A stretch of 64,000 bases of DNA from Candidatus Poribacteria bacterium (GTDB lineage Bacteria > Poribacteria > WGA-4E > WGA-3G). Positions within the stretch are counted from its first letter, which is position 1. Every line of letters starts with the position of its first letter. The position numbers were made by a program, and so were the translations under genes. Positions 1 through 64,000 of the stretch are shown here, in pieces. Under the pieces are notes generated by a model, which did not search any database, had not been told where the DNA came from, and saw nothing but the letters and a program-made list of their open reading frames with translations. The DNA is taken from contig JAPOZO010000088.1 in the NCBI GenBank assembly GCA_026706025.1, positions 35,669 through 99,668 on the forward strand, given 5' to 3'.

Positions 1-2
1 CA

Positions 3-620
3 GAGGTTATAGACGCTGCCGCCGCGAGAAAACTCGGTCATAAAAACGGTGGTCTCTGTTTCCCGGACGCCAAAGCGAGCACCAAAGAGATTTATAGCGT
101 TATTTTGCTTCCGAGTTGCATATCGCTTCAAGAAGAAACCGTCAAACGTCTAAAGGCATTCACGAAAGCGAAGGGGAGGCTGATCATAGATGAACCTACG
201 CCGTATCTGCTGAACGGCAGGATAGGACTTGAGCCGTACCCGCTTGAGCAACTCATTTTCGGACGACGCACAACAATTCTCCGAGGTCCATCGGACGAGA
301 AGTTGTTAAAACTTGAAAAACGGCTCCGAAAATGGGTGCCCCGTATTGTCTCAGTGTACGTAAAGCCGGACAACAATCCGACAGATAGCGTTCAAGTCCT
401 CCATAGGGAAGCGGAAACCTCCGAAATTTTCTATCTATTCAACGCAAGCAGTGAACCGATAGATACTTTAATCGAGATACAGCGAAAGGCATTGAGCGTT
501 TCGGAGTTTGATCTGCTCAACGCAACAAAGGAAAACGTTACGTTTTGGCACGCTGATGAGAAGACCTATCTAAATAGTGTATTCACACCGAAACAGGGAC
601 GACTCTTCGTGGTATCATAG
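3..620 (+). CDS. Hypothetical protein, C-terminal part (the gene starts upstream of the window)
   Basis: The reading frame of ORF 105..620 stays open, with no stop, back to position 3. I recognise no motif. Confidence 0.45.
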   Translation, partial: EVIDAAAARKLGHKNGGLCFPDAKASTKEIYSVILLPSCISLQEETVKRLKAFTKAKGRLIIDEPTPYLLNGRIGLEPYPLEQLIFGRRTTILRGPSDEKLLKLEKRLRKWVPRIVSVYVKPDNNPTDSVQVLHREAETSEIFYLFNASSEPIDTLIEIQRKALSVSEFDLLNATKENVTFWHADEKTYLNSVFTPKQGRLFVVS

Positions 621-679
621 AGTAGTAGAATTGAGACTCAAACAGTTTCTGTCATTTTAAGAATACGAAAGGAGCAATT

Positions 680-2239
680 ATGACAGGTGGCGATATTTTT
701 GTTGAATGCTTGAAAGCACAAGGCGTTAAAGATATTTTCGGTTTACCGGGTAACCACTTGGACACCGTTTACGAGGCATTATATAACAACCAAGACAATA
801 TCCAGCACTATGTCACACGGCATGAAGGCGGTACGGCGTTTATGGCAGACGGCTACGCGCGTGCTACTGGCGATGTCGGTGTTTGTATGACTGTGCCGGG
901 TCCTGGATCAAATAATGCTTCTGTCGGCATCGGTGAAGCGAATACTGCTTCGTCACCAGTGCTTTGGATTACCGGGCAGAACCCATCCTACTTAGCACAA
1001 CGGGATCCGAAGAAAAGTTTTCACGGTTTGGATCAGAGAGCCGCTTTCACGCCGATGACTAAACATCTGGAGATTGTGCATCGCGTCGATCAGATTCCGG
1101 GGGCTATCAACCGGAGTTTTAGTGCGCTCCGTTCAGGCAGACCGGGACCTGTCCTGATTGAACTCGCAAAAGATGCGTTGGATGCAGAAGCCGATCTTCC
1201 CGTCCCGCCACGGAACAACGGTATTCAGACGACAGCAGCTCCCCAAGATATTGATGCTGCCATAGCACTCCTCTGTAAAGCAGAGCGTCCACTGATTATT
1301 GCAGGCGGCGGTATCAATCATACCCGCGCCACTGAAGAAATACTTGCGTTCGCGCAGCTGCTGGACGCACCCATCGTGATGACGGGTTTTGGAAAAGGTT
1401 CGGTGCCGGAAGACTCGCCACATTCCATCGGTATCTTCCGAGACGGCGTTGCGCAAGCTGCAATGAACGTCTCTGACCTCATCGTTGCTGTCGGCACCCG
1501 ATTCAACTATCGCGATACCGGCAACTGGAGCCTCAAGATTCCGCAACCGCTGTTGCATATTGAAGCCGACCCCGAGGAGATTCACAAGGAATACGCTGCG
1601 ACTGTCGGCATCGGTGCAAATCCGAAATTGGTTTTACGCCAGTTGAACGCTGCGCTGAGTGATGAGAAGCGGATAAGCGGTTGGGGTGAAGGTTTACAAG
1701 AATTACGCCGCCAATTTATGGCAATTGAACGTCCTCGCATCCTCAAGGAGATGCGCGATGTGATGCCCCGTGATGCCATCTTGTCGGTTGACGTTAACAT
1801 TACGGGTTATGGTGCACTGCCACATTTCCCTTGTTATCATCCAGGGACTTACATTTTCTCCGGTGTGTCTGTGGCAATGGGCATCGGATTGACGGGTGCT
1901 ATCGGTGCGCAAGTCGCCTATCCTGAGCGGAAAGTTGTCGCGCTGAGCGGTGACGGCGGGTTTTTAATGACGTGTCCAGACCTTGCAACCGCGGTGATGT
2001 ATAACCTACCCGTTGTGACGCTCGTGATGAATGACAATCAATACACCTCAATTGAGCGTGGGCAGCTGCGCCGGTTCGGCAAACGCATTGGTGTGGAGTT
2101 GGTGAACCCAGACTTTGTGCAATTCGCTGAATCCTTCGGTGCTGTCGGATTACGCGTTGAAGACCCTAACGACTTTAAGCCGATGTTTGAAAAGGCACTC
2201 GCTCTGGATAAGCCGGTTCTCCTTGAAGTCGTTAAGTAG
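680..2239 (+). CDS. Thiamine-pyrophosphate-dependent enzyme, acetolactate synthase large-subunit family
   Basis: The N-terminal TPP-enzyme signature is GLPGNHLDTVYEAL...VTRHEGGTAFMADGYARATG. The C-terminal TPP-binding motif is GDGGFLM...NLPVVTLVMNDNQY. Confidence 0.8.
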   Translation: MTGGDIFVECLKAQGVKDIFGLPGNHLDTVYEALYNNQDNIQHYVTRHEGGTAFMADGYARATGDVGVCMTVPGPGSNNASVGIGEANTASSPVLWITGQNPSYLAQRDPKKSFHGLDQRAAFTPMTKHLEIVHRVDQIPGAINRSFSALRSGRPGPVLIELAKDALDAEADLPVPPRNNGIQTTAAPQDIDAAIALLCKAERPLIIAGGGINHTRATEEILAFAQLLDAPIVMTGFGKGSVPEDSPHSIGIFRDGVAQAAMNVSDLIVAVGTRFNYRDTGNWSLKIPQPLLHIEADPEEIHKEYAATVGIGANPKLVLRQLNAALSDEKRISGWGEGLQELRRQFMAIERPRILKEMRDVMPRDAILSVDVNITGYGALPHFPCYHPGTYIFSGVSVAMGIGLTGAIGAQVAYPERKVVALSGDGGFLMTCPDLATAVMYNLPVVTLVMNDNQYTSIERGQLRRFGKRIGVELVNPDFVQFAESFGAVGLRVEDPNDFKPMFEKALALDKPVLLEVVK

Positions 2240-2269
2240 GTATTATCTTCTATCATAAAGGAGTTTTTT

Positions 2270-3472
2270 ATGAAAAAAAAGATTGGTGTTTTAACAGGGG
2301 GTGGCGATACGAGCGCGCTCAACGCTACCCTTAAAGGCATCGCGCTGAAAGCCGAAGAACTCGGTTTTGAACTCATCGGATTCATGGAAGGCTGGCGCGG
2401 TGTTTTGAAGGGTGGACACTACTTTACGCTAACGCCTGATCTGATTGACGAAAACCGGGGAGGGACGCTTCTAAAGAGTTCACGCACGAACCTGATTAAA
2501 GATGATAAGTTAGACGAGGCAGTAGAGAATCTTAAAAAACTCGACATTAGCGGACTCATTCCAATTGGTGGAGATGATACCTTAACGGTTGGCACAGCAC
2601 TGTCTGATCAATTTACAACCACATTCGTGACGAAAACCATTGATAACGATGTCGGTGTTAATCCACCAGAGGGAGACGCTGTTGACTACTCTAAAATGGT
2701 GAACTATTTCTGTCCCGGCTTCCCTTCATCCGCAAATAGCGTTATCAACTACGTCCGAGACTTACGGACAACGACCTATTCCCATGACCGTGTGATTGTC
2801 GTTGAAGCGATGGGGAGAGACGCGGGTTGGCTAACGTTATCTGCTGCTTACGGGCAAGCTGACCTGATCGTTGTCCCAGAAATACCGTATCAACCGGATA
2901 GACTCGCAGAAGCGATCCGTGAAAAACACACCGAACAAGGCAATGTTATTGTCGTTGTCTCGGAGGGTATTCGGAATGATGATGGCGAACTGATGATTAC
3001 ATCGGAAGCGGAACTCGACGCTTTCGGGCATACGAAACCGGGCGGATGCTCAGAGATTATCGTTGAAGCGATGAAGAAACGGCTCCCAGATATTTCGGAG
3101 TCGGCGTTCCGTGCCTTGATCCTTGGGTACCTCCAGAGGTGTGGCAGCCCGATACCCTTGGATAGAGACATCGCTATGAAGGCGGGTGCTATGGCGGTGC
3201 AAGCACTCTCAGACGGGATGTTCAACGGCGTCGCAACGATTACGCGAACAGATGCCGGTATTGAACCGACACTAATGCCGTTAGAGCAAGTCTTAAAGCG
3301 GGATGCGTCTGGTCACGTTATTCGGAGAAGTCTGGACCTGCGGTTTTACGATGCCGAACGGTATCAGATGTCCCCAGCGGGTGCCGGATATTTCCGTCCG
3401 TTGTTCGGGGACTTACCCCGCCCAGAATTATCATTGGATGATCGATTGATTGAGATCGGCGAGATTGGATGA
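2270..3472 (+). CDS. 6-phosphofructokinase (PFK family; the GGDDT variant may indicate PPi dependence)
   Basis: PFK motifs present: IGVLTGGGDTSALNA, IPIGGDDTLTVG and TIDNDV. Confidence 0.8.
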   Translation: MKKKIGVLTGGGDTSALNATLKGIALKAEELGFELIGFMEGWRGVLKGGHYFTLTPDLIDENRGGTLLKSSRTNLIKDDKLDEAVENLKKLDISGLIPIGGDDTLTVGTALSDQFTTTFVTKTIDNDVGVNPPEGDAVDYSKMVNYFCPGFPSSANSVINYVRDLRTTTYSHDRVIVVEAMGRDAGWLTLSAAYGQADLIVVPEIPYQPDRLAEAIREKHTEQGNVIVVVSEGIRNDDGELMITSEAELDAFGHTKPGGCSEIIVEAMKKRLPDISESAFRALILGYLQRCGSPIPLDRDIAMKAGAMAVQALSDGMFNGVATITRTDAGIEPTLMPLEQVLKRDASGHVIRRSLDLRFYDAERYQMSPAGAGYFRPLFGDLPRPELSLDDRLIEIGEIG

Positions 3473-3494
3473 TAGCGAGAGAATTTCTGTAAAT

Positions 3495-3521
3495 GTAGGC
3501 GCGGTTTGAAACCGCGCCTAC
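3495..3521. repeat. REP-like hairpin (GTAGGCGCGGTTT-G-AAACCGCGCCTAC) after the pfk stop; a possible terminator
   Basis: A perfect 13-bp inverted repeat that shares the GCGGTT...AACCGC core with the repeat family seen elsewhere in the window. Confidence 0.5.
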
Positions 3522-3577
3522 TGAAGTTGAGGCAACTCGTCTGTTTTTAGTTTTACAAAACCAAAGGAAAACAAGCG

Positions 3578-3793
3578 ATGAAAAAAGAACAAATCATGTC
3601 TCAAAATCCACGTGTGATGCACGGTGCTTTAGTTTTCGCTGGCACTCGGGTACCAGTCGAAATTCTGATTCAGTATCTTGTATCAGGTGATTCACTTGAT
3701 ACATTCCTCGCTGATTTTCCGACAGTCTCACACGAGCAAGCGGTTGCTTACTTGGAAATGACCTTGGAGTATGCGAATGCGCGTGTTGCTTGA
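3578..3793 (+). CDS. DUF433-family protein (putative antitoxin)
   Basis: About 70 aa with a GTRVPVEIL...VAYLEM pattern typical of DUF433. It overlaps the next gene by 23 nt. Confidence 0.65.
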   Translation: MKKEQIMSQNPRVMHGALVFAGTRVPVEILIQYLVSGDSLDTFLADFPTVSHEQAVAYLEMTLEYANARVA

Positions 3794-4100
3794 TGAAAAC
3801 CTTCCGCATCAACTGCGCCCACTTTTTGCGGACTCAATTGAAGTTATTACAGTTGGTTATCGCGGTTGGAACGGAAAAGAGAACGGAGAACTTCTGCGAA
3901 TGGCTGCGGCGGAATTTGATGCCTTTGTGACAACAGACAGAGGCATTTTGTATGAACAGAACTTGAAGGAGATTGAACTTGGTATTGTTCTGCTGGAAGC
4001 CAATAGGAATCACTACGAAGCACTTGCCTTGCTGATTCCTCACGTAAATACCGTATTGAAAACACTCCAAAAAGGGCAGGTTGTGCGCGTGAGTGATTAG
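3771..4100 (+). CDS. DUF5615-family (PIN-like) protein, putative toxin partner of DUF433
   Basis: The N-terminus MRVLLDENLP...TTDRG matches the DUF5615 pattern. It is translationally coupled to the DUF433 gene. Confidence 0.6.
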   Translation: MRMRVLLDENLPHQLRPLFADSIEVITVGYRGWNGKENGELLRMAAAEFDAFVTTDRGILYEQNLKEIELGIVLLEANRNHYEALALLIPHVNTVLKTLQKGQVVRVSD

Positions 4101-4322
4101 TGCTCAGTTGGGTTCACCGCATTCTACGCAATGGGGATTTACTAATTTTGGGTATAAATGCTTTTCCCCTCCCCGTAGTAAGAATCATAGATGTGCTGAT
4201 AAAGGGAAACCAGAGATGGAAAGGGTAATCGGTTTCTATAAACATTCTTAAAAAATGCCCAAAGAAATAAATCCTACAGGACTCAAGAGGCGTTTTGAGT
4301 GGATAAGGTTTGTGTCTAAAAT

Positions 4323-4385
4323 CCGGTGCGGTTGGGAAACCCCACCTACCGGATTTGGGACTGGAGGGGTTGGGAAACCCCACCA
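4323..4385. repeat. Two tandem REP-like hairpins (CCGGTGCGGTTGGGAAACCCCACCTACCGG and GGGGTTGGGAAACCCCACC)
   Basis: Stem-loops followed by a CTAC tail, in the same family as the 43718-44000 cluster. Confidence 0.5.
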
Positions 4386-4400
4386 ATGACATTTGGTTGT

Positions 4401-5573
4401 TTATGGACTCACAACCTTGTAGAGTTCTATTTGTCCGTTCCGGATCGTGTTAATGACAACGCTTTTAATCGGATGACGATTGGCATTGTAATGCGAAATA
4501 AACGTTGCCCCCTGGTGGCTGGTGATATTTGAAAGGGCATCCCGAACGGCAGCAGGATTGAGTGTTTGCGCTTCTTCTATGGCAGTCGCTAAGAGGGACA
4601 TGGCATCATAACCCGAAGCAGCCGCGCTATCTGGCGGGGTCATAAACAGGGCTGTATAAGCCTGGACAAAGTGTCCGGCACTCGGCACTTCTGGGCTAAA
4701 ATCTGCAGTAAAGTAAGCTCCCTCTAACGGTGCATTATCAGTTAATGTGCTGAAAAGTTTCTGAGCTTCATCCCAACTCCCAGGCCCAAGAAAAGTTGCT
4801 TGAATACCGATCTTTCTGGCTTGCGCCATTACGAAGTGAATATCTGGAATAATTCCTGCAATATACAGCACATCGGGTGCTGCGGTTTTGATGTTTGTTA
4901 GTTGTTCATCAAAGGTGTTACCGCCAACCTGATAAACTTCACTGGCAACGATTTTCCCTCCGAGTTCCCGAAAGTTATCTTCAAAGGCTTCTGTTAGGCT
5001 CTCTGTGTAAGCACTCTCAGTTTGACGGATAGTCGCGGCGGTTGTTGCGCTGAGTTCGGACGGCTCGATTGCGAATTGTGCCATTACCGCGCCATGGGCT
5101 GATGTCGTAGGGGCGACGAGAAACACAAAGTCTCCCGCAGCGGTCACATGATCGCCAGCGGAGCCGGGGATGATGAGACGCTGAAGTTGCTGGACAACAG
5201 GTCCAACCGCTATGGAATTGTTTGAGAATATAGGCCCCAGAATCGCTGAAACCCCGTCTTGTTCAATTAGTGTTTTTGCGATGCGGATACTTTCCGCTGC
5301 GTCGGGGACGAAACGCGTTCCCTGATTATCTCTGACGATAAATTCAATTTGCTTGCCGAGAACGCCACCGCGCGCATTGATTTGGGTCCGAGCGAGTTCT
5401 GCCCCTTGGCCGAAACCGGTGTAGTATCCGGAGGGTTGAATCACACCAATTTTAACAGTAGAGACAGCATCAGTGGCGGGAACATCAGGGACAATCACCT
5501 GTTTCACGCGTTCGCATCCGGTAAAGGATATAACCACAAATGCGATGAGGGTTAAGAAAATTTTTGTTTTCAT
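4401..5573 (-). CDS. ABC transporter substrate-binding protein, type-1 periplasmic binding fold (Leu/Ile/Val-binding LivK-like), likely a lipoprotein
   Basis: Signal peptide with Cys (FVVISFTGC). The overall periplasmic binding protein type 1 (PBP1) pattern resembles branched-chain amino-acid binding proteins. Confidence 0.65.
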   Translation of the reverse strand: MKTKIFLTLIAFVVISFTGCERVKQVIVPDVPATDAVSTVKIGVIQPSGYYTGFGQGAELARTQINARGGVLGKQIEFIVRDNQGTRFVPDAAESIRIAKTLIEQDGVSAILGPIFSNNSIAVGPVVQQLQRLIIPGSAGDHVTAAGDFVFLVAPTTSAHGAVMAQFAIEPSELSATTAATIRQTESAYTESLTEAFEDNFRELGGKIVASEVYQVGGNTFDEQLTNIKTAAPDVLYIAGIIPDIHFVMAQARKIGIQATFLGPGSWDEAQKLFSTLTDNAPLEGAYFTADFSPEVPSAGHFVQAYTALFMTPPDSAAASGYDAMSLLATAIEEAQTLNPAAVRDALSNITSHQGATFISHYNANRHPIKSVVINTIRNGQIELYKVVSP

Positions 5574-6121
5574 TATTGACTCCTTGTCTGAAAGGGAAAT
5601 TGCGCTGCGACGACGAATCGGTCATCTGTTTCAGGCGATCGGTAGATAAGACTGATGGCATCCACCTCACATCGTATCGGTTGCCATTCGGTTTGGAGAC
5701 GCTGCTGTTGGGTCTGCAAGACGCGGTGTTGGAATTGTCCGACGGAAAGATGTGGGTGGAATCCGCCAGCAAATCGTGCTGTGTCGTCGTAGTCGGGAAG
5801 ATGCTGCAGCAATATGTTGTGTAACTTCACGATTTCGGTCGCCGGTTCAGGAACAAGAAACATCGTACACGACTTTCGGTGTTGGAAAGCATCAAAGCGA
5901 GCGAGTTCAATGGAAAAAGGCGGGACCTGTTGTGCGACTCCTGTGAGCGCGGGCATGATCTCTGCGAAATCGCGACGTGCTGCGAATGGATAGAGCAGCG
6001 TTATATGAGGCATCCATCGCTGGAAGTTTCGGTCGTGAATCTGTCGGATGGCTTGGATGGGTGACTGTACGGTCTCTGGTGGAATAAGAACAACGGCTGT
6101 GGTGTGCGTTTTGCTTGGCAT
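5573..6121 (-). CDS. 2H phosphoesterase superfamily protein (LigT / 2'-5' RNA ligase-like)
   Basis: Two H-x-T/S-x motifs (HITL and HLSV). It overlaps the neighbouring gene by 1 nt. Confidence 0.55.
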   Translation of the reverse strand: MPSKTHTTAVVLIPPETVQSPIQAIRQIHDRNFQRWMPHITLLYPFAARRDFAEIMPALTGVAQQVPPFSIELARFDAFQHRKSCTMFLVPEPATEIVKLHNILLQHLPDYDDTARFAGGFHPHLSVGQFQHRVLQTQQQRLQTEWQPIRCEVDAISLIYRSPETDDRFVVAAQFPFQTRSQ

Positions 6122-6130
6122 AAATGAAAT

Positions 6131-6172
6131 AATGGCTGTCAGCAGTCAGTAGTCAGCAATCAGCGACCAACA
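6131..6172. repeat. Heptanucleotide microsatellite (GTCAGCA/GTCAGTA/GTCAGCA...)
   Basis: Tandem 7-mers immediately 3' of the stop codon of the SDR gene 6160..6960. Confidence 0.6.
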
Positions 6173-6960
6173 GACATCCCCCATCGACCACCATCAACAT
6201 GTAGCGTCTGTCCCGTAATGTAAGAGGCATCGTCGCTAAGGAGGAAAGCGATGGCGGATGCGATCTCTTCGGGGCCGGCACGGCGTTTCATAATGCAGGA
6301 ATTGATCGGCGTTTCCTCTAATTCTTTCTTCCGAGCAGCAGGGTCGGGTGCTTTGCCGAAATGCATCTCCGTAACGATCCACCCTGGCGCAATCGCGTTG
6401 ACGCGGATGCCATATTCAACGAATTCATAAGCCATTGTTTTCGTGAGAGAGACCAATGCGGATTTAATTGCATCGTAGACCCACCCACCGGGCCTGCCGA
6501 GAAAACCGCCCTCTGATGAGAGATTGACGATAGCAGCACCTTCCTGTTTCAAAAGCGGTAAGAGATGTTGTGTGATCAGTACCCAACCTCGGAGACCGAT
6601 TTCGGTTTCGGGTTGCCAATTTCGGATCCATGCGCCGTCTTCTATTGTGCCAGAACGCGCGATAGCAGCGTTATTGACGAGGACATGAAGCGCGGAAAAC
6701 TTTTCGGTGACAGCACCTGCAGCGGCGATAACGCTTTCATCATCAGCAAGATCAACTTCTACAAAAAGTGCCTTCCCACCTGTTTCTTGGATTTCGGCGA
6801 CTGCCTTGTGCGCCATTTCGGCGTCGTTGTCAGCAATGATGACCTGTGCCCCTTCGGCTGCGAGACGGTTCGCCGTCGCCCTACCGATACCAGAAGCACC
6901 CCCGGTTATCAATGCGACTTTATCTGTAAAACGGATTGTTCCCCATGGATTTGTTTGCAT
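6160..6960 (-). CDS. SDR-family oxidoreductase
   Basis: TGGASGIGRA nucleotide-binding motif, NNAA, and a YxxxK-type active site region. Confidence 0.85.
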   Translation of the reverse strand: MQTNPWGTIRFTDKVALITGGASGIGRATANRLAAEGAQVIIADNDAEMAHKAVAEIQETGGKALFVEVDLADDESVIAAAGAVTEKFSALHVLVNNAAIARSGTIEDGAWIRNWQPETEIGLRGWVLITQHLLPLLKQEGAAIVNLSSEGGFLGRPGGWVYDAIKSALVSLTKTMAYEFVEYGIRVNAIAPGWIVTEMHFGKAPDPAARKKELEETPINSCIMKRRAGPEEIASAIAFLLSDDASYITGQTLHVDGGRWGMSVGR

Positions 6961-7072
6961 GTGTAGTTTCCTTTTATCTACCTGTCAGCGACCAGCCATC
7001 GGCTGTCAGAAATCGTGAGCAGTGCTCACTCCTACAATTGGGTTGTCAACAATTAGCGATCATCTGCCAAAA

Positions 7073-7122
7073 GTCGCGAGCACGGGGAAACACCCCAGCA
7101 AAAACACTCGCGCCTACAAGAG
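7073..7122. repeat. About 50-nt conserved structured motif (CGCGAGCACGGGGAAACACCCCAGCAAAAACACTCGCGCCTACAAGAG). A second copy lies at 52231..52282.
   Basis: Nested inverted repeats (CGCGAG/CTCGCG around GGGG-AAACA-CCCC) ending in CCTAC. The two copies are about 85% identical. Confidence 0.5.
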
Positions 7123-7136
7123 ATATAAGATTCTTT

Positions 7137-7928
7137 TTATACACCTGCGGCGAAGCCACCGTCAACGAGGAGAGAGGCACCCGTAATCCATTCTCCGTCG
7201 TCGGAAGCGAGGAAGACACAGGCACGTCCAATGTCTCTCGGCAGACCGAACCGCGGTAATGCAGTTTTTTCGAGTGCTTCATTGATCTGTTCTGGCGTGA
7301 GGTAGTCCTGAATTGCTGTTTCAATATAACCCGGACAGATGGCGTTGACAGTTATGCCGAATTGTCCGATTTCTAACGCTGTATCTCTGACCATGTTGAC
7401 GACAGCGGCTTTCGCTGGCGCATACGCAGGACCTGCACCACCGCCATAAGCGTGAACAGAGGCGATCTGGATGATTCTGCCAAATTTTGACTGTTTCAGA
7501 TGCGGGATTGCGAGTTTCGTCGCGACGAAAACGCCACGGAGATTAACACCAACGACTTGATCCCAATCGGCGATTGAGATATCCTGCGCGCCACCGGGGA
7601 TGTGGATACCGGCATTATTGACGAGAATGTCAAGTCCACCGAAGTGTTCGACGGTCTGCTGTATCGCCTCAGCGACTTGTGATGCGTCAGCGACATCAGT
7701 CTGAACGAATATCCCTTGTGCACCGAGTTTTTCGATTTCCGTGACGGTGGGTGTCGTTACATCGGTTTCATGATATTTGCCGCGGAGGGGTGCTTTCTGC
7801 TTATCTATAACGGCGACACGTGCACCCTCACGGGCGAATTCAAGTGCGATACCGCGCCCGATGCCTGAACTCCCACCAGTTACAATGCAGATGCGATCCT
7901 TGAGTAGCATGAGTATCTTTCTCTCCAA
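7137..7928 (-). CDS. SDR-family oxidoreductase (3-oxoacyl-ACP reductase-like)
   Basis: TGGSSGIGRGIA, NNAGI, and YAPAKAAV motifs. Confidence 0.85.
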   Translation of the reverse strand: MERKILMLLKDRICIVTGGSSGIGRGIALEFAREGARVAVIDKQKAPLRGKYHETDVTTPTVTEIEKLGAQGIFVQTDVADASQVAEAIQQTVEHFGGLDILVNNAGIHIPGGAQDISIADWDQVVGVNLRGVFVATKLAIPHLKQSKFGRIIQIASVHAYGGGAGPAYAPAKAAVVNMVRDTALEIGQFGITVNAICPGYIETAIQDYLTPEQINEALEKTALPRFGLPRDIGRACVFLASDDGEWITGASLLVDGGFAAGV

Positions 7929-7943
7929 AGCAAACGGACAGCG

Positions 7944-8270
7944 CTACGTAACAAAAACTCGCTGGTAGTTGGCTGTTTTGTCTGAAGGCTTAATATGAAT
8001 TTCAACCTTGCGGTTCAGTCTCTTGAGAATCATTAGCAACCGCTCCACGGTGAAATTAAAATCCATTTCCTTCAGGCGGGACACATCAGACGGATCGAGT
8101 CCAAAGCGTGCTTCTGCTTTTGCCGGGGTTAGTTTTTGCTCCTCAAGAAGATGATAGATTGCGAAGGCGAGGTCTACCCTTAATTGTTCGTATTCCGCTT
8201 CTTCCTCAGAGAAACCGATGTCCAAAAACACATTCCCAGAACTCTCCTCAATTTTGATTTCTTCACTCAT
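7944..8270 (-). CDS. higA: HTH XRE-family antitoxin (HigA-like)
   Basis: A small HTH protein (NVFLDIGF...LTPAKAEARFGLDPSDVSRL) encoded downstream of the Gp49-like toxin gene and overlapping it by 8 nt. Confidence 0.65.
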   Translation of the reverse strand: MSEEIKIEESSGNVFLDIGFSEEEAEYEQLRVDLAFAIYHLLEEQKLTPAKAEARFGLDPSDVSRLKEMDFNFTVERLLMILKRLNRKVEIHIKPSDKTANYQRVFVT

Positions 8271-8619
8271 TTTTCCCCTCCATCTCTTGCACTATTCTCA
8301 GGCGTTGTTTAATCAGGTCAATTTCTCTTTTGGGCGTGCTGATACCACGAGTAGATTTCTTCTGAAATACATGAAGTACATAGATGTTCTCGCCAATCTT
8401 AACAGTATAAACCGCACGGTAGGTGTTCGTATCGTAACGAGCGACAATCTCAAATACACCTGAACCTACTCCTATCAGAGGTTTGGCATTCCGATGTTTA
8501 CCTCCAATTTGAGCAATACGTAATGCCTCACCTACTGCATCTCGTGCGGGTTTGGGAAAACGCCGTACCCGGTCACGAGAATCTCCAACCCACCTCACAT
8601 CTTTCATCGATTGATCCAA
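8263..8619 (-). CDS. higB: Gp49-like (HigB-type RelE/ParE superfamily) toxin
   Basis: Pattern W.GDS...FP...........GVFE...Y..TYRAVY......IYVLHVFQKKS, characteristic of phage Gp49-like toxins. The toxin gene comes first, as in higBA. Confidence 0.65.
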   Translation of the reverse strand: MDQSMKDVRWVGDSRDRVRRFPKPARDAVGEALRIAQIGGKHRNAKPLIGVGSGVFEIVARYDTNTYRAVYTVKIGENIYVLHVFQKKSTRGISTPKREIDLIKQRLRIVQEMEGKNE

Positions 8620-8820
8620 AATTCTACCTCTTTTGTATTATACCGTATCTTCCAAAATCTTTACAACATTTTCAGGAATGCATCCCTCAAGTTGTAGTAA
8701 CTGTTGGCTTGCTTGACATCGCCTTCAAGCCCGTGGACAGCGAGGTTCATTTTGCAGAATCTGATAGTTTCGGCGACACGCTCAACGCCGCAAAACTGCA
8801 GCTACCAAGTAGATTAAGCA

Positions 8821-11800
8821 CTAAAAATAAGACCTACCGAGTGAATTCCCGGCACCGAATGCGTTGTAAGGTGTCCCCGCAGGTAATGTGCGGATGCCCC
8901 ACGTTTCCGTCGTTGCGTCATAACCGACACCCATCGAAACCGCAGGTTCTTGGATGAGGTTCACCTGGAACGTGAAGTCTTGACGGACATTGTCGTAAGG
9001 CGGCTCTCGTTTAATACCGATTCGACTCCAAGAAATTCGGAGATTCCAATCGTGTAGGTTACGTGTCATACTTAAACGTTGTTGATAAAATTGCCCATCA
9101 ATCGGATAATAGATGAGACTGGCATTAAATTCGAGGTTCCGGCTCAAACGGTAACGCCCAGTAGCCGTGATAGACCGCGAAGCACGTCTTGCGGTATGTC
9201 TCTTGCTAAAAGAACTCCCGATACTGACATTCCAAGACTGTCGGGTGTAACGGATGTTGGAACGGAATCCGACCATCTTGAACTGTTTTCCGTCATCTGG
9301 ATGCGGGTTCGGATCGTGTGTAAAACGGAATGTCATGTTAAGGTTTCGACTCGGCAGCGGGACGATTGTAAAATCGCTCTCAATAGGTTCAAACTGACGC
9401 TCATCTAAGGGATCAAATTCTGTGAAATCCGCGGTAAGGCGTGTATCAAAATAGAGGATCCGATGTGGCGATTGGCTCCGCCGAGTTTTGATCTCAATAC
9501 CTGTGTTAAAACTATAGGTAAGACGTTTTCGCTCATAGAAATAGGTGCTGGGACCGAACGGATAGAGGTTCTCATCTCTGTCAACAGCAGGTTGATAATC
9601 GTAACGGAGTGAGGACTGAATCTCGTGCCGTAATTTCCGTAGTCCCGGGACAAAACCGACGTTGTAGATGCGGAAGAGCGTATTTGTAGCCGATCCGTTA
9701 AAACTGAAAACGCTCCGAAAAATGTTCTTGTTTTCATCCTGGTCTCGGTCGTGCCAAACCGTATTTGAGTTGAGGTTAAGGCTCAGCTGCAACTCTCGTA
9801 AAGGCGTAATCAGAAGTGTTGATTGTTTGCGGACATCAAAACCGAGGTCCATTGTTTTCAGGAATACATCTCTCTCTTCCTCACCATCTTTATTCCGAAA
9901 AACCTCCCTAAAGAAGTTGCCGAGTTCAATATCAAGGTCAACACTTGTGCTTTCAAGCGTTGGAAACGAGAGCATTGAGAGGAACGGTTTCTCTGTTTCA
10001 AATTTTTCAGCAACCGTTAACATGCTGTCGTTGAGCGTCTCGAAGAGAGGGAACGCGCTGAGGCGCATCCGTGAAAAATTCACGGTTAATCGAGGAAGTT
10101 TCTGTAACGACCTCGTACCTTCACCCGTGAAATCGTGGATGTGCCGGATTTCCAGTCTACTTGTGATATCGCCAATAGTCTCTCGTGAGAACTTCAGATT
10201 TCCATTTGCATCAAGGTCTTCGAGATCAAAGGTTGATAAACCCGTCCCATAAGTAAGAATTGCAAAAGAGTTGAGTGTAGATTGCGCCGGGAGCTCGTAT
10301 TCTTCCTTATAACTCTGGGATCGAAGTTCCGTCCTGCCAGTGAAACTAATCGGCCTTCTACCTTCTTGACGGTTATCCCATGGCGTATAGATGGAATGTG
10401 TATGCGCCCATCGCGCAATTAGGTTGTTACCGGTTCGGACGGCACTCTGTCGTTGTCCAGAATAAACATCTTTAGCGTAGATATAGAAGTCGCCGCGATA
10501 GGTCCGCTTTCTATCGACTTTGATGAGCCGGAAAGATTTCTTGGTTTGAATAGGTCGTCTCCCCAAGTCGCCAGCATACAAACTCTGTGCTTCCGAGGCT
10601 ACCGGACTCGGGTCTTCCCACCGTCCACGGAATCCGTGTTTTCGATAGATTTTAAGTTCTTCTTCACCTTCTGCGTCCTCTCCTGCGTCCTCTTCTGCGT
10701 CTTCTCCTATGTCTCCTTCGGCAGTTAAGTTTTCTGCGTCCTCTCCTGTGTCTCCTTCGGTGATTAAGTCTTCAGGATCAGTTCCGTTTTGATTAGGAAC
10801 TGCACCGTCCTGCGTGTCCACCTCCACTTCGTTCTGCTCGGCACTCTGTGCGCTATCACCATCATCCGTTTCGTTCTGCTCAACATTCTGTCCATCATCC
10901 ATACCAGTGGTCTCAGCCTCTTGAACAGGAGCCTCGTCAGTGGGAGCAGTATCAGTTTCTTGTAGCTGAATATCCTCAGTAGTATCTTGCGGTGTTTTAT
11001 CCGTTTCAGTTCCTTCTTCAGTCTCTTCAGGTGCAGGATTCATTACGTCTTCGTAAAACGTCTCCCATTCCGCCTCAAATTCCGCTGCGATCACTTCAAA
11101 GGTAGGTGTCTCCTCTTTTCTGATTAATTGGAAGATATAGAGACCTTCAGGCATAGTAATAGGTCGGCGTTCAATAACATCCCCCGGTTTCTCTAAACGT
11201 CTAACAGAGGATTGCCAAGAAGACTCCATCTCGTTTAGTGGCAGTCCTTTGCCTTCATTAACTTCGGAGAGTGCCGGTTGCGCTACATCAGCAAAATCAT
11301 CGGAAAGACTCTCCATCATGTCCGAGGATATTTGCACGAGTTGTTCAAAGGGTTCACCTTCGTGGGCGCGTTGGAGCATATCATCCGCTAATACGCGTAG
11401 CGCGTCCTTTGTATCACCGCTGGCGGTAATAGCGATATCAATACGGCGGAGTTTAACCTCACGTTCACCATAGACATCAACAATCTGATCGGCTTTGAGG
11501 ATGTGAAATGCGGATTCGGTTTGGACGATAGCACTAATTTCGCCTTCTGGTAATGTGAAGGCAGCTGCTTCCAAAGTGGGATCAAGTATCGGTTCACCGT
11601 CCTCGTCGGTTTCGCCGAGGGCAAGGAAACCGAGGTCGCCGCCCTCATAACGGGTATCCGAGTGGTCAGAACTACGCTGCGCGAGTTCCGCAAAGTCTGC
11701 GTCTTCTTCTTGAAGCTGCTTGAGAAGTTCTTCCGCCTGCTCTCTGGCACGGGCAATATCGGCATCCGTAATTTTATATTCCAGAAAAATCTGCTTCAAC

Positions 11801-13005
11801 CAATAGCGATCATATTCACCATCAAGCCGGTCCTGCAATTCTTGGGCTTTTTCCTGTAACTTGGTCCGTTGATTAGGGGTTACATCCGGCGGAATCGGGA
11901 TGTAAATTTCTTGGAACTTTGTATCCGAGAATCGATACTTGCCTTCAAAGCCGTAGCCTTGTCCGCGTCGCGCGCTTCTATCATAAAGCAGTGCCCCATC
12001 ATAACGCCGTTTCCGGGCAATAGGCTGGATAATACTGAGGTAAGGGCCTTGATAACTATCTGTCCCAATTTTGACGATAATCTTGGCTACTTTTCCTTTA
12101 CGGAGATCACGTCGAATCGCGGGGAAATAGAAGAGCGGAAATCCACCAATACGCAAAACGATGTTTTTCGCGATCAACTCCTGATTCATTCGGACAATGA
12201 CTTCGGTGACGCTGAAATAGTAGTGTGGGTGTTTCAGTGAACAGGTGGTCAACGTCGCGCCTCGGATATAGGAGCGATCCTCCTCTATTTTAAAGATTTC
12301 ACTCCCGCCGAAGTACCACGGGTCGCTATATGTGAAGCCGTTGCGTGCAATCCCTTTTTTGTTTTCAAGATTGAAGATGAGTTCATCGGAGTAGGTCTCT
12401 TCATTGCCGACCTTGAGATGAACGTTCCCTGATGCCCGCAACAGATTCTCGTCGAAATCCGCCCAGACATTATCCGCCCGCAAGATGACATCTTCAAATT
12501 TGATGAGAGCATTCCCGTGAATTTGAACGAAATTATCAACGATAGACATATCGTCGCCATCGCCGATGACCATGCCTTCTTCGGGGACATCAGTTTCCGG
12601 ATTTAACCGTTCCGAACCACCTTCTTCTTCCTCTTGTGCCGGTTCCGCTTCGGCATCGGGTGGCTCTGCCTCAGCAGCAGGTGGCTCAGCGGGTTGCGCG
12701 TCGCCTTCTTCGGCGGTATCAGTCTCAGGATCCAACTGTTCTGAACCATTCTCTTCCGCTTCGGCATCGGGTGGCTCTGTCTCAGCAGCAGGTGGCTCAG
12801 CGGGTTGTGCGTCTTGCGCTATAACCGATTGCATTGGGGAAAAGAGATATGCAATGACGAATACGACTGCCGCTATGCACACACACTTCAGCATGAAAAC
12901 GAGCAAGGTGCGTATTCGCGACGGCGGGTTTGTTTCACAAAGGGACACTGCGTTTGCATATTGATGCTGGTGATGGATAGGCAAATCGGAACCGCTCTTT
13001 CTCAC
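8821..13005 (-). CDS. lptD: LptD (OstA) LPS-assembly outer-membrane protein homologue with an inserted SurA-like parvulin PPIase module and acidic tandem repeats. The probable true start is near 12894 (MLKCVCIAAVVF... signal peptide).
   Basis: The N-terminal segment TTCSLKHPHYYFSVTEVIVRMN...IGGFPLFYFPAIRRD aligns with the E. coli LptD jellyroll (TTCEPGHNHWSVVGSEII...VGPVPIFYSPYLQLP). The internal segment DFAELAQRSSDHSDTRYEGGDLGFLALGE...SAFHILK is a parvulin signature. The C-terminal half (about 700 aa) is beta-rich and barrel-like. Confidence 0.8.
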   Translation of the reverse strand: MRKSGSDLPIHHQHQYANAVSLCETNPPSRIRTLLVFMLKCVCIAAVVFVIAYLFSPMQSVIAQDAQPAEPPAAETEPPDAEAEENGSEQLDPETDTAEEGDAQPAEPPAAEAEPPDAEAEPAQEEEEGGSERLNPETDVPEEGMVIGDGDDMSIVDNFVQIHGNALIKFEDVILRADNVWADFDENLLRASGNVHLKVGNEETYSDELIFNLENKKGIARNGFTYSDPWYFGGSEIFKIEEDRSYIRGATLTTCSLKHPHYYFSVTEVIVRMNQELIAKNIVLRIGGFPLFYFPAIRRDLRKGKVAKIIVKIGTDSYQGPYLSIIQPIARKRRYDGALLYDRSARRGQGYGFEGKYRFSDTKFQEIYIPIPPDVTPNQRTKLQEKAQELQDRLDGEYDRYWLKQIFLEYKITDADIARAREQAEELLKQLQEEDADFAELAQRSSDHSDTRYEGGDLGFLALGETDEDGEPILDPTLEAAAFTLPEGEISAIVQTESAFHILKADQIVDVYGEREVKLRRIDIAITASGDTKDALRVLADDMLQRAHEGEPFEQLVQISSDMMESLSDDFADVAQPALSEVNEGKGLPLNEMESSWQSSVRRLEKPGDVIERRPITMPEGLYIFQLIRKEETPTFEVIAAEFEAEWETFYEDVMNPAPEETEEGTETDKTPQDTTEDIQLQETDTAPTDEAPVQEAETTGMDDGQNVEQNETDDGDSAQSAEQNEVEVDTQDGAVPNQNGTDPEDLITEGDTGEDAENLTAEGDIGEDAEEDAGEDAEGEEELKIYRKHGFRGRWEDPSPVASEAQSLYAGDLGRRPIQTKKSFRLIKVDRKRTYRGDFYIYAKDVYSGQRQSAVRTGNNLIARWAHTHSIYTPWDNRQEGRRPISFTGRTELRSQSYKEEYELPAQSTLNSFAILTYGTGLSTFDLEDLDANGNLKFSRETIGDITSRLEIRHIHDFTGEGTRSLQKLPRLTVNFSRMRLSAFPLFETLNDSMLTVAEKFETEKPFLSMLSFPTLESTSVDLDIELGNFFREVFRNKDGEEERDVFLKTMDLGFDVRKQSTLLITPLRELQLSLNLNSNTVWHDRDQDENKNIFRSVFSFNGSATNTLFRIYNVGFVPGLRKLRHEIQSSLRYDYQPAVDRDENLYPFGPSTYFYERKRLTYSFNTGIEIKTRRSQSPHRILYFDTRLTADFTEFDPLDERQFEPIESDFTIVPLPSRNLNMTFRFTHDPNPHPDDGKQFKMVGFRSNIRYTRQSWNVSIGSSFSKRHTARRASRSITATGRYRLSRNLEFNASLIYYPIDGQFYQQRLSMTRNLHDWNLRISWSRIGIKREPPYDNVRQDFTFQVNLIQEPAVSMGVGYDATTETWGIRTLPAGTPYNAFGAGNSLGRSYF
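12600..12830. repeat. About 120-bp tandem duplication inside the lptD 5' region, encoding the acidic repeat DAQPAEPPAAE(T/A)EPPDAEAE
   Basis: Near-identical DNA blocks are visible at 12600-12700 and 12720-12830. Confidence 0.6.
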
Positions 13006-13012
13006 AGGTTTC

Positions 13013-14305
13013 TTACTCTTTCAGATTAATTTTAATGTAGGCGTTTTCAAGCAGTTTGTCAGTATATGCGTCCCATTCTTCCTGAAATCGCTGTTGACGG
13101 AGTATTACGGTAATCTGTGCCTTCTCCGCTTCAGCCAGACCGGGACTATCTCGTTCGTCAACTCTGAAGATATGGAGTCCAAGTTCAGTTTCATAGGGTT
13201 GGCTGTAGGCACCGGAAACCAGCGGTTCAACGACTTCTCGCGTTTTAGGATTGAGCTCCGATAAGGATCTTATCCCAAGATCTCCACCGTTTTCACGTGT
13301 TTCACCATCATCAGAATGTGCCAATGCGAGTTTACTAAAATCTTCACCAGCTTCCAATTTTGCGTAAACTGCGTCAGCGCGCTTGCGCGTTTCTTGTATA
13401 GCCGATGGGCTTGCAACCAAGGGGACAATGAAATACCGAAATTCAATCATCTCGTCAGTTTTCTTTTCAACGGTAAATATATAGAGGCCTCTGTCGCCTT
13501 CAATAGGTTCACTGAGCGCACCTACCGCCAAATTTGTGAGTGAATCCTGAAATATCTTCGGAAATTCACTGAGCTCTTCGGTAGACGCTTTTACGAGACT
13601 GCCTGCCTGCTGAGAGGTATCATTACGTTGTGCTACCTCCTCAAACGTCGCTTTTCCTGTTTCGATTTCATTCAGTGCTTTTTTCACGTTTTCATAAGCG
13701 GCATCGCGATCGGCTTGGTTGGGTTTAAAGGCGATAAAAATGTGTCTTAAATGGACTTTGTCTGTTTTGGTTGATAATTGGTCCCGATTCTCTTCAAAGA
13801 ATTCTTGGATTTCGCTGTCGCGTATCTGTAGCCTGGGGACAATTCTACCCATAACGAGTTTCTCTGTTTTGAGGTTCCGCTCTGATTGTTCACGAAATGC
13901 CGCGAGTGTCATCCCCTCTCGGTTCAGCTGTCTCTCAAATTCCGCGTCGGTCTCGATTTGGTATTTGTCTTTAAAGTCTTTGATGTACTGCTCAACCTCT
14001 GTATCACCGACAGTAATCCTTAATGTCAACGCTGCTTCCAAAAGTAGCATTTGCCGGATAAGTCTGTCCAACAATTCGGAGCGTTGTCGTTCAGCCTCAT
14101 TGAGTGCTTCGCGCTCACTAAAGCGATAAACTTGCTGGAGTTCCATGGCACGTTGGTTCACTAAGACATCAAGCTCGCGTTTGGTGACAATGTCGTCGTT
14201 GACATAAGCGACAATTCTATCAAATGTACGAGCATAAACGCTTGAGATACCACCGCTGATAAGAAAAACGATCAACGTAAGATAGACACCTTTTTTGTAC
14301 AGCAT
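13013..14305 (-). CDS. surA: SurA-family periplasmic chaperone / peptidyl-prolyl isomerase
   Basis: Signal peptide, SurA-like N-domain, one degenerate parvulin, and one canonical parvulin (HSDDGETRENGGDLG...LGLHIFRV). Confidence 0.7.
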   Translation of the reverse strand: MLYKKGVYLTLIVFLISGGISSVYARTFDRIVAYVNDDIVTKRELDVLVNQRAMELQQVYRFSEREALNEAERQRSELLDRLIRQMLLLEAALTLRITVGDTEVEQYIKDFKDKYQIETDAEFERQLNREGMTLAAFREQSERNLKTEKLVMGRIVPRLQIRDSEIQEFFEENRDQLSTKTDKVHLRHIFIAFKPNQADRDAAYENVKKALNEIETGKATFEEVAQRNDTSQQAGSLVKASTEELSEFPKIFQDSLTNLAVGALSEPIEGDRGLYIFTVEKKTDEMIEFRYFIVPLVASPSAIQETRKRADAVYAKLEAGEDFSKLALAHSDDGETRENGGDLGIRSLSELNPKTREVVEPLVSGAYSQPYETELGLHIFRVDERDSPGLAEAEKAQITVILRQQRFQEEWDAYTDKLLENAYIKINLKE

Positions 14306-14469
14306 GTACCTGCTCCTTTATAGAGGTATTCAGTTGTCAGTTATCAGTTAAGAGGGTTCTGATTAAACCATATCCCTCTTGTAACTAACAACTGACAACT
14401 GACAACTACTGACAACTGAAAGGTTTTTCATGCCTCGCAGTGAGAGAAAACCGAACTGACAACTGACAA
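14306..14469. repeat. Composite intergenic element: CTGACAA heptamer arrays flanking a hairpin and a conserved 35-nt core (GAAAGGTTTTTCATGCCTCGCAGTGAGAGAAAACCG). A second copy lies at 54188..54376.
   Basis: The same architecture and a near-identical core occur at both loci. Both abut the stop codon of the upstream minus-strand gene. Confidence 0.55.
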
Positions 14470-15516
14470 CTATTCTTCTGGTTCTGTCGCCGCGGGTGAT
14501 TCCTCTGATTCCGATTCTGCAGCCGGTTCTTCGGGTGCTGCCTCTGGAATCCGGTCAATATAGGTTTTGACCTCGGCACGTTCGCGGAGTTTGCTGACCC
14601 ATTCCGTCATAAGGGCTTCGCGCTTTTCACGGTCAGCCTTTCTCACCACACTCTTGTGGACATCCTCGTCCTCAAAGGGTTTTTGGTATTCATCGCGAGC
14701 CTCATCCTTACGGAACATCATGAAGTATTTCTGACCTTGGACTTCGACTGCAATAACGTCATCGTGGACTTGACCGATCTCTGCAGAGAACGCTGCATCT
14801 AAGAAAGGTTCGGTTCCCGACGGATAAGAATCACGACTGAAGTAGTCGGTATCACCAGGAGAGGATGCATTCGCGCCAGGCCCGACGAGTTCGCCTCGGT
14901 CAGAGAGTTCTTGTGCGGCCTCGGCAATGTCTTTACCGCCTTTGATTTCTGCGGAAACTTCATCAGCCCGTTCCTTATTTATGAGGGTGATACACAAAAG
15001 CTTGACTTGCGCCGGACGGACGTATTCCGCTTTGTGCGCTTCATAGTACGCCATATAATCAGCGTCAGACAAGGTGAGCTTATCGTCAACTTCTTGGGTG
15101 GTAATTCTCTTAACCATCAACTCGTGAAGATAGTCCTGAACCTTCTTGAGAATTTCCGGGTCTTCGTTGAGCTTATGGTCGCGAGCGAGATTGAGAATTA
15201 AGCGGCTCTCCGCCATAAGGAGCATGTAAGTCTCCAACCCCTCTTTGTCCGCATACTGCCGCTGTTTGTATTCTGGCAGTTCGCTAATCTCCTGCATCAT
15301 TTCCTCAAGGGTGATGCGCTGTTTACCGTTCCACTCAAATTCAGCAATAACTGTTCCGTCGCCCCAACTATAAAAGACGGGATGTGTAGCAAGAATCCCG
15401 AGTAAAAGTAAAGGGACGACCGGCAGTCGAAGCTGGCAATCTATTCTACCCATGGATTGGGTAATTCTTGTGAGCATTTTCAATTCTAAACTCCTTTTCT
15501 TATCGCTATCAACCAT
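14470..15516 (-). CDS. SurA/PpiD-like periplasmic chaperone paralog with a degenerate parvulin and an acidic C-tail
   Basis: SurA N-domain-like region plus a single degenerate parvulin-like segment. It is a paralog of the gene at 15652..16620. Confidence 0.5.
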   Translation of the reverse strand: MVDSDKKRSLELKMLTRITQSMGRIDCQLRLPVVPLLLLGILATHPVFYSWGDGTVIAEFEWNGKQRITLEEMMQEISELPEYKQRQYADKEGLETYMLLMAESRLILNLARDHKLNEDPEILKKVQDYLHELMVKRITTQEVDDKLTLSDADYMAYYEAHKAEYVRPAQVKLLCITLINKERADEVSAEIKGGKDIAEAAQELSDRGELVGPGANASSPGDTDYFSRDSYPSGTEPFLDAAFSAEIGQVHDDVIAVEVQGQKYFMMFRKDEARDEYQKPFEDEDVHKSVVRKADREKREALMTEWVSKLRERAEVKTYIDRIPEAAPEEPAAESESEESPAATEPEE

Positions 15517-15651
15517 CGGAAACCATTAGCAATCAGCAAAAAGGGTTCTCTGTAACAATTTACAGCGTCCTACGAGTACGCAAGATAGGATCTATTGTTA
15601 CAGACTTACGACTTCACTGACTGCTGATGACTGATGACTGATGGCTAATTG

Positions 15652-16620
15652 CTACTGTTCTGACTCCTCGGTCTCCGCTTCTTCGGGTTGCGGTGGCGTT
15701 GGAATATTCTCAGGATAGGTTTTCAACTTACCTTTTTCAGAAATCTCGTTGACCCATGCATTGATACGCTCGCGTTTCTTTGTACGCTCAATCGTTCTTT
15801 CGACGTTGCTTTTGACCTCGTCAAATTCCTGCTGGCGTTCGGGTTGATGCTCCTCTTTACGGAAGATAAGGTAAAAGGTTTCGTCGTTGACATCAGTTTC
15901 AAAGACTGCATCTGTCATTTCGCCGACTTCTTGCGCGAAAACAGCCTCAATGAATTCCGACCAGCGCGCTGAAGCAGCTTTTGTGAAGAAGTTGGTATTA
16001 CCCGGATCATCTTCGTTAACACCGGGTCCGTTGGCGAATTTCCCTGCTTCAGCGAGTTCTTTCGCCATATCAACGATGTCTTTTCCTGCTTTAATAGCAT
16101 CAAGCGTCTCGTTGGCGAGGTCCTCATCATCAAGCGTGATGCAGGTTGCGCGAACTTTTGCTTCCTCAACGTACTCACCGAGATTTTCCTGATAATATGC
16201 CATAAGGTCGTCAGTCGTATAGACCACCTTGGCATCAACTTCCATCTCGGTTAATTTTTCAACCATGAGTTGGTGCGTGTAGTCTTCGAGTTTCTTGACG
16301 TGTTCTGAGAGTTTATCAAACCCCTCGTCAGTCGCCCGGAGGATTTTGAGCCGTTCCTCTATCAACTCTCCAAGATATTCGGCTTTATCGGCTCGACTCT
16401 CATAGTTCTGTTGGCGGTAAATAGGAAGTTCTGCGATAGCGGCGTTCAGGTCCGCCAACGAAATTTGGTGTGTGTCGCCGTTCCACTTGTACGCTGCCAC
16501 AATCACCTGGCTCTCGTCCATAACGGGAGCTGGCTCCTCATGACTATCCGATTGGACGAACTTCCAAGTCAATAGGCAGGTCATGGCGACAACTACAAAA
16601 ATAGTAATCGTTCTTTTCAT
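15652..16620 (-). CDS. SurA/PpiD-like periplasmic chaperone paralog with a degenerate parvulin and an acidic C-tail
   Basis: Signal peptide. Its architecture and local sequence are similar to the gene at 14470..15516. Confidence 0.5.
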   Translation of the reverse strand: MKRTITIFVVVAMTCLLTWKFVQSDSHEEPAPVMDESQVIVAAYKWNGDTHQISLADLNAAIAELPIYRQQNYESRADKAEYLGELIEERLKILRATDEGFDKLSEHVKKLEDYTHQLMVEKLTEMEVDAKVVYTTDDLMAYYQENLGEYVEEAKVRATCITLDDEDLANETLDAIKAGKDIVDMAKELAEAGKFANGPGVNEDDPGNTNFFTKAASARWSEFIEAVFAQEVGEMTDAVFETDVNDETFYLIFRKEEHQPERQQEFDEVKSNVERTIERTKKRERINAWVNEISEKGKLKTYPENIPTPPQPEEAETEESEQ

Positions 16621-16732
16621 GTGCTAAAATTTCCTTTCGTCATAATCTGACAAATTTAGGATTTACGCAATTTTTTCCATGAGGTATCATGTTCCAAAAT
16701 CGGGGTTACAAACCCCTCCTACAAAGAAACTA

Positions 16733-37068: not shown

Positions 37069-39330
37069 ATGAAACAATTTTTTGTGCTGGCAGGTATTGC
37101 CATAGTGCTTCTCAGTCATTTGGGGTGTTCTTCTGATGAAGAGCAGACACAAGTTGAGAACCCTGCGGTAATCGATGAAGCATCAGCATTTAGTGGCGCG
37201 CCGCTCTTAGGCGATATTGTCCTCGAAAATATGTATGAGGACGAAGCGCGACAACTAACGGATAAGACACCCGTTCAAATCGTCACAGTGCTTGAAGGAA
37301 CAAACAGAATTACGCTTGAGGCACAGTTCCGTGGCGTTCGAGATTTAGGATTCGGGTTCCCACTCTACGAATTTGAATTGACAGATAAACTCGCTGAGTC
37401 AATAGGGGGTATTTCACAAGGTATGTCGGGAAGTCCGGTCGGTCCCCCAGGGCGCATTATGGGCGCGCTCGCTTATGGCACCAGTTTTGCCTCTGCACCA
37501 TATCGGTTCTTGGCGACATCCATTGATGCAATGGAAAACGCAATTAACCACCAAACATTTGGTGAGATATTTGATGCGGAACGTGCTGCTGCTGCACCGG
37601 GTGGTATCCAAGCAGCATATACGCCTGTGAAAACGCCTCTCACGATCTCCGGGATACAACCGCACAGACTTGAACAACTTTCATCACATCTGGAAGGCTC
37701 TCACTTTGACTTTGTCCAATTGTTTGCCGATATTAATGATGCACCGGCAGCACCGCCAACGGTGACAACAAGACTCGCCGCTGGTGATATGATCGGTGTT
37801 GCAGTATCGACAGGTGATGTCGTCAACTCTATCGGTTTCGGTACGGTGACACAGGTTTACGACGACGGTACATTTATAGCGTTCGGCCATCCGATGATTT
37901 ATGGCGGTCAATCGGCATTACCCGTCTATAGAGCCGTCACCAACGGTATTGTTACCAGCTTGGCGATATCTTTTAAATCTGTATCCGCTTACGGGAATCC
38001 AATCGGAACAATTACCAAAGACCTCCTGCCAGGAATCGTGGGTGAACTCGGTACGGTCCCATCAATGATTCCGGTAAAGGTTACTTACCAAGCAGGTAAC
38101 GGTCCCGTAGTGGAAAAAAATCACAAGGTGGCCTATGGTCAGGAATTGTTCCTACCAATCGTTGCAGCCCTTACGATGGATTCCATCCGTCAGGAAATAA
38201 GTTCTTCCACAGTGGACGGGACTGTCACACTCCGTTTCAAAGAGACGGAAACCGTTTACACAGAATCGTTTCGGAGTGCCTCTCCGGCTGCGTTTATTGA
38301 TGTGCTGCTAAACGTTGATCGGATTATCCACGCTTTCTCAGATACGCTCTCGAACAGCGCGGGGGAAGCTACGTTGACAGATGTGTCAATTTCTATCCAT
38401 GACAAACCCCAAATTATGTTAGCGGAGCTGCATGAAGTTATCGTTCCTGAAGAGGGAATCACCCCTGGCGAAGATCTCACGGTTTCGGTCGTGCTACTTC
38501 CACACTGGAGTGCTGCAGGGAACGAACGGACAATCCAGCGAGAGGTCACGCTTGAGGTACCGGAGGATTTCCCTGCTGGTCCTGCGCTTCTTAGCGTTGC
38601 TTCTGAGAACCCGTTCGGTCCTCCCAATCCGTTCTTTGGACCCGATTTCTTTTTCTTTGGACCAGAGGAAGAACCTAAACCACTACCTGAGAATCTGGAC
38701 GAACTCATCAAAAAGATGGAAGAAGAGCAGATTGACCCAAGCTTAATCACAATAACGCTTGAGTCGTTGGGACCGCCGCCAGGCGCGTTACCACCAGATC
38801 TTTTACCACCAGATCTTTTACCACCAGATCTTTTACCACCAGAAGGTCTACCGTTACCTGAAGATGGTGAAATGCCTGAAGACGATGAAGCACCTGAAGA
38901 TGGTGAAATGCCTGAAGACGGTGAAGCACCTGAAGATGGTGAGATGCCTGAAGACGATGAAGCACCTGAAGACGGTGAGATGCCTGAAGATGGTGAAGCA
39001 CCTGAAGACGGTGAGATGCCTGAAGATGGTGAGATGCCTGAAGATGGTGAAATGCCACCAGAGTTAATACTGCCTGAAGGTTTTCCACCATTAGGTGGAT
39101 TACCATTCCCACCGGATTTCGGACCTGCACCGACTGTCGAAATCACAATTAATATCGACGGGTTTATTGTGATTGGTCTCAAAGATGCCTTCGTCACAAT
39201 AGGAAGTGAAGAAATGGTAGATGGCATGCTTCCTGGAGAAATCGTTGATGGTATGCTACCAGAAGAAATTGGGGACCCCGTGGAACCGGTAGAACCTGCG
39301 GAGCCTGCGGAACCAGCGGAAGAGGAATAA
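37069..39330 (+). CDS. Secreted lipoprotein with a serine-protease-like GMSGSPV motif and a C-terminal acidic Pro/Glu tandem-repeat tail
   Basis: LSHLGCSS lipobox. GMSGSPV (V8/SpoIVB-like Ser motif) and FGHP. Tail repeats PPDLL x3 and PEDGEMPEDDEA/PEDGEAPEDGEM x~10. Confidence 0.45.
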   Translation: MKQFFVLAGIAIVLLSHLGCSSDEEQTQVENPAVIDEASAFSGAPLLGDIVLENMYEDEARQLTDKTPVQIVTVLEGTNRITLEAQFRGVRDLGFGFPLYEFELTDKLAESIGGISQGMSGSPVGPPGRIMGALAYGTSFASAPYRFLATSIDAMENAINHQTFGEIFDAERAAAAPGGIQAAYTPVKTPLTISGIQPHRLEQLSSHLEGSHFDFVQLFADINDAPAAPPTVTTRLAAGDMIGVAVSTGDVVNSIGFGTVTQVYDDGTFIAFGHPMIYGGQSALPVYRAVTNGIVTSLAISFKSVSAYGNPIGTITKDLLPGIVGELGTVPSMIPVKVTYQAGNGPVVEKNHKVAYGQELFLPIVAALTMDSIRQEISSSTVDGTVTLRFKETETVYTESFRSASPAAFIDVLLNVDRIIHAFSDTLSNSAGEATLTDVSISIHDKPQIMLAELHEVIVPEEGITPGEDLTVSVVLLPHWSAAGNERTIQREVTLEVPEDFPAGPALLSVASENPFGPPNPFFGPDFFFFGPEEEPKPLPENLDELIKKMEEEQIDPSLITITLESLGPPPGALPPDLLPPDLLPPDLLPPEGLPLPEDGEMPEDDEAPEDGEMPEDGEAPEDGEMPEDDEAPEDGEMPEDGEAPEDGEMPEDGEMPEDGEMPPELILPEGFPPLGGLPFPPDFGPAPTVEITINIDGFIVIGLKDAFVTIGSEEMVDGMLPGEIVDGMLPEEIGDPVEPVEPAEPAEPAEEE
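38790..39050. repeat. Coding tandem repeat (12-aa PEDGEMPEDDEA-type units)
   Basis: Periodic DNA, cctgaagacggtgagatgcctgaagatggtgaagca... Confidence 0.6.
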
Positions 39331-39380
39331 TTCCGAAGCCAACCGTAAGGACAGATCCCTGTGTCTGGCTCAATTCAATT

Positions 39381-39416
39381 GTCTGGGCAGGTTTTATGCT
39401 TGCCCAGACTTTTCAC
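39381..39416 (+). terminator. Rho-independent terminator candidate between convergent genes
   Basis: GTCTGGGCA...TGCCCAGAC 9-bp stem followed by TTTTCACTTT. Confidence 0.5.
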
Positions 39417-39436
39417 TTTCGCACTGTTACCTGTTT

Positions 39437-40564
39437 TTACCCATTTTCACATACAACCGACTCCCGTTGCACGTAACACCGCACTATATTAATAATCAAA
39501 GCGATATCATCCCGTGCAGATGCCAGTGAAGTATAGCACGTTTCACCTTCTGTTATGCATGCGTGGAAATGGCGCAATTCCCGAACAAAAGCACTTTCCC
39601 ATTCAATAGCGGGGGTTTTGCTATAGGTCGTGCCATCGGTGTCTATTCCGTGTATCGTTACCTCTGACAGGATACCTCTCGAAAAGCCGGTAGGATATGA
39701 AACGATAACCCGTTTGTTATCGCCGTATATCTCCAAGGTCTCTTTAAAGTCCCACAGATCTGGTAAGTCTACCCATGTCGCGACACAGCGGGCACCGTTC
39801 GGATAGGCAAACACAATGCTCACCCCACGTCCATCAGACCAAACTTCCGCACTAATGACTTCGCTCGGTGAACCGAGCATAACCCGTAAACTGTAGATGT
39901 CGTGGATCATGCTGCCAGCAAGCAGGTAGAACACCCGTGCTGCCTTGTTTTCGACATCGCTTTCAAGTCCGGCTTGTGATAACACGTTCCCAATGGCTTC
40001 TGCTTGTGCTTTTTCACGCGCTGCGCCTGCTGGCTTAAATGCATCCGGTGACACATCGTTGAACCGTTCGACATCAAACTGGCTCAGGTGTAAACTGTTA
40101 TTCGGATGGAGATGGTTAATTTGGACGAAGCGATAACTCTCCATCGTATCAACTTCGCGCTTAGCGAACTGGAAAGCCGGGTCATGCACCTTCATATAAC
40201 CGGCTTGCGCGACCGTACCGGCTCTCTGTTGTGCATTTAGCATGGCATCCATCTCTTGCAATGAAAAGCAGACCGGTTTCTCAATAAAGACATGCTTCCC
40301 GGCTTCAAACGCGGCAAGGGCAACTTCCGTCTTAGGGTCACCGTGGCAGAGTAGAACGGCATCTACATCTGTTGCCAACAATTCGTTGTAATCTGTTACG
40401 AATTGCGGGACATGGAAACGCTTTGCCACTGCTTGTGCAGCACCGTGAGAAAGATCACAGACAATTGGCACCTCAAATTCGCGATGGAGCGCGGTAAGAT
40501 TGGGGAGATGATGGACCTGCGCGATCGCGCCACACCCGATAACACCTATCCGTATACGACTCAT
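39437..40564 (-). CDS. Gfo/Idh/MocA-family NAD(P)-dependent oxidoreductase
   Basis: N-terminal IGVIGCGAIAQVHHLPNL Rossmann motif. Confidence 0.8.
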   Translation of the reverse strand: MSRIRIGVIGCGAIAQVHHLPNLTALHREFEVPIVCDLSHGAAQAVAKRFHVPQFVTDYNELLATDVDAVLLCHGDPKTEVALAAFEAGKHVFIEKPVCFSLQEMDAMLNAQQRAGTVAQAGYMKVHDPAFQFAKREVDTMESYRFVQINHLHPNNSLHLSQFDVERFNDVSPDAFKPAGAAREKAQAEAIGNVLSQAGLESDVENKAARVFYLLAGSMIHDIYSLRVMLGSPSEVISAEVWSDGRGVSIVFAYPNGARCVATWVDLPDLWDFKETLEIYGDNKRVIVSYPTGFSRGILSEVTIHGIDTDGTTYSKTPAIEWESAFVRELRHFHACITEGETCYTSLASARDDIALIINIVRCYVQRESVVCENG

Positions 40565-40802
40565 AAATTCTAACCTCCGGTAGATAACGCTTTCTTATGC
40601 GTTTATCGTATCACGTACACGAAATAGATGCAATTCTTAGTTTTCAGTTTTCAGTTATCGGTTGTCAGTAACCGTCGCGATCGGGAGATCGTGCGTACAG
40701 GAAGAACGGAAGGATGGAAGGTGGGTGTAGAGGTTTGTGTCATGGAAAATTTGACAACAAACGCGAAATCCTACATAATAGAATAACAAAATCATCGGTA
40801 AG

Positions 40803-42422
40803 ATGGAGGCTATAGATATGGACATGGCAATTATCCCGTGGGAAATGGTACTTCTGTGTGGTCTGTCTCTTTGTGTCGGATGGGGAATACGCGGAAACTT
40901 CGGACATGAATATGGTGCAGCACTTGCGGGAGCACTCGCTGCAATGGCAATCGTCTTGCTCTCAGGAAGAGAGGATTGGTGGCGACATGTCCACTACTTC
41001 GCGCTGTTCGGTGCAATCGGCTGGTCATTCGGCGGGAGCATGTCCTATATGATGGTTGTCGGGTACAGCCATTCGTCACACGCGTTGACTGTGTTTTACG
41101 GGTTTGCGAATCTCTTCGTTATCGGTTTTTTGTGGGCAGCTTTGGGTGGCGCGGGAACTGCGCTGCCTGCGTTTCTGACGCATACTCAGCTGTCTTTGTT
41201 GTTTACACCAATCGCTGCTGTGTTCATCGGTTGGTCGCTCCAAGCGGTAATTATCGATCGTGTTCTCGCACCAAAACGGATGCAACGGCACGAAAGTGCT
41301 CTCTACTGGTACGATACCGATTGGGTGGCAGCACTGGTCGCGATCCTCGCTGCACTCATCGTCGCGCTGTTCCGTGGGGGTTTGGATATGGGCACGAACC
41401 TCGTCCTATATCTGGGCATCAGTTGGTTCGGCGGGTTTTTGTTGCTCGTAAACGTTTGTCGCCTCCGTATGACACCGCCGCGTGGGGACAACTGGGCAGG
41501 TTGTGTCGGTATGGTTATCGGGATATTGGGGTACTGTTCGCGTTATGAACTCAGCGGTGTCGCTTTTGTTACGCTGATGACAGGTTTTGGCGGTGGTATT
41601 GCATTCTCATTTGGACAATTGCTGAAACTCATTTGCATCCGGACAGGACTCCAAACGAATTGGCATAGTGTCATGGAGCAGACGCAAGGCTTTTTATTCG
41701 GACTTGGGATTGCAATACCGTTCGGCCTCCTTCTCAATCGGGCACCACTTTTAGAAACCGCCTCGAATCTCCCACAGTGGACAGAAATATTAGCTGTGTT
41801 CTGCGTGCTGATTTTACTGACCTATGTCAATTATCGGAAGGCAGCAGGAACGTGGGTGGATTTGGTTGAGGGTTTACCCGAACGATTTTTCGGGCTGCCT
41901 GTTGTCGGGTGGTTCCGACACTCAAGAGGATGGATCGGATGGTTTGAACTTTTCTATATAGGCCTCGGTATCGCCTGTGTCGGACTTCTGTCAGTGCATT
42001 TCCGCGAGCCTCTCGCTTTCATTCCGACGAGTTGGTTAGGAAAAGGACAGCTGCTCTATTTTGTATTTATATGGTGGGTGGTTATTTTCAACTTTGAACG
42101 CGCTTTGGTCGGTTTCAGTCCGCACCGTCTGGTGACAGAAGGTGTGATTACGCTCAATGCGATTATCTGCACTGTGCTGATGGCATTGGGGCCACTATCT
42201 GTGCCGGAACAGACAGGGAGTCTCTTTTCCTTCACTGACTGGGTTTGGCAGACATTGATCTGGGGTATTGTCGCACTGGTTGGAACGACAGTCATTTTCT
42301 GGGGTATTAAGCATGTGCTCTACGGAAAAGAACACGCGCCCGGCGCGTCACTTCACATCCGTTTCGGACAGGATTCCAATGCCCCGAAGGCGAAACCGAA
42401 GGCGGGAGAACAACATCCGTAA
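40803..42422 (+). CDS. Polytopic membrane protein (about 12 TM helices), unknown family
   Basis: Hydrophobic helices alternate along the sequence. No transporter signature recognised. Confidence 0.5.
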   Translation: MEAIDMDMAIIPWEMVLLCGLSLCVGWGIRGNFGHEYGAALAGALAAMAIVLLSGREDWWRHVHYFALFGAIGWSFGGSMSYMMVVGYSHSSHALTVFYGFANLFVIGFLWAALGGAGTALPAFLTHTQLSLLFTPIAAVFIGWSLQAVIIDRVLAPKRMQRHESALYWYDTDWVAALVAILAALIVALFRGGLDMGTNLVLYLGISWFGGFLLLVNVCRLRMTPPRGDNWAGCVGMVIGILGYCSRYELSGVAFVTLMTGFGGGIAFSFGQLLKLICIRTGLQTNWHSVMEQTQGFLFGLGIAIPFGLLLNRAPLLETASNLPQWTEILAVFCVLILLTYVNYRKAAGTWVDLVEGLPERFFGLPVVGWFRHSRGWIGWFELFYIGLGIACVGLLSVHFREPLAFIPTSWLGKGQLLYFVFIWWVVIFNFERALVGFSPHRLVTEGVITLNAIICTVLMALGPLSVPEQTGSLFSFTDWVWQTLIWGIVALVGTTVIFWGIKHVLYGKEHAPGASLHIRFGQDSNAPKAKPKAGEQHP

Positions 42423-42494
42423 TGAGAGCCATCAGCAGTCAGCGATCAGAGGGCGAGGTGTTTTTGCAGACTGTAATTCTTCGTATGTGAAACT

Positions 42495-43646
42495 TTAGTC
42501 GTGTATGTGCCGTTGGCGATACACTTGTCCACCTTTAACAACGACAACCGGTTCCAATTTCTGCCTGCCTATTTTGGTTTCACCGCGCGCGTCCACCAAC
42601 TGGAATTCACCTTCACGAAGTTCAAAGATTACCGCATCACCCCACGCATCAACAGCCAATGTCCCGACCTCTCCCGGCATCAATATAGTTTCGGCAGGGA
42701 TACGCGTCACCTTGGCAAGTGCATCGTCGAGCGACATACCGAGATACAGGAATTTGTTAACGACATTCACGAGATCATAGACGGGACCGTTGACGTTATA
42801 GACATGCAGATCAGAGGAGATTGTCGTCGGTTCAACGCCTTGCGCCATCGCTTTCTGAACGACATCCCAACTAAAAGAACCCGCGCCGTGTCCGACATCA
42901 AAGATAACACCACGTTCAATCGCTGCGTGGACAGAGTCCCGAATCCTACCGTTTTCATCTAAAATACCGCACGGCATATCGTGGAAGCAGTGTGTCAGAA
43001 TATCACGTTCACCCATGAGTGCCAATATATCGTCAATAGACTCGCACCAAGCATCTTGCGGATGAACCATGATAGGCAGCCCCGCAGCATCGGCGGCTTC
43101 ACGTGCCCTCTGCAACGGCAACATCTGTGCCCTCGCACCGACAATGCTCTCACGCGTCAAGCGAACCTTGACTCCCAAAATGATGTCGCGATGTTGTTCT
43201 ATCATTCGGCACGCCTTACCAACATCTGCATAATCGGGGTTTTCTAACTCCCCAATTTCCTCTGTGAGCATACCTTGCGATGAAATGTTCAATTGCGCGA
43301 GGATACGCGTGTCGCTGACATCAATGACATATTTACGGAACCCGGGAAACGTGTCAGCACCTGCTGAACCTGCATCCACAACCGTCGTCGCGCCGCGTGC
43401 TAAGCATGTCGGATCGGGTTCAATCCCGAAGTGGCTTACACCGTAGAAGACATGTACATGTAAGTCGATAAGACCGGGTGTGACGAAGCATCCTGATGCG
43501 TCAAGTACTTCCCTCGCTTCGGATGTCGGAATCTCATCACTCACAACCGAGACGCGTCCGTTCGCGAATGCCACATCTTTGCGTGCATGGATGCCCTGCG
43601 CGGGATCGACGACAGTACCATTTTTTATGATCAGTTCATAGTTCAT
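42495..43646 (-). CDS. Amidohydrolase-family metallohydrolase (dihydroorotase / deacetylase-like)
   Basis: GLIDLHVHV metal-binding motif and downstream His and Asp residues. Confidence 0.7.
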   Translation of the reverse strand: MNYELIIKNGTVVDPAQGIHARKDVAFANGRVSVVSDEIPTSEAREVLDASGCFVTPGLIDLHVHVFYGVSHFGIEPDPTCLARGATTVVDAGSAGADTFPGFRKYVIDVSDTRILAQLNISSQGMLTEEIGELENPDYADVGKACRMIEQHRDIILGVKVRLTRESIVGARAQMLPLQRAREAADAAGLPIMVHPQDAWCESIDDILALMGERDILTHCFHDMPCGILDENGRIRDSVHAAIERGVIFDVGHGAGSFSWDVVQKAMAQGVEPTTISSDLHVYNVNGPVYDLVNVVNKFLYLGMSLDDALAKVTRIPAETILMPGEVGTLAVDAWGDAVIFELREGEFQLVDARGETKIGRQKLEPVVVVKGGQVYRQRHIHD

Positions 43647-43717
43647 GGGGAGTCCTCAGATAGACAATAGGCGCGCTTGCATGAAGATTAAAAGATTAAT
43701 TCGGTAATTTCTTGGCA

Positions 43718-44000
43718 AAGTCCGGTGCGGTTGGGAAACCGCACCATAAGTGTCAATTTTAGAAAAAAGTTATGCCGTGAAGACCCCGGACCGGTAGATG
43801 CGGTTTGCAACCGCATCGGATACGACGCGAAAACCTTCAGACCCAGCGTTTACTAAACAGGGTTTCGACTAAACAAGAAAACGAAGACCCGGTTCGGATA
43901 ACTCCGGTTCGGTTGCAAACCGAACCTACCGGGCCTGGGGAAAGGTGCTAAATTGACACCTATGGTGCGGTTGGGAAACCGCACCTACCGGACCTGGGGA
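43718..44000. repeat. BIME-like cluster of four or five REP hairpins in alternating orientation
   Basis: Copies at about 43722-43746, 43786-43820, 43889-43940 and 43959-44000. Stems vary with compensatory changes (GTGCGGTT/AACCGCAC, GATGCGGTT/AACCGCATC, GGTTCGGTT/AACCGAACC). Each is followed by CTACCGG. The extended flank AAATTGACACYTATGG is shared with the copy at 46818. Confidence 0.65.
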
Positions 44001-44014
44001 TTACTTAAACTTTG

Positions 44015-45529
44015 TTAATGTGTGCTTTGGCGATTTGTGACCGGACACCATCGTGCCATCAGTAGATAATCAAACAGTGCTGATTCCGCTTCGGGGGTGT
44101 CAATGCGCTTCAGGGCGTGGATCGTGTTGTCGCGAACATAGCGATCTTCGTCCCAAAGGGCTTTCGCAAGTACCGGCACTGCGTCGTTTGCGGCGGGTCC
44201 AATCTGTGCCAATGCCAATGCTGCTTCAAAGCGTGCTTGTTTGTCGTCATCATCCGCAACCATATCGGTTAGGTGCGGTACTGCAGGCGCGGCGGTTGCC
44301 CCGAGACTTCCAAAAGCTTCAGCGAGATAACGGCGGACTTCAGCGCATTCGTCTTTCGTGCGTTCCATCAACGCTGGAATAGCGGCTTCAGCCGAATCAC
44401 CTATCTGTGCCAACGCATAGGCGGCTTCAATGCGAACGACATCCGCTGTGTGCTGTAATGCTTCACTCAAGGCGGGGACCGCAGGGGCACCGACTGCAGC
44501 GAGCGCGTAAGCTGCCATCCGTCGCGTGGGCCCGTTCTCATCACCTAACACCTCAATCAGTTGCGGAACAGACGGTTCGCCGATCGCGCCGAGTGCATAA
44601 GCGGCGTTCAAACGGACAGGTTCATAATCATCACGTAACGCTTGGATGAGATGCGGGACCCCCTCCGCAGCGGATTCACCTAACGCACCGAGTTCATCAG
44701 CGGCGCGGGAACGGACAAACGGATCGTCACCGCCTAACGCTGTGATAGAGTCTGTGAGGTTGCCATGGGTTGGTTGTGTTGCATCTCCGTTGGACTCGCC
44801 TGCCATCCAGTTCCAGATATGTCGCCACGTGCCTTGATGCGCTGGGGTCGCTGGGTTGATGTCTTCGGATGTCCACTGTGGATCCGTCACGTTCCACTCC
44901 GGTGCTTGGGGTGCGTCCATCCGGATGAATTGGAACTTCATCATATAGCGCGTTTTGTCTGTCTGGTTCGCCATGGCACGATGCCAGAGGTCAAAGTGGA
45001 TAATCGTTAGGGTACCAGCCTCGCCACTGAGTGCTAATTCACCATCGTTGGCTTCGGTGATTCGGGTGCTGTAATACTGCGTTCCCGGTAGGACTGCTGA
45101 GGGTCCAATTTCGAGCGGTGAATCCTGCGGGTAGTAGAACGCCATCGCCCAACGCGGGCAGTGGTGACGCACCTTCTGATACCCCCAGTAACTATCTTTA
45201 TGGAACCCCTGTCCATCACTGTGTGGACGGTTTTGATGCGGATGCCGATGGGAATGCATGACATAATTCTCGCCGAGAATACTTGTAAATGCGCCACGGA
45301 CAGCGGGATCCTCAAAAACCGCTTGCAGTTCAGGGACACGCGGCAAGATGTTGTTCCCTAAATTCCCCTCTTTTTCGGTGTATTCCTGCGTTTTACGATA
45401 AATAGTCTCATGAAAACTGCGTGGCAGATCGGTTTTTATGGTGAGATGTCCATTCACAATAAAATCGCGCATCTGCGCATCGGTCAGTTTGTTGCTGTCG
45501 CTTAACTGTGGGTTCGCTTGCATGATCAA
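44015..45529 (-). CDS. Phytanoyl-CoA dioxygenase (PhyH)-like domain fused to C-terminal PBS-lyase HEAT repeats
   Basis: N-terminal HxD...H 2OG-oxygenase pattern. C-terminal repeated units AAYALGAIGEPSVPQLIEVLGDEN. Confidence 0.6.
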   Translation of the reverse strand: MIMQANPQLSDSNKLTDAQMRDFIVNGHLTIKTDLPRSFHETIYRKTQEYTEKEGNLGNNILPRVPELQAVFEDPAVRGAFTSILGENYVMHSHRHPHQNRPHSDGQGFHKDSYWGYQKVRHHCPRWAMAFYYPQDSPLEIGPSAVLPGTQYYSTRITEANDGELALSGEAGTLTIIHFDLWHRAMANQTDKTRYMMKFQFIRMDAPQAPEWNVTDPQWTSEDINPATPAHQGTWRHIWNWMAGESNGDATQPTHGNLTDSITALGGDDPFVRSRAADELGALGESAAEGVPHLIQALRDDYEPVRLNAAYALGAIGEPSVPQLIEVLGDENGPTRRMAAYALAAVGAPAVPALSEALQHTADVVRIEAAYALAQIGDSAEAAIPALMERTKDECAEVRRYLAEAFGSLGATAAPAVPHLTDMVADDDDKQARFEAALALAQIGPAANDAVPVLAKALWDEDRYVRDNTIHALKRIDTPEAESALFDYLLMARWCPVTNRQSTH

Positions 45530-46983
45530 ATCTCCCTTTTAGGGGTTGTCAGTTATCAGTTTTCAGTCATCAGAGGAACGGCTTTCGATTTCCATCGGTT
45601 TCCGTCAGCAATCAGGACATTTACATCAGGATCCGGAGAACCTTCCTACAGGAAAACTAAATCGTGTTCCTCTATTTTACCTGACACGAATTTATTTGTC
45701 ATCTGTTTTATTATAGTTATCAGTTTTCAGTATTCCATGAAACAGAAATGTGATTCATCAAAGTACCTCTTAACCGAGTACTGAGTACTGAAAACTGCGT
45801 ACTATTTGGTCTAAACTGTGAATTATGTGATCCAAGGATTGGGGATAGCGGGTGACAATTAGGACGGGAAGGATGAAATAAGGTATTGTCTGAATCGCGG
45901 ATTATCGCGGATGACACGGATTTCGCGAATTTTAAGACATCTTTCTATCCAATGATCGTTTCTCTATCGCGGTTGAAACCCTTCTTACAAAAACATAAGA
46001 GCCGCCAATGTCAAAACTTTACACACCTTTGACTGATAGCCGACTGCTGATTGTTGACCGCCCTTTCCCAATTCCCTTCAAACGAGAAAGCACAGAGGCA
46101 TTCAGTTTTCCATTCTTTGCTCTAATTTTCACCGAGACCCAGTAGGTACAGTTTTGCGGTGTACCATAGGTGTCTATTTAGGAAAAAACCACATCGTCCC
46201 GTAGGTGTTTTTGCTTGGGGTGTTTTTGATAGGGTATTTCTGCGTATTGCTTGGGGTCTTTGATAGGGGTATTTGATAGGGTGTTTCTGCGGATTTCTGC
46301 GGATTTCCCCAAGGTTGAACGGGGTTAAGAAAGCAGATGTTGGTCTGCCAATACCCTCGAATCCAACCTGTCGTCCTATACAGCCAAAAACGCAGTGAAA
46401 CCCAACTTCAGACCCACAGGTGCCCATAAACCGCAAAGGTGTTGGGTTTCTCTCGGTTTTCTGTTTGGCGTGCCATCTCTGGAGAAGGCTTAGGCTTGGG
46501 TTAGTTTCCAGCATTTTAGAAATATCCGTTCAACCCAACCTACAGGAGAATACTAACGCTTTACACTTTTGACTTCTGAGCTGCGATTTCCCTGATTGCC
46601 ATGATTCCCATGATAAGACAACCCATCACAAGAAAATGAATACTGAAAACCCAGGCATGACGACTCAGCAGTTCCGCAGGAACCTCCTCTCTGTAGAAAC
46701 TTCAACACCACAATCAGCATCTTATTTTTCCTCAGATACCTTATTACAAAAATCACAAAAATCACAGAAATCACAGTTCAGACTTAATAAGACGGGAATG
46801 GCACGAAAAATCCCTAAATTGACACTTATGGTGCGGTTTCCTAACCGTACCGGTTTACAATGTCTCATTAACCCTAATATCCACTATAAGTAGAGTATTG
46901 GGGTTGGAAACCCTCCTACAAAAACCGGGAGTCGTTTCGGATTATAACTTGATTTATGAGCGGAAGTAACGTATAATTCAATC
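45530..46983. other. 1.45-kb non-coding region filled with degenerate repeats (REP variants, CAGT heptamers, GGGGTSTTTGATAGGG units, CACAAAAAT x3)
   Basis: No convincing ORF. The candidate ORFs here have junk-like composition. Confidence 0.5.
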
Positions 46984-48675
46984 GTGCCAATGCAACCCCT
47001 AAATGCTAATAATGGAGACCGAAAAAACGTGAACTACCGCGATATTCTACAAAACATTAGACTTGCCTTCCCGCAACCGACGTCTGACCCGATACATGAT
47101 TCCTATTTCGTACATTCCATCATGCGTGCACTGGACCAGGTGGACGCGCTCAAAACACATCTGCCGATGCTCGGGAGTATCGTCTCTGGTGACTTTAAAA
47201 AAGCGCGACAGACAGCGTTACCGGATGCCATGTCCTCGGTTGAAGATGTCACGGCTGAACTCATCGGTTATCTCCGAGGGATGACGATTTTCGGGCATCC
47301 TCGGACACAGCAGAACGTTATCCCGCCGACAACAATACCAAGCGTGATTGGTGTGCTTATTGCTTCGCTATACAACCCCAATATCACCTGGGATGAATAC
47401 AGTCAACTGGTGGCGTTGGCTGAAGTTGAAGTCGTCGGGATGACCGCGAACATGATTGGATATGACGCCGAACAGGCAAGTGGTGTGTTTACCTTTGGCG
47501 GTACCGGAACGACACTCTACGGGGTGAAACTCGGTTTAGAAAAGGCGTGCCCGGGAACGATGCAAAACGGGACACCCGAAGAGGCGGTTGTGTTCGTATC
47601 AGACGCAGGCCACTATTGTGCAACGAACATTGTCGGTTGGCTCGGCATCGGAACGAACAATCTGGTTACAATCCCAACGACGCATGACAACGAAATTGAC
47701 CTCGCCCAATTGGAACAAGCGGTTCGAGAAGCACTCACAAACGGGAAAAAGATTGCTGCCATCATCGCGACATTGGGCACTACGGATGCCTTCGGATTAG
47801 ACGATTTAGAGAGCATTGTGGCGTTACGAGACAACCTCGTCGATGAATTCCAACTCGACTACCGACCGCACGTTCACGCCGACGCAGTTATCGGATGGGC
47901 ATGGTCGGTATTTAACGACTACGATCTTGAGGGAAATCCCTTAGAATTCCGACCGCGCACCGTTCGGGCTTTGGCGGGCACGTGCAGACGCATACGGCAC
48001 CTCTCCCTCGCGGATTCTATCGGGATCGACTTTCATAAGACGGGCTTTACCCCTTATATCTCCAGTCTCGTCCTCGTCAAAAATCGAGAGGACTTCAATT
48101 TGGTGAAGCGTCATCCGGAACAGATGCCGTATCTCTATCACTTCGGGGAACACCGCCCCGGCATGTATACGCTTGAAACCTCCAGAGCCGGGACGGGGCC
48201 TCTTGCAGCCCTTGCGAATCTCCGGTTGTTCGGGGAACAAGGCTTGCAAGCCATCATCGGACACATCGTTGAAATGACACAACTCCTGCGGGAACACCTC
48301 GAAGGGCATGCGGGTACCACCGTGCTGAACCGAGAGAACTTTGGAACCGTCACCCTCTTCCGCGCCTATCCTGAGACGGTGGATACCTTCTCAATCAAGC
48401 AACAGGAATTTGAGGATGCTGCCTATCATGAGAGTTTGATCACCCATAACGCCTATAATCGAGAAATTTTCCAATACGTGCATTCGGAGGCGATGGAGGG
48501 CAGGGGCGTGGTCATTTCCACAACCGACTGTTACCGACACACCGCTTATGGCGAACCGATTGTCGCGTTGAAATCGTACATCCTATCGCCGTTTGTCGAT
48601 GAAGCCGATGTCAAAACTGTTGTTGATAAGGTTTTGGAGGCACGGGAGAAGGTCGGGTGTAGCGCGGACTCTTAG
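46984..48675 (+). CDS. PLP-dependent decarboxylase family protein (group II-like)
   Basis: DFHKTGFTPYISSLVLVK resembles the HK(w) PLP-lysine motif of group II decarboxylases. Tentative. Confidence 0.5.
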   Translation: MPMQPLNANNGDRKNVNYRDILQNIRLAFPQPTSDPIHDSYFVHSIMRALDQVDALKTHLPMLGSIVSGDFKKARQTALPDAMSSVEDVTAELIGYLRGMTIFGHPRTQQNVIPPTTIPSVIGVLIASLYNPNITWDEYSQLVALAEVEVVGMTANMIGYDAEQASGVFTFGGTGTTLYGVKLGLEKACPGTMQNGTPEEAVVFVSDAGHYCATNIVGWLGIGTNNLVTIPTTHDNEIDLAQLEQAVREALTNGKKIAAIIATLGTTDAFGLDDLESIVALRDNLVDEFQLDYRPHVHADAVIGWAWSVFNDYDLEGNPLEFRPRTVRALAGTCRRIRHLSLADSIGIDFHKTGFTPYISSLVLVKNREDFNLVKRHPEQMPYLYHFGEHRPGMYTLETSRAGTGPLAALANLRLFGEQGLQAIIGHIVEMTQLLREHLEGHAGTTVLNRENFGTVTLFRAYPETVDTFSIKQQEFEDAAYHESLITHNAYNREIFQYVHSEAMEGRGVVISTTDCYRHTAYGEPIVALKSYILSPFVDEADVKTVVDKVLEAREKVGCSADS

Positions 48676-48828
48676 TTTGTATTCATTAGGATTTATACAC
48701 GACCGAAATATTCTTGATGGAAAAAATGGAAGGATGGAAGAATGGAAGGACTTCCCGCACACTTCTAATCTTCTTGTTTTCCAATCCTGCAAGCAAACGA
48801 ACGCATTTTACGTCCGTTCTGTTGCATT

Positions 48829-49104
48829 TCAAACGACGATTGTCTGGGGATCCGACGTTACCTCACCGACAGCAGGGACTTCAATGCGTCTGGTGCAGGC
48901 ACCACAGAGCGCGTAGTAACGAACTGAATCCTCAGAAAGATCAATAACACCTGCGACGGCGCGCTGGAGTGCCTCGTACTGTGTCCGGGTCAGGTGCGCT
49001 TCAAACACACTGTATTGGACGCGGGTGCCGAACCCTTTGAGGACTTTGGCGAGTTGACCGCGTCGCCGGTCATCCGGAATATCATAAGAAATAACATAGA
49101 ACAT
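48829..49104 (-). CDS. cas2: CRISPR-associated endoribonuclease Cas2 (start at the internal MFYVISYDI; the listed ORF has a spurious 60-aa upstream extension)
   Basis: MFYVISYDIPDDRRRGQLAKVLKGFGTRVQYSVFE...DSVRYYALC is a classic Cas2 sequence. Confidence 0.8.
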   Translation of the reverse strand: MFYVISYDIPDDRRRGQLAKVLKGFGTRVQYSVFEAHLTRTQYEALQRAVAGVIDLSEDSVRYYALCGACTRRIEVPAVGEVTSDPQTIVV

Positions 49105-49110
49105 TGAAAA

Positions 49111-49335
49111 TTGCCTTTTATGGAATCCATTATGCCTGAATTTATCAGTTCCCCAATATTTTTGATAATTGCAGTGATACTCGCCGTTTTTCTCGTGATT
49201 GCTATTGTGAAGGGCGCGATTCGTCTCTTTATCTGGATCGCTATTATTGCCGTGATTCTCCTCGGGGTCGGTATTCTGACACAAGAGGAGATGCGCAATT
49301 GGTTTGAGAATCTCCTCAAGACAGTAACGGGATAG
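49111..49335 (+). CDS. Small two-TM membrane protein (hypothetical). The start is uncertain (TTG at 49111, ATG at 49120 or 49132).
   Basis: Two clear hydrophobic helices. It sits between cas2 and the cas6-like gene on the opposite strand. Confidence 0.35.
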   Translation: MPFMESIMPEFISSPIFLIIAVILAVFLVIAIVKGAIRLFIWIAIIAVILLGVGILTQEEMRNWFENLLKTVTG

Positions 49336-49345
49336 ACGTTGCGAC

Positions 49346-49828
49346 TCAGTTTATCGGCGGCGGGTTGTCTCCCAATCCACAGATGCGGTACTGTCCAAAC
49401 CCAAACGCCGTATGATGCCCGATGTGCAGATACTCACCAAGATAGATAAACGGTAGAAACGGCTCTAATTCCCCTGAAAAATGGATTTTCCCAATAAACC
49501 CACCCATCGGCACGAATTTCTCCGCTCGGTCAGAGTACCGATCCTTCCTAAGCCAATTCAAGCGAGAATCATGACTGACAGCAGTGGAAGCCGCAATTAA
49601 GCCGTGAGCATCCACATCCAAATCCTCGCCACAATGGAAATAACTCAGGAACCGGATCCGCCGCAGCAAATTGCGGATGAGGTGTTCAAACGTTAGTTTG
49701 CCTGTCCACTTGCCATCGACTTTGATACTGGTAGGTGTGATAAATTCCAGTTCAATCGTATCGGTGGCATGCGGCGCAGCGGGCATCACATCTGCCAACC
49801 CAAGCATCAGTCCATCATCCGTCAGCAT
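49346..49828 (-). CDS. cas6: Cas6-like protein, probably N-terminally truncated or degenerate. The frame stays open without an ATG up to about 49930.
   Basis: C-terminal glycine-rich loop LHIGHHTAFGFGQYRI matches the Cas6 signature (sGiG..t.GfG). An upstream GGFIGKIHFSG segment is also present. Confidence 0.5.
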   Translation of the reverse strand: MLTDDGLMLGLADVMPAAPHATDTIELEFITPTSIKVDGKWTGKLTFEHLIRNLLRRIRFLSYFHCGEDLDVDAHGLIAASTAVSHDSRLNWLRKDRYSDRAEKFVPMGGFIGKIHFSGELEPFLPFIYLGEYLHIGHHTAFGFGQYRICGLGDNPPPIN

Positions 49829-50246
49829 CCCAGTTTCTGCTGTGTAAATCGTCTGAGATTGATGGCTGTCATGGGCGGGTAAACTCTCGACTTTATCGAG
49901 TTGACACTGCTCGCGTTTGTTTTGGAGTCCGATTTAAAAATAATTAATCCTATATCTAATTTTACACCATACAACATTTTAAAATTAAAAGAAAATTATA
50001 TCCATAAAACCGCTAATTTCGCTTGAAAATACCTTTGCAGGATCTCAGGGTGTGATACAGACGCTGATTTGTTAGCGGTTTGGCACGAGACTTGGTAAAA
50101 TTTGATTTTTAGGTTGGCAATTTGGGTTGAATCTGTTATCATTTCTGTAGTATGCGTAGCATGCGCTGTTTCGAGAACATAGAACTGGACCGCTAAGAAC
50201 CGATAATGCCATGATTAGAACAGTCGTGAAATAAAAAGGAACACCA

Positions 50247-51293
50247 ATGAGAAATTGTGAAACACGCTTGCTTGTGATTTTATTGTGCTGTGTGTGTATC
50301 TGCGGTTGTGAAAGGGGGCAGCACGTCGTTAAACCCCCCATAGCAGTTGACTTAATACCCGATCCCAATTTAGCGGCTGCTGTGCGTGAGGCACTCGGTT
50401 TGACAACAGATGCCCCACTGACGGCAGAGGTGTTGCAGAACCTGGGAACACTTAGGGCTCATAACCTCCAGATTGTAGATCTCACGGGTTTAGAATACGC
50501 AGTGAATCTGACAAAACTGCACCTGACCGAGAACCAGATATCTGATGTTTCACCACTGGAAAATCTCAAAAACCTGACAGAACTGTACCTCGCTGGGAAC
50601 CAGTTATCCGATATTTCACCACTATTCGATATTTCACCGCTGGAAAACCTCACAAACTTGACAGAACTGGGCCTCGGCGGGAACCAGTTATCCGATATTT
50701 CACTACTGGAAAATCTCACAAACTTGACAGAACTGGGCCTCGCTGGGAACCAGTTATCCGATATTTCACCATTGGAAAATCTCACAAATCTAAGAGGACT
50801 GCACCTCGGTGGGAACCAGTTATCCGATATTTCACCGCTGGAAAATCTCACAAATCTAAGACAACTGGGCCTCGGCGGGAACCAGTTATCCGATATTTCA
50901 CCACTGGAAAATCTCACAAATCTAAGACAACTGCTCCTGAACGAGAACCAGTTATCCGATATTTCACCACTGGAGAATCTCACAAATCTAAGAGGACTGC
51001 ACCTCGGCGGGAACCAGTTATCCGATATTTCACTACTGGAAAATCTCACAAACTTGACAGAACTGGGCCTCGGTGGGAACCAGTTATCCGATATTTCACC
51101 GCTGGAAAATCTCACAAATCTGATAAATCTGTGGCTGTCCTATAACCAGATATCGGACATCGTCCCCCTCGCGGCGAATAGAGGCTTGGGCGACAGGGAC
51201 ACCCTCTGGTTGAAAGGCAACCCTTTGGACGAGGCTGCCATTCGTACACATATTCCTACACTCCAAGAGAGAGGTGTTAGGGTAGACCTGTAA
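50247..51293 (+). CDS. Internalin-type leucine-rich-repeat protein (about 12 x 22-aa LRRs), a paralog of the LRR module in the gene at 25367..27844
   Basis: Repeats LENLTNLTELGLGGNQLSDISP. The pre-LRR motif DPNLAAAVREALGL is shared with the metzincin-LRR gene. N-terminal hydrophobic signal. Confidence 0.8.
   Translation: MRNCETRLLVILLCCVCICGCERGQHVVKPPIAVDLIPDPNLAAAVREALGLTTDAPLTAEVLQNLGTLRAHNLQIVDLTGLEYAVNLTKLHLTENQISDVSPLENLKNLTELYLAGNQLSDISPLFDISPLENLTNLTELGLGGNQLSDISLLENLTNLTELGLAGNQLSDISPLENLTNLRGLHLGGNQLSDISPLENLTNLRQLGLGGNQLSDISPLENLTNLRQLLLNENQLSDISPLENLTNLRGLHLGGNQLSDISLLENLTNLTELGLGGNQLSDISPLENLTNLINLWLSYNQISDIVPLAANRGLGDRDTLWLKGNPLDEAAIRTHIPTLQERGVRVDL
50520..51150. repeat. Near-identical 66-bp coding tandem repeats (LRR units)
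   Basis: cactggaaaatctcacaaatctaaga...gggaaccagttatccgatatttcac is repeated with few substitutions. Confidence 0.7.
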
Positions 51294-51411
51294 AAAAAAT
51301 ATAGAAGGTGAATATTTAGGGTTGGAAGTAAAGGGAGAGAATGATGGTATCAGGGGTACAGACCCCTCTACAAAAGCGTCGAAATAGTTACATTTATAGA
51401 GGTTATATAAG

Positions 51412-52209
51412 ATGGGAATTTTAACGACGGATCAACGTAAGCAGTGGAAAACGGAGGGTTACATCGTTCTGAAAGCGGTTCTCTCTCCTGACGAGGTACA
51501 GGCATTGACAGCAACGGTCAATGATATGGATGCTGAGTTTCGGAAAGGTGAGAACGTCACTGCCGATTCGGTATTTGATAAGCGGAATGTAATGGAAGAT
51601 AATGACATTTTCGTTGATCTGATGGACCATCCGGTGACGTTTCCGATTGTGCGCGAGTTGATAGGGGATTTTATCCAGTTGAGTATGTCGGAGGTGATTG
51701 TTCGTCCGCCGAATCCAAAAGATCAAGGTTATTTGCATACGGACGGTGGACAGGCGATGCGAACGATTCGGGTCAGCAGATCGAGTTCGCCGCTGCAAGT
51801 CAAAATCCACTATTTTTTGACGGATCTTGAGGATCCGGACAGTGGAAACTTCACGGTTGTGCCGGGGAGCCACAATCGTACTTTTCCAGAAACAGGGGTC
51901 AAGGACGGTCCCTATATCCCTGAAGCGGTGCAGTTGTGTGTGAAAGCGGGAGATGCTGCGGTTTTTCCGCATGCTTTGTGGCACGGCGTTGTTGCAAACC
52001 GATCGGAACAGCCTCGCAAGACTTTAATTTATTGCTACAGCCACCAGTGTTTTCGACCCTTTGATTACGAAAAGGCATCGCCTGAACTTATGGAGCGATG
52101 TACACCGCGTCAGCAGAGATTGATTGGGGACATCGGGGATTGGAAACCGGGCTCGTATTTCTATTCACCGGGGGATCAGGAGAAAGTAATTAGTGGGGAA
52201 GAGGCGTAA
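51412..52209 (+). CDS. Phytanoyl-CoA dioxygenase (PhyH) family Fe(II)/2OG oxygenase
   Basis: HTDGGQ (HxD) and a distal His (PHALWHGV). Confidence 0.6.
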   Translation: MGILTTDQRKQWKTEGYIVLKAVLSPDEVQALTATVNDMDAEFRKGENVTADSVFDKRNVMEDNDIFVDLMDHPVTFPIVRELIGDFIQLSMSEVIVRPPNPKDQGYLHTDGGQAMRTIRVSRSSSPLQVKIHYFLTDLEDPDSGNFTVVPGSHNRTFPETGVKDGPYIPEAVQLCVKAGDAAVFPHALWHGVVANRSEQPRKTLIYCYSHQCFRPFDYEKASPELMERCTPRQQRLIGDIGDWKPGSYFYSPGDQEKVISGEEA

Positions 52210-52230
52210 TTAGCCGTCAGCGGTCAGCAA

Positions 52231-52282
52231 GATTGCGAGCGCGGGAAGACACCCCAGCAAAAACACTGGCGCCTACGGGAAG
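52231..52282. repeat. Second copy of the ~50-nt structured motif (GCGAGCGCGGGAAGACACCCCAGCAAAAACACTGGCGCCTACGGGAAG)
   Basis: About 85% identical to 7073..7122. Located between convergent gene ends. Confidence 0.5.
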
Positions 52283-52287
52283 AAAAT

Positions 52288-52725
52288 CTAATCAATTTCG
52301 ATGACGACGTATTTTTGTTCGACGGAAACTGGGAATGTGTCGGCGACGTAGGGACCTTTTTCGCGTTCGGCATTGGATGCGTCAATATCCTCACCGCTTT
52401 CGATCTGGACTTCGTATTTCCTGACACGGCGTTGGGCAGGACTCCACCAAGATTGCCCGGTTTTGATGTCGAATTCCCAACTATGCCACGGGCATCGGAG
52501 GATCTCACCTTTGCGGGTGTAGTTATAAGTGCCTGGGGTTGGTGATTCTAAAAATCCGGTGACGATGCCTTTACACAGCGGTCCACCTTGGTGCGGACAA
52601 CTGTTACGGATCGCGAAGAATTCGCCATCAATATTAAAGATACCGATGGAACGTCCGCCGATTTCGACGATTTTGCGTTCACCCGGAGGTATTTCGTCTG
52701 AGGTTGCTACGACGTATTTAGGCAT
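52288..52725 (-). CDS. Rieske [2Fe-2S] domain protein
   Basis: CPHQGGPL...CPWHSWEFD (CxH...CxxH). Confidence 0.8.
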   Translation of the reverse strand: MPKYVVATSDEIPPGERKIVEIGGRSIGIFNIDGEFFAIRNSCPHQGGPLCKGIVTGFLESPTPGTYNYTRKGEILRCPWHSWEFDIKTGQSWWSPAQRRVRKYEVQIESGEDIDASNAEREKGPYVADTFPVSVEQKYVVIEID

Positions 52726-53077
52726 TGGTTGTCAAAAAGCGTTTGAATGCTTCAAGGCTCGGTACTTGCATCGCTGCGCGCCGCAAATCTTTGAGACGTT
52801 GCAGGTCTTGAATAGATTCCAACATCGGCTTTAACGTTTGCACATCACTCTCGTGAAATTGAATCTCCAAGGACTCAAGAATGCCTTCAATGGTACTTTC
52901 TCGAGCACCCTGCTCAATACCTTGCTGTAGGATATATTGATACGTTGCTGATTCTAACATAGGGCCCTCCAACAGATGGCGAATTTCGGCAGGATCCACA
53001 ATCAGACCGCTCAAAATCCATTGCCATATTAGTAAGTTATTCTGCAGATCCGACGCAAGCGGAAGGGCAAACGTCAA
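52718..53077 (-). pseudogene. Fragment corresponding to the C-terminal DUF4351 region of an Rpn-family (YhgA-like PD-(D/E)XK) transposase-like protein
   Basis: SATYQYILQQGIEQGARESTIEGILESLEIQF...LQRLKDL resembles the DUF4351 C-terminal module. No N-terminal nuclease domain is present. Confidence 0.45.
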
Positions 53078-53095
53078 TATTTTTTCACATCTGAA

Positions 53096-54187
53096 TCACA
53101 GCTTATCAAACGCGTAAAGGTTGCGGGCGTTTTCTGATAGAATTTTCTGGCGTAACTCCGGTTTCAGGAAACTGGGCAGCGCACGGTCAGGAGAATCGAA
53201 ATCCCAATGTGGGTAATCCGTTGCGAACATGAGTTTGTCGTTCATGCCCATCTGTTCAAGCATCTGCTCGAAATACTCGCGTTTCGGTGGCTCTTCCATC
53301 GGCTGTGTGCTGAGCCAGAAATGGTCGCGGATGTATTCCGAAGGCTTGCGTTTGAGGTCCGGGATCTCAACGCGGAGTTTCTCCCATGTTGCGTCAAGTC
53401 GCCAGATGAGTGGTGGTAGCCAGGCAAATCCGCCCTCAATTAGCACAACTTTGAGCGTCGGGAAATGGTCAAACACACCTTCACAGACATAACTGATAAC
53501 TTGCGTGTGGAAGGCTTGCGGCATACCCCCGTGGTCCTCTATGTAATAGGAGGGCCACCCGGCACCTGTAATGGGGCCCTGATTGCCGCCGAAGTGGATA
53601 CCGATAGGAAGATCGTATTCAACGGCTGCCTCGTAGATTTTCCAATATTTTCGGTTGCCAAGCGGCTCCCTTGTCCGCGCGAGAAGCAGGATCTGAACAA
53701 ACGCTGGGTTTGGACCGCACCGGTGGATTTCGGCAGCCGCAAGGTCCCCGTTCTCATAAGGAACGACGACAGAGGCGCGTAAACGGGGCTCAGGTTCAAC
53801 CCAATCGGCAACCTGCCAATCGTTAACCGCGCTTGCGAGCGCATCACCATACGCAAGATTCAGCTGCTCACCGACAGGGATTAACGGATTCAACACACCG
53901 TATTCAATATCCCATGCATCCAACAGTTGCTCCTGCATAAACCCTAAATCTGCACCGGGTGAGAGCCCTGATGGCGGCCAGGCATCGTGCCGTGCAGCGT
54001 TGAGCAGTGCGCGCGGATAGTATCCGCCGATTTGACCGCGGAGACCGAAGGTTTTGTGGTGATCCTGCCACCGCTGAGACAGGTAGGGAGACAATCCGCC
54101 CGGCGGCACAGAGTTGTGGATATCGCAATCAATAACTGGGTATTTCAAACGTTTCGTTGTTGTATTTTCCATCGCGTTTATCTCCAT
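53096..54187 (-). CDS. Amidohydrolase_2 (ACMSD/LigW-like) family hydrolase or decarboxylase
   Basis: N-terminal VIDCDIHN and C-terminal FATDYPHWDFD motifs. A paralog follows. Confidence 0.6.
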   Translation of the reverse strand: MEINAMENTTTKRLKYPVIDCDIHNSVPPGGLSPYLSQRWQDHHKTFGLRGQIGGYYPRALLNAARHDAWPPSGLSPGADLGFMQEQLLDAWDIEYGVLNPLIPVGEQLNLAYGDALASAVNDWQVADWVEPEPRLRASVVVPYENGDLAAAEIHRCGPNPAFVQILLLARTREPLGNRKYWKIYEAAVEYDLPIGIHFGGNQGPITGAGWPSYYIEDHGGMPQAFHTQVISYVCEGVFDHFPTLKVVLIEGGFAWLPPLIWRLDATWEKLRVEIPDLKRKPSEYIRDHFWLSTQPMEEPPKREYFEQMLEQMGMNDKLMFATDYPHWDFDSPDRALPSFLKPELRQKILSENARNLYAFDKL

Positions 54188-54376
54188 GGGTTAATAGTTA
54201 TCAGTCTTTATAGTTATCAGTTAAAAGAGGGTTGGGACAATTCAAGAGGTCTCTTTACTGAAAACTGAAAGATTTTTCATGCCTCGCAGTGAGAGAAAAT
54301 CGCTCTGATAACTGAAAACCACTGACCACTGAAAGATTTTTTTCGGAGAAAAAATCGTACTGACAACTGACAACTA
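54188..54376. repeat. Second copy of the composite heptamer, hairpin and 35-nt core element (GAAAGATTTTTCATGCCTCGCAGTGAGAGAAAATCG)
   Basis: Same architecture as 14306..14469. It ends in CTGACAACTGACAACTATT, which overlaps the stop codon of the upstream gene. Confidence 0.55.
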
Positions 54377-55450
54377 TTAAAACAGTTGATAGAAATTATT
54401 TGCGTTCTCGTGCAAAATCTTACGTGTGAGTGAACCCGGCAATTCGGAGGGCAGTGCCTCGTTGGGTGTGTTGAACTGCCAATGTGGGTAATCCGTTGAA
54501 AACATTAGCATTTCATCGGATTCCAATTGACCGATGATCTGAAGTAGCTGCTCCGGTGTCGGCGGTGCATCGACAGGTTGTAGCGTAAACCGAATATGCT
54601 TTCGCATGTATTCCGACGGCGGATGTTTGACCCACGGTGTATTGTTTCGGAGGCCGCGCCACTCTTTATCAATCCGCCACATCATTGCCGGTAGCCATGT
54701 AAAACCGCTCTCAATGAGGACAACACGTAGTTCTGGGAACTGGTCGAAAATCCCTTCCGCAACGAGACTAATTACCTGTGCTTGGAAGACCTGCGTCATT
54801 CCAGCATATTCCTCTAAAAATGTTGATGGCCAGCCTGTCGGTGAAGGTTGGGTACCGGGTGCCCCGCCGTACTGAATACCGATAGCGAGATTATGCCGGA
54901 CTGCCGCTTCATAAATCGGATGGTAGAGTCGGTTCCCGTAGGGTGTCCGAGAACGGACAGGTAGTATCACCTGAACAAACCCTGGATGCTCACCGACGCG
55001 TTCGATTTCCTTTGCGGCGAGTTCTGGAATCTGGCTTGGGATCACAAGCGAAGCGCGGAGTCGAGGCTCTGGATCGAGCCAATGTTCTATCTGCCAATCA
55101 TTTACTGCGTGTGCAATCGCCGCGGCGAGGTCGGGGTTATGAATGCTTTGCACCCGGTAGGCACAATTAAGAATACCGTATTCAAGATTCCAGCCATCAA
55201 GTAATTGCGCTCGGATATGCGAAAGATCAATGTCCCATGGGGAAACAGCATCCGGATGCGTCGTTAGCGGGGCACCGCGTGGATAATCGCTCGCATCGGG
55301 ACCCCTAAAGCCAGAGTTCTGACAATAATCGCACCAGAAATCAGACATGTAAGGATAGAGCGTCTGCAAAGACGGGACTTCGTTATGAATGTCGCAGTCA
55401 ATTGCTTTCACCCCTGCCTCTACGAAATGTGGAGTCTCCCAACTTTCCAT
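54377..55450 (-). CDS. Amidohydrolase_2 family protein (paralog). Start reassigned to the internal Met at 55450.
   Basis: AIDCDIHNEVP and FSTDYPHWQFN motifs. The upstream 47 codons of the listed ORF overlap the tRNA and read as tRNA antisense (VEVTGSNPVRP). Confidence 0.6.
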   Translation of the reverse strand: MESWETPHFVEAGVKAIDCDIHNEVPSLQTLYPYMSDFWCDYCQNSGFRGPDASDYPRGAPLTTHPDAVSPWDIDLSHIRAQLLDGWNLEYGILNCAYRVQSIHNPDLAAAIAHAVNDWQIEHWLDPEPRLRASLVIPSQIPELAAKEIERVGEHPGFVQVILPVRSRTPYGNRLYHPIYEAAVRHNLAIGIQYGGAPGTQPSPTGWPSTFLEEYAGMTQVFQAQVISLVAEGIFDQFPELRVVLIESGFTWLPAMMWRIDKEWRGLRNNTPWVKHPPSEYMRKHIRFTLQPVDAPPTPEQLLQIIGQLESDEMLMFSTDYPHWQFNTPNEALPSELPGSLTRKILHENANNFYQLF

Positions 55451-55560
55451 CTCCGTCTCCTCGGTTCGGCAAACGATGGGGCGTACTGGATTTGAACCAG
55501 TGACTTCTACCGTGTGAAGGTAGCGCTCGTACCCCTGAGCTAACGCCCCACGTAAGAGTA

Positions 55561-55633
55561 TGGGCCCACTAGGACTCGAACCTAGGACCAACCGGTTATG
55601 AGCCGGTGGCTCTGACCACTGAGCTATGGGCCC
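55561..55633 (-). tRNA. tRNA with a CAT anticodon (Met elongator, or Ile2 if lysidinylated)
   Basis: Cloverleaf GGGCCCA/TGGGCCC acceptor stem, D-arm AGCTCAGTGGTCAGAGC, anticodon stem-loop ACCGG-CTCATAA-CCGGT, T-arm CTAGGTTCGAGTCCTAG. CCA is not encoded. Confidence 0.8.
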
Positions 55634-55794
55634 TTCATTTTTTCAATATAAGAATTATACTATATTCTGAATTTAAAATCAAATTTTTAATTGGCTATCA
55701 GTTGCAGAAGGATGGTTGTCAGTTGAAGGGAACACCCAAGCAAATAAACCCTACCGAGGGGTGGCAACTTAGTGCTTTGTCACCTCTAAACTGA

Positions 55795-55900
55795 TAGATG
55801 GTTCGTAGTGGCACAATTCTGCGGCGTACTCGCCCAAATGCGAAGTGCATTATTGCGCCTTGGATTGCCGTGCGATGAATCGCACGACTACGAACCGGAT
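55795..55900. repeat. About 100-nt palindromic intergenic element (GGTTCGTAGTG...GCCGTGCGATGAATCGCACGACTACGAACC). A second copy lies at 61855..61960.
   Basis: Outer inverted repeat GGTTCGTAGTG/CACTACGAACC and inner GTGCGAT/ATCGCAC are shared by both copies. Confidence 0.5.
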
Positions 55901-55940
55901 TTATCTCTCATTTCAAGGGTGACAGACTATTAGGTTTTCG

Positions 55941-57497
55941 TTAGTGGACGAAATCGCGTAGTTTTCGACTTCGCCTTGGGTGTCGCAATTTACGGAGTGC
56001 TTTCGCCTCAATTTGCCGGATACGTTCACGGGTTACATCAAAGATATTACCGACCTCTTCGAGCGTTCTCGGATAGCCGTCATCAATCCCGAAACGGAGA
56101 GAGATGACCTTCCTTTCACGCTCATTCAATTCGGAGAGGACATCTTGTATCTGCTCTTTGAGGATATTCAATTCTGCCTCTTGGACAGGGGACGGAGAAT
56201 CGATATCCATAATAAAAGCACCGAGAGGATTATCGTCTTCCTCACCGATTGGGGTATCCAAAGAGGCGGTTTCTGGCGCGACTGCAAGTGCTTCATTGAC
56301 TTTGCTGGTTGAAATCTTGAGGTCCTCAGCAATCTGTTCAGCTGTCGGTTCACTTCCCAATTCCTGCAAGAGTGAGCGTTGAACCCGCCGAATTTTGTTA
56401 ATCCGCTCGTGCATGTGTACAGGGATACGGATGGTTCGTCCTTGATCAGCGATCGCGCGTGTGATACCTTGCCGAATCCACCATGTGGCGTAGGTGCTAA
56501 ACTTATAACCACGCTGATAATCGAACTTGTCAACGGCTCGCATTAATCCGATATTGCCTTCCTGAATCAAGTCAAGGAATTCGAGACCCGATGCGCGGTG
56601 TTTGTGCTTCTTCGCGATACTCACAACGAGTCGGAGATTGGCTTCTACGATTGCCATCTTTGCATCCTGTGCTTCGGACTCACCTTTGTCGATTTGCTGC
56701 GTCAGAGATCTGAGTTGCTCGCGAGAAATGCCGATTTCGTTCATATGCTGCCGGATATTGCGCTGTAAACGGACAATGGTCACATAGGCAGCTTTCATCG
56801 AATCGGTTTCAAACTTCGGTGCAGCGCCGTTACTTCCGTTGAGCCATTCATCAGGAATATCAGACTTCTGTTGGATCTGCTGGATTTCGCTTTCCCACCT
56901 GCTAACCTGATACTCTGCCTGTTTAACGAGGTCGGAGATCTTACTAATCTCTTCACGATCAATCTTCAGTTGCTCAAGGGTCTTAATGAGGTGCGAGCGG
57001 TTCTTCGATTTCTTGGTAGGCCGCTTACCGTTTGTAGAGGACGCAGTAGGCTTAGCCGTGAGGCGTTCCATCTCAAGGCTTTCGAGTACACCCAATGCCT
57101 TCTTGACCTGCTCACGCAGTTTCTTTTCCTTATTCTGCGTTGAAGTACTGGAAACGTGCATATCAATAATATCGGAAGCTCGTTTCTTAGCGGTAACGAT
57201 TTTATACAGCAGCTTCCGAATCTCGGTAATTGCGAGTGCTGTGCTGAAGGTCGCTTCATGGGCGGTTCGATGGCCGGCTTCAATCCGTTTAGCGAGTTCG
57301 ACCTCTTGCGTTTTATCAAGCAGCTGGAATTTCCCCATCTCGCGCATATACACCTTCACTGAGTCATCGGTATAGCCGCTGCTGGCCGCGGCTATTTCAG
57401 CCAATTCATCGTCATACCCGAGTTCATCAGTTCCGTCAACATCAAGATAATCAAGCGTAGGATGGTCTTTAAAATCCATTATCAACTCCTTCTTCAT
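55941..57497 (-). CDS. rpoD: RNA polymerase sigma-70 factor RpoD
   Basis: Region 2-4 motifs: [17 protein letters not shown] and [19 protein letters not shown]. Confidence 0.95.
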
Positions 57498-59345
57498 TTA
57501 ATTTTCATCGTGAGTGTCCCGCACGCCACGACCGCGTAGGGCACGTCTCTCATTTGAAAGTTTTACCAACTGCTCAAGTGTTTCCATCTCATCTGCGCCT
57601 TCGGCGAGTGCGTGTGATCGGACGCGCTGCTCAAGATCCTGTAAGTGGAAATTGCGCAATTTCTTGAGGCATCCCTCCACTCTTGCTTGTAGGTTCGGCG
57701 CGGGGGCTTTCCGTAAAAGCGCACTTGAAATGAAGGCACTCAGATTTTCATCAGGGCACTCACTGATCAGTGCCTGGATATCTATCCCCTTACTATCATC
57801 ATTTCCACTGGCTTCCCAAAGCAATTGTGCGACTTTGGCGAAGCGCGGTTCCGTGAAATGTTGATAGTCAAATTGGGATTTGACATACGGAATTAACGTT
57901 GGATTTTGGATTAACGCTTCAATAAGTTGATGTTCGATCTGGGCGCGTGCCGATAACTTCTGCTGTACAGCCTTCTTTTGCGGCATCGGACGAGAATCGG
58001 TGCTACCTTTGAGACCAGCGTCTCGTAATTCATCCCAAAGTACACGTTCATCAACATGAAGTTCCCGCGCGGCGTATTTGATGTATTCGCTGCGTTCAAC
58101 GCGGTTCTTGAGATTCAAGAGCGTTTCGGTAACTTCTTTCACGATTTGCGTTTTTACATCTATCCGGTGAATGTCCTGACTCTGAATAGCGGACTGAATC
58201 TGAAATTCGATGAGATTTATCGACTTGTCTATAAGTTCCGTGAAAGCATCGACACCGTGCTGCCGTGTAAATGAGTCTGGATCTTCTCCCGTCGGAAGCA
58301 GAGCAACACGCACGCGTAAATCTTCAGTGAGCAGTCGGAGTAACCCACGCTGTGCCGCTTGGAAACCGGAGGCATCTCCATCATAAACAATGACGACTTC
58401 CGGGGCAAACCGCTTTAGCAAACGTGCATGGTCTTCGCTCAAAGAAGTACCAGAGGAAGCAACAACGTTCTCAACACCAGACTGATAAAGCATTAAAACA
58501 TCCATGTAACCTTCAACAAGGAGCACACGCTGTTGCTTGTAGATAGTTTGACGCGCTTTGTCAAGATTGTAGAGAATTTTACTTTTATCATATAGAACCG
58601 TTGCGGGAGAATTTAAGTATTTGGGTTGATGCTCTTCAGAGAGTGCGCGTCCACCGAAACCAACAGGGGCACCACGTTCATTCTGGATGGGAAAAAGGAT
58701 TCTGTTCCAAAACCGGTCCTGAGGTCCCCGGTCTTCGTCTTTAATTAGCCCGACGTCAATGAGCTGCTGGATTGTAAAACCTTTGTCTGTCGCAACTTTC
58801 ACGAGCTCCCGCCGTCCAGATCTGGCGTATCCGAGCTGGAACGATCGAAGTGTCTTGGGTTGAACCCCACGGCGCTTAAGATACTGCCTTGCAGGCGCGC
58901 TGGCACCCTCAGTGAGGAGTTGGCGGTGATAGTACTCGACTGCGAAACGATTGAGATCCTCTAAGTTCGTGACCCGTTTGCGATCCGCGCTCTCGCGGGC
59001 ATCCTGATTCGGGAGCGCGATATTCAACCGTCCGGCTAACCACTCCATTGTCTCAATGAAGGATTTGCCCTCATGCTTTTGCACGAAGGAGATGACATTC
59101 CCACCGGTTTGACACCCGAAACAGTAAAATATCTGTTTTTGCACTGAGACCGTAAAGGAAGGGGTTTTCTCCGTGTGGAACGGACACAGTGCTTTGAAAT
59201 CTCGACCGGCAGGACGCAGCGCGATCCCGCATTCGGAAATAACCTCAACGATGTCGCTTCGGTTCCGAATTTCGTCGATTGTTTCACGTGGCACGTAGTT
59301 TCTTGTAGAAGGACGGTTCACGATGAATCTGCCTCTTCGTGTCAA
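57498..59345 (-). CDS. dnaG: DNA primase DnaG
   Basis: Zinc-ribbon CPFHTEKTPSF...CFGC, a TOPRIM region, and a C-terminal helicase-binding domain. Adjacent to rpoD. Confidence 0.9.
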   Translation of the reverse strand: MTRRGRFIVNRPSTRNYVPRETIDEIRNRSDIVEVISECGIALRPAGRDFKALCPFHTEKTPSFTVSVQKQIFYCFGCQTGGNVISFVQKHEGKSFIETMEWLAGRLNIALPNQDARESADRKRVTNLEDLNRFAVEYYHRQLLTEGASAPARQYLKRRGVQPKTLRSFQLGYARSGRRELVKVATDKGFTIQQLIDVGLIKDEDRGPQDRFWNRILFPIQNERGAPVGFGGRALSEEHQPKYLNSPATVLYDKSKILYNLDKARQTIYKQQRVLLVEGYMDVLMLYQSGVENVVASSGTSLSEDHARLLKRFAPEVVIVYDGDASGFQAAQRGLLRLLTEDLRVRVALLPTGEDPDSFTRQHGVDAFTELIDKSINLIEFQIQSAIQSQDIHRIDVKTQIVKEVTETLLNLKNRVERSEYIKYAARELHVDERVLWDELRDAGLKGSTDSRPMPQKKAVQQKLSARAQIEHQLIEALIQNPTLIPYVKSQFDYQHFTEPRFAKVAQLLWEASGNDDSKGIDIQALISECPDENLSAFISSALLRKAPAPNLQARVEGCLKKLRNFHLQDLEQRVRSHALAEGADEMETLEQLVKLSNERRALRGRGVRDTHDEN

Positions 59346-59372
59346 AGTTTCCTACAGAACATTGAGTCATGT

Positions 59373-61790
59373 TCACCCTTTGAATGTAACGACGGTTACG
59401 CCTTCACCGCCTTGATCAAAGGATGCAAACTGATATTTGGATACAAGTGGATTTTCACGCAACTCCTCATGAACCGCATTACGCAAGGCGCCGGTCCCTT
59501 TTCCGTGGAGGATACGTACCGATGGTAACCCCGCGAGGACTGCGTCATCAAGGTATTTGACGGTGACATCCAACGCCTCTTTTACGAACATCCCATGAAG
59601 GTTGATTTCATCGGCAATTGCGTTGGCTTTGCTATACTGAATATCGAGGACGGAAGCTGAGAGGTTCGCACTTTTCTGTTTAGGATGGACCGAGTCAATG
59701 TCGTGGTAGTCGGCTTGCATTCGCATATTCCCTACAAGCACCTGGAGCGGTGTTTTCCCGTTGGATTTAATAGCGATAACCTCACCGAATCGGTTCAGTT
59801 TCTTGACTCGGACCTTATCGCCAACGTTGACTTCCACCTTCGGTGGGTCAGCCTGTTTTTTGGGTGGCTCCTGTCGGAGTGATTTTTTCGCAGTTTCTAT
59901 CTTTGAGAAAGCGTTTTGAATACTATCTTTAGAGGCTTGTTTTTTCCGTATGTCAGCGACAAGGTTTTCCACGGTACGCCGTGCCCCGGCAACGATTTCG
60001 CGTGCCTCATTTTCAGCCTGCTGTTTTAGCGTCTGTCGCTCGGCTTCCAAGGTTTCAGCGAGTTTCGTATGTTTCTGGTATGCAGCATCAGTCTCTCGAA
60101 TTTTATTTTCTAAACGGTTTTGATCCGTATCTAATTTATCCTGTTTCTCTTGCAGCTCCACGAGTAGGTCTTCAACAGCGACGGCACTATTGCCTATATG
60201 GGTTTGTGCTTCATCAAGAATTTCGAGCGGAATCCCTAATTGGGAGGCAATCTTTATGGCGTTGCTACTGCCCGGTATACCTACCTGCAGTCGGTAAGTG
60301 GGGCGTAGTGTTGTCCAGTCAAACTCCATTGATGCATTTTCCATAGTTTGCTGTGTATGTGCATACGCCTTAAGTGCCCCGTAGTGCGTTGTAACGATTG
60401 TATTGACCCGCCTCTCACCGAGCCAATCAAGGAGTGCCATACCGAGAGCCGTCCCTTCGCTGGGGTCTGTCCCTGCACCAATTTCATCTAAGAGTACAAG
60501 TGATTGGTGAGAAACCTCGACTGTTGTAAGCATCTCGGCAATCTTAGTGATATGAGAAGAGAAGGTACTCAGACTCTGTTCGATCCCTTGATCGTCGCCG
60601 ATGTCGGCAAACACATGGTCAAAGATAGCGATTTTACTTCCGTGTTCCGCTGGAATATGTAAACCGGACTGCGCCATCAGCACCAACAGCCCGACTGTTT
60701 TAAGGACAACCGTTTTGCCACCAGTATTCGGACCGGTGATGATTAGCGTTTTGAACGTTTTGCCGATATGAACATTTGTCGGTACGACCTGTTTCGGTAA
60801 CTTCACGTCCGCTTCAGCATCAGGATCAGTTGACTGTTCATTCTCAAGATGGAATTCCAACAACGGATGCCGCGCTTCAATGAGCTTGACGTTACCGCGG
60901 GTATTCAGCTTAGGTTCAACGGCGTTGAGTGCTAAACTAAAGCGTGCTTTTGCGTTCAAAAAATCAAACTCTGCTAATAACTCAAGGGCGGATTCCAATT
61001 CGGGTAGGTGATCTCGGACGTGATCCGTCAGCGTAAGGAGAATGCGTTGTATTTCACGGTGTTCATCTTCAGCAGCTTCGTGTAATTCATTGTTCATCTG
61101 CACAATGCCCAAAGGTTCGACAAAAAAAGTCGCACCGCTTGTGGATTGCGCTTGGACTACACCTTGGAAAGATGCGCGCGCCTCTTGTTTGATTGGGATG
61201 ACATACCGATTGTTCCGAGAGGTAATGACCGGTTCTTGAATCGCATTTTGGCATTCTGGAGAGCGAAGCGTCGCTTCAAGCTTTTGATGTATATTTTCAC
61301 GGAGACGCAATAATTTTCGGCGGATTGATCGTAATTTCGGACTTGCGCGGTCGAGTAGGATACCCTCTGGATTAATGCAATAGTTGATCGCCTCAACTAA
61401 CTCAGGAAACGCTGGCAGGGCGTCCACAATAGTAAAGAGGTTAGGAAACTCCTCGCGCTCGCGCTTTTCAAATACACGATGGATGTCGCTTGGAATCTTC
61501 GCAACTTTTCGGACATCAAGGAGTTCTTCAGCGTTTAAGATTGAACCGACTTTGGCAGCATGGTCCAATAATTCTCGGATGTCTCTTAAACCTGCTAACG
61601 GAATCCCACCGTAGAGTTGATGAAAGAATTTGGCTTCACTACATAACGTCTGCAGGTAACGGACTTTATCAATGTCATAAGACGGCGTAAGGGTATCGAC
61701 CCGCGCAGTCCCAAGTTGAGAAGCGGTATACTTTTTCAAAAGCATTTTGATCTTATCGTATTCTAACGCTTTTTCAACACTGGCTAACAC
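59373..61790 (-). CDS. mutS2: Endonuclease MutS2 (MutS-like ATPase with a C-terminal Smr domain)
   Basis: Walker A GPNTGGKTV, DE, coiled-coil, and a C-terminal Smr (LHGMFVKEALDVT...ILHGKGTGALR). Confidence 0.9.
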   Translation of the reverse strand: MLASVEKALEYDKIKMLLKKYTASQLGTARVDTLTPSYDIDKVRYLQTLCSEAKFFHQLYGGIPLAGLRDIRELLDHAAKVGSILNAEELLDVRKVAKIPSDIHRVFEKREREEFPNLFTIVDALPAFPELVEAINYCINPEGILLDRASPKLRSIRRKLLRLRENIHQKLEATLRSPECQNAIQEPVITSRNNRYVIPIKQEARASFQGVVQAQSTSGATFFVEPLGIVQMNNELHEAAEDEHREIQRILLTLTDHVRDHLPELESALELLAEFDFLNAKARFSLALNAVEPKLNTRGNVKLIEARHPLLEFHLENEQSTDPDAEADVKLPKQVVPTNVHIGKTFKTLIITGPNTGGKTVVLKTVGLLVLMAQSGLHIPAEHGSKIAIFDHVFADIGDDQGIEQSLSTFSSHITKIAEMLTTVEVSHQSLVLLDEIGAGTDPSEGTALGMALLDWLGERRVNTIVTTHYGALKAYAHTQQTMENASMEFDWTTLRPTYRLQVGIPGSSNAIKIASQLGIPLEILDEAQTHIGNSAVAVEDLLVELQEKQDKLDTDQNRLENKIRETDAAYQKHTKLAETLEAERQTLKQQAENEAREIVAGARRTVENLVADIRKKQASKDSIQNAFSKIETAKKSLRQEPPKKQADPPKVEVNVGDKVRVKKLNRFGEVIAIKSNGKTPLQVLVGNMRMQADYHDIDSVHPKQKSANLSASVLDIQYSKANAIADEINLHGMFVKEALDVTVKYLDDAVLAGLPSVRILHGKGTGALRNAVHEELRENPLVSKYQFASFDQGGEGVTVVTFKG

Positions 61791-61854
61791 AGGTTCGTCC
61801 TCTTTCAGATACGCTTGGAATTCAAGCAGCTACGGCAAACTATAGAATGGCAAA

Positions 61855-61960
61855 TGCTAGTAGTCTGTCAACCTTCAAATGATGGTTTGTAGTAGTGGGA
61901 TTCATCGCACGTCTCAAGGTGCCGTGAATCGCACCACTACGAACTAGCTATCAGTTTAGA
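61855..61960. repeat. Second copy of the ~100-nt palindromic element (GGTTTGTAGTAGTG...GCCGTGAATCGCACCACTACGAAC)
   Basis: See the copy at 55795..55900. Confidence 0.5.
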
Positions 61961-61972
61961 TGTGACAAACTA

Positions 61973-63001
61973 CTAGTGCTGAGCGGTACCCTGTTTAATA
62001 CTGCCCCAAGTTGTGACTAATTTTTTCTGCGGTTCAACAGGTAGTATCCGAATGTCCCGCAACCACGATAGGACAAATACGCTGCCATCAATTTCGACGA
62101 GCTCCTCGGTCTCTCCACTTGCAAAATCGTATAGGTAGACGGTCCCCCATCGAGAATAAATCATATAATCTCCTTCAGGCGACCAGTCAGCCCAATATCC
62201 GGTTGCTTTGTCAACGTCAAACAAAGGTTCAATAACCTTAGACTCAACGTCAATAAGGCAGAAGGTATCAAATTCTCTATTCCATCGAAAAAAGAGGATG
62301 CGTTGCCCATCGGGTGCCCAGACGGGATAGAAATCTTTGTTCAGCTCAGTTAATATCTCTATTTCCTTTGTTTCAATGTCTAAAATGTAGAGGTGTTCCA
62401 ACCACCCAGGCCTGGAGAGCGAAAAGACGAGCCGCTTTCCATTCGGTGCCCAAGAAATACCCCAGAATGAGTAGGGCCACCCGAAATGTGGAACTTGCGT
62501 CACGGCTTCCATTTCCCCGCTCTCGAGGTCAAACAGCCAAATCTGATTGTCTTGTGGAAGTTGTTCCATTGTCCAACCGTTGAAAGCGAGATACTTACCA
62601 TTCGGAGAAGCCGCAAGGAACCGATATGTCCCCGAAATCTGTGTAATCCGCTTCTTATTTTTGGGGTTGTCAGGGTTAATAGAATAGACATCGGATTGCC
62701 CGCCATGCCACTGAATAAAATAAAGTAAATCTCCGTTGGGTCCCCATGCTGGATACATACCTTTGTGATTTAAAGAGATAGCACTCAAATTGTTAGTGTC
62801 TTTAATTGCGGTCGCATAGAGATTCCAATCGAAACGCCCCAAATTCTCGTCAAATCCGTTGACGGCGTAAGCGAGTTGACCAGTAGGCGCAGCTTCGCTC
62901 ATCTGTGTAAATGAAAAGGAGATTAAGATAAGCATACAGAAAAGCACTATCCTACCGACTTTAGCGGTATAAAGAGCTATCGTACTATTATTATATATCA
63001 T
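61973..63001 (-). CDS. PD40/TolB-like beta-propeller repeat protein (secreted)
   Basis: Repeated WAPNGKRLVFS, WAPDGQRILF, and WSPEGDYMIYS motifs. Signal peptide. Confidence 0.65.
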   Translation of the reverse strand: MIYNNSTIALYTAKVGRIVLFCMLILISFSFTQMSEAAPTGQLAYAVNGFDENLGRFDWNLYATAIKDTNNLSAISLNHKGMYPAWGPNGDLLYFIQWHGGQSDVYSINPDNPKNKKRITQISGTYRFLAASPNGKYLAFNGWTMEQLPQDNQIWLFDLESGEMEAVTQVPHFGWPYSFWGISWAPNGKRLVFSLSRPGWLEHLYILDIETKEIEILTELNKDFYPVWAPDGQRILFFRWNREFDTFCLIDVESKVIEPLFDVDKATGYWADWSPEGDYMIYSRWGTVYLYDFASGETEELVEIDGSVFVLSWLRDIRILPVEPQKKLVTTWGSIKQGTAQH

Positions 63002-63035
63002 CGAGGCTCCTTAAAAAAATAAAAAATATAGATAA

Positions 63036-64000
63036 TTATTGAGCAGATCCAAGCCTTTTATACTGGAAAAGAGCGTTCTCATAGAGACGACGACTTAATC
63101 CCAATGTTTCAAGTTCAACAACCGTATCGTAACTGTACAGTGCGGAACTTTCGCGTCCCTCACTTTCAGCACGTCGAGCATTTTGAATGCTATTTATGAC
63201 TGTCGTTGCTCCTTTTTCAAAGCCACTGATCTGTTTTCGGAGTTCCAAGGAGAGTCCACCTTGAATGTCTTTGTCCACTTTATAGGTGCGAATCGCATCG
63301 GCATAAGCGACATAAGCCTCAAGGTACTGTTTTTCGTCTTCAAGTTTCTTTGCATTTGAAACATCAATGGGTTCGTCAATAGACGCGATAACCATCTTTG
63401 CGTCTTCGAGTAGTTCACGACTTTTTTCTCCCAGTCCAGCATCAAGGGTACCTCGGAATTCATCTACGATCTCTTTATAGGTGTTACGCGCTGTCTCTAA
63501 ATCCCCTAATTTTTCATAAGCAAGTGCTTGGTTAAATTTGGCTTCCAGCAGCACAAACTTGCGAATCTCTGGCGAGAGTTGCGGTGTAGGTGGAAAAGCC
63601 TTCGCTTGATAGGCAGCGACCGCTTTTTCATAGTCACCTTCCTGTTCATAGGTGTAGCCGATCGCCTTCTGTGCGTACAAACTATCCATCTGATTTTCGG
63701 GTTGATGTCCTTCAATGAGCTGCTGGAATTGTGTGCGAGCTTCCGGATAGTTGCCTTGATAATAGAGGGTATTTGCGTACTGATAACGCGCTCTATCCGC
63801 AAAAGTGGTATTTGCGTATTTCTCAAAGACCGCCTTAAGCTCGGTCTGCGCTGTCTGAAGCAGCGCCTCACTTTCAGCCAATTTTTCAGCATCCAAAAGG
63901 CTCTCTTCTGCTTTCTGGTATGCCTCGGTGGCTTGTCGGAGTGCAAGGGTGGCTTCAGCGCGACGGCTCTCTTGATTCTGATAATACGCTGCATACCCCG
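63036..64000 (-). CDS. Tetratricopeptide-repeat protein. The N-terminus lies beyond the window end (frame open to 64000).
   Basis: TPR-like 34-aa periodicity (AYQ..A, YEKLGDLETARNTYKEI). The frame has no stop between 63897 and 64000. Confidence 0.55.
   Translation of the reverse strand, partial: GYAAYYQNQESRRAEATLALRQATEAYQKAEESLLDAEKLAESEALLQTAQTELKAVFEKYANTTFADRARYQYANTLYYQGNYPEARTQFQQLIEGHQPENQMDSLYAQKAIGYTYEQEGDYEKAVAAYQAKAFPPTPQLSPEIRKFVLLEAKFNQALAYEKLGDLETARNTYKEIVDEFRGTLDAGLGEKSRELLEDAKMVIASIDEPIDVSNAKKLEDEKQYLEAYVAYADAIRTYKVDKDIQGGLSLELRKQISGFEKGATTVINSIQNARRAESEGRESSALYSYDTVVELETLGLSRRLYENALFQYKRLGSAQ

Follow-up and report, generated by a model that had tools for sequence, protein, structure and literature searches.

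A single continuous reading frame of 1394 aa was found at 8821..13005 on the minus strand of the window, the 64,000-nucleotide stretch of Candidatus Poribacteria DNA that was analysed. The sequence-only reading had proposed one real gene here that joins an LptD homologue to PPIase-type parvulin domains, and this was supported. The GTG start is supported by an N-terminal M[KR]K..LP..H.HH segment common to the homologues P0098 and P0112. The gene was also said to sit beside surA, which it does, and the two genes, separated by 7 nt, are probably co-transcribed. The features of the gene and its upstream neighbours are as follows.

8821..13005, minus strand: whole coding sequence, predicted LptD with a nested parvulin array, 1394 aa (GTG start 7 nt past the surA stop codon)
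12817..13005, minus strand: residues 1-63, long n-region and hydrophobic signal peptide (…CVCIAAVVFVIAYLFSPMQSVIA/QD, the slash marking the inferred cleavage site; sequence reading)
12574..12816, minus strand: residues 64-144, acidic Pro/Ala-rich low-complexity block with an imperfect tandem duplication (37% D+E)
12106..12573, minus strand: residues 145-300, LptA/OstA-type β-jellyroll with the invariant Cys255 (TTCSL)
11920..12105, minus strand: residues 301-362, barrel strands b1-b4, b2 having the equivalent of E. coli Pro246 (hhalign, phmmer, AF2 DSSP, alignment)
11815..11919, minus strand: residues 363-397, opening strand and helix of the split parvulin P3, the strand continuous with b4 (AF2 DSSP, splice test)
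11470..11814, minus strand: residues 398-512, canonical parvulin P1 with GGDLG and FHILK motifs (Pfam Rotamase, alignment with PDB PrsA 2jzv)
11110..11469, minus strand: residues 513-632, degenerate parvulin P2 with Arg and Tyr at the two His positions (weak Rotamase_3 match, AF2)
11026..11109, minus strand: residues 633-660, P3 resumes with helix TPTFEVIAAEF (AF2 DSSP, splice test; T-P-x-F invariant in the family)
10669..11025, minus strand: residues 661-779, second acidic low-complexity block, inside P3 (37% D+E)
10501..10668, minus strand: residues 780-835, C-terminal part of P3, RKHGFRG in place of GGDLG (AF2 DSSP, splice test)
8956..10500, minus strand: residues 836-1350, barrel strands b5-b26
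8824..8955, minus strand: residues 1351-1394, conserved aromatic-rich C-terminal tail ending in GRSYF (column conservation, identity to P0123)
13013..14305, minus strand: canonical surA with SurA_N and two parvulin (Rotamase) domains (NCBIfam SurA over residues 18-426 of 430)
14470..15516 and 15652..16620, minus strand: two Rotamase_2-only parvulin proteins of the PpiD/PrsA type (domain scans)

The three genes directly upstream had been read as SurA family members. All three contain parvulin domains, but only one is SurA, the others being of the PpiD/PrsA type. In related loci surA adjoins the lptD-parvulin gene in 81/83 cases, and the two Rotamase_2-only genes are kept in 79/83. The order mfd, two ppiD-like genes, surA and the lptD-parvulin gene is conserved in 79-81/83 loci, including those of relatives with ∼30% identity. 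E. coli lptD also adjoins surA.

The protein has the N-terminal periplasmic OstA/LptA-type jellyroll of an LptD together with a large LptD-type C-terminal barrel, read as 26-stranded. The jellyroll proposed from the sequence is borne out by a match to NCBIfam LptD PRK04423 over residues 149-372 (E=3.8e-6) and by hhalign against residues 69-269 of E. coli LptD (Prob 89%), an alignment that covers the TTC.../PLFYFPA matches quoted earlier and stops at the end of b3. Pfam LptD_N did not match the 1394-aa protein. AF2 DSSP gave four strands, b1-b4, over residues 301-362, a region that phmmer aligned with Neisseria LptD 7omm. The C-terminus, correctly taken as barrel-like, matched Pfam LptD_2 with 24.3 bits, just over the 22.5-bit cut-off; hhalign of the barrel alone against E. 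coli LptD was uninformative. A barrel-only phmmer search of 1.84 billion representatives returned fused relatives and unfused proteins and nothing else. Four unfused relatives were scanned, with matches to LptD_2 in 4/4, LptD in 3/4 and LptD_N in 2/4. All of the top 9 Foldseek matches were LptD. The C-terminal tail exceeds the barrel both in column conservation in the sponge clade (0.94) and in identity to P0123 (61%); its AF2 pLDDT is <50.

The interdomain disulfide that joins the jellyroll to the b24/b25 turn (E. coli C173-C725) is absent. The mature protein has a single Cys, Cys255, and the barrel Cys position is Asp1319. At the C725 equivalent the sponge clade has Asp, whereas the distant clade and unfused LptD_2 proteins retain Cys. 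The Cys pair occurs in 23/61 relatives, those of the distant clade, as well as in unfused LptD_2 proteins. The disulfide is a feature of well-studied LptDs and not necessarily of the whole family. Among the 28 window ORFs scanned with Pfam, a set that includes 8821..13005 but not ∼20 further ORFs ≥200 aa located at 35-64 kb, no other Lpt-related gene was found. As judged by homology, a role as LPS translocon is the most likely one for this protein.

The parvulin array is an insertion of ∼470 aa (residues 363-835) after barrel strand b4. The sequence-only reading had recognized an inserted parvulin module. It had given the module ∼250 aa, missing a third, split parvulin, and had placed it between jellyroll and barrel; its actual place is inside the barrel sequence, in the turn that joins b4 to b5. 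P3 is the outermost fold, and P1 and P2 are nested in the loop joining its first two helices. A Rotamase match had been expected in residues ∼380-520; the Pfam HMM matched P1 at residues 409-506 with E=9e-22 and 78.3 bits, well above the 21.7-bit cut-off. The second, degenerate parvulin segment suspected from the sequence corresponds to P2 (∼513-632), which has a parvulin-like order of secondary structure in AF2 and is intact in the homologue P0123.

P3 was recovered by a splice test, in which residues 363-396 were joined to the C-terminal part of P3, restoring full-length coverage of the Rotamase HMM. P0123 P3 scored 64.5 bits when spliced compared with 45.7 bits for the C-terminal part alone. 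Spliced P3 scored 69.6 bits in P0130 and 20.4 bits, slightly under the cut-off, in the window protein. P2 and P3 are clearly intact in both P0123 and P0130. AF2 DSSP shows an unbroken strand at residues 350-370 followed by a helix at 377-394, and the last strand of P3 (SFRLIKV) is continuous with b5 as an unbroken strand at 824-848. Both AF2 models agree on the nesting order, with a pLDDT of 80-90 in the array. Conservation in the parvulins equals or exceeds that in the barrel (against P0130, P1 is 45% identical and the barrel 27%). A fourth, circularly permuted parvulin is present in the distant clade, in what is read as the b10/b11 turn. The strands between it and the array are even in number, so it should lie on the same side of the membrane.

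None of the three domains has the canonical active site of two His and a Cys/Asp. The corresponding P1 residues are Q405, H448 and H501, His448 occupying the Cys/Asp position. Gln replaces the first His of the pair in 59/61 sequences, and His501 is found in 48/61. P3 has Tyr and Arg at the pair, which is thus missing from both P2 and P3. Since the first His of P1 is replaced and the pair is missing from the other two domains, the array may work mainly through peptide binding or folding rather than catalysis.

Both acidic blocks noted in the sequence-only reading are present. The N-terminal block is 38-105 aa long across the sponge clade. Its duplication had been described as an exact tandem repeat of ∼120 bp, which is incorrect. 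The copies, at 12574-12702 and 12703-12813, share a 60-nt part that is 97% identical and a 54-nt part that is 78% identical; these parts are spaced 111 and 129 nt apart, hence an 18-nt difference in length between the copies. Tandem Repeats Finder did not detect the N-terminal duplication. The second block contains 39-nt repeats at 10691-10773. In the sponge clade its length is 97-179 aa, compared with ∼10 aa in most other relatives, and a disordered stretch of ∼120 residues splits P3 further in sponge symbionts.

Unusual length and low-complexity blocks are the only hints that an lptD and a parvulin gene were fused by misassembly or frameshift; positive evidence for such an artefact was not found. 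Barrel strands flank the insertion on both sides, and the uninterrupted ORF is shared by 364 homologues (protein clusters), the best 120 of which are all nearly full-length. A search of genome loci found the full-length ORF in at least 154 species-level genomes. The best 80 of these loci are all from Candidatus Poribacteria, many of them closed 5-7 Mb chromosomes. With the low-complexity blocks removed from the query, the locus in OZ241378.1 was 99% identical across it; the full-length product, P0001, is 96% identical to the window protein. Relatives carrying the array also come from non-sponge metagenomes. Conservation at full length across Poribacteria, closed chromosomes included, refutes the chimera that had been raised earlier, and we regard the chance of an artefact as negligible.

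We infer from strand counting and alignment only where the array lies with respect to barrel lumen and jellyroll, and that it is on the periplasmic side. AF2 DSSP gave 4 strands before the array and 22 after it, a total of 26. When the array is deleted the sequence is collinear with unfused LptD_2 proteins and with E. coli LptD; the junction coincides with a short turn from b4 to b5, after which comes the RW..H motif of b6. The two AF2 models are of moderate confidence (mean pLDDT 72.8 and 69), falling below 50 in the second half of the jellyroll and b1. Surface exposure would follow if the phmmer alignment with Neisseria LptD, which continues through FQEIYIPIPPD against b5 TDLTWLPHD, were correct. 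The array would then lie past a fifth strand in extracellular loop L3, perhaps with a role in interaction with the sponge host. Two further points would fit this placement: the presumed periplasmic turns of the N-terminal barrel half are unusually long (12, 23 and 38 aa under the strand numbering chosen), and the acidic disordered block occurs specifically in sponge symbionts. However, the FQEIYIPIPPD segment and the next helix complete the parvulin HMM, with a gain of ∼19 bits in P0123, and both AF2 models extend b4 through it to pair with the last strand of P3. The collinearity with unfused LptDs at b4/b5 and the count of 26 strands also speak against exposure, as do turn and loop lengths in the C-terminal half, which fit the parity, and the array in non-sponge relatives. 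Transfer of ∼470 folded residues across the outer membrane seems unlikely as well. We consider a surface location very improbable. We consider it very likely both that the gene encodes the LptD of Poribacteria, the LPS-inserting pore of the outer membrane, and that the array has the topology described.

LptD is a classic, strongly SurA-dependent substrate (PMC3747590). The best overall explanation, to which we give a probability of about 60%, is an LptD whose b4/b5 parvulin array aids its own assembly. From the domain architecture, an LPS translocon with a tethered peptide-binding module of this kind is the most likely form of the protein. The array would hang in the periplasm below the N-terminal lobe of the barrel, beside the jellyroll. 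By folding ahead of the barrel, the soluble parvulins would set b4 and b5 in register and keep hold of barrel segments that are still unfolded, helping SurA and BAM to assemble the very large, slow-folding LptD barrel. Taken by itself, the cis-assembly role is tentative. A domain inside a barrel turn might hinder folding rather than help it. Nor is a cis chaperone obviously needed when neighboring genes encode a free SurA and two more parvulin proteins. With a canonical surA still encoded 7 nt upstream, the suggestion that the module stands in for SurA was not supported.

Instead of serving the folding of LptD, the array could be a tethered hub acting in trans, which binds other unfolded OMPs, free SurA or BAM and concentrates protein insertion beside LPS insertion. 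We think this unlikely. Any such partner is putative, P2 and P3 are degenerate, and there is no core chaperone domain of SurA or PpiD. LptD is normally a low-abundance protein, which would limit any general chaperone capacity. Somewhat more doubtful is a wider role as an integral working part of the translocon, in which the array would substitute in cis for LptE, for the LptM/disulfide lock or for the hand-off from SurA to BAM, or would couple Lpt to BAM. If true, the LPS exporter of Poribacteria would be assembled on a different principle. Still less probable is a purely structural replacement for LptD accessories, the array acting as a brace between jellyroll and barrel in place of disulfides or as an LptE-like plug or template. 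Rigid continuity of P3 with b4 and b5 near the jellyroll exit in AF2, the lone Cys255 with Asp at the C725 position in the sponge clade, and the usher plug domain as precedent in an inter-strand turn are in its favor. LptE is, as far as is known, hard to find outside Proteobacteria. Against this, the distant clade carries both Cys pair and parvulins, which indicates that the array predates the loss of the disulfide, and the continuous strands suggest that P3 lies below the rim and not in the lumen.

LptD is essential, a drug target and the best-known strongly SurA-dependent substrate. The reason for this dependence, and what parvulin domains contribute, are still debated. Evolution has run an experiment on this question in the form of a phylum-wide LptD that carries three parvulins in one turn of its barrel and, in a sister clade, a fourth. 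The protein provides natural constructs for asking whether tethered parvulins speed or stabilize barrel assembly. It is also a rare instance of nested and circularly permuted folded domains in the turns of an outer-membrane barrel. No description of an LptD-parvulin fusion was found in the searchable literature, and within that scope the earlier judgement that the architecture is undescribed holds. Family members are labeled only "peptidylprolyl isomerase" or "hypothetical" in databases. Surveys of Poribacteria envelope genes would miss LptD because of such annotation.

Proteobacterial LptDs (E. coli, Shigella, Klebsiella; 4q35, 4rhb, 5iv9) have in common with the Poribacteria protein the LptA-like jellyroll, the TTC… and P(L/I)FY.P motifs, b1-b3 with the b2 proline, a barrel read as 26 strands, a periplasmic C-terminal tail and adjacency to surA. 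The Poribacteria protein differs by its ∼470-aa nested array in the b4/b5 turn and, in the window protein, by two acidic disordered blocks and a mature chain with one Cys, in which no interdomain disulfide is possible. The order surA then lptD is reversed relative to E. coli. The closest unfused sequences by phmmer, P0141, P0144, P0145 and P0149, belong to the LptD_2 family (Pfam PF19838). They share an RDLH.W motif near the C-terminus and collinearity at the b4/b5 junction, but have a turn of 2-5 residues in place of the array. They keep the jellyroll-barrel Cys pair, and some have extra OstA-like N-terminal domains instead.

The label "SurA-like" given to the module in the sequence-only reading is not appropriate. 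SurA (E. coli, 1m5y) consists of an N-core, P1, P2 and a C-terminal tail, whereas the array has neither SurA_N nor the C-terminal helix of the core chaperone module. SurA_N, SurA_N_2 and SurA_N_3 gave no match at E≤1 in the 1394-aa protein, while the upstream gene matched all three; NCBIfam SurA matched only the parvulin part (E=0.0019). P1 is closest by sequence to the parvulin domains of PrsA (2jzv, E=5e-11, compared with E=7e-4 for SurA 1m5y). Unlike in SurA, the domain that houses the nested folds is itself a parvulin, and the array belongs to the same covalent chain as an outer-membrane barrel. PpiD (8zht) is a precedent for a membrane-tethered, non-catalytic parvulin beside a translocon. 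PrsA and PpiD are anchored in the cytoplasmic membrane and have dedicated N- and C-terminal chaperone domains, whereas a barrel turn tethers the array to the outer membrane. The usher barrels PapC and FimD carry a folded plug domain inserted between two strands of a large outer-membrane barrel, but the usher plug is lumenal and unrelated to the array in fold and pathway.

The uninterrupted ORF at 8821..13005 (minus strand) encodes a 1394-aa LptD homologue. It is matched by two NCBIfam models: LptD (PRK04423) at residues 149-372 and CT351, a chlamydial LptD family, at residues 155-362. In the Pfam scan, LptD_2 was matched at residues 1024-1148 (24.3 bits vs a cut-off of 22.5) and no LptD_N/OstA match was found. 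Using hhalign, residues 69-269 of E. coli LptD were aligned with the family profile over the jellyroll and strands b1-b3 (Prob 89%), taking in the TTC… and PLFYFP motifs and the proline of b2. The barrel after the insertion gave Prob 0.2% against E. coli LptD alone. A barrel-only phmmer query (residues 831-1394) against 1.84 billion representatives returned 35 proteins in all, and the long ones bear Rotamase (Pfam parvulin) domains. Four unfused relatives were scanned (P0141, P0144, P0145 and P0149); LptD_2 was found in 4/4, LptD in 3/4 and LptD_N in 2/4. An AF2 model of the protein was built without its two acidic blocks (mean pLDDT 72.8, pTM 0.55), and its best nine Foldseek matches in the PDB were LptD, with E down to 8e-11. 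The sequence-only reading, which had called this protein an LptD homologue, is thus borne out by profile and structure matches alike.

A nested array of parvulin folds is placed in the b4/b5 turn of this protein. The sequence-only reading had staked its parvulin on residues ~380-520, and Rotamase was matched strongly there, at residues 409-506 (E=9e-22). DSSP of the AF2 model gave four strands past the jellyroll (310-316, 320-328, 336-344 and 350-370), the fourth of which extends unbroken through FQEIYIP, with a helix after it. Another 22 strands were assigned after the parvulin region, the last being FTFQVN (1344-1349), which makes 26 as in LptD. The first of these opens with a parvulin's final strand, SFRLIKV, and passes directly into the barrel. 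Residues 363-396, a strand and a helix, resemble the opening strand and helix of a parvulin whose remainder lies in residues 633-835. When both pieces of this split fold (P3) were spliced, the Rotamase HMM was covered full-length again. In the homologue P0123 the score rose from 45.7 bits for the C-terminal piece to 64.5 bits for spliced P3, which scored 69.6 bits in the more distant P0130 and 20.4 bits in the window protein, where the copy is degenerate. Since the splice restores coverage, the module consists of three nested parvulin folds in the order P3a, P1, P2, P3b. The canonical P1 and degenerate P2 had been recognized from the sequence; their placement between jellyroll and barrel has to be corrected to the b4/b5 turn, and the third, split fold added. 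A second AF2 model (P0123, 1173 aa) has the same domain order with array pLDDT of 80-90; its barrel seam is poorly resolved, worse than in the window model, and it yields no independent strand count.

An error joining lptD to a parvulin gene, which had been raised as a possible artefact, can be dismissed with near certainty. Barrel strands flank the parvulin module on both sides, a layout that a two-gene join cannot give. A search with the full-length protein gave 364 homologues at E<=1e-5. Among the 120 listed, identity is 68-96%, almost every one is full-length, and the named entries are Candidatus Poribacteria, many on contigs of 2-11 Mb. Scanning a single genome for each species gave 154 loci; the best 80 were Poribacteria MAGs without exception, and dozens were closed 5-7 Mb chromosomes. 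One of these chromosomes, OZ241378.1, showed 99% identity over a query from which the low-complexity blocks were left out, and P0001, its product at full length, shares 96% identity with the window protein.

Ahead of the signal peptide's hydrophobic core, the N-terminus carries an n-region that is rich in His and of unusual length, M[KR]KS..LP..H.HH… (residues 1-37; window 12895-13005, minus strand). As two homologues, P0098 and P0112, have it too, a GTG start at 13005 is favoured over the ATG at 12894. The two acidic low-complexity blocks reported from the sequence were both located, as follows.

Residues 64-144: N-terminal acidic block, 37% D+E with one basic residue
Residues 661-779: second acidic block, 37% D+E with one basic residue
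12574-12702 and 12703-12813: the copies of a tandem duplication in the N-terminal acidic block

The duplication had been described as exact and ~120 bp long. It is present but not exact; one part is 97% identical between copies and another 78%, and the spacings of these parts, 111 and 129 nt, imply an 18-nt difference in copy length. It was detected by a repeat search and missed by Tandem Repeats Finder. The second block lies inside P3 and measures 97-179 aa in sponge symbionts and ~10 aa in most other relatives. Within it are 39-nt tandem repeats (10691-10773; 2.1 copies, 84% matches), which fit a change in block length among close relatives, over that same 97-179 aa, by repeat expansion and contraction.

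The array is probably periplasmic, as the jellyroll is periplasmic and four strands precede the array. A surface-exposed array is improbable. It would follow from phmmer, which carries the Neisseria LptD alignment through FQEIYIPIPPD against b5 and so puts the array in extracellular loop L3, but this segment is part of the parvulin HMM. Moreover, once the array is deleted, the fused proteins line up collinearly with E. coli LptD and the unfused LptD_2 proteins; the join coincides exactly with the b4/b5 turn of 2-5 residues, and b5 and the RW..H motif of b6 come next. The total of 4 + 22 = 26 strands also speaks against exposure, and in the C-terminal half the lengths of turns and loops agree with that parity. 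The L3 placement was rejected on the HMM splice test, the collinear alignment and the strand count.

The array is kept in deeper relatives with barrel identity of 28-46%. All three parvulins are intact in P0123, and the P0130 clade has four Rotamase matches. The parvulins are conserved on par with the barrel; identity to P0130 is 45% for P1 vs 27% for the barrel. Conservation does not extend to the canonical dual-His site: 59/61 P1 sequences carry Gln in place of the first His, His or Asp occupies the Cys/Asp position of P1, and neither His is present in P2 or P3. This favours a binding or structural role over a catalytic one. By BLAST against the neighbouring genes, P1 is 32% identical to SurA's own P2 domain (E=2e-9), which is suggestive of an array derived from the adjacent surA and not enough to claim it.

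The fourth parvulin was found at residues ~795-905 of P0130, in a turn read as b10/b11; this distant clade has another relative, P0198, at locus L081. The domain is circularly permuted, starting at the second helix, with strand 1 and helix 1 placed last, and once re-permuted it scored 76 bits over HMM positions 2-96. As b10/b11 is an even number of strands from b4/b5, it would lie on the same side of the membrane. At the corresponding turn the window protein has a helical segment of 38 aa (residues ~982-1019).

Cys255 of the jellyroll, in TTCSL (window 12241-12243), is shared by 61/61 relatives. Its barrel partner is probably the equivalent of E. coli C725 (motif H-C-W), a position that is Cys in the distant clade and the unfused LptD_2 proteins and Asp in the sponge clade and P0123 (Asp1319 in the window protein; 9049-9051). 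The mature window protein has a single conserved Cys, unpaired. Past b26, the C-terminal tail (…SMGVGYDATTETWGIRTLPAGTPYNAFGAGNSLGRSYF; residues 1351-1394, window 8824-8955, minus strand) is aromatic-rich and conserved above barrel level, with AF2 pLDDT <50. The tail of unfused LptD_2 relatives is about 22 aa shorter. It could be a parvulin ligand or an extended beta-signal.

The LptD gene starts 7 nt past a canonical surA (NCBIfam SurA spans residues 18-426 of the 430-aa product), upstream of which are two Rotamase_2-only proteins and mfd. The block mfd, two ppiD-like genes, surA and the LptD-parvulin gene is kept in 79-81 of 83 related loci, including non-sponge metagenome relatives at ~30% identity. 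Three SurA-family genes had been reported upstream; there are three parvulin genes, but only one is a canonical surA. The label 'SurA-like' for the inserted module is too specific, as the Pfam scan of the window protein found no SurA core domain. Replacement of SurA by the cis array was rejected on that ground and on the full SurA encoded 7 nt upstream (81/83 loci). A promoter and terminator scan gave nothing usable on operon boundaries. A toxin-antitoxin pair follows the LptD gene.

8263..8619, minus strand: Gp49/HigB-like toxin, directly downstream of the LptD gene, with an antitoxin
7944..8270, minus strand: HTH_37 antitoxin

The toxin is present in 13/83 related loci and the antitoxin in 26/83, often elsewhere in the flank, and the usual downstream neighbour is an SDR gene (7137..7928); the pair looks like a variable, mobile insertion. 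Immediately upstream of mfd and in its orientation (20296-21791, minus strand) are genes for a DUF3108 protein and for one weakly resembling DUF5683. Farther away is an 825-aa leucine-rich-repeat protein (25367-27844, minus strand) with eukaryote-like repeats and a weak N-terminal metallopeptidase-like match. Eukaryote-like repeat proteins are common in sponge symbionts.

We tentatively propose, with a probability of roughly 0.35, that folding starts with the soluble parvulins, in the periplasm, that P3 staples the b4/b5 hairpin into register, and that the array holds unfolded barrel segments, aiding SurA- and BAM-dependent assembly. Stapling would follow from the terminal strands of P3, which run on into b4 and b5. 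An array acting in trans as a chaperone, or as a BAM-docking hub, seems unlikely, and a structural brace or plug in place of LptE or of the lost interdomain disulfide more unlikely still.

The architecture was new to the author of the sequence-only reading, and a full-text literature search on LptD-parvulin/PPIase fusions, Poribacteria LptD or envelope, and LptE distribution likewise found no description of it, nor any of Poribacteria LptD. Public names of the LptD-parvulin proteins are 'peptidylprolyl isomerase' or 'hypothetical protein'. In E. coli, lptD likewise adjoins surA, and LptD is the textbook example of a strongly SurA-dependent substrate (PMC3747590).

Follow-up and report, generated by a model that had tools for sequence, protein, structure and literature searches.

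What are the short hairpins crowded together at 43.7-44.0 kb of this poribacterial DNA, and what has assembled them there? The stretch that was analyzed, here called the window, is 64 kb long, and the cluster lies in a 368-nt spacer between the start of an amidohydrolase gene (43646) and the stop codon of a HEAT/PhyH gene (44015-44017). An earlier note on this DNA had compared the hairpins to the REP elements of E. coli and had proposed mobilization in trans by a REP-associated tyrosine transposase (RAYT). We consider it highly likely that they are GTAG-type REPs of the Candidatus Poribacteria genome, which a RAYT acting in trans would spread and recombine into mosaics.

A covariance model for the main (type-1) REP was built from copies in relatives and then run on the 64-kb window. 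The type-1 unit consists of a 9-bp stem GGTGCGGTT/AACCGCACC, a loop of 3-4 nt and the tail TACCGG(N)CCTGGGG, and reads (A/T)TCCGG-TGCGGTT-loop(3-4)-AACCGCA-CCTACCGG-NCCTGGGG. On the opposite strand this becomes CCGGTAG-hairpin-CGGA, so that a hairpin followed by CTAC turns into one preceded by a GTAG head on its 5' side, which is characteristic of GTAG-type REPs and the layout of the E. coli elements that the earlier note had recognized (PMC3733652, PMC3479197). The model identified nine type-1 copies in the window, five of them full and four hairpin-only, the latter either lacking the CTACCGG tail or being symmetric. All five full copies carry the GTAG tag, unpaired and at one end of the hairpin.

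GTAG REPs are defined by a stem of 6-13 bp, a short loop, the GTAG tag, subfamilies with complementary stem changes and a RAYT gene flanked by the repeats, and they are known from eight phyla including Planctomycetes (R. baltica), as well as from O. terrae (PMC3733652). A 9-bp stem with a loop of 3-4 nt falls within these limits. The poribacterial elements agree with the published ones in stem, loop, tag, stem variants, the presence of several families per genome and REP-flanked RAYT genes, whereas the hosts in that survey of 24 families do not include Poribacteria (PMC3733652); the assignment is based on the defining features of the class. The window hairpins are thus GTAG-type REPs, an element kind already known, and Poribacteria are a new host group.

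Hairpins were present at every position where the earlier note had placed one, and their number exceeds chance expectation. The exact motif GCGGTTNNNNAACCGC occurs twice in the window against 0.01 expected, and a hairpin followed within 2 nt by CTAC is found at 14 sites against a shuffle mean of 3.3. CCTAC is enriched between genes, with 31 of 80 occurrences in the intergenic 16% of the window, and all clear REP copies are intergenic. The count of at least 14 copies of a single element, however, had pooled at least two subfamilies, as the hairpins at 16702, 45966, 46900 and 51352 differ from type 1.

Outside the cluster, full type-1 REPs are located at 4321-4360 (plus strand, 43.9 bits) and in a divergent intergenic region at 22886-22925 (minus strand, 45.2 bits). 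Hairpin-only copies directly follow the first of these (4363-4384, plus strand, 13.1 bits) and lie at 46830-46851, and the model gave a very weak match at 46131-46169. A symmetric REP between convergent genes (3495-3521), GTAG-GCGCGGTT-TGA-AACCGCGC-CTAC, matches on both strands with 30.9 and 30 bits. The second subfamily comprises GGGGTT-ACA-AACCCC followed by TCCTACAA at 16702-16724 (plus strand), two elements of the form GGGGTT..AACCCC plus TCCTACAA at 46900-46921 and 51352-51375, and a degenerate one at 45966-45990 whose tail is CTTAC instead of CTAC. Two plus-strand elements at 7015-7037 and 7076-7119 end in CCTACAA; the 42-nt unit 7076-7117 recurs with 90% identity at 52235-52276 (direct-repeat family D20). 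CCTAC-tailed hairpins with other stems are found at 7015, 7076, 15548, 29994, 32750, 52235 and 55867.

To survey the family beyond the window, a genome collection was scanned with the pattern GGTTN{3,4}AACCNNNYCTACCGG, which leaves the 5' arm free. The GGTT, AACC and CTACCGG columns of the resulting alignment, GTAG tag included, are invariant because the pattern imposed them; the tag was confirmed in copies found via the protein, namely the CCGGTAG-hairpin units flanking RAYT genes in loci L124 and L135. Among the unfiltered matches listed, the four bases ahead of GGTT complement the four that follow AACC, reading GTGC/GCAC in 62 cases, GTTC/GAAC in 18, GCGC/GCGC in 10 and, more rarely, GGGC/GCCC (5) and GCAC/GTGC (3), and non-complementary arms stem mostly from chance matches in other phyla. 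In 72 distinct copies, 97% of the alignment cells are paired, double-sided stem changes number 28 against 5.5 in shuffles (none of 500 shuffles reached 28), and pairing falls to 32-47% when the partner is slid by 1-3 columns. Some stems contain G-T pairs. Stem changes are compensatory over more than 100 copies, subfamilies differ by complementary changes, and the arm-pair counts together with the pairing relative to shuffles and slid registers therefore establish compensation for the wider REP family. The earlier note had claimed that stems always compensate, which does not hold within the window itself, where the copy at 4321 has a C-C mismatch, the one at 22886 an irregular stem and the one at 46830 a G-T pair.

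Of the at least 120 stretches that match in the collection, 120 were listed, of which 97 are poribacterial and derive from 61 assemblies, so the hairpin core is common to much of this sponge-symbiont phylum. Non-poribacterial copies among these matches occur once per locus and mostly represent a different palindrome. The copies are extragenic in the main: in the sampled loci, open frames of 150 codons or more take up 80% of the bases and contain just 12.6% of the copies.

A search of the scan loci by tblastn with E. coli RayT revealed open reading frames at L070:6963-7484 and L088:2012-2485. Both match Pfam Y1_Tnp, and with 126.8 and 128.4 bits they pass the REP_Tyr_transpos model NF047646 (cut-off 80). 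The predicted proteins differ from IS200/IS605 transposases in scoring below the cut-off of the IS200 model (53.4 and 46.3 bits against 55), and no tnpB gene or TnpB protein was found among the gene calls neighboring the RAYT in loci L124, L125, L127 and L135. Altogether, four related genomes encode an HUH/tyrosine transposase of 157-173 aa that passes the NCBI RAYT model and has these hairpins on both sides of its gene, the arrangement for which the earlier note had suggested searching. The alignment with the poribacterial proteins shows no variation at the E. coli RayT residues H59, H61, K82, Q95, Y115 and N119; judged from the E. coli enzyme, H59 and H61 are the HUH histidines, Y115 is catalytic, and K82 and Q95 contact DNA. 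Homologues of the poribacterial RAYT fall into 336 clusters, of which all the named ones are called Poribacteria.

The REPs next to these genes are arranged in a characteristic manner. In L070 the RAYT gene has a reverse REP (CCCCAGGCCGGTAG-hairpin-CGGATAC) on one side and a forward one (GTCCGG-hairpin-CTACCGGGCCTGGGG) on the other, with the GTAG heads pointing outward, and type-1 REPs with outward heads lie on both sides of the gene in L124 (a 5.24-Mb chromosome) and L135 (5.33 Mb); L125 likewise has REPs on both sides. Since the L135 chromosome also encodes an amidohydrolase 92% identical to that of the window, a close relative holds the full system.

The E. coli RAYT (TnpA-REP) binds the hairpin with its GTAG, which is read base by base, and the activities reported for it are binding, cleavage at CT and strand transfer, all in vitro; RAYT-driven movement of REPs in vivo is not known even from E. 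coli (PMC3479197). This system, the 'REPtron', and the poribacterial one both combine an extragenic hairpin bearing a conserved 5' GTAG with a single-gene HUH/tyrosine transposase of about 160 aa located between its REPs, with key residues conserved. They differ in that the poribacterial stem and loop sequences are unrelated to those of E. coli, the stem is perfect and has no A-bulge, and the protein is only 20-28% identical to E. coli RayT and has no inhibitory C-terminal tail with E161.

A second RAYT clade (clade B, L127) is ~52% identical and possesses its own REP, GAGCGAGC..GCTCGCTC-CTACAAAAG. The flank of the L127 gene matches positions 7097-7123 of the window, which suggests that the CCTACAA-tailed elements there belong to this second system. 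In the window itself, tblastn gave no match to E. coli RayT or to the poribacterial RAYTs (E<=1 for the poribacterial queries), in agreement with the earlier note; the enzyme would presumably be encoded elsewhere in the same genome.

Having defined the unit, we dissected the cluster. Next to the amidohydrolase start codon lies the remnant half of an older symmetric REP, ATAG-GCGCGCTT-GC (43667-43680, plus strand), which aligns with the gene-proximal half of the REP GTAGGCGCGGTTTGGAAGCGCGCCTAC found in relatives L128/L129. It is followed by an 'a' module, ATGAAGATTAA-N6-TTAATTCGGTAAT...AAGTCC, the left end of a MITE-like carrier (43681-43723, plus strand), and by a type-1 hairpin GGTGCGGTT-GGGA-AACCGCACC without the CTACCGG tail (43724-43745, plus strand, 28.1 bits, covering model positions 5-25 only). 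Then comes a c' module ATAAGTGTCAATTTTAG (43746-43762, minus strand), the inverted partner of the c module CTAAATTGACACCTAT at 43948-43963 (plus strand); the corresponding inverted repeat I1 has 36-nt arms that are 86% complementary. Two inverted full REPs are enclosed between these modules. The first (43783-43821, minus strand, GTAG head leftward, 46.8 bits, E 3e-11) has a 'd' flank CGGATACGACGCGAAAACCTTCAGAC on its right, and the second (43902-43940, plus strand, stem variant GGTTCGGTT/AACCGAACC) is the best match in the window with 56.9 bits and an E value of 4e-14. Their arms at 43784-43820 and 43903-43939 (inverted repeat I2, 82 nt between) are 84% complementary. A third full REP (43960-43999, plus strand, 53 bits, E 5e-13; hairpin 43964-43985, tail TACCGGACCTGGGG) precedes a truncated a' module ATTAC..TTAAACTTTG (44000-44014, plus strand), which abuts the HEAT/PhyH stop codon; full a' ends read ATTACCGATTTAAATACTTAAACTTCAT in L040/L105. 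By the covariance model, the orientations within the cluster are +,-,+,+ and thus not strictly alternating as had been stated before. The TTGACA in the c module was considered as a -35 box and rejected, as no properly spaced -10 element accompanies it and the scan gave no excess.

As single-stranded DNA, the whole cluster is predicted to fold into one nested long hairpin of -76.6 kcal/mol compared to -45.9 kcal/mol in shuffles (z = -8). The inner doublet (43783-43940) shares its arms, GTAG heads outward, with the flanks of RAYT genes, and its 80-nt spacer (43822-43901) occupies the position of the RAYT gene in L124 and L070. In addition, window positions 43723-43837 are colinear with the upstream flank of the L124 gene (75% over 115 nt). 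Owing to the shared doublet arms and this colinearity, the cluster resembles a RAYT unit from which the gene is missing. Another composite, similarly built, lies in reverse orientation at 46131-46851 (minus strand), where a degenerate REP with c' (46131-46182) faces c with a hairpin (46813-46851); its inverted repeat I3 has 20-nt arms, 90% complementary, with 630 nt between.

The inner doublet (two inverted REPs, a short spacer and one long hairpin) fits the REPIN layout. Similarities to the REPIN-RAYT systems of Pseudomonas (Bertels and Rainey 2011, PMC3116915; PMC5581495) extend to inverted pairs of REPs that form one long hairpin, to the same doublet arms flanking the RAYT, to a RAYT gene that is apparently conserved in the lineage and, given L127, to several RAYT clades with a separate REP class for each. 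Unlike in Pseudomonas, doublets are rare in the sampled poribacterial loci, and most hairpins stand singly at the tips of palindromic carriers. Close pairs of full copies amount to 4 head-out and 10 tandem among 133 copies in 97 loci, a small sample ascertained by the scan pattern; because such pairs are rare, the REPIN doublet is not the main form in these loci. The likeness to E. coli BIMEs drawn in the earlier note holds only loosely, insofar as the cluster is a mosaic of REPs mixed with other motifs. It does not extend to the architecture, since the cluster is nested in place of an alternation of REP and iREP with set linkers, its modules are of a poribacterial kind not shared with E. coli, and copies at other sites mostly stand alone.

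How could such a mosaic arise? By analogy with E. coli TnpA-REP (PMC3479197), we infer that RAYT is the mover of the repeats. The single-gene HUH/tyrosine transposase would bind the folded hairpin and its GTAG on single-stranded DNA, for example at the replication fork, cut the strand, form a 5'-phosphotyrosine link and rejoin it to another 3'-OH. Such cutting and rejoining in trans would both spread REPs and recombine them into mosaics. The cluster would then represent an older single REP split by ~300 nt of nested repeat modules, with a MITE-like carrier bearing a REP at its tip as the outermost layer, an inverted pair of c modules inside the carrier and, innermost, the REP doublet with its GTAG heads outward, in the layout of the RAYT flanks but lacking the gene. 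Against this reading, the mosaic junctions in the cluster do not coincide with CT dinucleotides.

An alternative that we regard as possible, though distinctly less likely, holds that most copies travel as cargo in MITE-like elements, for example those with ATGAAGATTAA-N6-TTCGGTAAT ends, which another transposase that targets REP loops would move, so that RAYT would play a small role in clusters. In other poribacterial loci the hairpin indeed forms the tip of several longer units. The a...a' carrier has 28-nt inverted ends, of which 58 were found in poribacterial loci around varied payloads (type-1 REPs, clade-B REPs and unrelated hairpins), and its 'a' left flank was paired with an a' right flank in all 17 cases; a b...b' unit is also present. 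Carrier ends often begin 1-2 nt after the 5' arm of a REP, and the window carrier likewise starts, at 43681, immediately behind the older REP's 5' arm; in L005 one carrier sits exactly in the hairpin loop of another. IS1397 and ISKpn1 are insertion sequences that target REPs. ISPpu9 also inserts into REPs, which provides a precedent for IS elements inside such repeats (PMC8450116). The cases at 43680/43681 and in L005 resemble these in that the insertion lies inside a REP hairpin; they differ in that the inserts are non-coding, ~120 nt long and themselves carry a REP, with no transposase known for them. Against a purely carrier-based spread, the sampled loci contain no transposase gene between such ends, the L124 RAYT is flanked by bare REPs with 'd' flanks and not by carrier inverted repeats, and the hairpin core with its GTAG is far better conserved across species than the carriers are. 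The two explanations can be compatible with each other. As most copies in the sampled loci are singletons inside longer palindromic carriers, which have terminal inverted repeats of their own, another transposase acting on the carriers may account for part of the spread, alongside the RAYT-driven spread that we favor.

A more speculative idea, to which we give somewhat less weight, is that small REP-carrying non-coding elements integrate or recombine specifically at the loop of the poribacterial REP hairpin, with clusters arising by self-nesting. The c module, TAAATTGACRCYTAT, occurs 67 times in the loci, mostly in inverted pairs that enclose 100-1500 nt of related sequence, and also forms minimal c-hairpin-c' units. 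The composites (hairpin-c'...c-hairpin) and the minimal units could correspond to integrated and empty forms, in the manner of attL/attR versus attP. If this were true and catalyzed by RAYT, the genome would contain a record of RAYT strand transfer, a reaction seen so far only in vitro.

The same spacer in relatives bears on the history of the cluster. The amidohydrolase and HEAT/PhyH genes are adjacent in these genomes as well, with spacers that vary from 4 to 155 nt compared to 368 nt in the window. L128/L129 (95% protein identity to the window) have a 69-nt spacer with one symmetric REP, GTAGGCGCGGTTTGGAAGCGCGCCTAC; L131/L132 (89%) have 110 nt with a REP of the same kind; L130 (93%) has 155 nt with two hairpins; and L137 (92%) has merely 4 nt and no hairpin. 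The window retains the gene-proximal half of the L128 REP with almost unchanged flanking bases, and the remaining cluster sequence starts right after the 5' arm of that older REP (43680/43681). Together, the retained half and the start of the cluster at this point suggest, as the simplest reading, that the window lineage gained ~300 nt inside the loop of a REP already in place; the order of the individual insertion events would follow the nesting only presumptively. The reverse scenario, in which the cluster is ancestral and the relatives lost it by recombination between hairpins, appears less likely than insertion and in itself improbable. Direct repeats of the hairpin would permit such a deletion, and the right-hand flank of the L128 REP, GGGATTAAGTTTTG, resembles the truncated a' module of the window. 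However, L128 and L131, relatives at different distances from the window (95% and 89% protein identity), share the same simple symmetric REP GTAGGCGCGGTT...CGCGCCTAC, a third relative has no REP in the spacer at all, and the window still keeps one half of the symmetric form. Under the insertion reading, nested clusters and their intact 'before' states in relatives provide natural records of mosaic building.

We also consider it unlikely that the hairpins are primarily kept for a role in RNA or chromatin, as 3'-end stabilizers, terminators or sites for nucleoid proteins, with their spread being secondary. Several copies do lie just downstream of convergent or co-directional genes (3495, 4321, 16702, the 43.7-kb cluster and 51352), the same spacer holds some REP in four of five relatives, and G-T stem pairs such as those seen here were taken as a hint of RNA function by Di Nocera et al. 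(PMC3733652). Yet no T-run follows the hairpins, whose tail is CTACCGG, and a terminator scan returned one site against 1.2 expected, which does not coincide with a REP, so the terminator function that the earlier note had raised finds no support. Copies also occur in divergent promoter regions (22886 and 46.1-46.9 kb), and in one relative the 4-nt spacer between the same genes is free of hairpins, showing that the element is dispensable there. A role as CRISPR-like repeats processed by a nearby orphan Cas6 is most improbable: a gene for a 160-aa Cas6-domain protein and a Cas2 gene do lie 5 kb away, and Cas6 enzymes recognize repeat hairpins, but tandem- and direct-repeat searches near the orphan cas6/cas2 found no regularly spaced repeat-spacer array, the copies are scattered over 48 kb and whole genomes, and the hairpin family tracks RAYT genes and not cas genes.

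To our knowledge, nearly all work on REP/RAYT systems concerns Proteobacteria, and a literature search combining Poribacteria with repetitive extragenic elements or RAYT returned no relevant report. The present data place the REP/RAYT design in an uncultivated phylum of sponge symbionts, where the hairpin core is kept in at least 61 species-level genomes, and this breadth fits the view of REP/RAYT systems as long-lived residents of a lineage. In practical terms, the REP motif and its covariance model can be used for flagging poribacterial contigs, the repeats explain part of the repeat-driven fragmentation of poribacterial assemblies, and they point to intergenic positions at which close strains differ. 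BLAST of the window against the 8-kb scan loci turned up no close relative. Rfam at gathering thresholds reported two tRNAs in the window and nothing else. The genes of the window are planctomycete-like in look, with HEAT/PhyH, GFO_IDH_MocA, FIST and LRR domains, and where homologues of two of its proteins bear a name, it is Candidatus Poribacteria.

Inverted ends of the form ATGAAGATTAA-N6-TTCGGTAAT define a MITE-like carrier family of ~120-130 nt, which was found in the window at 43681-43723 (the left end of the carrier in the REP cluster) as well as in the genome loci L005, L070 and L121 and in other loci. Its payloads were varied and comprised the type-1 REP, i.e., the main GTAG-type hairpin repeat of the window, the REP that flanks the second RAYT clade (clade-B REP) and unrelated hairpins. 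REP loops were a frequent location of the carrier. No transposase for it was found between the carrier ends in the sampled loci.

REPs were also arranged in tandem arrays. In locus L109 (~6380-6590), a 35-nt unit consisting of the hairpin and CTACCGGGCTGGAGCTAA is repeated head-to-tail, and in locus L088 (1150-2650) the REP-containing units vary in length from ~55 to 195 nt. The RAYT gene of L088 has repeated REP-containing units on either side.

Two further kinds of intergenic repeat were noted. A 42-nt repeat, GCGAGCRCGGG.A.ACACCCCAGCAAAAACACT.GCGCCTAC, occurs in two distant intergenic regions (7076-7117 and 52235-52276) with 90% identity and is akin to the flank of the second RAYT clade (clade B). 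Intergenic runs of the heptamer AACTGAC and its complement CAGTTnTCAGTT were observed at 14320-14474, 40634-40673, 45544-45573, 45710-45735 and 54256-54378; within them, a 64-nt unit is 89% identical between 14407-14470 and 54256-54319. Window positions 54328-54374 also match, with 87% identity over 47 nt, the upstream region of the L127 clade-B RAYT.

A perfect 28-nt palindrome, GTAGGGGCGGTTCGCGAACCGCCCCTAC, was present in one copy per 8-kb slice at the loci L052, L071, L074 and L077, which come from metagenome-assembled genomes labelled as Dehalococcoidia, Nitrospirales, proteobacterium and unclassified bacterium. Its CGGTT..AACCG core and GTAG tags are the same as those of the poribacterial REP.

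Apart from repeats, the window contains an orphan CRISPR gene pair on the minus strand (48829-49828), encoding a short Cas6-domain protein of 160 aa (49346-49828) and Cas2 (48829-49284, 151 aa, Pfam match over residues 61-133); neither a cas1 gene nor a repeat-spacer array accompanies it in the 64 kb. Two other genes, 25367-27844 and 50247-51293, are made of 66-nt (22-residue) repeats, and the product of the latter is a leucine-rich-repeat protein according to Pfam. Eukaryote-like repeat proteins of this sort are consistent with a sponge symbiont.

Follow-up and report, generated by a model that had tools for sequence, protein, structure and literature searches.

A type III CRISPR-Cas locus with RT-associated adaptation, probably reduced to a relic, in Poribacteria

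Partial or degenerate CRISPR-Cas loci, such as solo cas genes and orphan repeats, are routinely encountered in comparative surveys. The closest described systems to the locus considered here are the type III-A (Csm) loci with RT-associated adaptation, for example that of Marinomonas mediterranea MMB-1 with its Cas6-RT-Cas1 and Cas2 (PDB 6DD5); further structures for comparison are those of the Cas6-RT-Cas1--Cas2 complex (PDB 7KFT and 7KFU). Compared with such systems, the window analyzed here, a stretch of 64,000 nucleotides from a Candidatus Poribacteria contig, is left with cas2, half of cas6 and one repeat only (Table 1). The locus is best understood, at a probability of roughly 0.78, as what remains of a type III CRISPR-Cas system, most likely III-A/Csm-like, whose adaptation module was associated with a reverse transcriptase.

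Table 1. Coordinates of the features of the locus (positions within the window)
Feature	Position	Strand	Description
Orphan CRISPR repeat ATGCCTCTGTGCTTTCTCGTTTGAAGGGAATTGGGAA	46065-46101	-	Counterpart of the degenerate terminal repeat seen in the relatives' arrays
Non-coding remnant	46313-46548	-	84.7% identity (blastn) to L011 20205-20438
PLP-dependent decarboxylase gene	46984-48675	+	Convergent with cas2; PF00282
153-bp spacer, decarboxylase to cas2	48676-48828		In relatives, a SWIM-domain gene of ~475 aa lies here
cas2	48829-49104	-	Intact 91-aa ORF, stop codon included
Small 67-aa ORF	49132-49335	+	Convergent with cas6; MPEF...WFENLLK; conserved neighbour
5'-truncated cas6	49346-49933	-	Codons 134-328 of the 328-aa ortholog, 3' 60% of the gene
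Deletion junction	49934-49936	-	In-frame TAA from former upstream intergenic DNA, fused to cas6 codon 134
Retained intergenic DNA	49937-50246		Former operon-upstream region; blastn to L011 and L008

The remaining cas genes and their constraint

The cas2 product aligns with PF09827 over profile positions 1-73 of 74 (Pfam; E 1.6e-23, 83.1 bits, cutoff 23.8) and with TIGR01573 (60.2 bits, cutoff 24.5), and the PADLOC Cas2 models match it as well. The solved Cas2 TT1823 of Thermus thermophilus (PDB 1ZPW) is a further match (E 1.6e-15), in which LYAVAYDIPDD aligns with the N-terminal motif MFYVISYDIPDD of the window protein, including the aspartate of the Y-D-I/V signature. The protein resembles the Cas2 family in its 91 residues, its YDIPDD motif and its alignment across the whole domain, yet its gene does not adjoin cas1 or an array, both of which are absent beside it in the window and in 10-kb extensions of the window, whereas cas2 in the orthologous loci of relatives does associate with cas1 and a CRISPR array. 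Its identity to the L014 ortholog reaches 89%, and at positions conserved in at least 95% of 40 orthologs it shows no deviation. An in-frame N-terminal extension of cas2 (a 151-aa ORF starting at 49284) was rejected, because the orthologs begin at the MFYV / VFYV position.

The frame of the cas6 remnant is open as far as the junction, while its first in-frame ATG, at 49828, defines a 160-aa ORF (49346-49828, minus strand) that corresponds approximately to the C-terminal RRM domain with its G-rich loop. This ORF is a real Cas6 fragment without its N-terminus, because it matches PF10040 over positions 1-89 of 89 (E 2e-20), spans only positions 156-294 of 296 in the PADLOC Cas6 model PDLC01477 (2-295 in a full-length relative) and falls below the cutoff of TIGR01877 (35.5 bits, cutoff 58.65). 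With the full-length ortholog as query, tblastn matches residues 134-328 of 328, and the glycine-rich loop motif HIGHHTAFGFGQY is invariant among orthologs. Full-length Cas6 homologs measure 322-328 aa, with identities of up to 88-91%. An AF2 model of the full-length ortholog has a Cas6 fold, the top PDB match being 6DD5 (E 1.7e-13), namely the Cas6 domain of M. mediterranea Cas6-RT-Cas1. Mapped on this model, the deletion takes strand 6-16, helix 29-41, strands 87-90 and 104-112, and helix 113-131, all of which belong to the N-terminal domain. The window thereby lacks the full two-domain architecture of Cas6, the N-terminal RRM domain (codons 1-133) having been deleted. In Thermus thermophilus Cas6 (PDB 4C97) the catalytic histidine sits in the N-terminal domain. 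Public databases name the truncated ORF as a full Cas6 endoribonuclease, which calls for caution in annotation.

The original prediction of a textbook Cas2, made from the letters alone, is borne out by scores above the curated cutoffs of both profiles, as is that of a cas6-like ORF with a G-rich loop some 240 bp away (the gap is 241 bp and the PF10040 match covers the loop-bearing fragment) and without a proper N-terminus (codons 1-133 are lost, and only 156-294 of PDLC01477 is matched). The statement that nothing cas-like lies between the two genes holds insofar as the gap contains no cas gene, but the gap does contain the small 67-aa ORF. Its product has two hydrophobic stretches, which are probably transmembrane; in 41 of 61 related loci the protein sequence is conserved, the ORF lying immediately downstream of cas6. 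It matches no Pfam, NCBIfam or PADLOC family and is not a known cas gene. No inverted repeats that could account for the inversion of the small ORF in L014 were found around it.

Both the cas2 and the cas6-fragment ORFs are uninterrupted. The pairwise dN/dS of cas2 against its closest ortholog is 0.13 (NG86), as in intact pairs. For the cas6 fragment, the ratio of non-synonymous to synonymous substitutions on the window branch is 10:13, compared with 3:8, 3:9 and 3:17 on three intact sister branches. Expressed as quotients, and on small counts, the window branch gives 0.77 for the cas6 fragment (neutral ~3.4) and 1.25 for cas2 (neutral ~3.0); the excess over the sister branches, which is based on few substitutions, is not significant for either (Fisher p = 0.086 and 0.45, respectively). 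The only deviations of the cas6 fragment at otherwise conserved sites are G8E and E35G, both upstream of the first ATG. These substitution patterns hint mildly that constraint on the cas6 fragment has relaxed. Neutral evolution is not apparent from the counts: the ratios lie below the neutral values, and the excess over the sisters is non-significant. This leaves two possibilities, a recent deletion or the persistence of some constraint.

The ancestral locus and the extent of its loss

Comparison with 61 related Poribacteria loci (designated here by L numbers) revealed complete counterparts of the locus at the same chromosomal site. In such related genomes, a type III effector operon is followed by cas6 (328 aa), the small membrane ORF, cas2, a SWIM-domain gene, the PLP-decarboxylase, RT, cas1 and a CRISPR array of 37-nt repeats ending in ATTGAAAC. 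The effector part of L008 comprises csm2, csm3, csm5, cas10, csm4 and a CARF-HEPN gene before cas6, after which come the small ORF, cas2, SWIM, decarboxylase, RT and cas1, with two arrays flanking the locus. In L011 the corresponding order is cas10 (HD), csm2, csm3, csm4, csm5, a CARF gene (APE2256 family), a CARF-PD-(D/E)xK gene and cas6. L014 carries the closest alleles of cas6, cas2 and the decarboxylase, yet beside a different, multi-RAMP effector module.

In blastn alignments with L011, the closest relative, window positions 49936-50905 correspond to L011 971-1 (91%) and 49130-49933 to L011 10804-10001 (90%); because both flanks align in this manner, L011 972-10000 (9,029 bp) is missing from the window, and the comparison with L008 agrees, with L008 1806-10399 missing. 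The ~9.0 kb that is gone relative to L011 holds cas10, csm2-5, two CARF genes and the 5' end of cas6. The breakpoints can be placed to within 3 bp: homology of the cas6 frame extends as far as the junction, beyond which lies DNA found upstream of the effector operon in relatives, where the counterpart of the retained intergenic DNA is situated between an LRR gene and the operon. The junction shows no microhomology or flanking repeats of note, and a promoter scan of the region returned a minus-strand promoter-like match at 50004-49976, the number of matches not being above chance. The comparison with the relatives shows that the locus in the window derives by deletion from a complete type III locus whose adaptation module was RT-associated, and the proposal of a remnant left by deletion of the interference and adaptation core is supported by the cas6 homology that ends at the junction in operon-upstream DNA. 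The lost effector was most likely of the III-A/Csm-like subtype, to judge from the left flank common to L011 and L008.

Much of the adaptation side of the locus has been lost as well. In relatives, decarboxylase, RT and cas1 all stand between cas2 and the array; at the matching place in the window, past the decarboxylase gene as seen from cas2, a single terminal repeat survives together with its trailer. The repeat was detected as a single match with 2 mismatches, the relatives' repeat serving as pattern, and 0 of 100 shuffled sequences matched. A homologous array trailer adjoins it and reaches ~46030, and repeat and trailer together align with the terminal repeat and trailer of L021, L014, L032, L039, L045 and L064. 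With one copy only, the window falls short of the two or more spaced direct repeats that make an array, and no spaced-repeat array was found in it by TRF, repeat search or Rfam. For processing of a cognate repeat RNA by Cas6, this one degenerate repeat is all that is left. The original prediction of no CRISPR-like spaced repeats was therefore sound as regards an array but overlooked this single orphan repeat. The two stretches in which it had placed a possible degenerate repeat, namely the 153-bp spacer and 49830-50246, gave no match to the relatives' repeat at up to 3 mismatches.

The decarboxylase had been thought to occupy the place of the array. It is indeed convergent with cas2, but it is a conserved, locus-embedded gene in ~20 relatives and does not replace an array; its orthologs share 91-96% protein identity, and it lies between cas2/SWIM and RT-cas1 in L008, L010-L012, L014, L015, L020 and L021. 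No remnant of the SWIM gene is detectable in the 153-bp spacer, where low-complexity GGAAGG matches are all that was found. The non-coding remnant is homologous to the stretch immediately 3' of RT in L011; RT itself is missing from the window.

Searches for other cas genes were uniformly negative, in agreement with the claim that array, cas1 and effector genes are absent. With the relatives' proteins as queries, tblastn found no homologs of cas1, cas10, csm, RT or SWIM in the window. The combination of Cas10 with Csm/Cmr RAMP proteins expected of a type III effector was likewise missing, the III-A queries of L008 and L011 and the multi-RAMP queries of L014 all being unmatched in the window. 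A permissive tblastn (E up to 5) for coding remnants of cas10, csm, SWIM, RT and cas1 in the intergenic stretches yielded noise only. RT (RVT_1) and Cas1, present in ~30 relatives, are absent beside Cas2 and Cas6 in the window. Pfam searches of ORFs of at least 220 aa at 1-35 kb and precomputed Pfam assignments for ~39-60 kb revealed no other cas genes, and the annotation of k141_54188, a 168-kb contig of the same strain in ERZ27276941, lists none in the 10 kb past each window end. In total, ~84 kb of the source genome contains no further cas gene and no array.

Decay of the locus and the possible retention of Cas2

The ancestral order would have been effector operon, cas6, small membrane ORF, cas2, SWIM gene, PLP-decarboxylase, RT, cas1, leader and array. 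A single deletion of ~9 kb, probably by illegitimate recombination, then removed the effector operon, the CARF ancillary genes and cas6 codons 1-133, and at least three further losses took the SWIM gene, RT, and cas1 with the leader and the array body, the terminal repeat being spared. The notion that faulty assembly or binning produced the present arrangement, or that it is a primary state to which relatives later added genes, is effectively refuted. The identical junction recurs across the sampled population in seven contigs (99.9-100% identity) drawn from six assemblies and two collections (ENA and Logan), and is therefore no assembly artefact. Homology of the cas6 frame runs right to the junction, where a stop codon from foreign intergenic DNA ends the frame, a degenerate terminal repeat and trailer remain, and cas6 is of full length in 57 of the 61 relatives; no point in support of such an artefact or primary state was found.

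A different possibility is that Cas2, perhaps together with the C-terminal RNA-binding domain of Cas6, works in trans with a second, intact locus and is kept by selection. Such a second system is conceivable, because six related genomes (OZ242325.1, OZ251518.1, CAXXUA01, CAXXCS01, JAPPNJ01 and JAJDXV01) hold two cas6 loci each, and the intact Cas2 ORF, its conserved sites without deviation and a dN/dS like that of intact orthologs accord with it. Weighing against it are the absence of any other cas gene or array from the ~84 kb of source genome, the presence of an own cas2 in complete loci of relatives as a rule (39 of 61 loci have the gene), substitution counts too small to show selection, and a Cas6 fragment devoid of its N-terminal domain, so that cooperation in trans is unlikely. 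Cas2 and VapD have a common ferredoxin-like fold, and nuclease activities have been reported for Cas2. Selection for a role outside canonical CRISPR immunity, be it as a stand-alone nuclease, a toxin-like or VapD-like protein or a regulatory module, maintained independently of CRISPR, has a distinctly smaller chance of being correct. The intact ORF and conserved residues are the one point in its favor, against which no partner gene, new domain or lineage-specific change points to a new function; the window Cas2 falls within the CRISPR-linked orthologous family, as its similarity to the L014 protein illustrates, and the eroded loci L055, L064, L034 and L035 have dispensed with cas2 altogether. 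The partners of such a non-canonical Cas2 may include the 160-aa Cas6 C-terminal RNA-binding domain and the 67-aa membrane ORF.

Relic status thus remains the preferred reading, whereby cas2 and the 160-aa cas6 fragment most likely persist as relics not yet overtaken by decay, the function of the locus has probably been lost and the event would be recent. Since it has no interference complex, integrase, spacers or Cas6 N-terminal domain, the remnant on its own would be unable to provide immunity. Across the phylum the locus is often eroded, and the place on the chromosome at which it lies is a hot spot for the turnover of CRISPR-Cas systems in Poribacteria, which bears on the balance of defence versus cost in these sponge symbionts.

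Relation to known CRISPR-Cas systems

The orthologous loci share with RT-associated type III-A systems the possession of cas10, csm2-5, CARF effectors, RT, cas1, cas2 and 37-nt repeats, and their Cas6 family finds its best match, by both sequence profile and fold, in the Cas6 domain of the MMB-1 fusion protein. In Poribacteria, in contrast to MMB-1, cas6, RT and cas1 are separate, unfused genes, with a SWIM-domain gene placed among them and, in many genomes, a decarboxylase too. Literature searches yielded nothing specific on type III loci of Poribacteria or on SWIM genes beside CRISPR-associated RTs.

The locus represents an ordinary case of defence-locus decay in a sponge-symbiont Poribacteria lineage. 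It offers a well-resolved example of CRISPR-Cas loss through a few clean deletions rather than decay by point mutation, and its wider significance is small. It is like other degenerate loci in its missing effector and adaptation genes, its truncated cas gene, the lack of a functional array and its origin by deletion; what sets it apart is that close relatives allow both its ancestral state and its breakpoints to be recovered to the base, and it is otherwise in no way unusual.

The intact locus in related Poribacteria

The complete form of the locus is carried by L008, a 6.1-Mb Poribacteria contig, in the order CRISPR array, csm2, two RAMP genes, cas10, csm4, a CARF-HEPN gene, cas6 (328 aa), a small oppositely oriented ORF, cas2 (91 aa), a SWIM-domain gene (475 aa), a convergent PLP-decarboxylase gene, a transposase gene, RT, cas1 and a second array. 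When one genome per GTDB species was scanned, 60 more loci emerged, all labelled Poribacteria except for one Gammaproteobacteria bin and one uncultured bacterium. According to tblastn searches with proteins of L008 and the related loci L011 and L014, the block conserved across the loci comprises cas6, the small ORF, cas2, the SWIM gene, (the decarboxylase gene), RT, cas1 and the array, while the effector modules ahead of it vary by genome, some being III-A-like and others multi-RAMP/Cmr3-like. The relatives' arrays have a common 37-nt repeat with the core CTTTCCCGTTTGAAGGGAATTGAAAC.

The SWIM gene (L008 11810-13237; L014 11176-12618) encodes about 475 aa, comprising a SWIM zinc finger and a C-terminus with weak similarity to DUF6880, and in about 30 of the 61 loci its place is between cas2 and RT. 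It occurs as two alleles, about 50% identical, which co-vary with the cas2 allele; it shows a weak PADLOC match to the candidate PDC-S62, and may represent an accessory component of RT-linked adaptation modules that has yet to be described. The 67-aa ORF which separates cas6 from cas2 in the window codes for two hydrophobic, probably transmembrane stretches. Its protein is conserved immediately 3' of cas6 in 41 of the 61 Poribacteria loci, among them loci that have lost cas2, and it belongs to no Pfam, NCBIfam or PADLOC family; in L014 this segment is inverted. A short palindromic repeat element with the core CGTAGTAGGGCAATTCATTGCCCGTT, resembling REP or MITE elements, is scattered in intergenic DNA of the relatives' CRISPR loci (L008 11266-11368 and 18259-18321; L011 13708-14832 and 20438-20547), and in the window a related copy is separated by about 160 bp from two tRNA genes.

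Features of the remnant locus and other elements in the window
Feature	Position	Strand	Remarks
cas2	48829-49104	-	91 aa, begins MFYVISYDIPDDRRR
cas6 fragment ORF	49346-49828	-	160 aa, 241 bp upstream of cas2
67-aa ORF	49132-49335	+	MPEFISSPIFLII...WFENLLKTVTG
Site of SWIM gene in relatives	48676-48828		153 bp between cas2 and decarboxylase
Decarboxylase gene	46984-48675	+	convergent with cas2
Non-coding DNA	45530-46983		1.45 kb
RT-flanking match	46313-46548		85% to DNA just 3' of RT in L011
Shared piece	45886-45937		50 bp, common to several relatives
Orphan CRISPR repeat	46065-46101	-	single copy, ATGCCTCTGTGCTTTCTCGTTTGAAGGGAATTGGGAA
LRR protein gene	50247-51293	+	
LRR protein gene	25367-27844	-	
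LRR tandem repeats	50505-51123		near-perfect, 66 bp
Heptamer tandem sites	6138-6164, 14330-14471, 15618-15643, 45545-45573, 54359-54375		
CGTAGTAGGGCAATTCATTGCCCGTT-core copy	55795-55896		
Two tRNA genes	55477-55633		
Coding tandem repeat	38788-39056		18/36-bp period, with a 15-bp repeat ahead of it
753-aa ORF	37069-39330		contains the coding tandem repeat

Loss of the effector operon and truncation of cas6

The original prediction of a decayed locus with cas2 and a cas6-like gene proved accurate overall, the profile searches recovering both proteins and the window containing no spaced repeats. The identity of Cas2 is borne out by Pfam CRISPR_Cas2 (E 1.6e-23; 83 bits, cutoff 23.8), the NCBIfam equivalog TIGR01573 (60 bits, cutoff 24.5), many PADLOC Cas2 models, and an alignment over the whole domain with the solved Cas2 TT1823 (PDB 1ZPW, E 1.6e-15). 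The cas2 DNA is 87% identical to that of L014 and only 72% to that of L011, whereas the flanking cas6 and decarboxylase genes are about 90% identical to both, which suggests that the cas2 (and SWIM) segment may have undergone allelic exchange between lineages.

The proposal that the Cas6 ORF lacks a proper N-terminus also held. The C-terminal domain PF10040 matches the 160-aa ORF at E 2e-20, yet the full-length equivalog TIGR01877 stays below its cutoff (35.5 vs 58.65 bits; model positions 76-200 only), and only positions 156-294 of the 296-position PADLOC model are covered, compared with 2-295 in a full-length relative. Almost all of its 329 homologs in a large protein collection are 322-328 aa long with an extra N-terminal domain; those named are Candidatus Poribacteria. 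The frame has no stop as far as 49933, where a TAA at 49936-49934 bounds it, and the alignment with the homologs reaches its very first codon and takes in the 35 codons that precede the first ATG.

For a full-length ortholog, AlphaFold modelling (pLDDT 72, pTM 0.73) gives a Cas6 fold with two RRMs. The best-matching PDB entry is 6DD5, in which Cas6 is a domain of the Cas6-RT-Cas1 fusion of M. mediterranea (E 1.7e-13), also retrieved by a sequence profile search, followed by Thermus and Streptococcus Cas6. In this model the breakpoint falls directly after helix 113-131, which is deleted together with strand 6-16, helix 29-41 and strands 87-90 and 104-112. The internal Met which starts the 160-aa ORF corresponds to residue 169 of the ortholog, and the ORF, already named "Cas6" in public databases (P0004), consists in essence of the C-terminal RRM, including the G-rich loop.

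The breakpoints are mapped against the closest relative, L011 (chromosome OZ241378.1). Window positions 49936-50905, comprising intergenic DNA and the start of a leucine-rich-repeat (LRR) gene, correspond to L011 971-1 (91%), and 49130-49933 to L011 10804-10001 (90%), so that the window lacks 9,029 bp of L011 (972-10000). Pfam and PADLOC assign to this stretch HD-domain cas10, csm2, csm3, csm4, csm5, a CARF protein (APE2256 family), a CARF-PD-(D/E)xK protein and cas6 codons 1-133; comparison with L008 gives the same picture, with 1806-10399 missing. The junction reads ...TTATTTTTAA|ATCGGACTCC..., in which the TTATTTTTAA side continues the upstream intergenic DNA and the ATCGGACTCC side is cas6 from codon 134 on, with no microhomology of note. 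The LRR gene at 50247-51293 borders the deleted locus, and its position next to the locus is the same in L011; the window codes for two LRR proteins, their genes containing 66-bp tandem repeats.

The collapsed array and erosion across the phylum

No remnant of the SWIM gene is detectable in the 153-bp spacer between cas2 and the decarboxylase gene. The latter had been taken to occupy the place of the array, a view that must be abandoned: it is a conserved gene and an integral part of the locus. Beyond it, where the relatives have RT, cas1, leader and array, the window contains non-coding DNA with an RT-flanking match, a piece common to several relatives and one orphan repeat. The earlier statement that no array is present is correct as to spaced repeats, of which there are none anywhere in the window, but it overlooked this single copy. 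The window yields no other match to the repeat, and 100 shuffles yielded no match at all. The copy has a degenerate 3' end (ATTGGGAA in place of ATTGAAAC), like the last array repeat in L014 and two other relatives (L021, L032), and the downstream trailer (CAGTCGGCTATCAGT...) is homologous to the relatives' trailer; all that is left of the array, therefore, is its terminal repeat. The remainder of the window and the 10 kb past each end (168-kb contig, same strain) contain no cas gene and no further repeat, and an Rfam scan of the window detects two tRNAs only.

Tandem heptamers (AACTGAC, CTGATGA, GTCAGCA, GTTATCA) recur in intergenic regions of the window, and the trailer of the relatives' arrays consists of similar CAGT/CAGC-rich motifs. 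The coding tandem repeat in the 753-aa ORF specifies a P-E-D-G-E-M-rich stretch of low complexity.

Erosion at this site is common in the phylum, with many independent states across the Poribacteria loci L010-L069. Four loci (L055, L064, L034, L035) keep full-length cas6 and have no cas2, RT or cas1; cas1 fragments occur in L047, L037, L044 and L054; single leftover repeats are found in L059, L060 and L064, in L060 together with a truncated cas6.

Fate of the remnant

By itself the locus cannot function as a CRISPR-Cas system, since it has no effector complex, Cas1, RT or spacers, and its Cas6 has no N-terminal domain. It is most probably a decaying relic (probability about 0.78). That the arrangement is an artefact or the primary state is scarcely credible: seven contigs from six assemblies in the ENA and Logan collections match the window over this region at 99.9-100% identity, six of them (L001-L004, L006 and L007) spanning the cas6 junction, and the deletion junction is real.

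Pairwise dN/dS (NG86) is 0.13 for cas2 against its closest ortholog, L014, and 0.09-0.13 for the cas6 fragment against the related loci L014, L010 and L011, whose intact cas6 genes give 0.06-0.08 against one another. Branch-unique N:S counts for the cas6 fragment are 10:13 in the window and 3:8, 3:9, 3:17 and 8:7 on sister branches, and for cas2 5:4 on the window branch, with neutral expectations of about 3.4 and 3.0, respectively; window and sister branches do not differ significantly (p = 0.086 and 0.45). At positions at least 95% conserved, Cas2 has no deviation and the Cas6 fragment two (G8E, E35G), both upstream of the first ATG. These substitution patterns are in keeping with a deletion that took place recently by comparison with the divergence from the nearest sequenced relatives, and are compatible with continued constraint as well. 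Use of Cas2 in trans by a second locus, in line with the two cas6 loci in six related assemblies, is unlikely, and its recruitment to a new, non-CRISPR role is less probable still. 

Partial, degenerate CRISPR-Cas loci are a well-known phenomenon, and the locus in the window is one of them, a correct but ordinary finding; a literature search returned nothing specific on these Poribacteria loci. The ancestral system falls among the known type III loci whose adaptation is RT-assisted, and its Cas6 is of the same kind as that of Marinomonas, in which Cas6 is fused to RT-Cas1.
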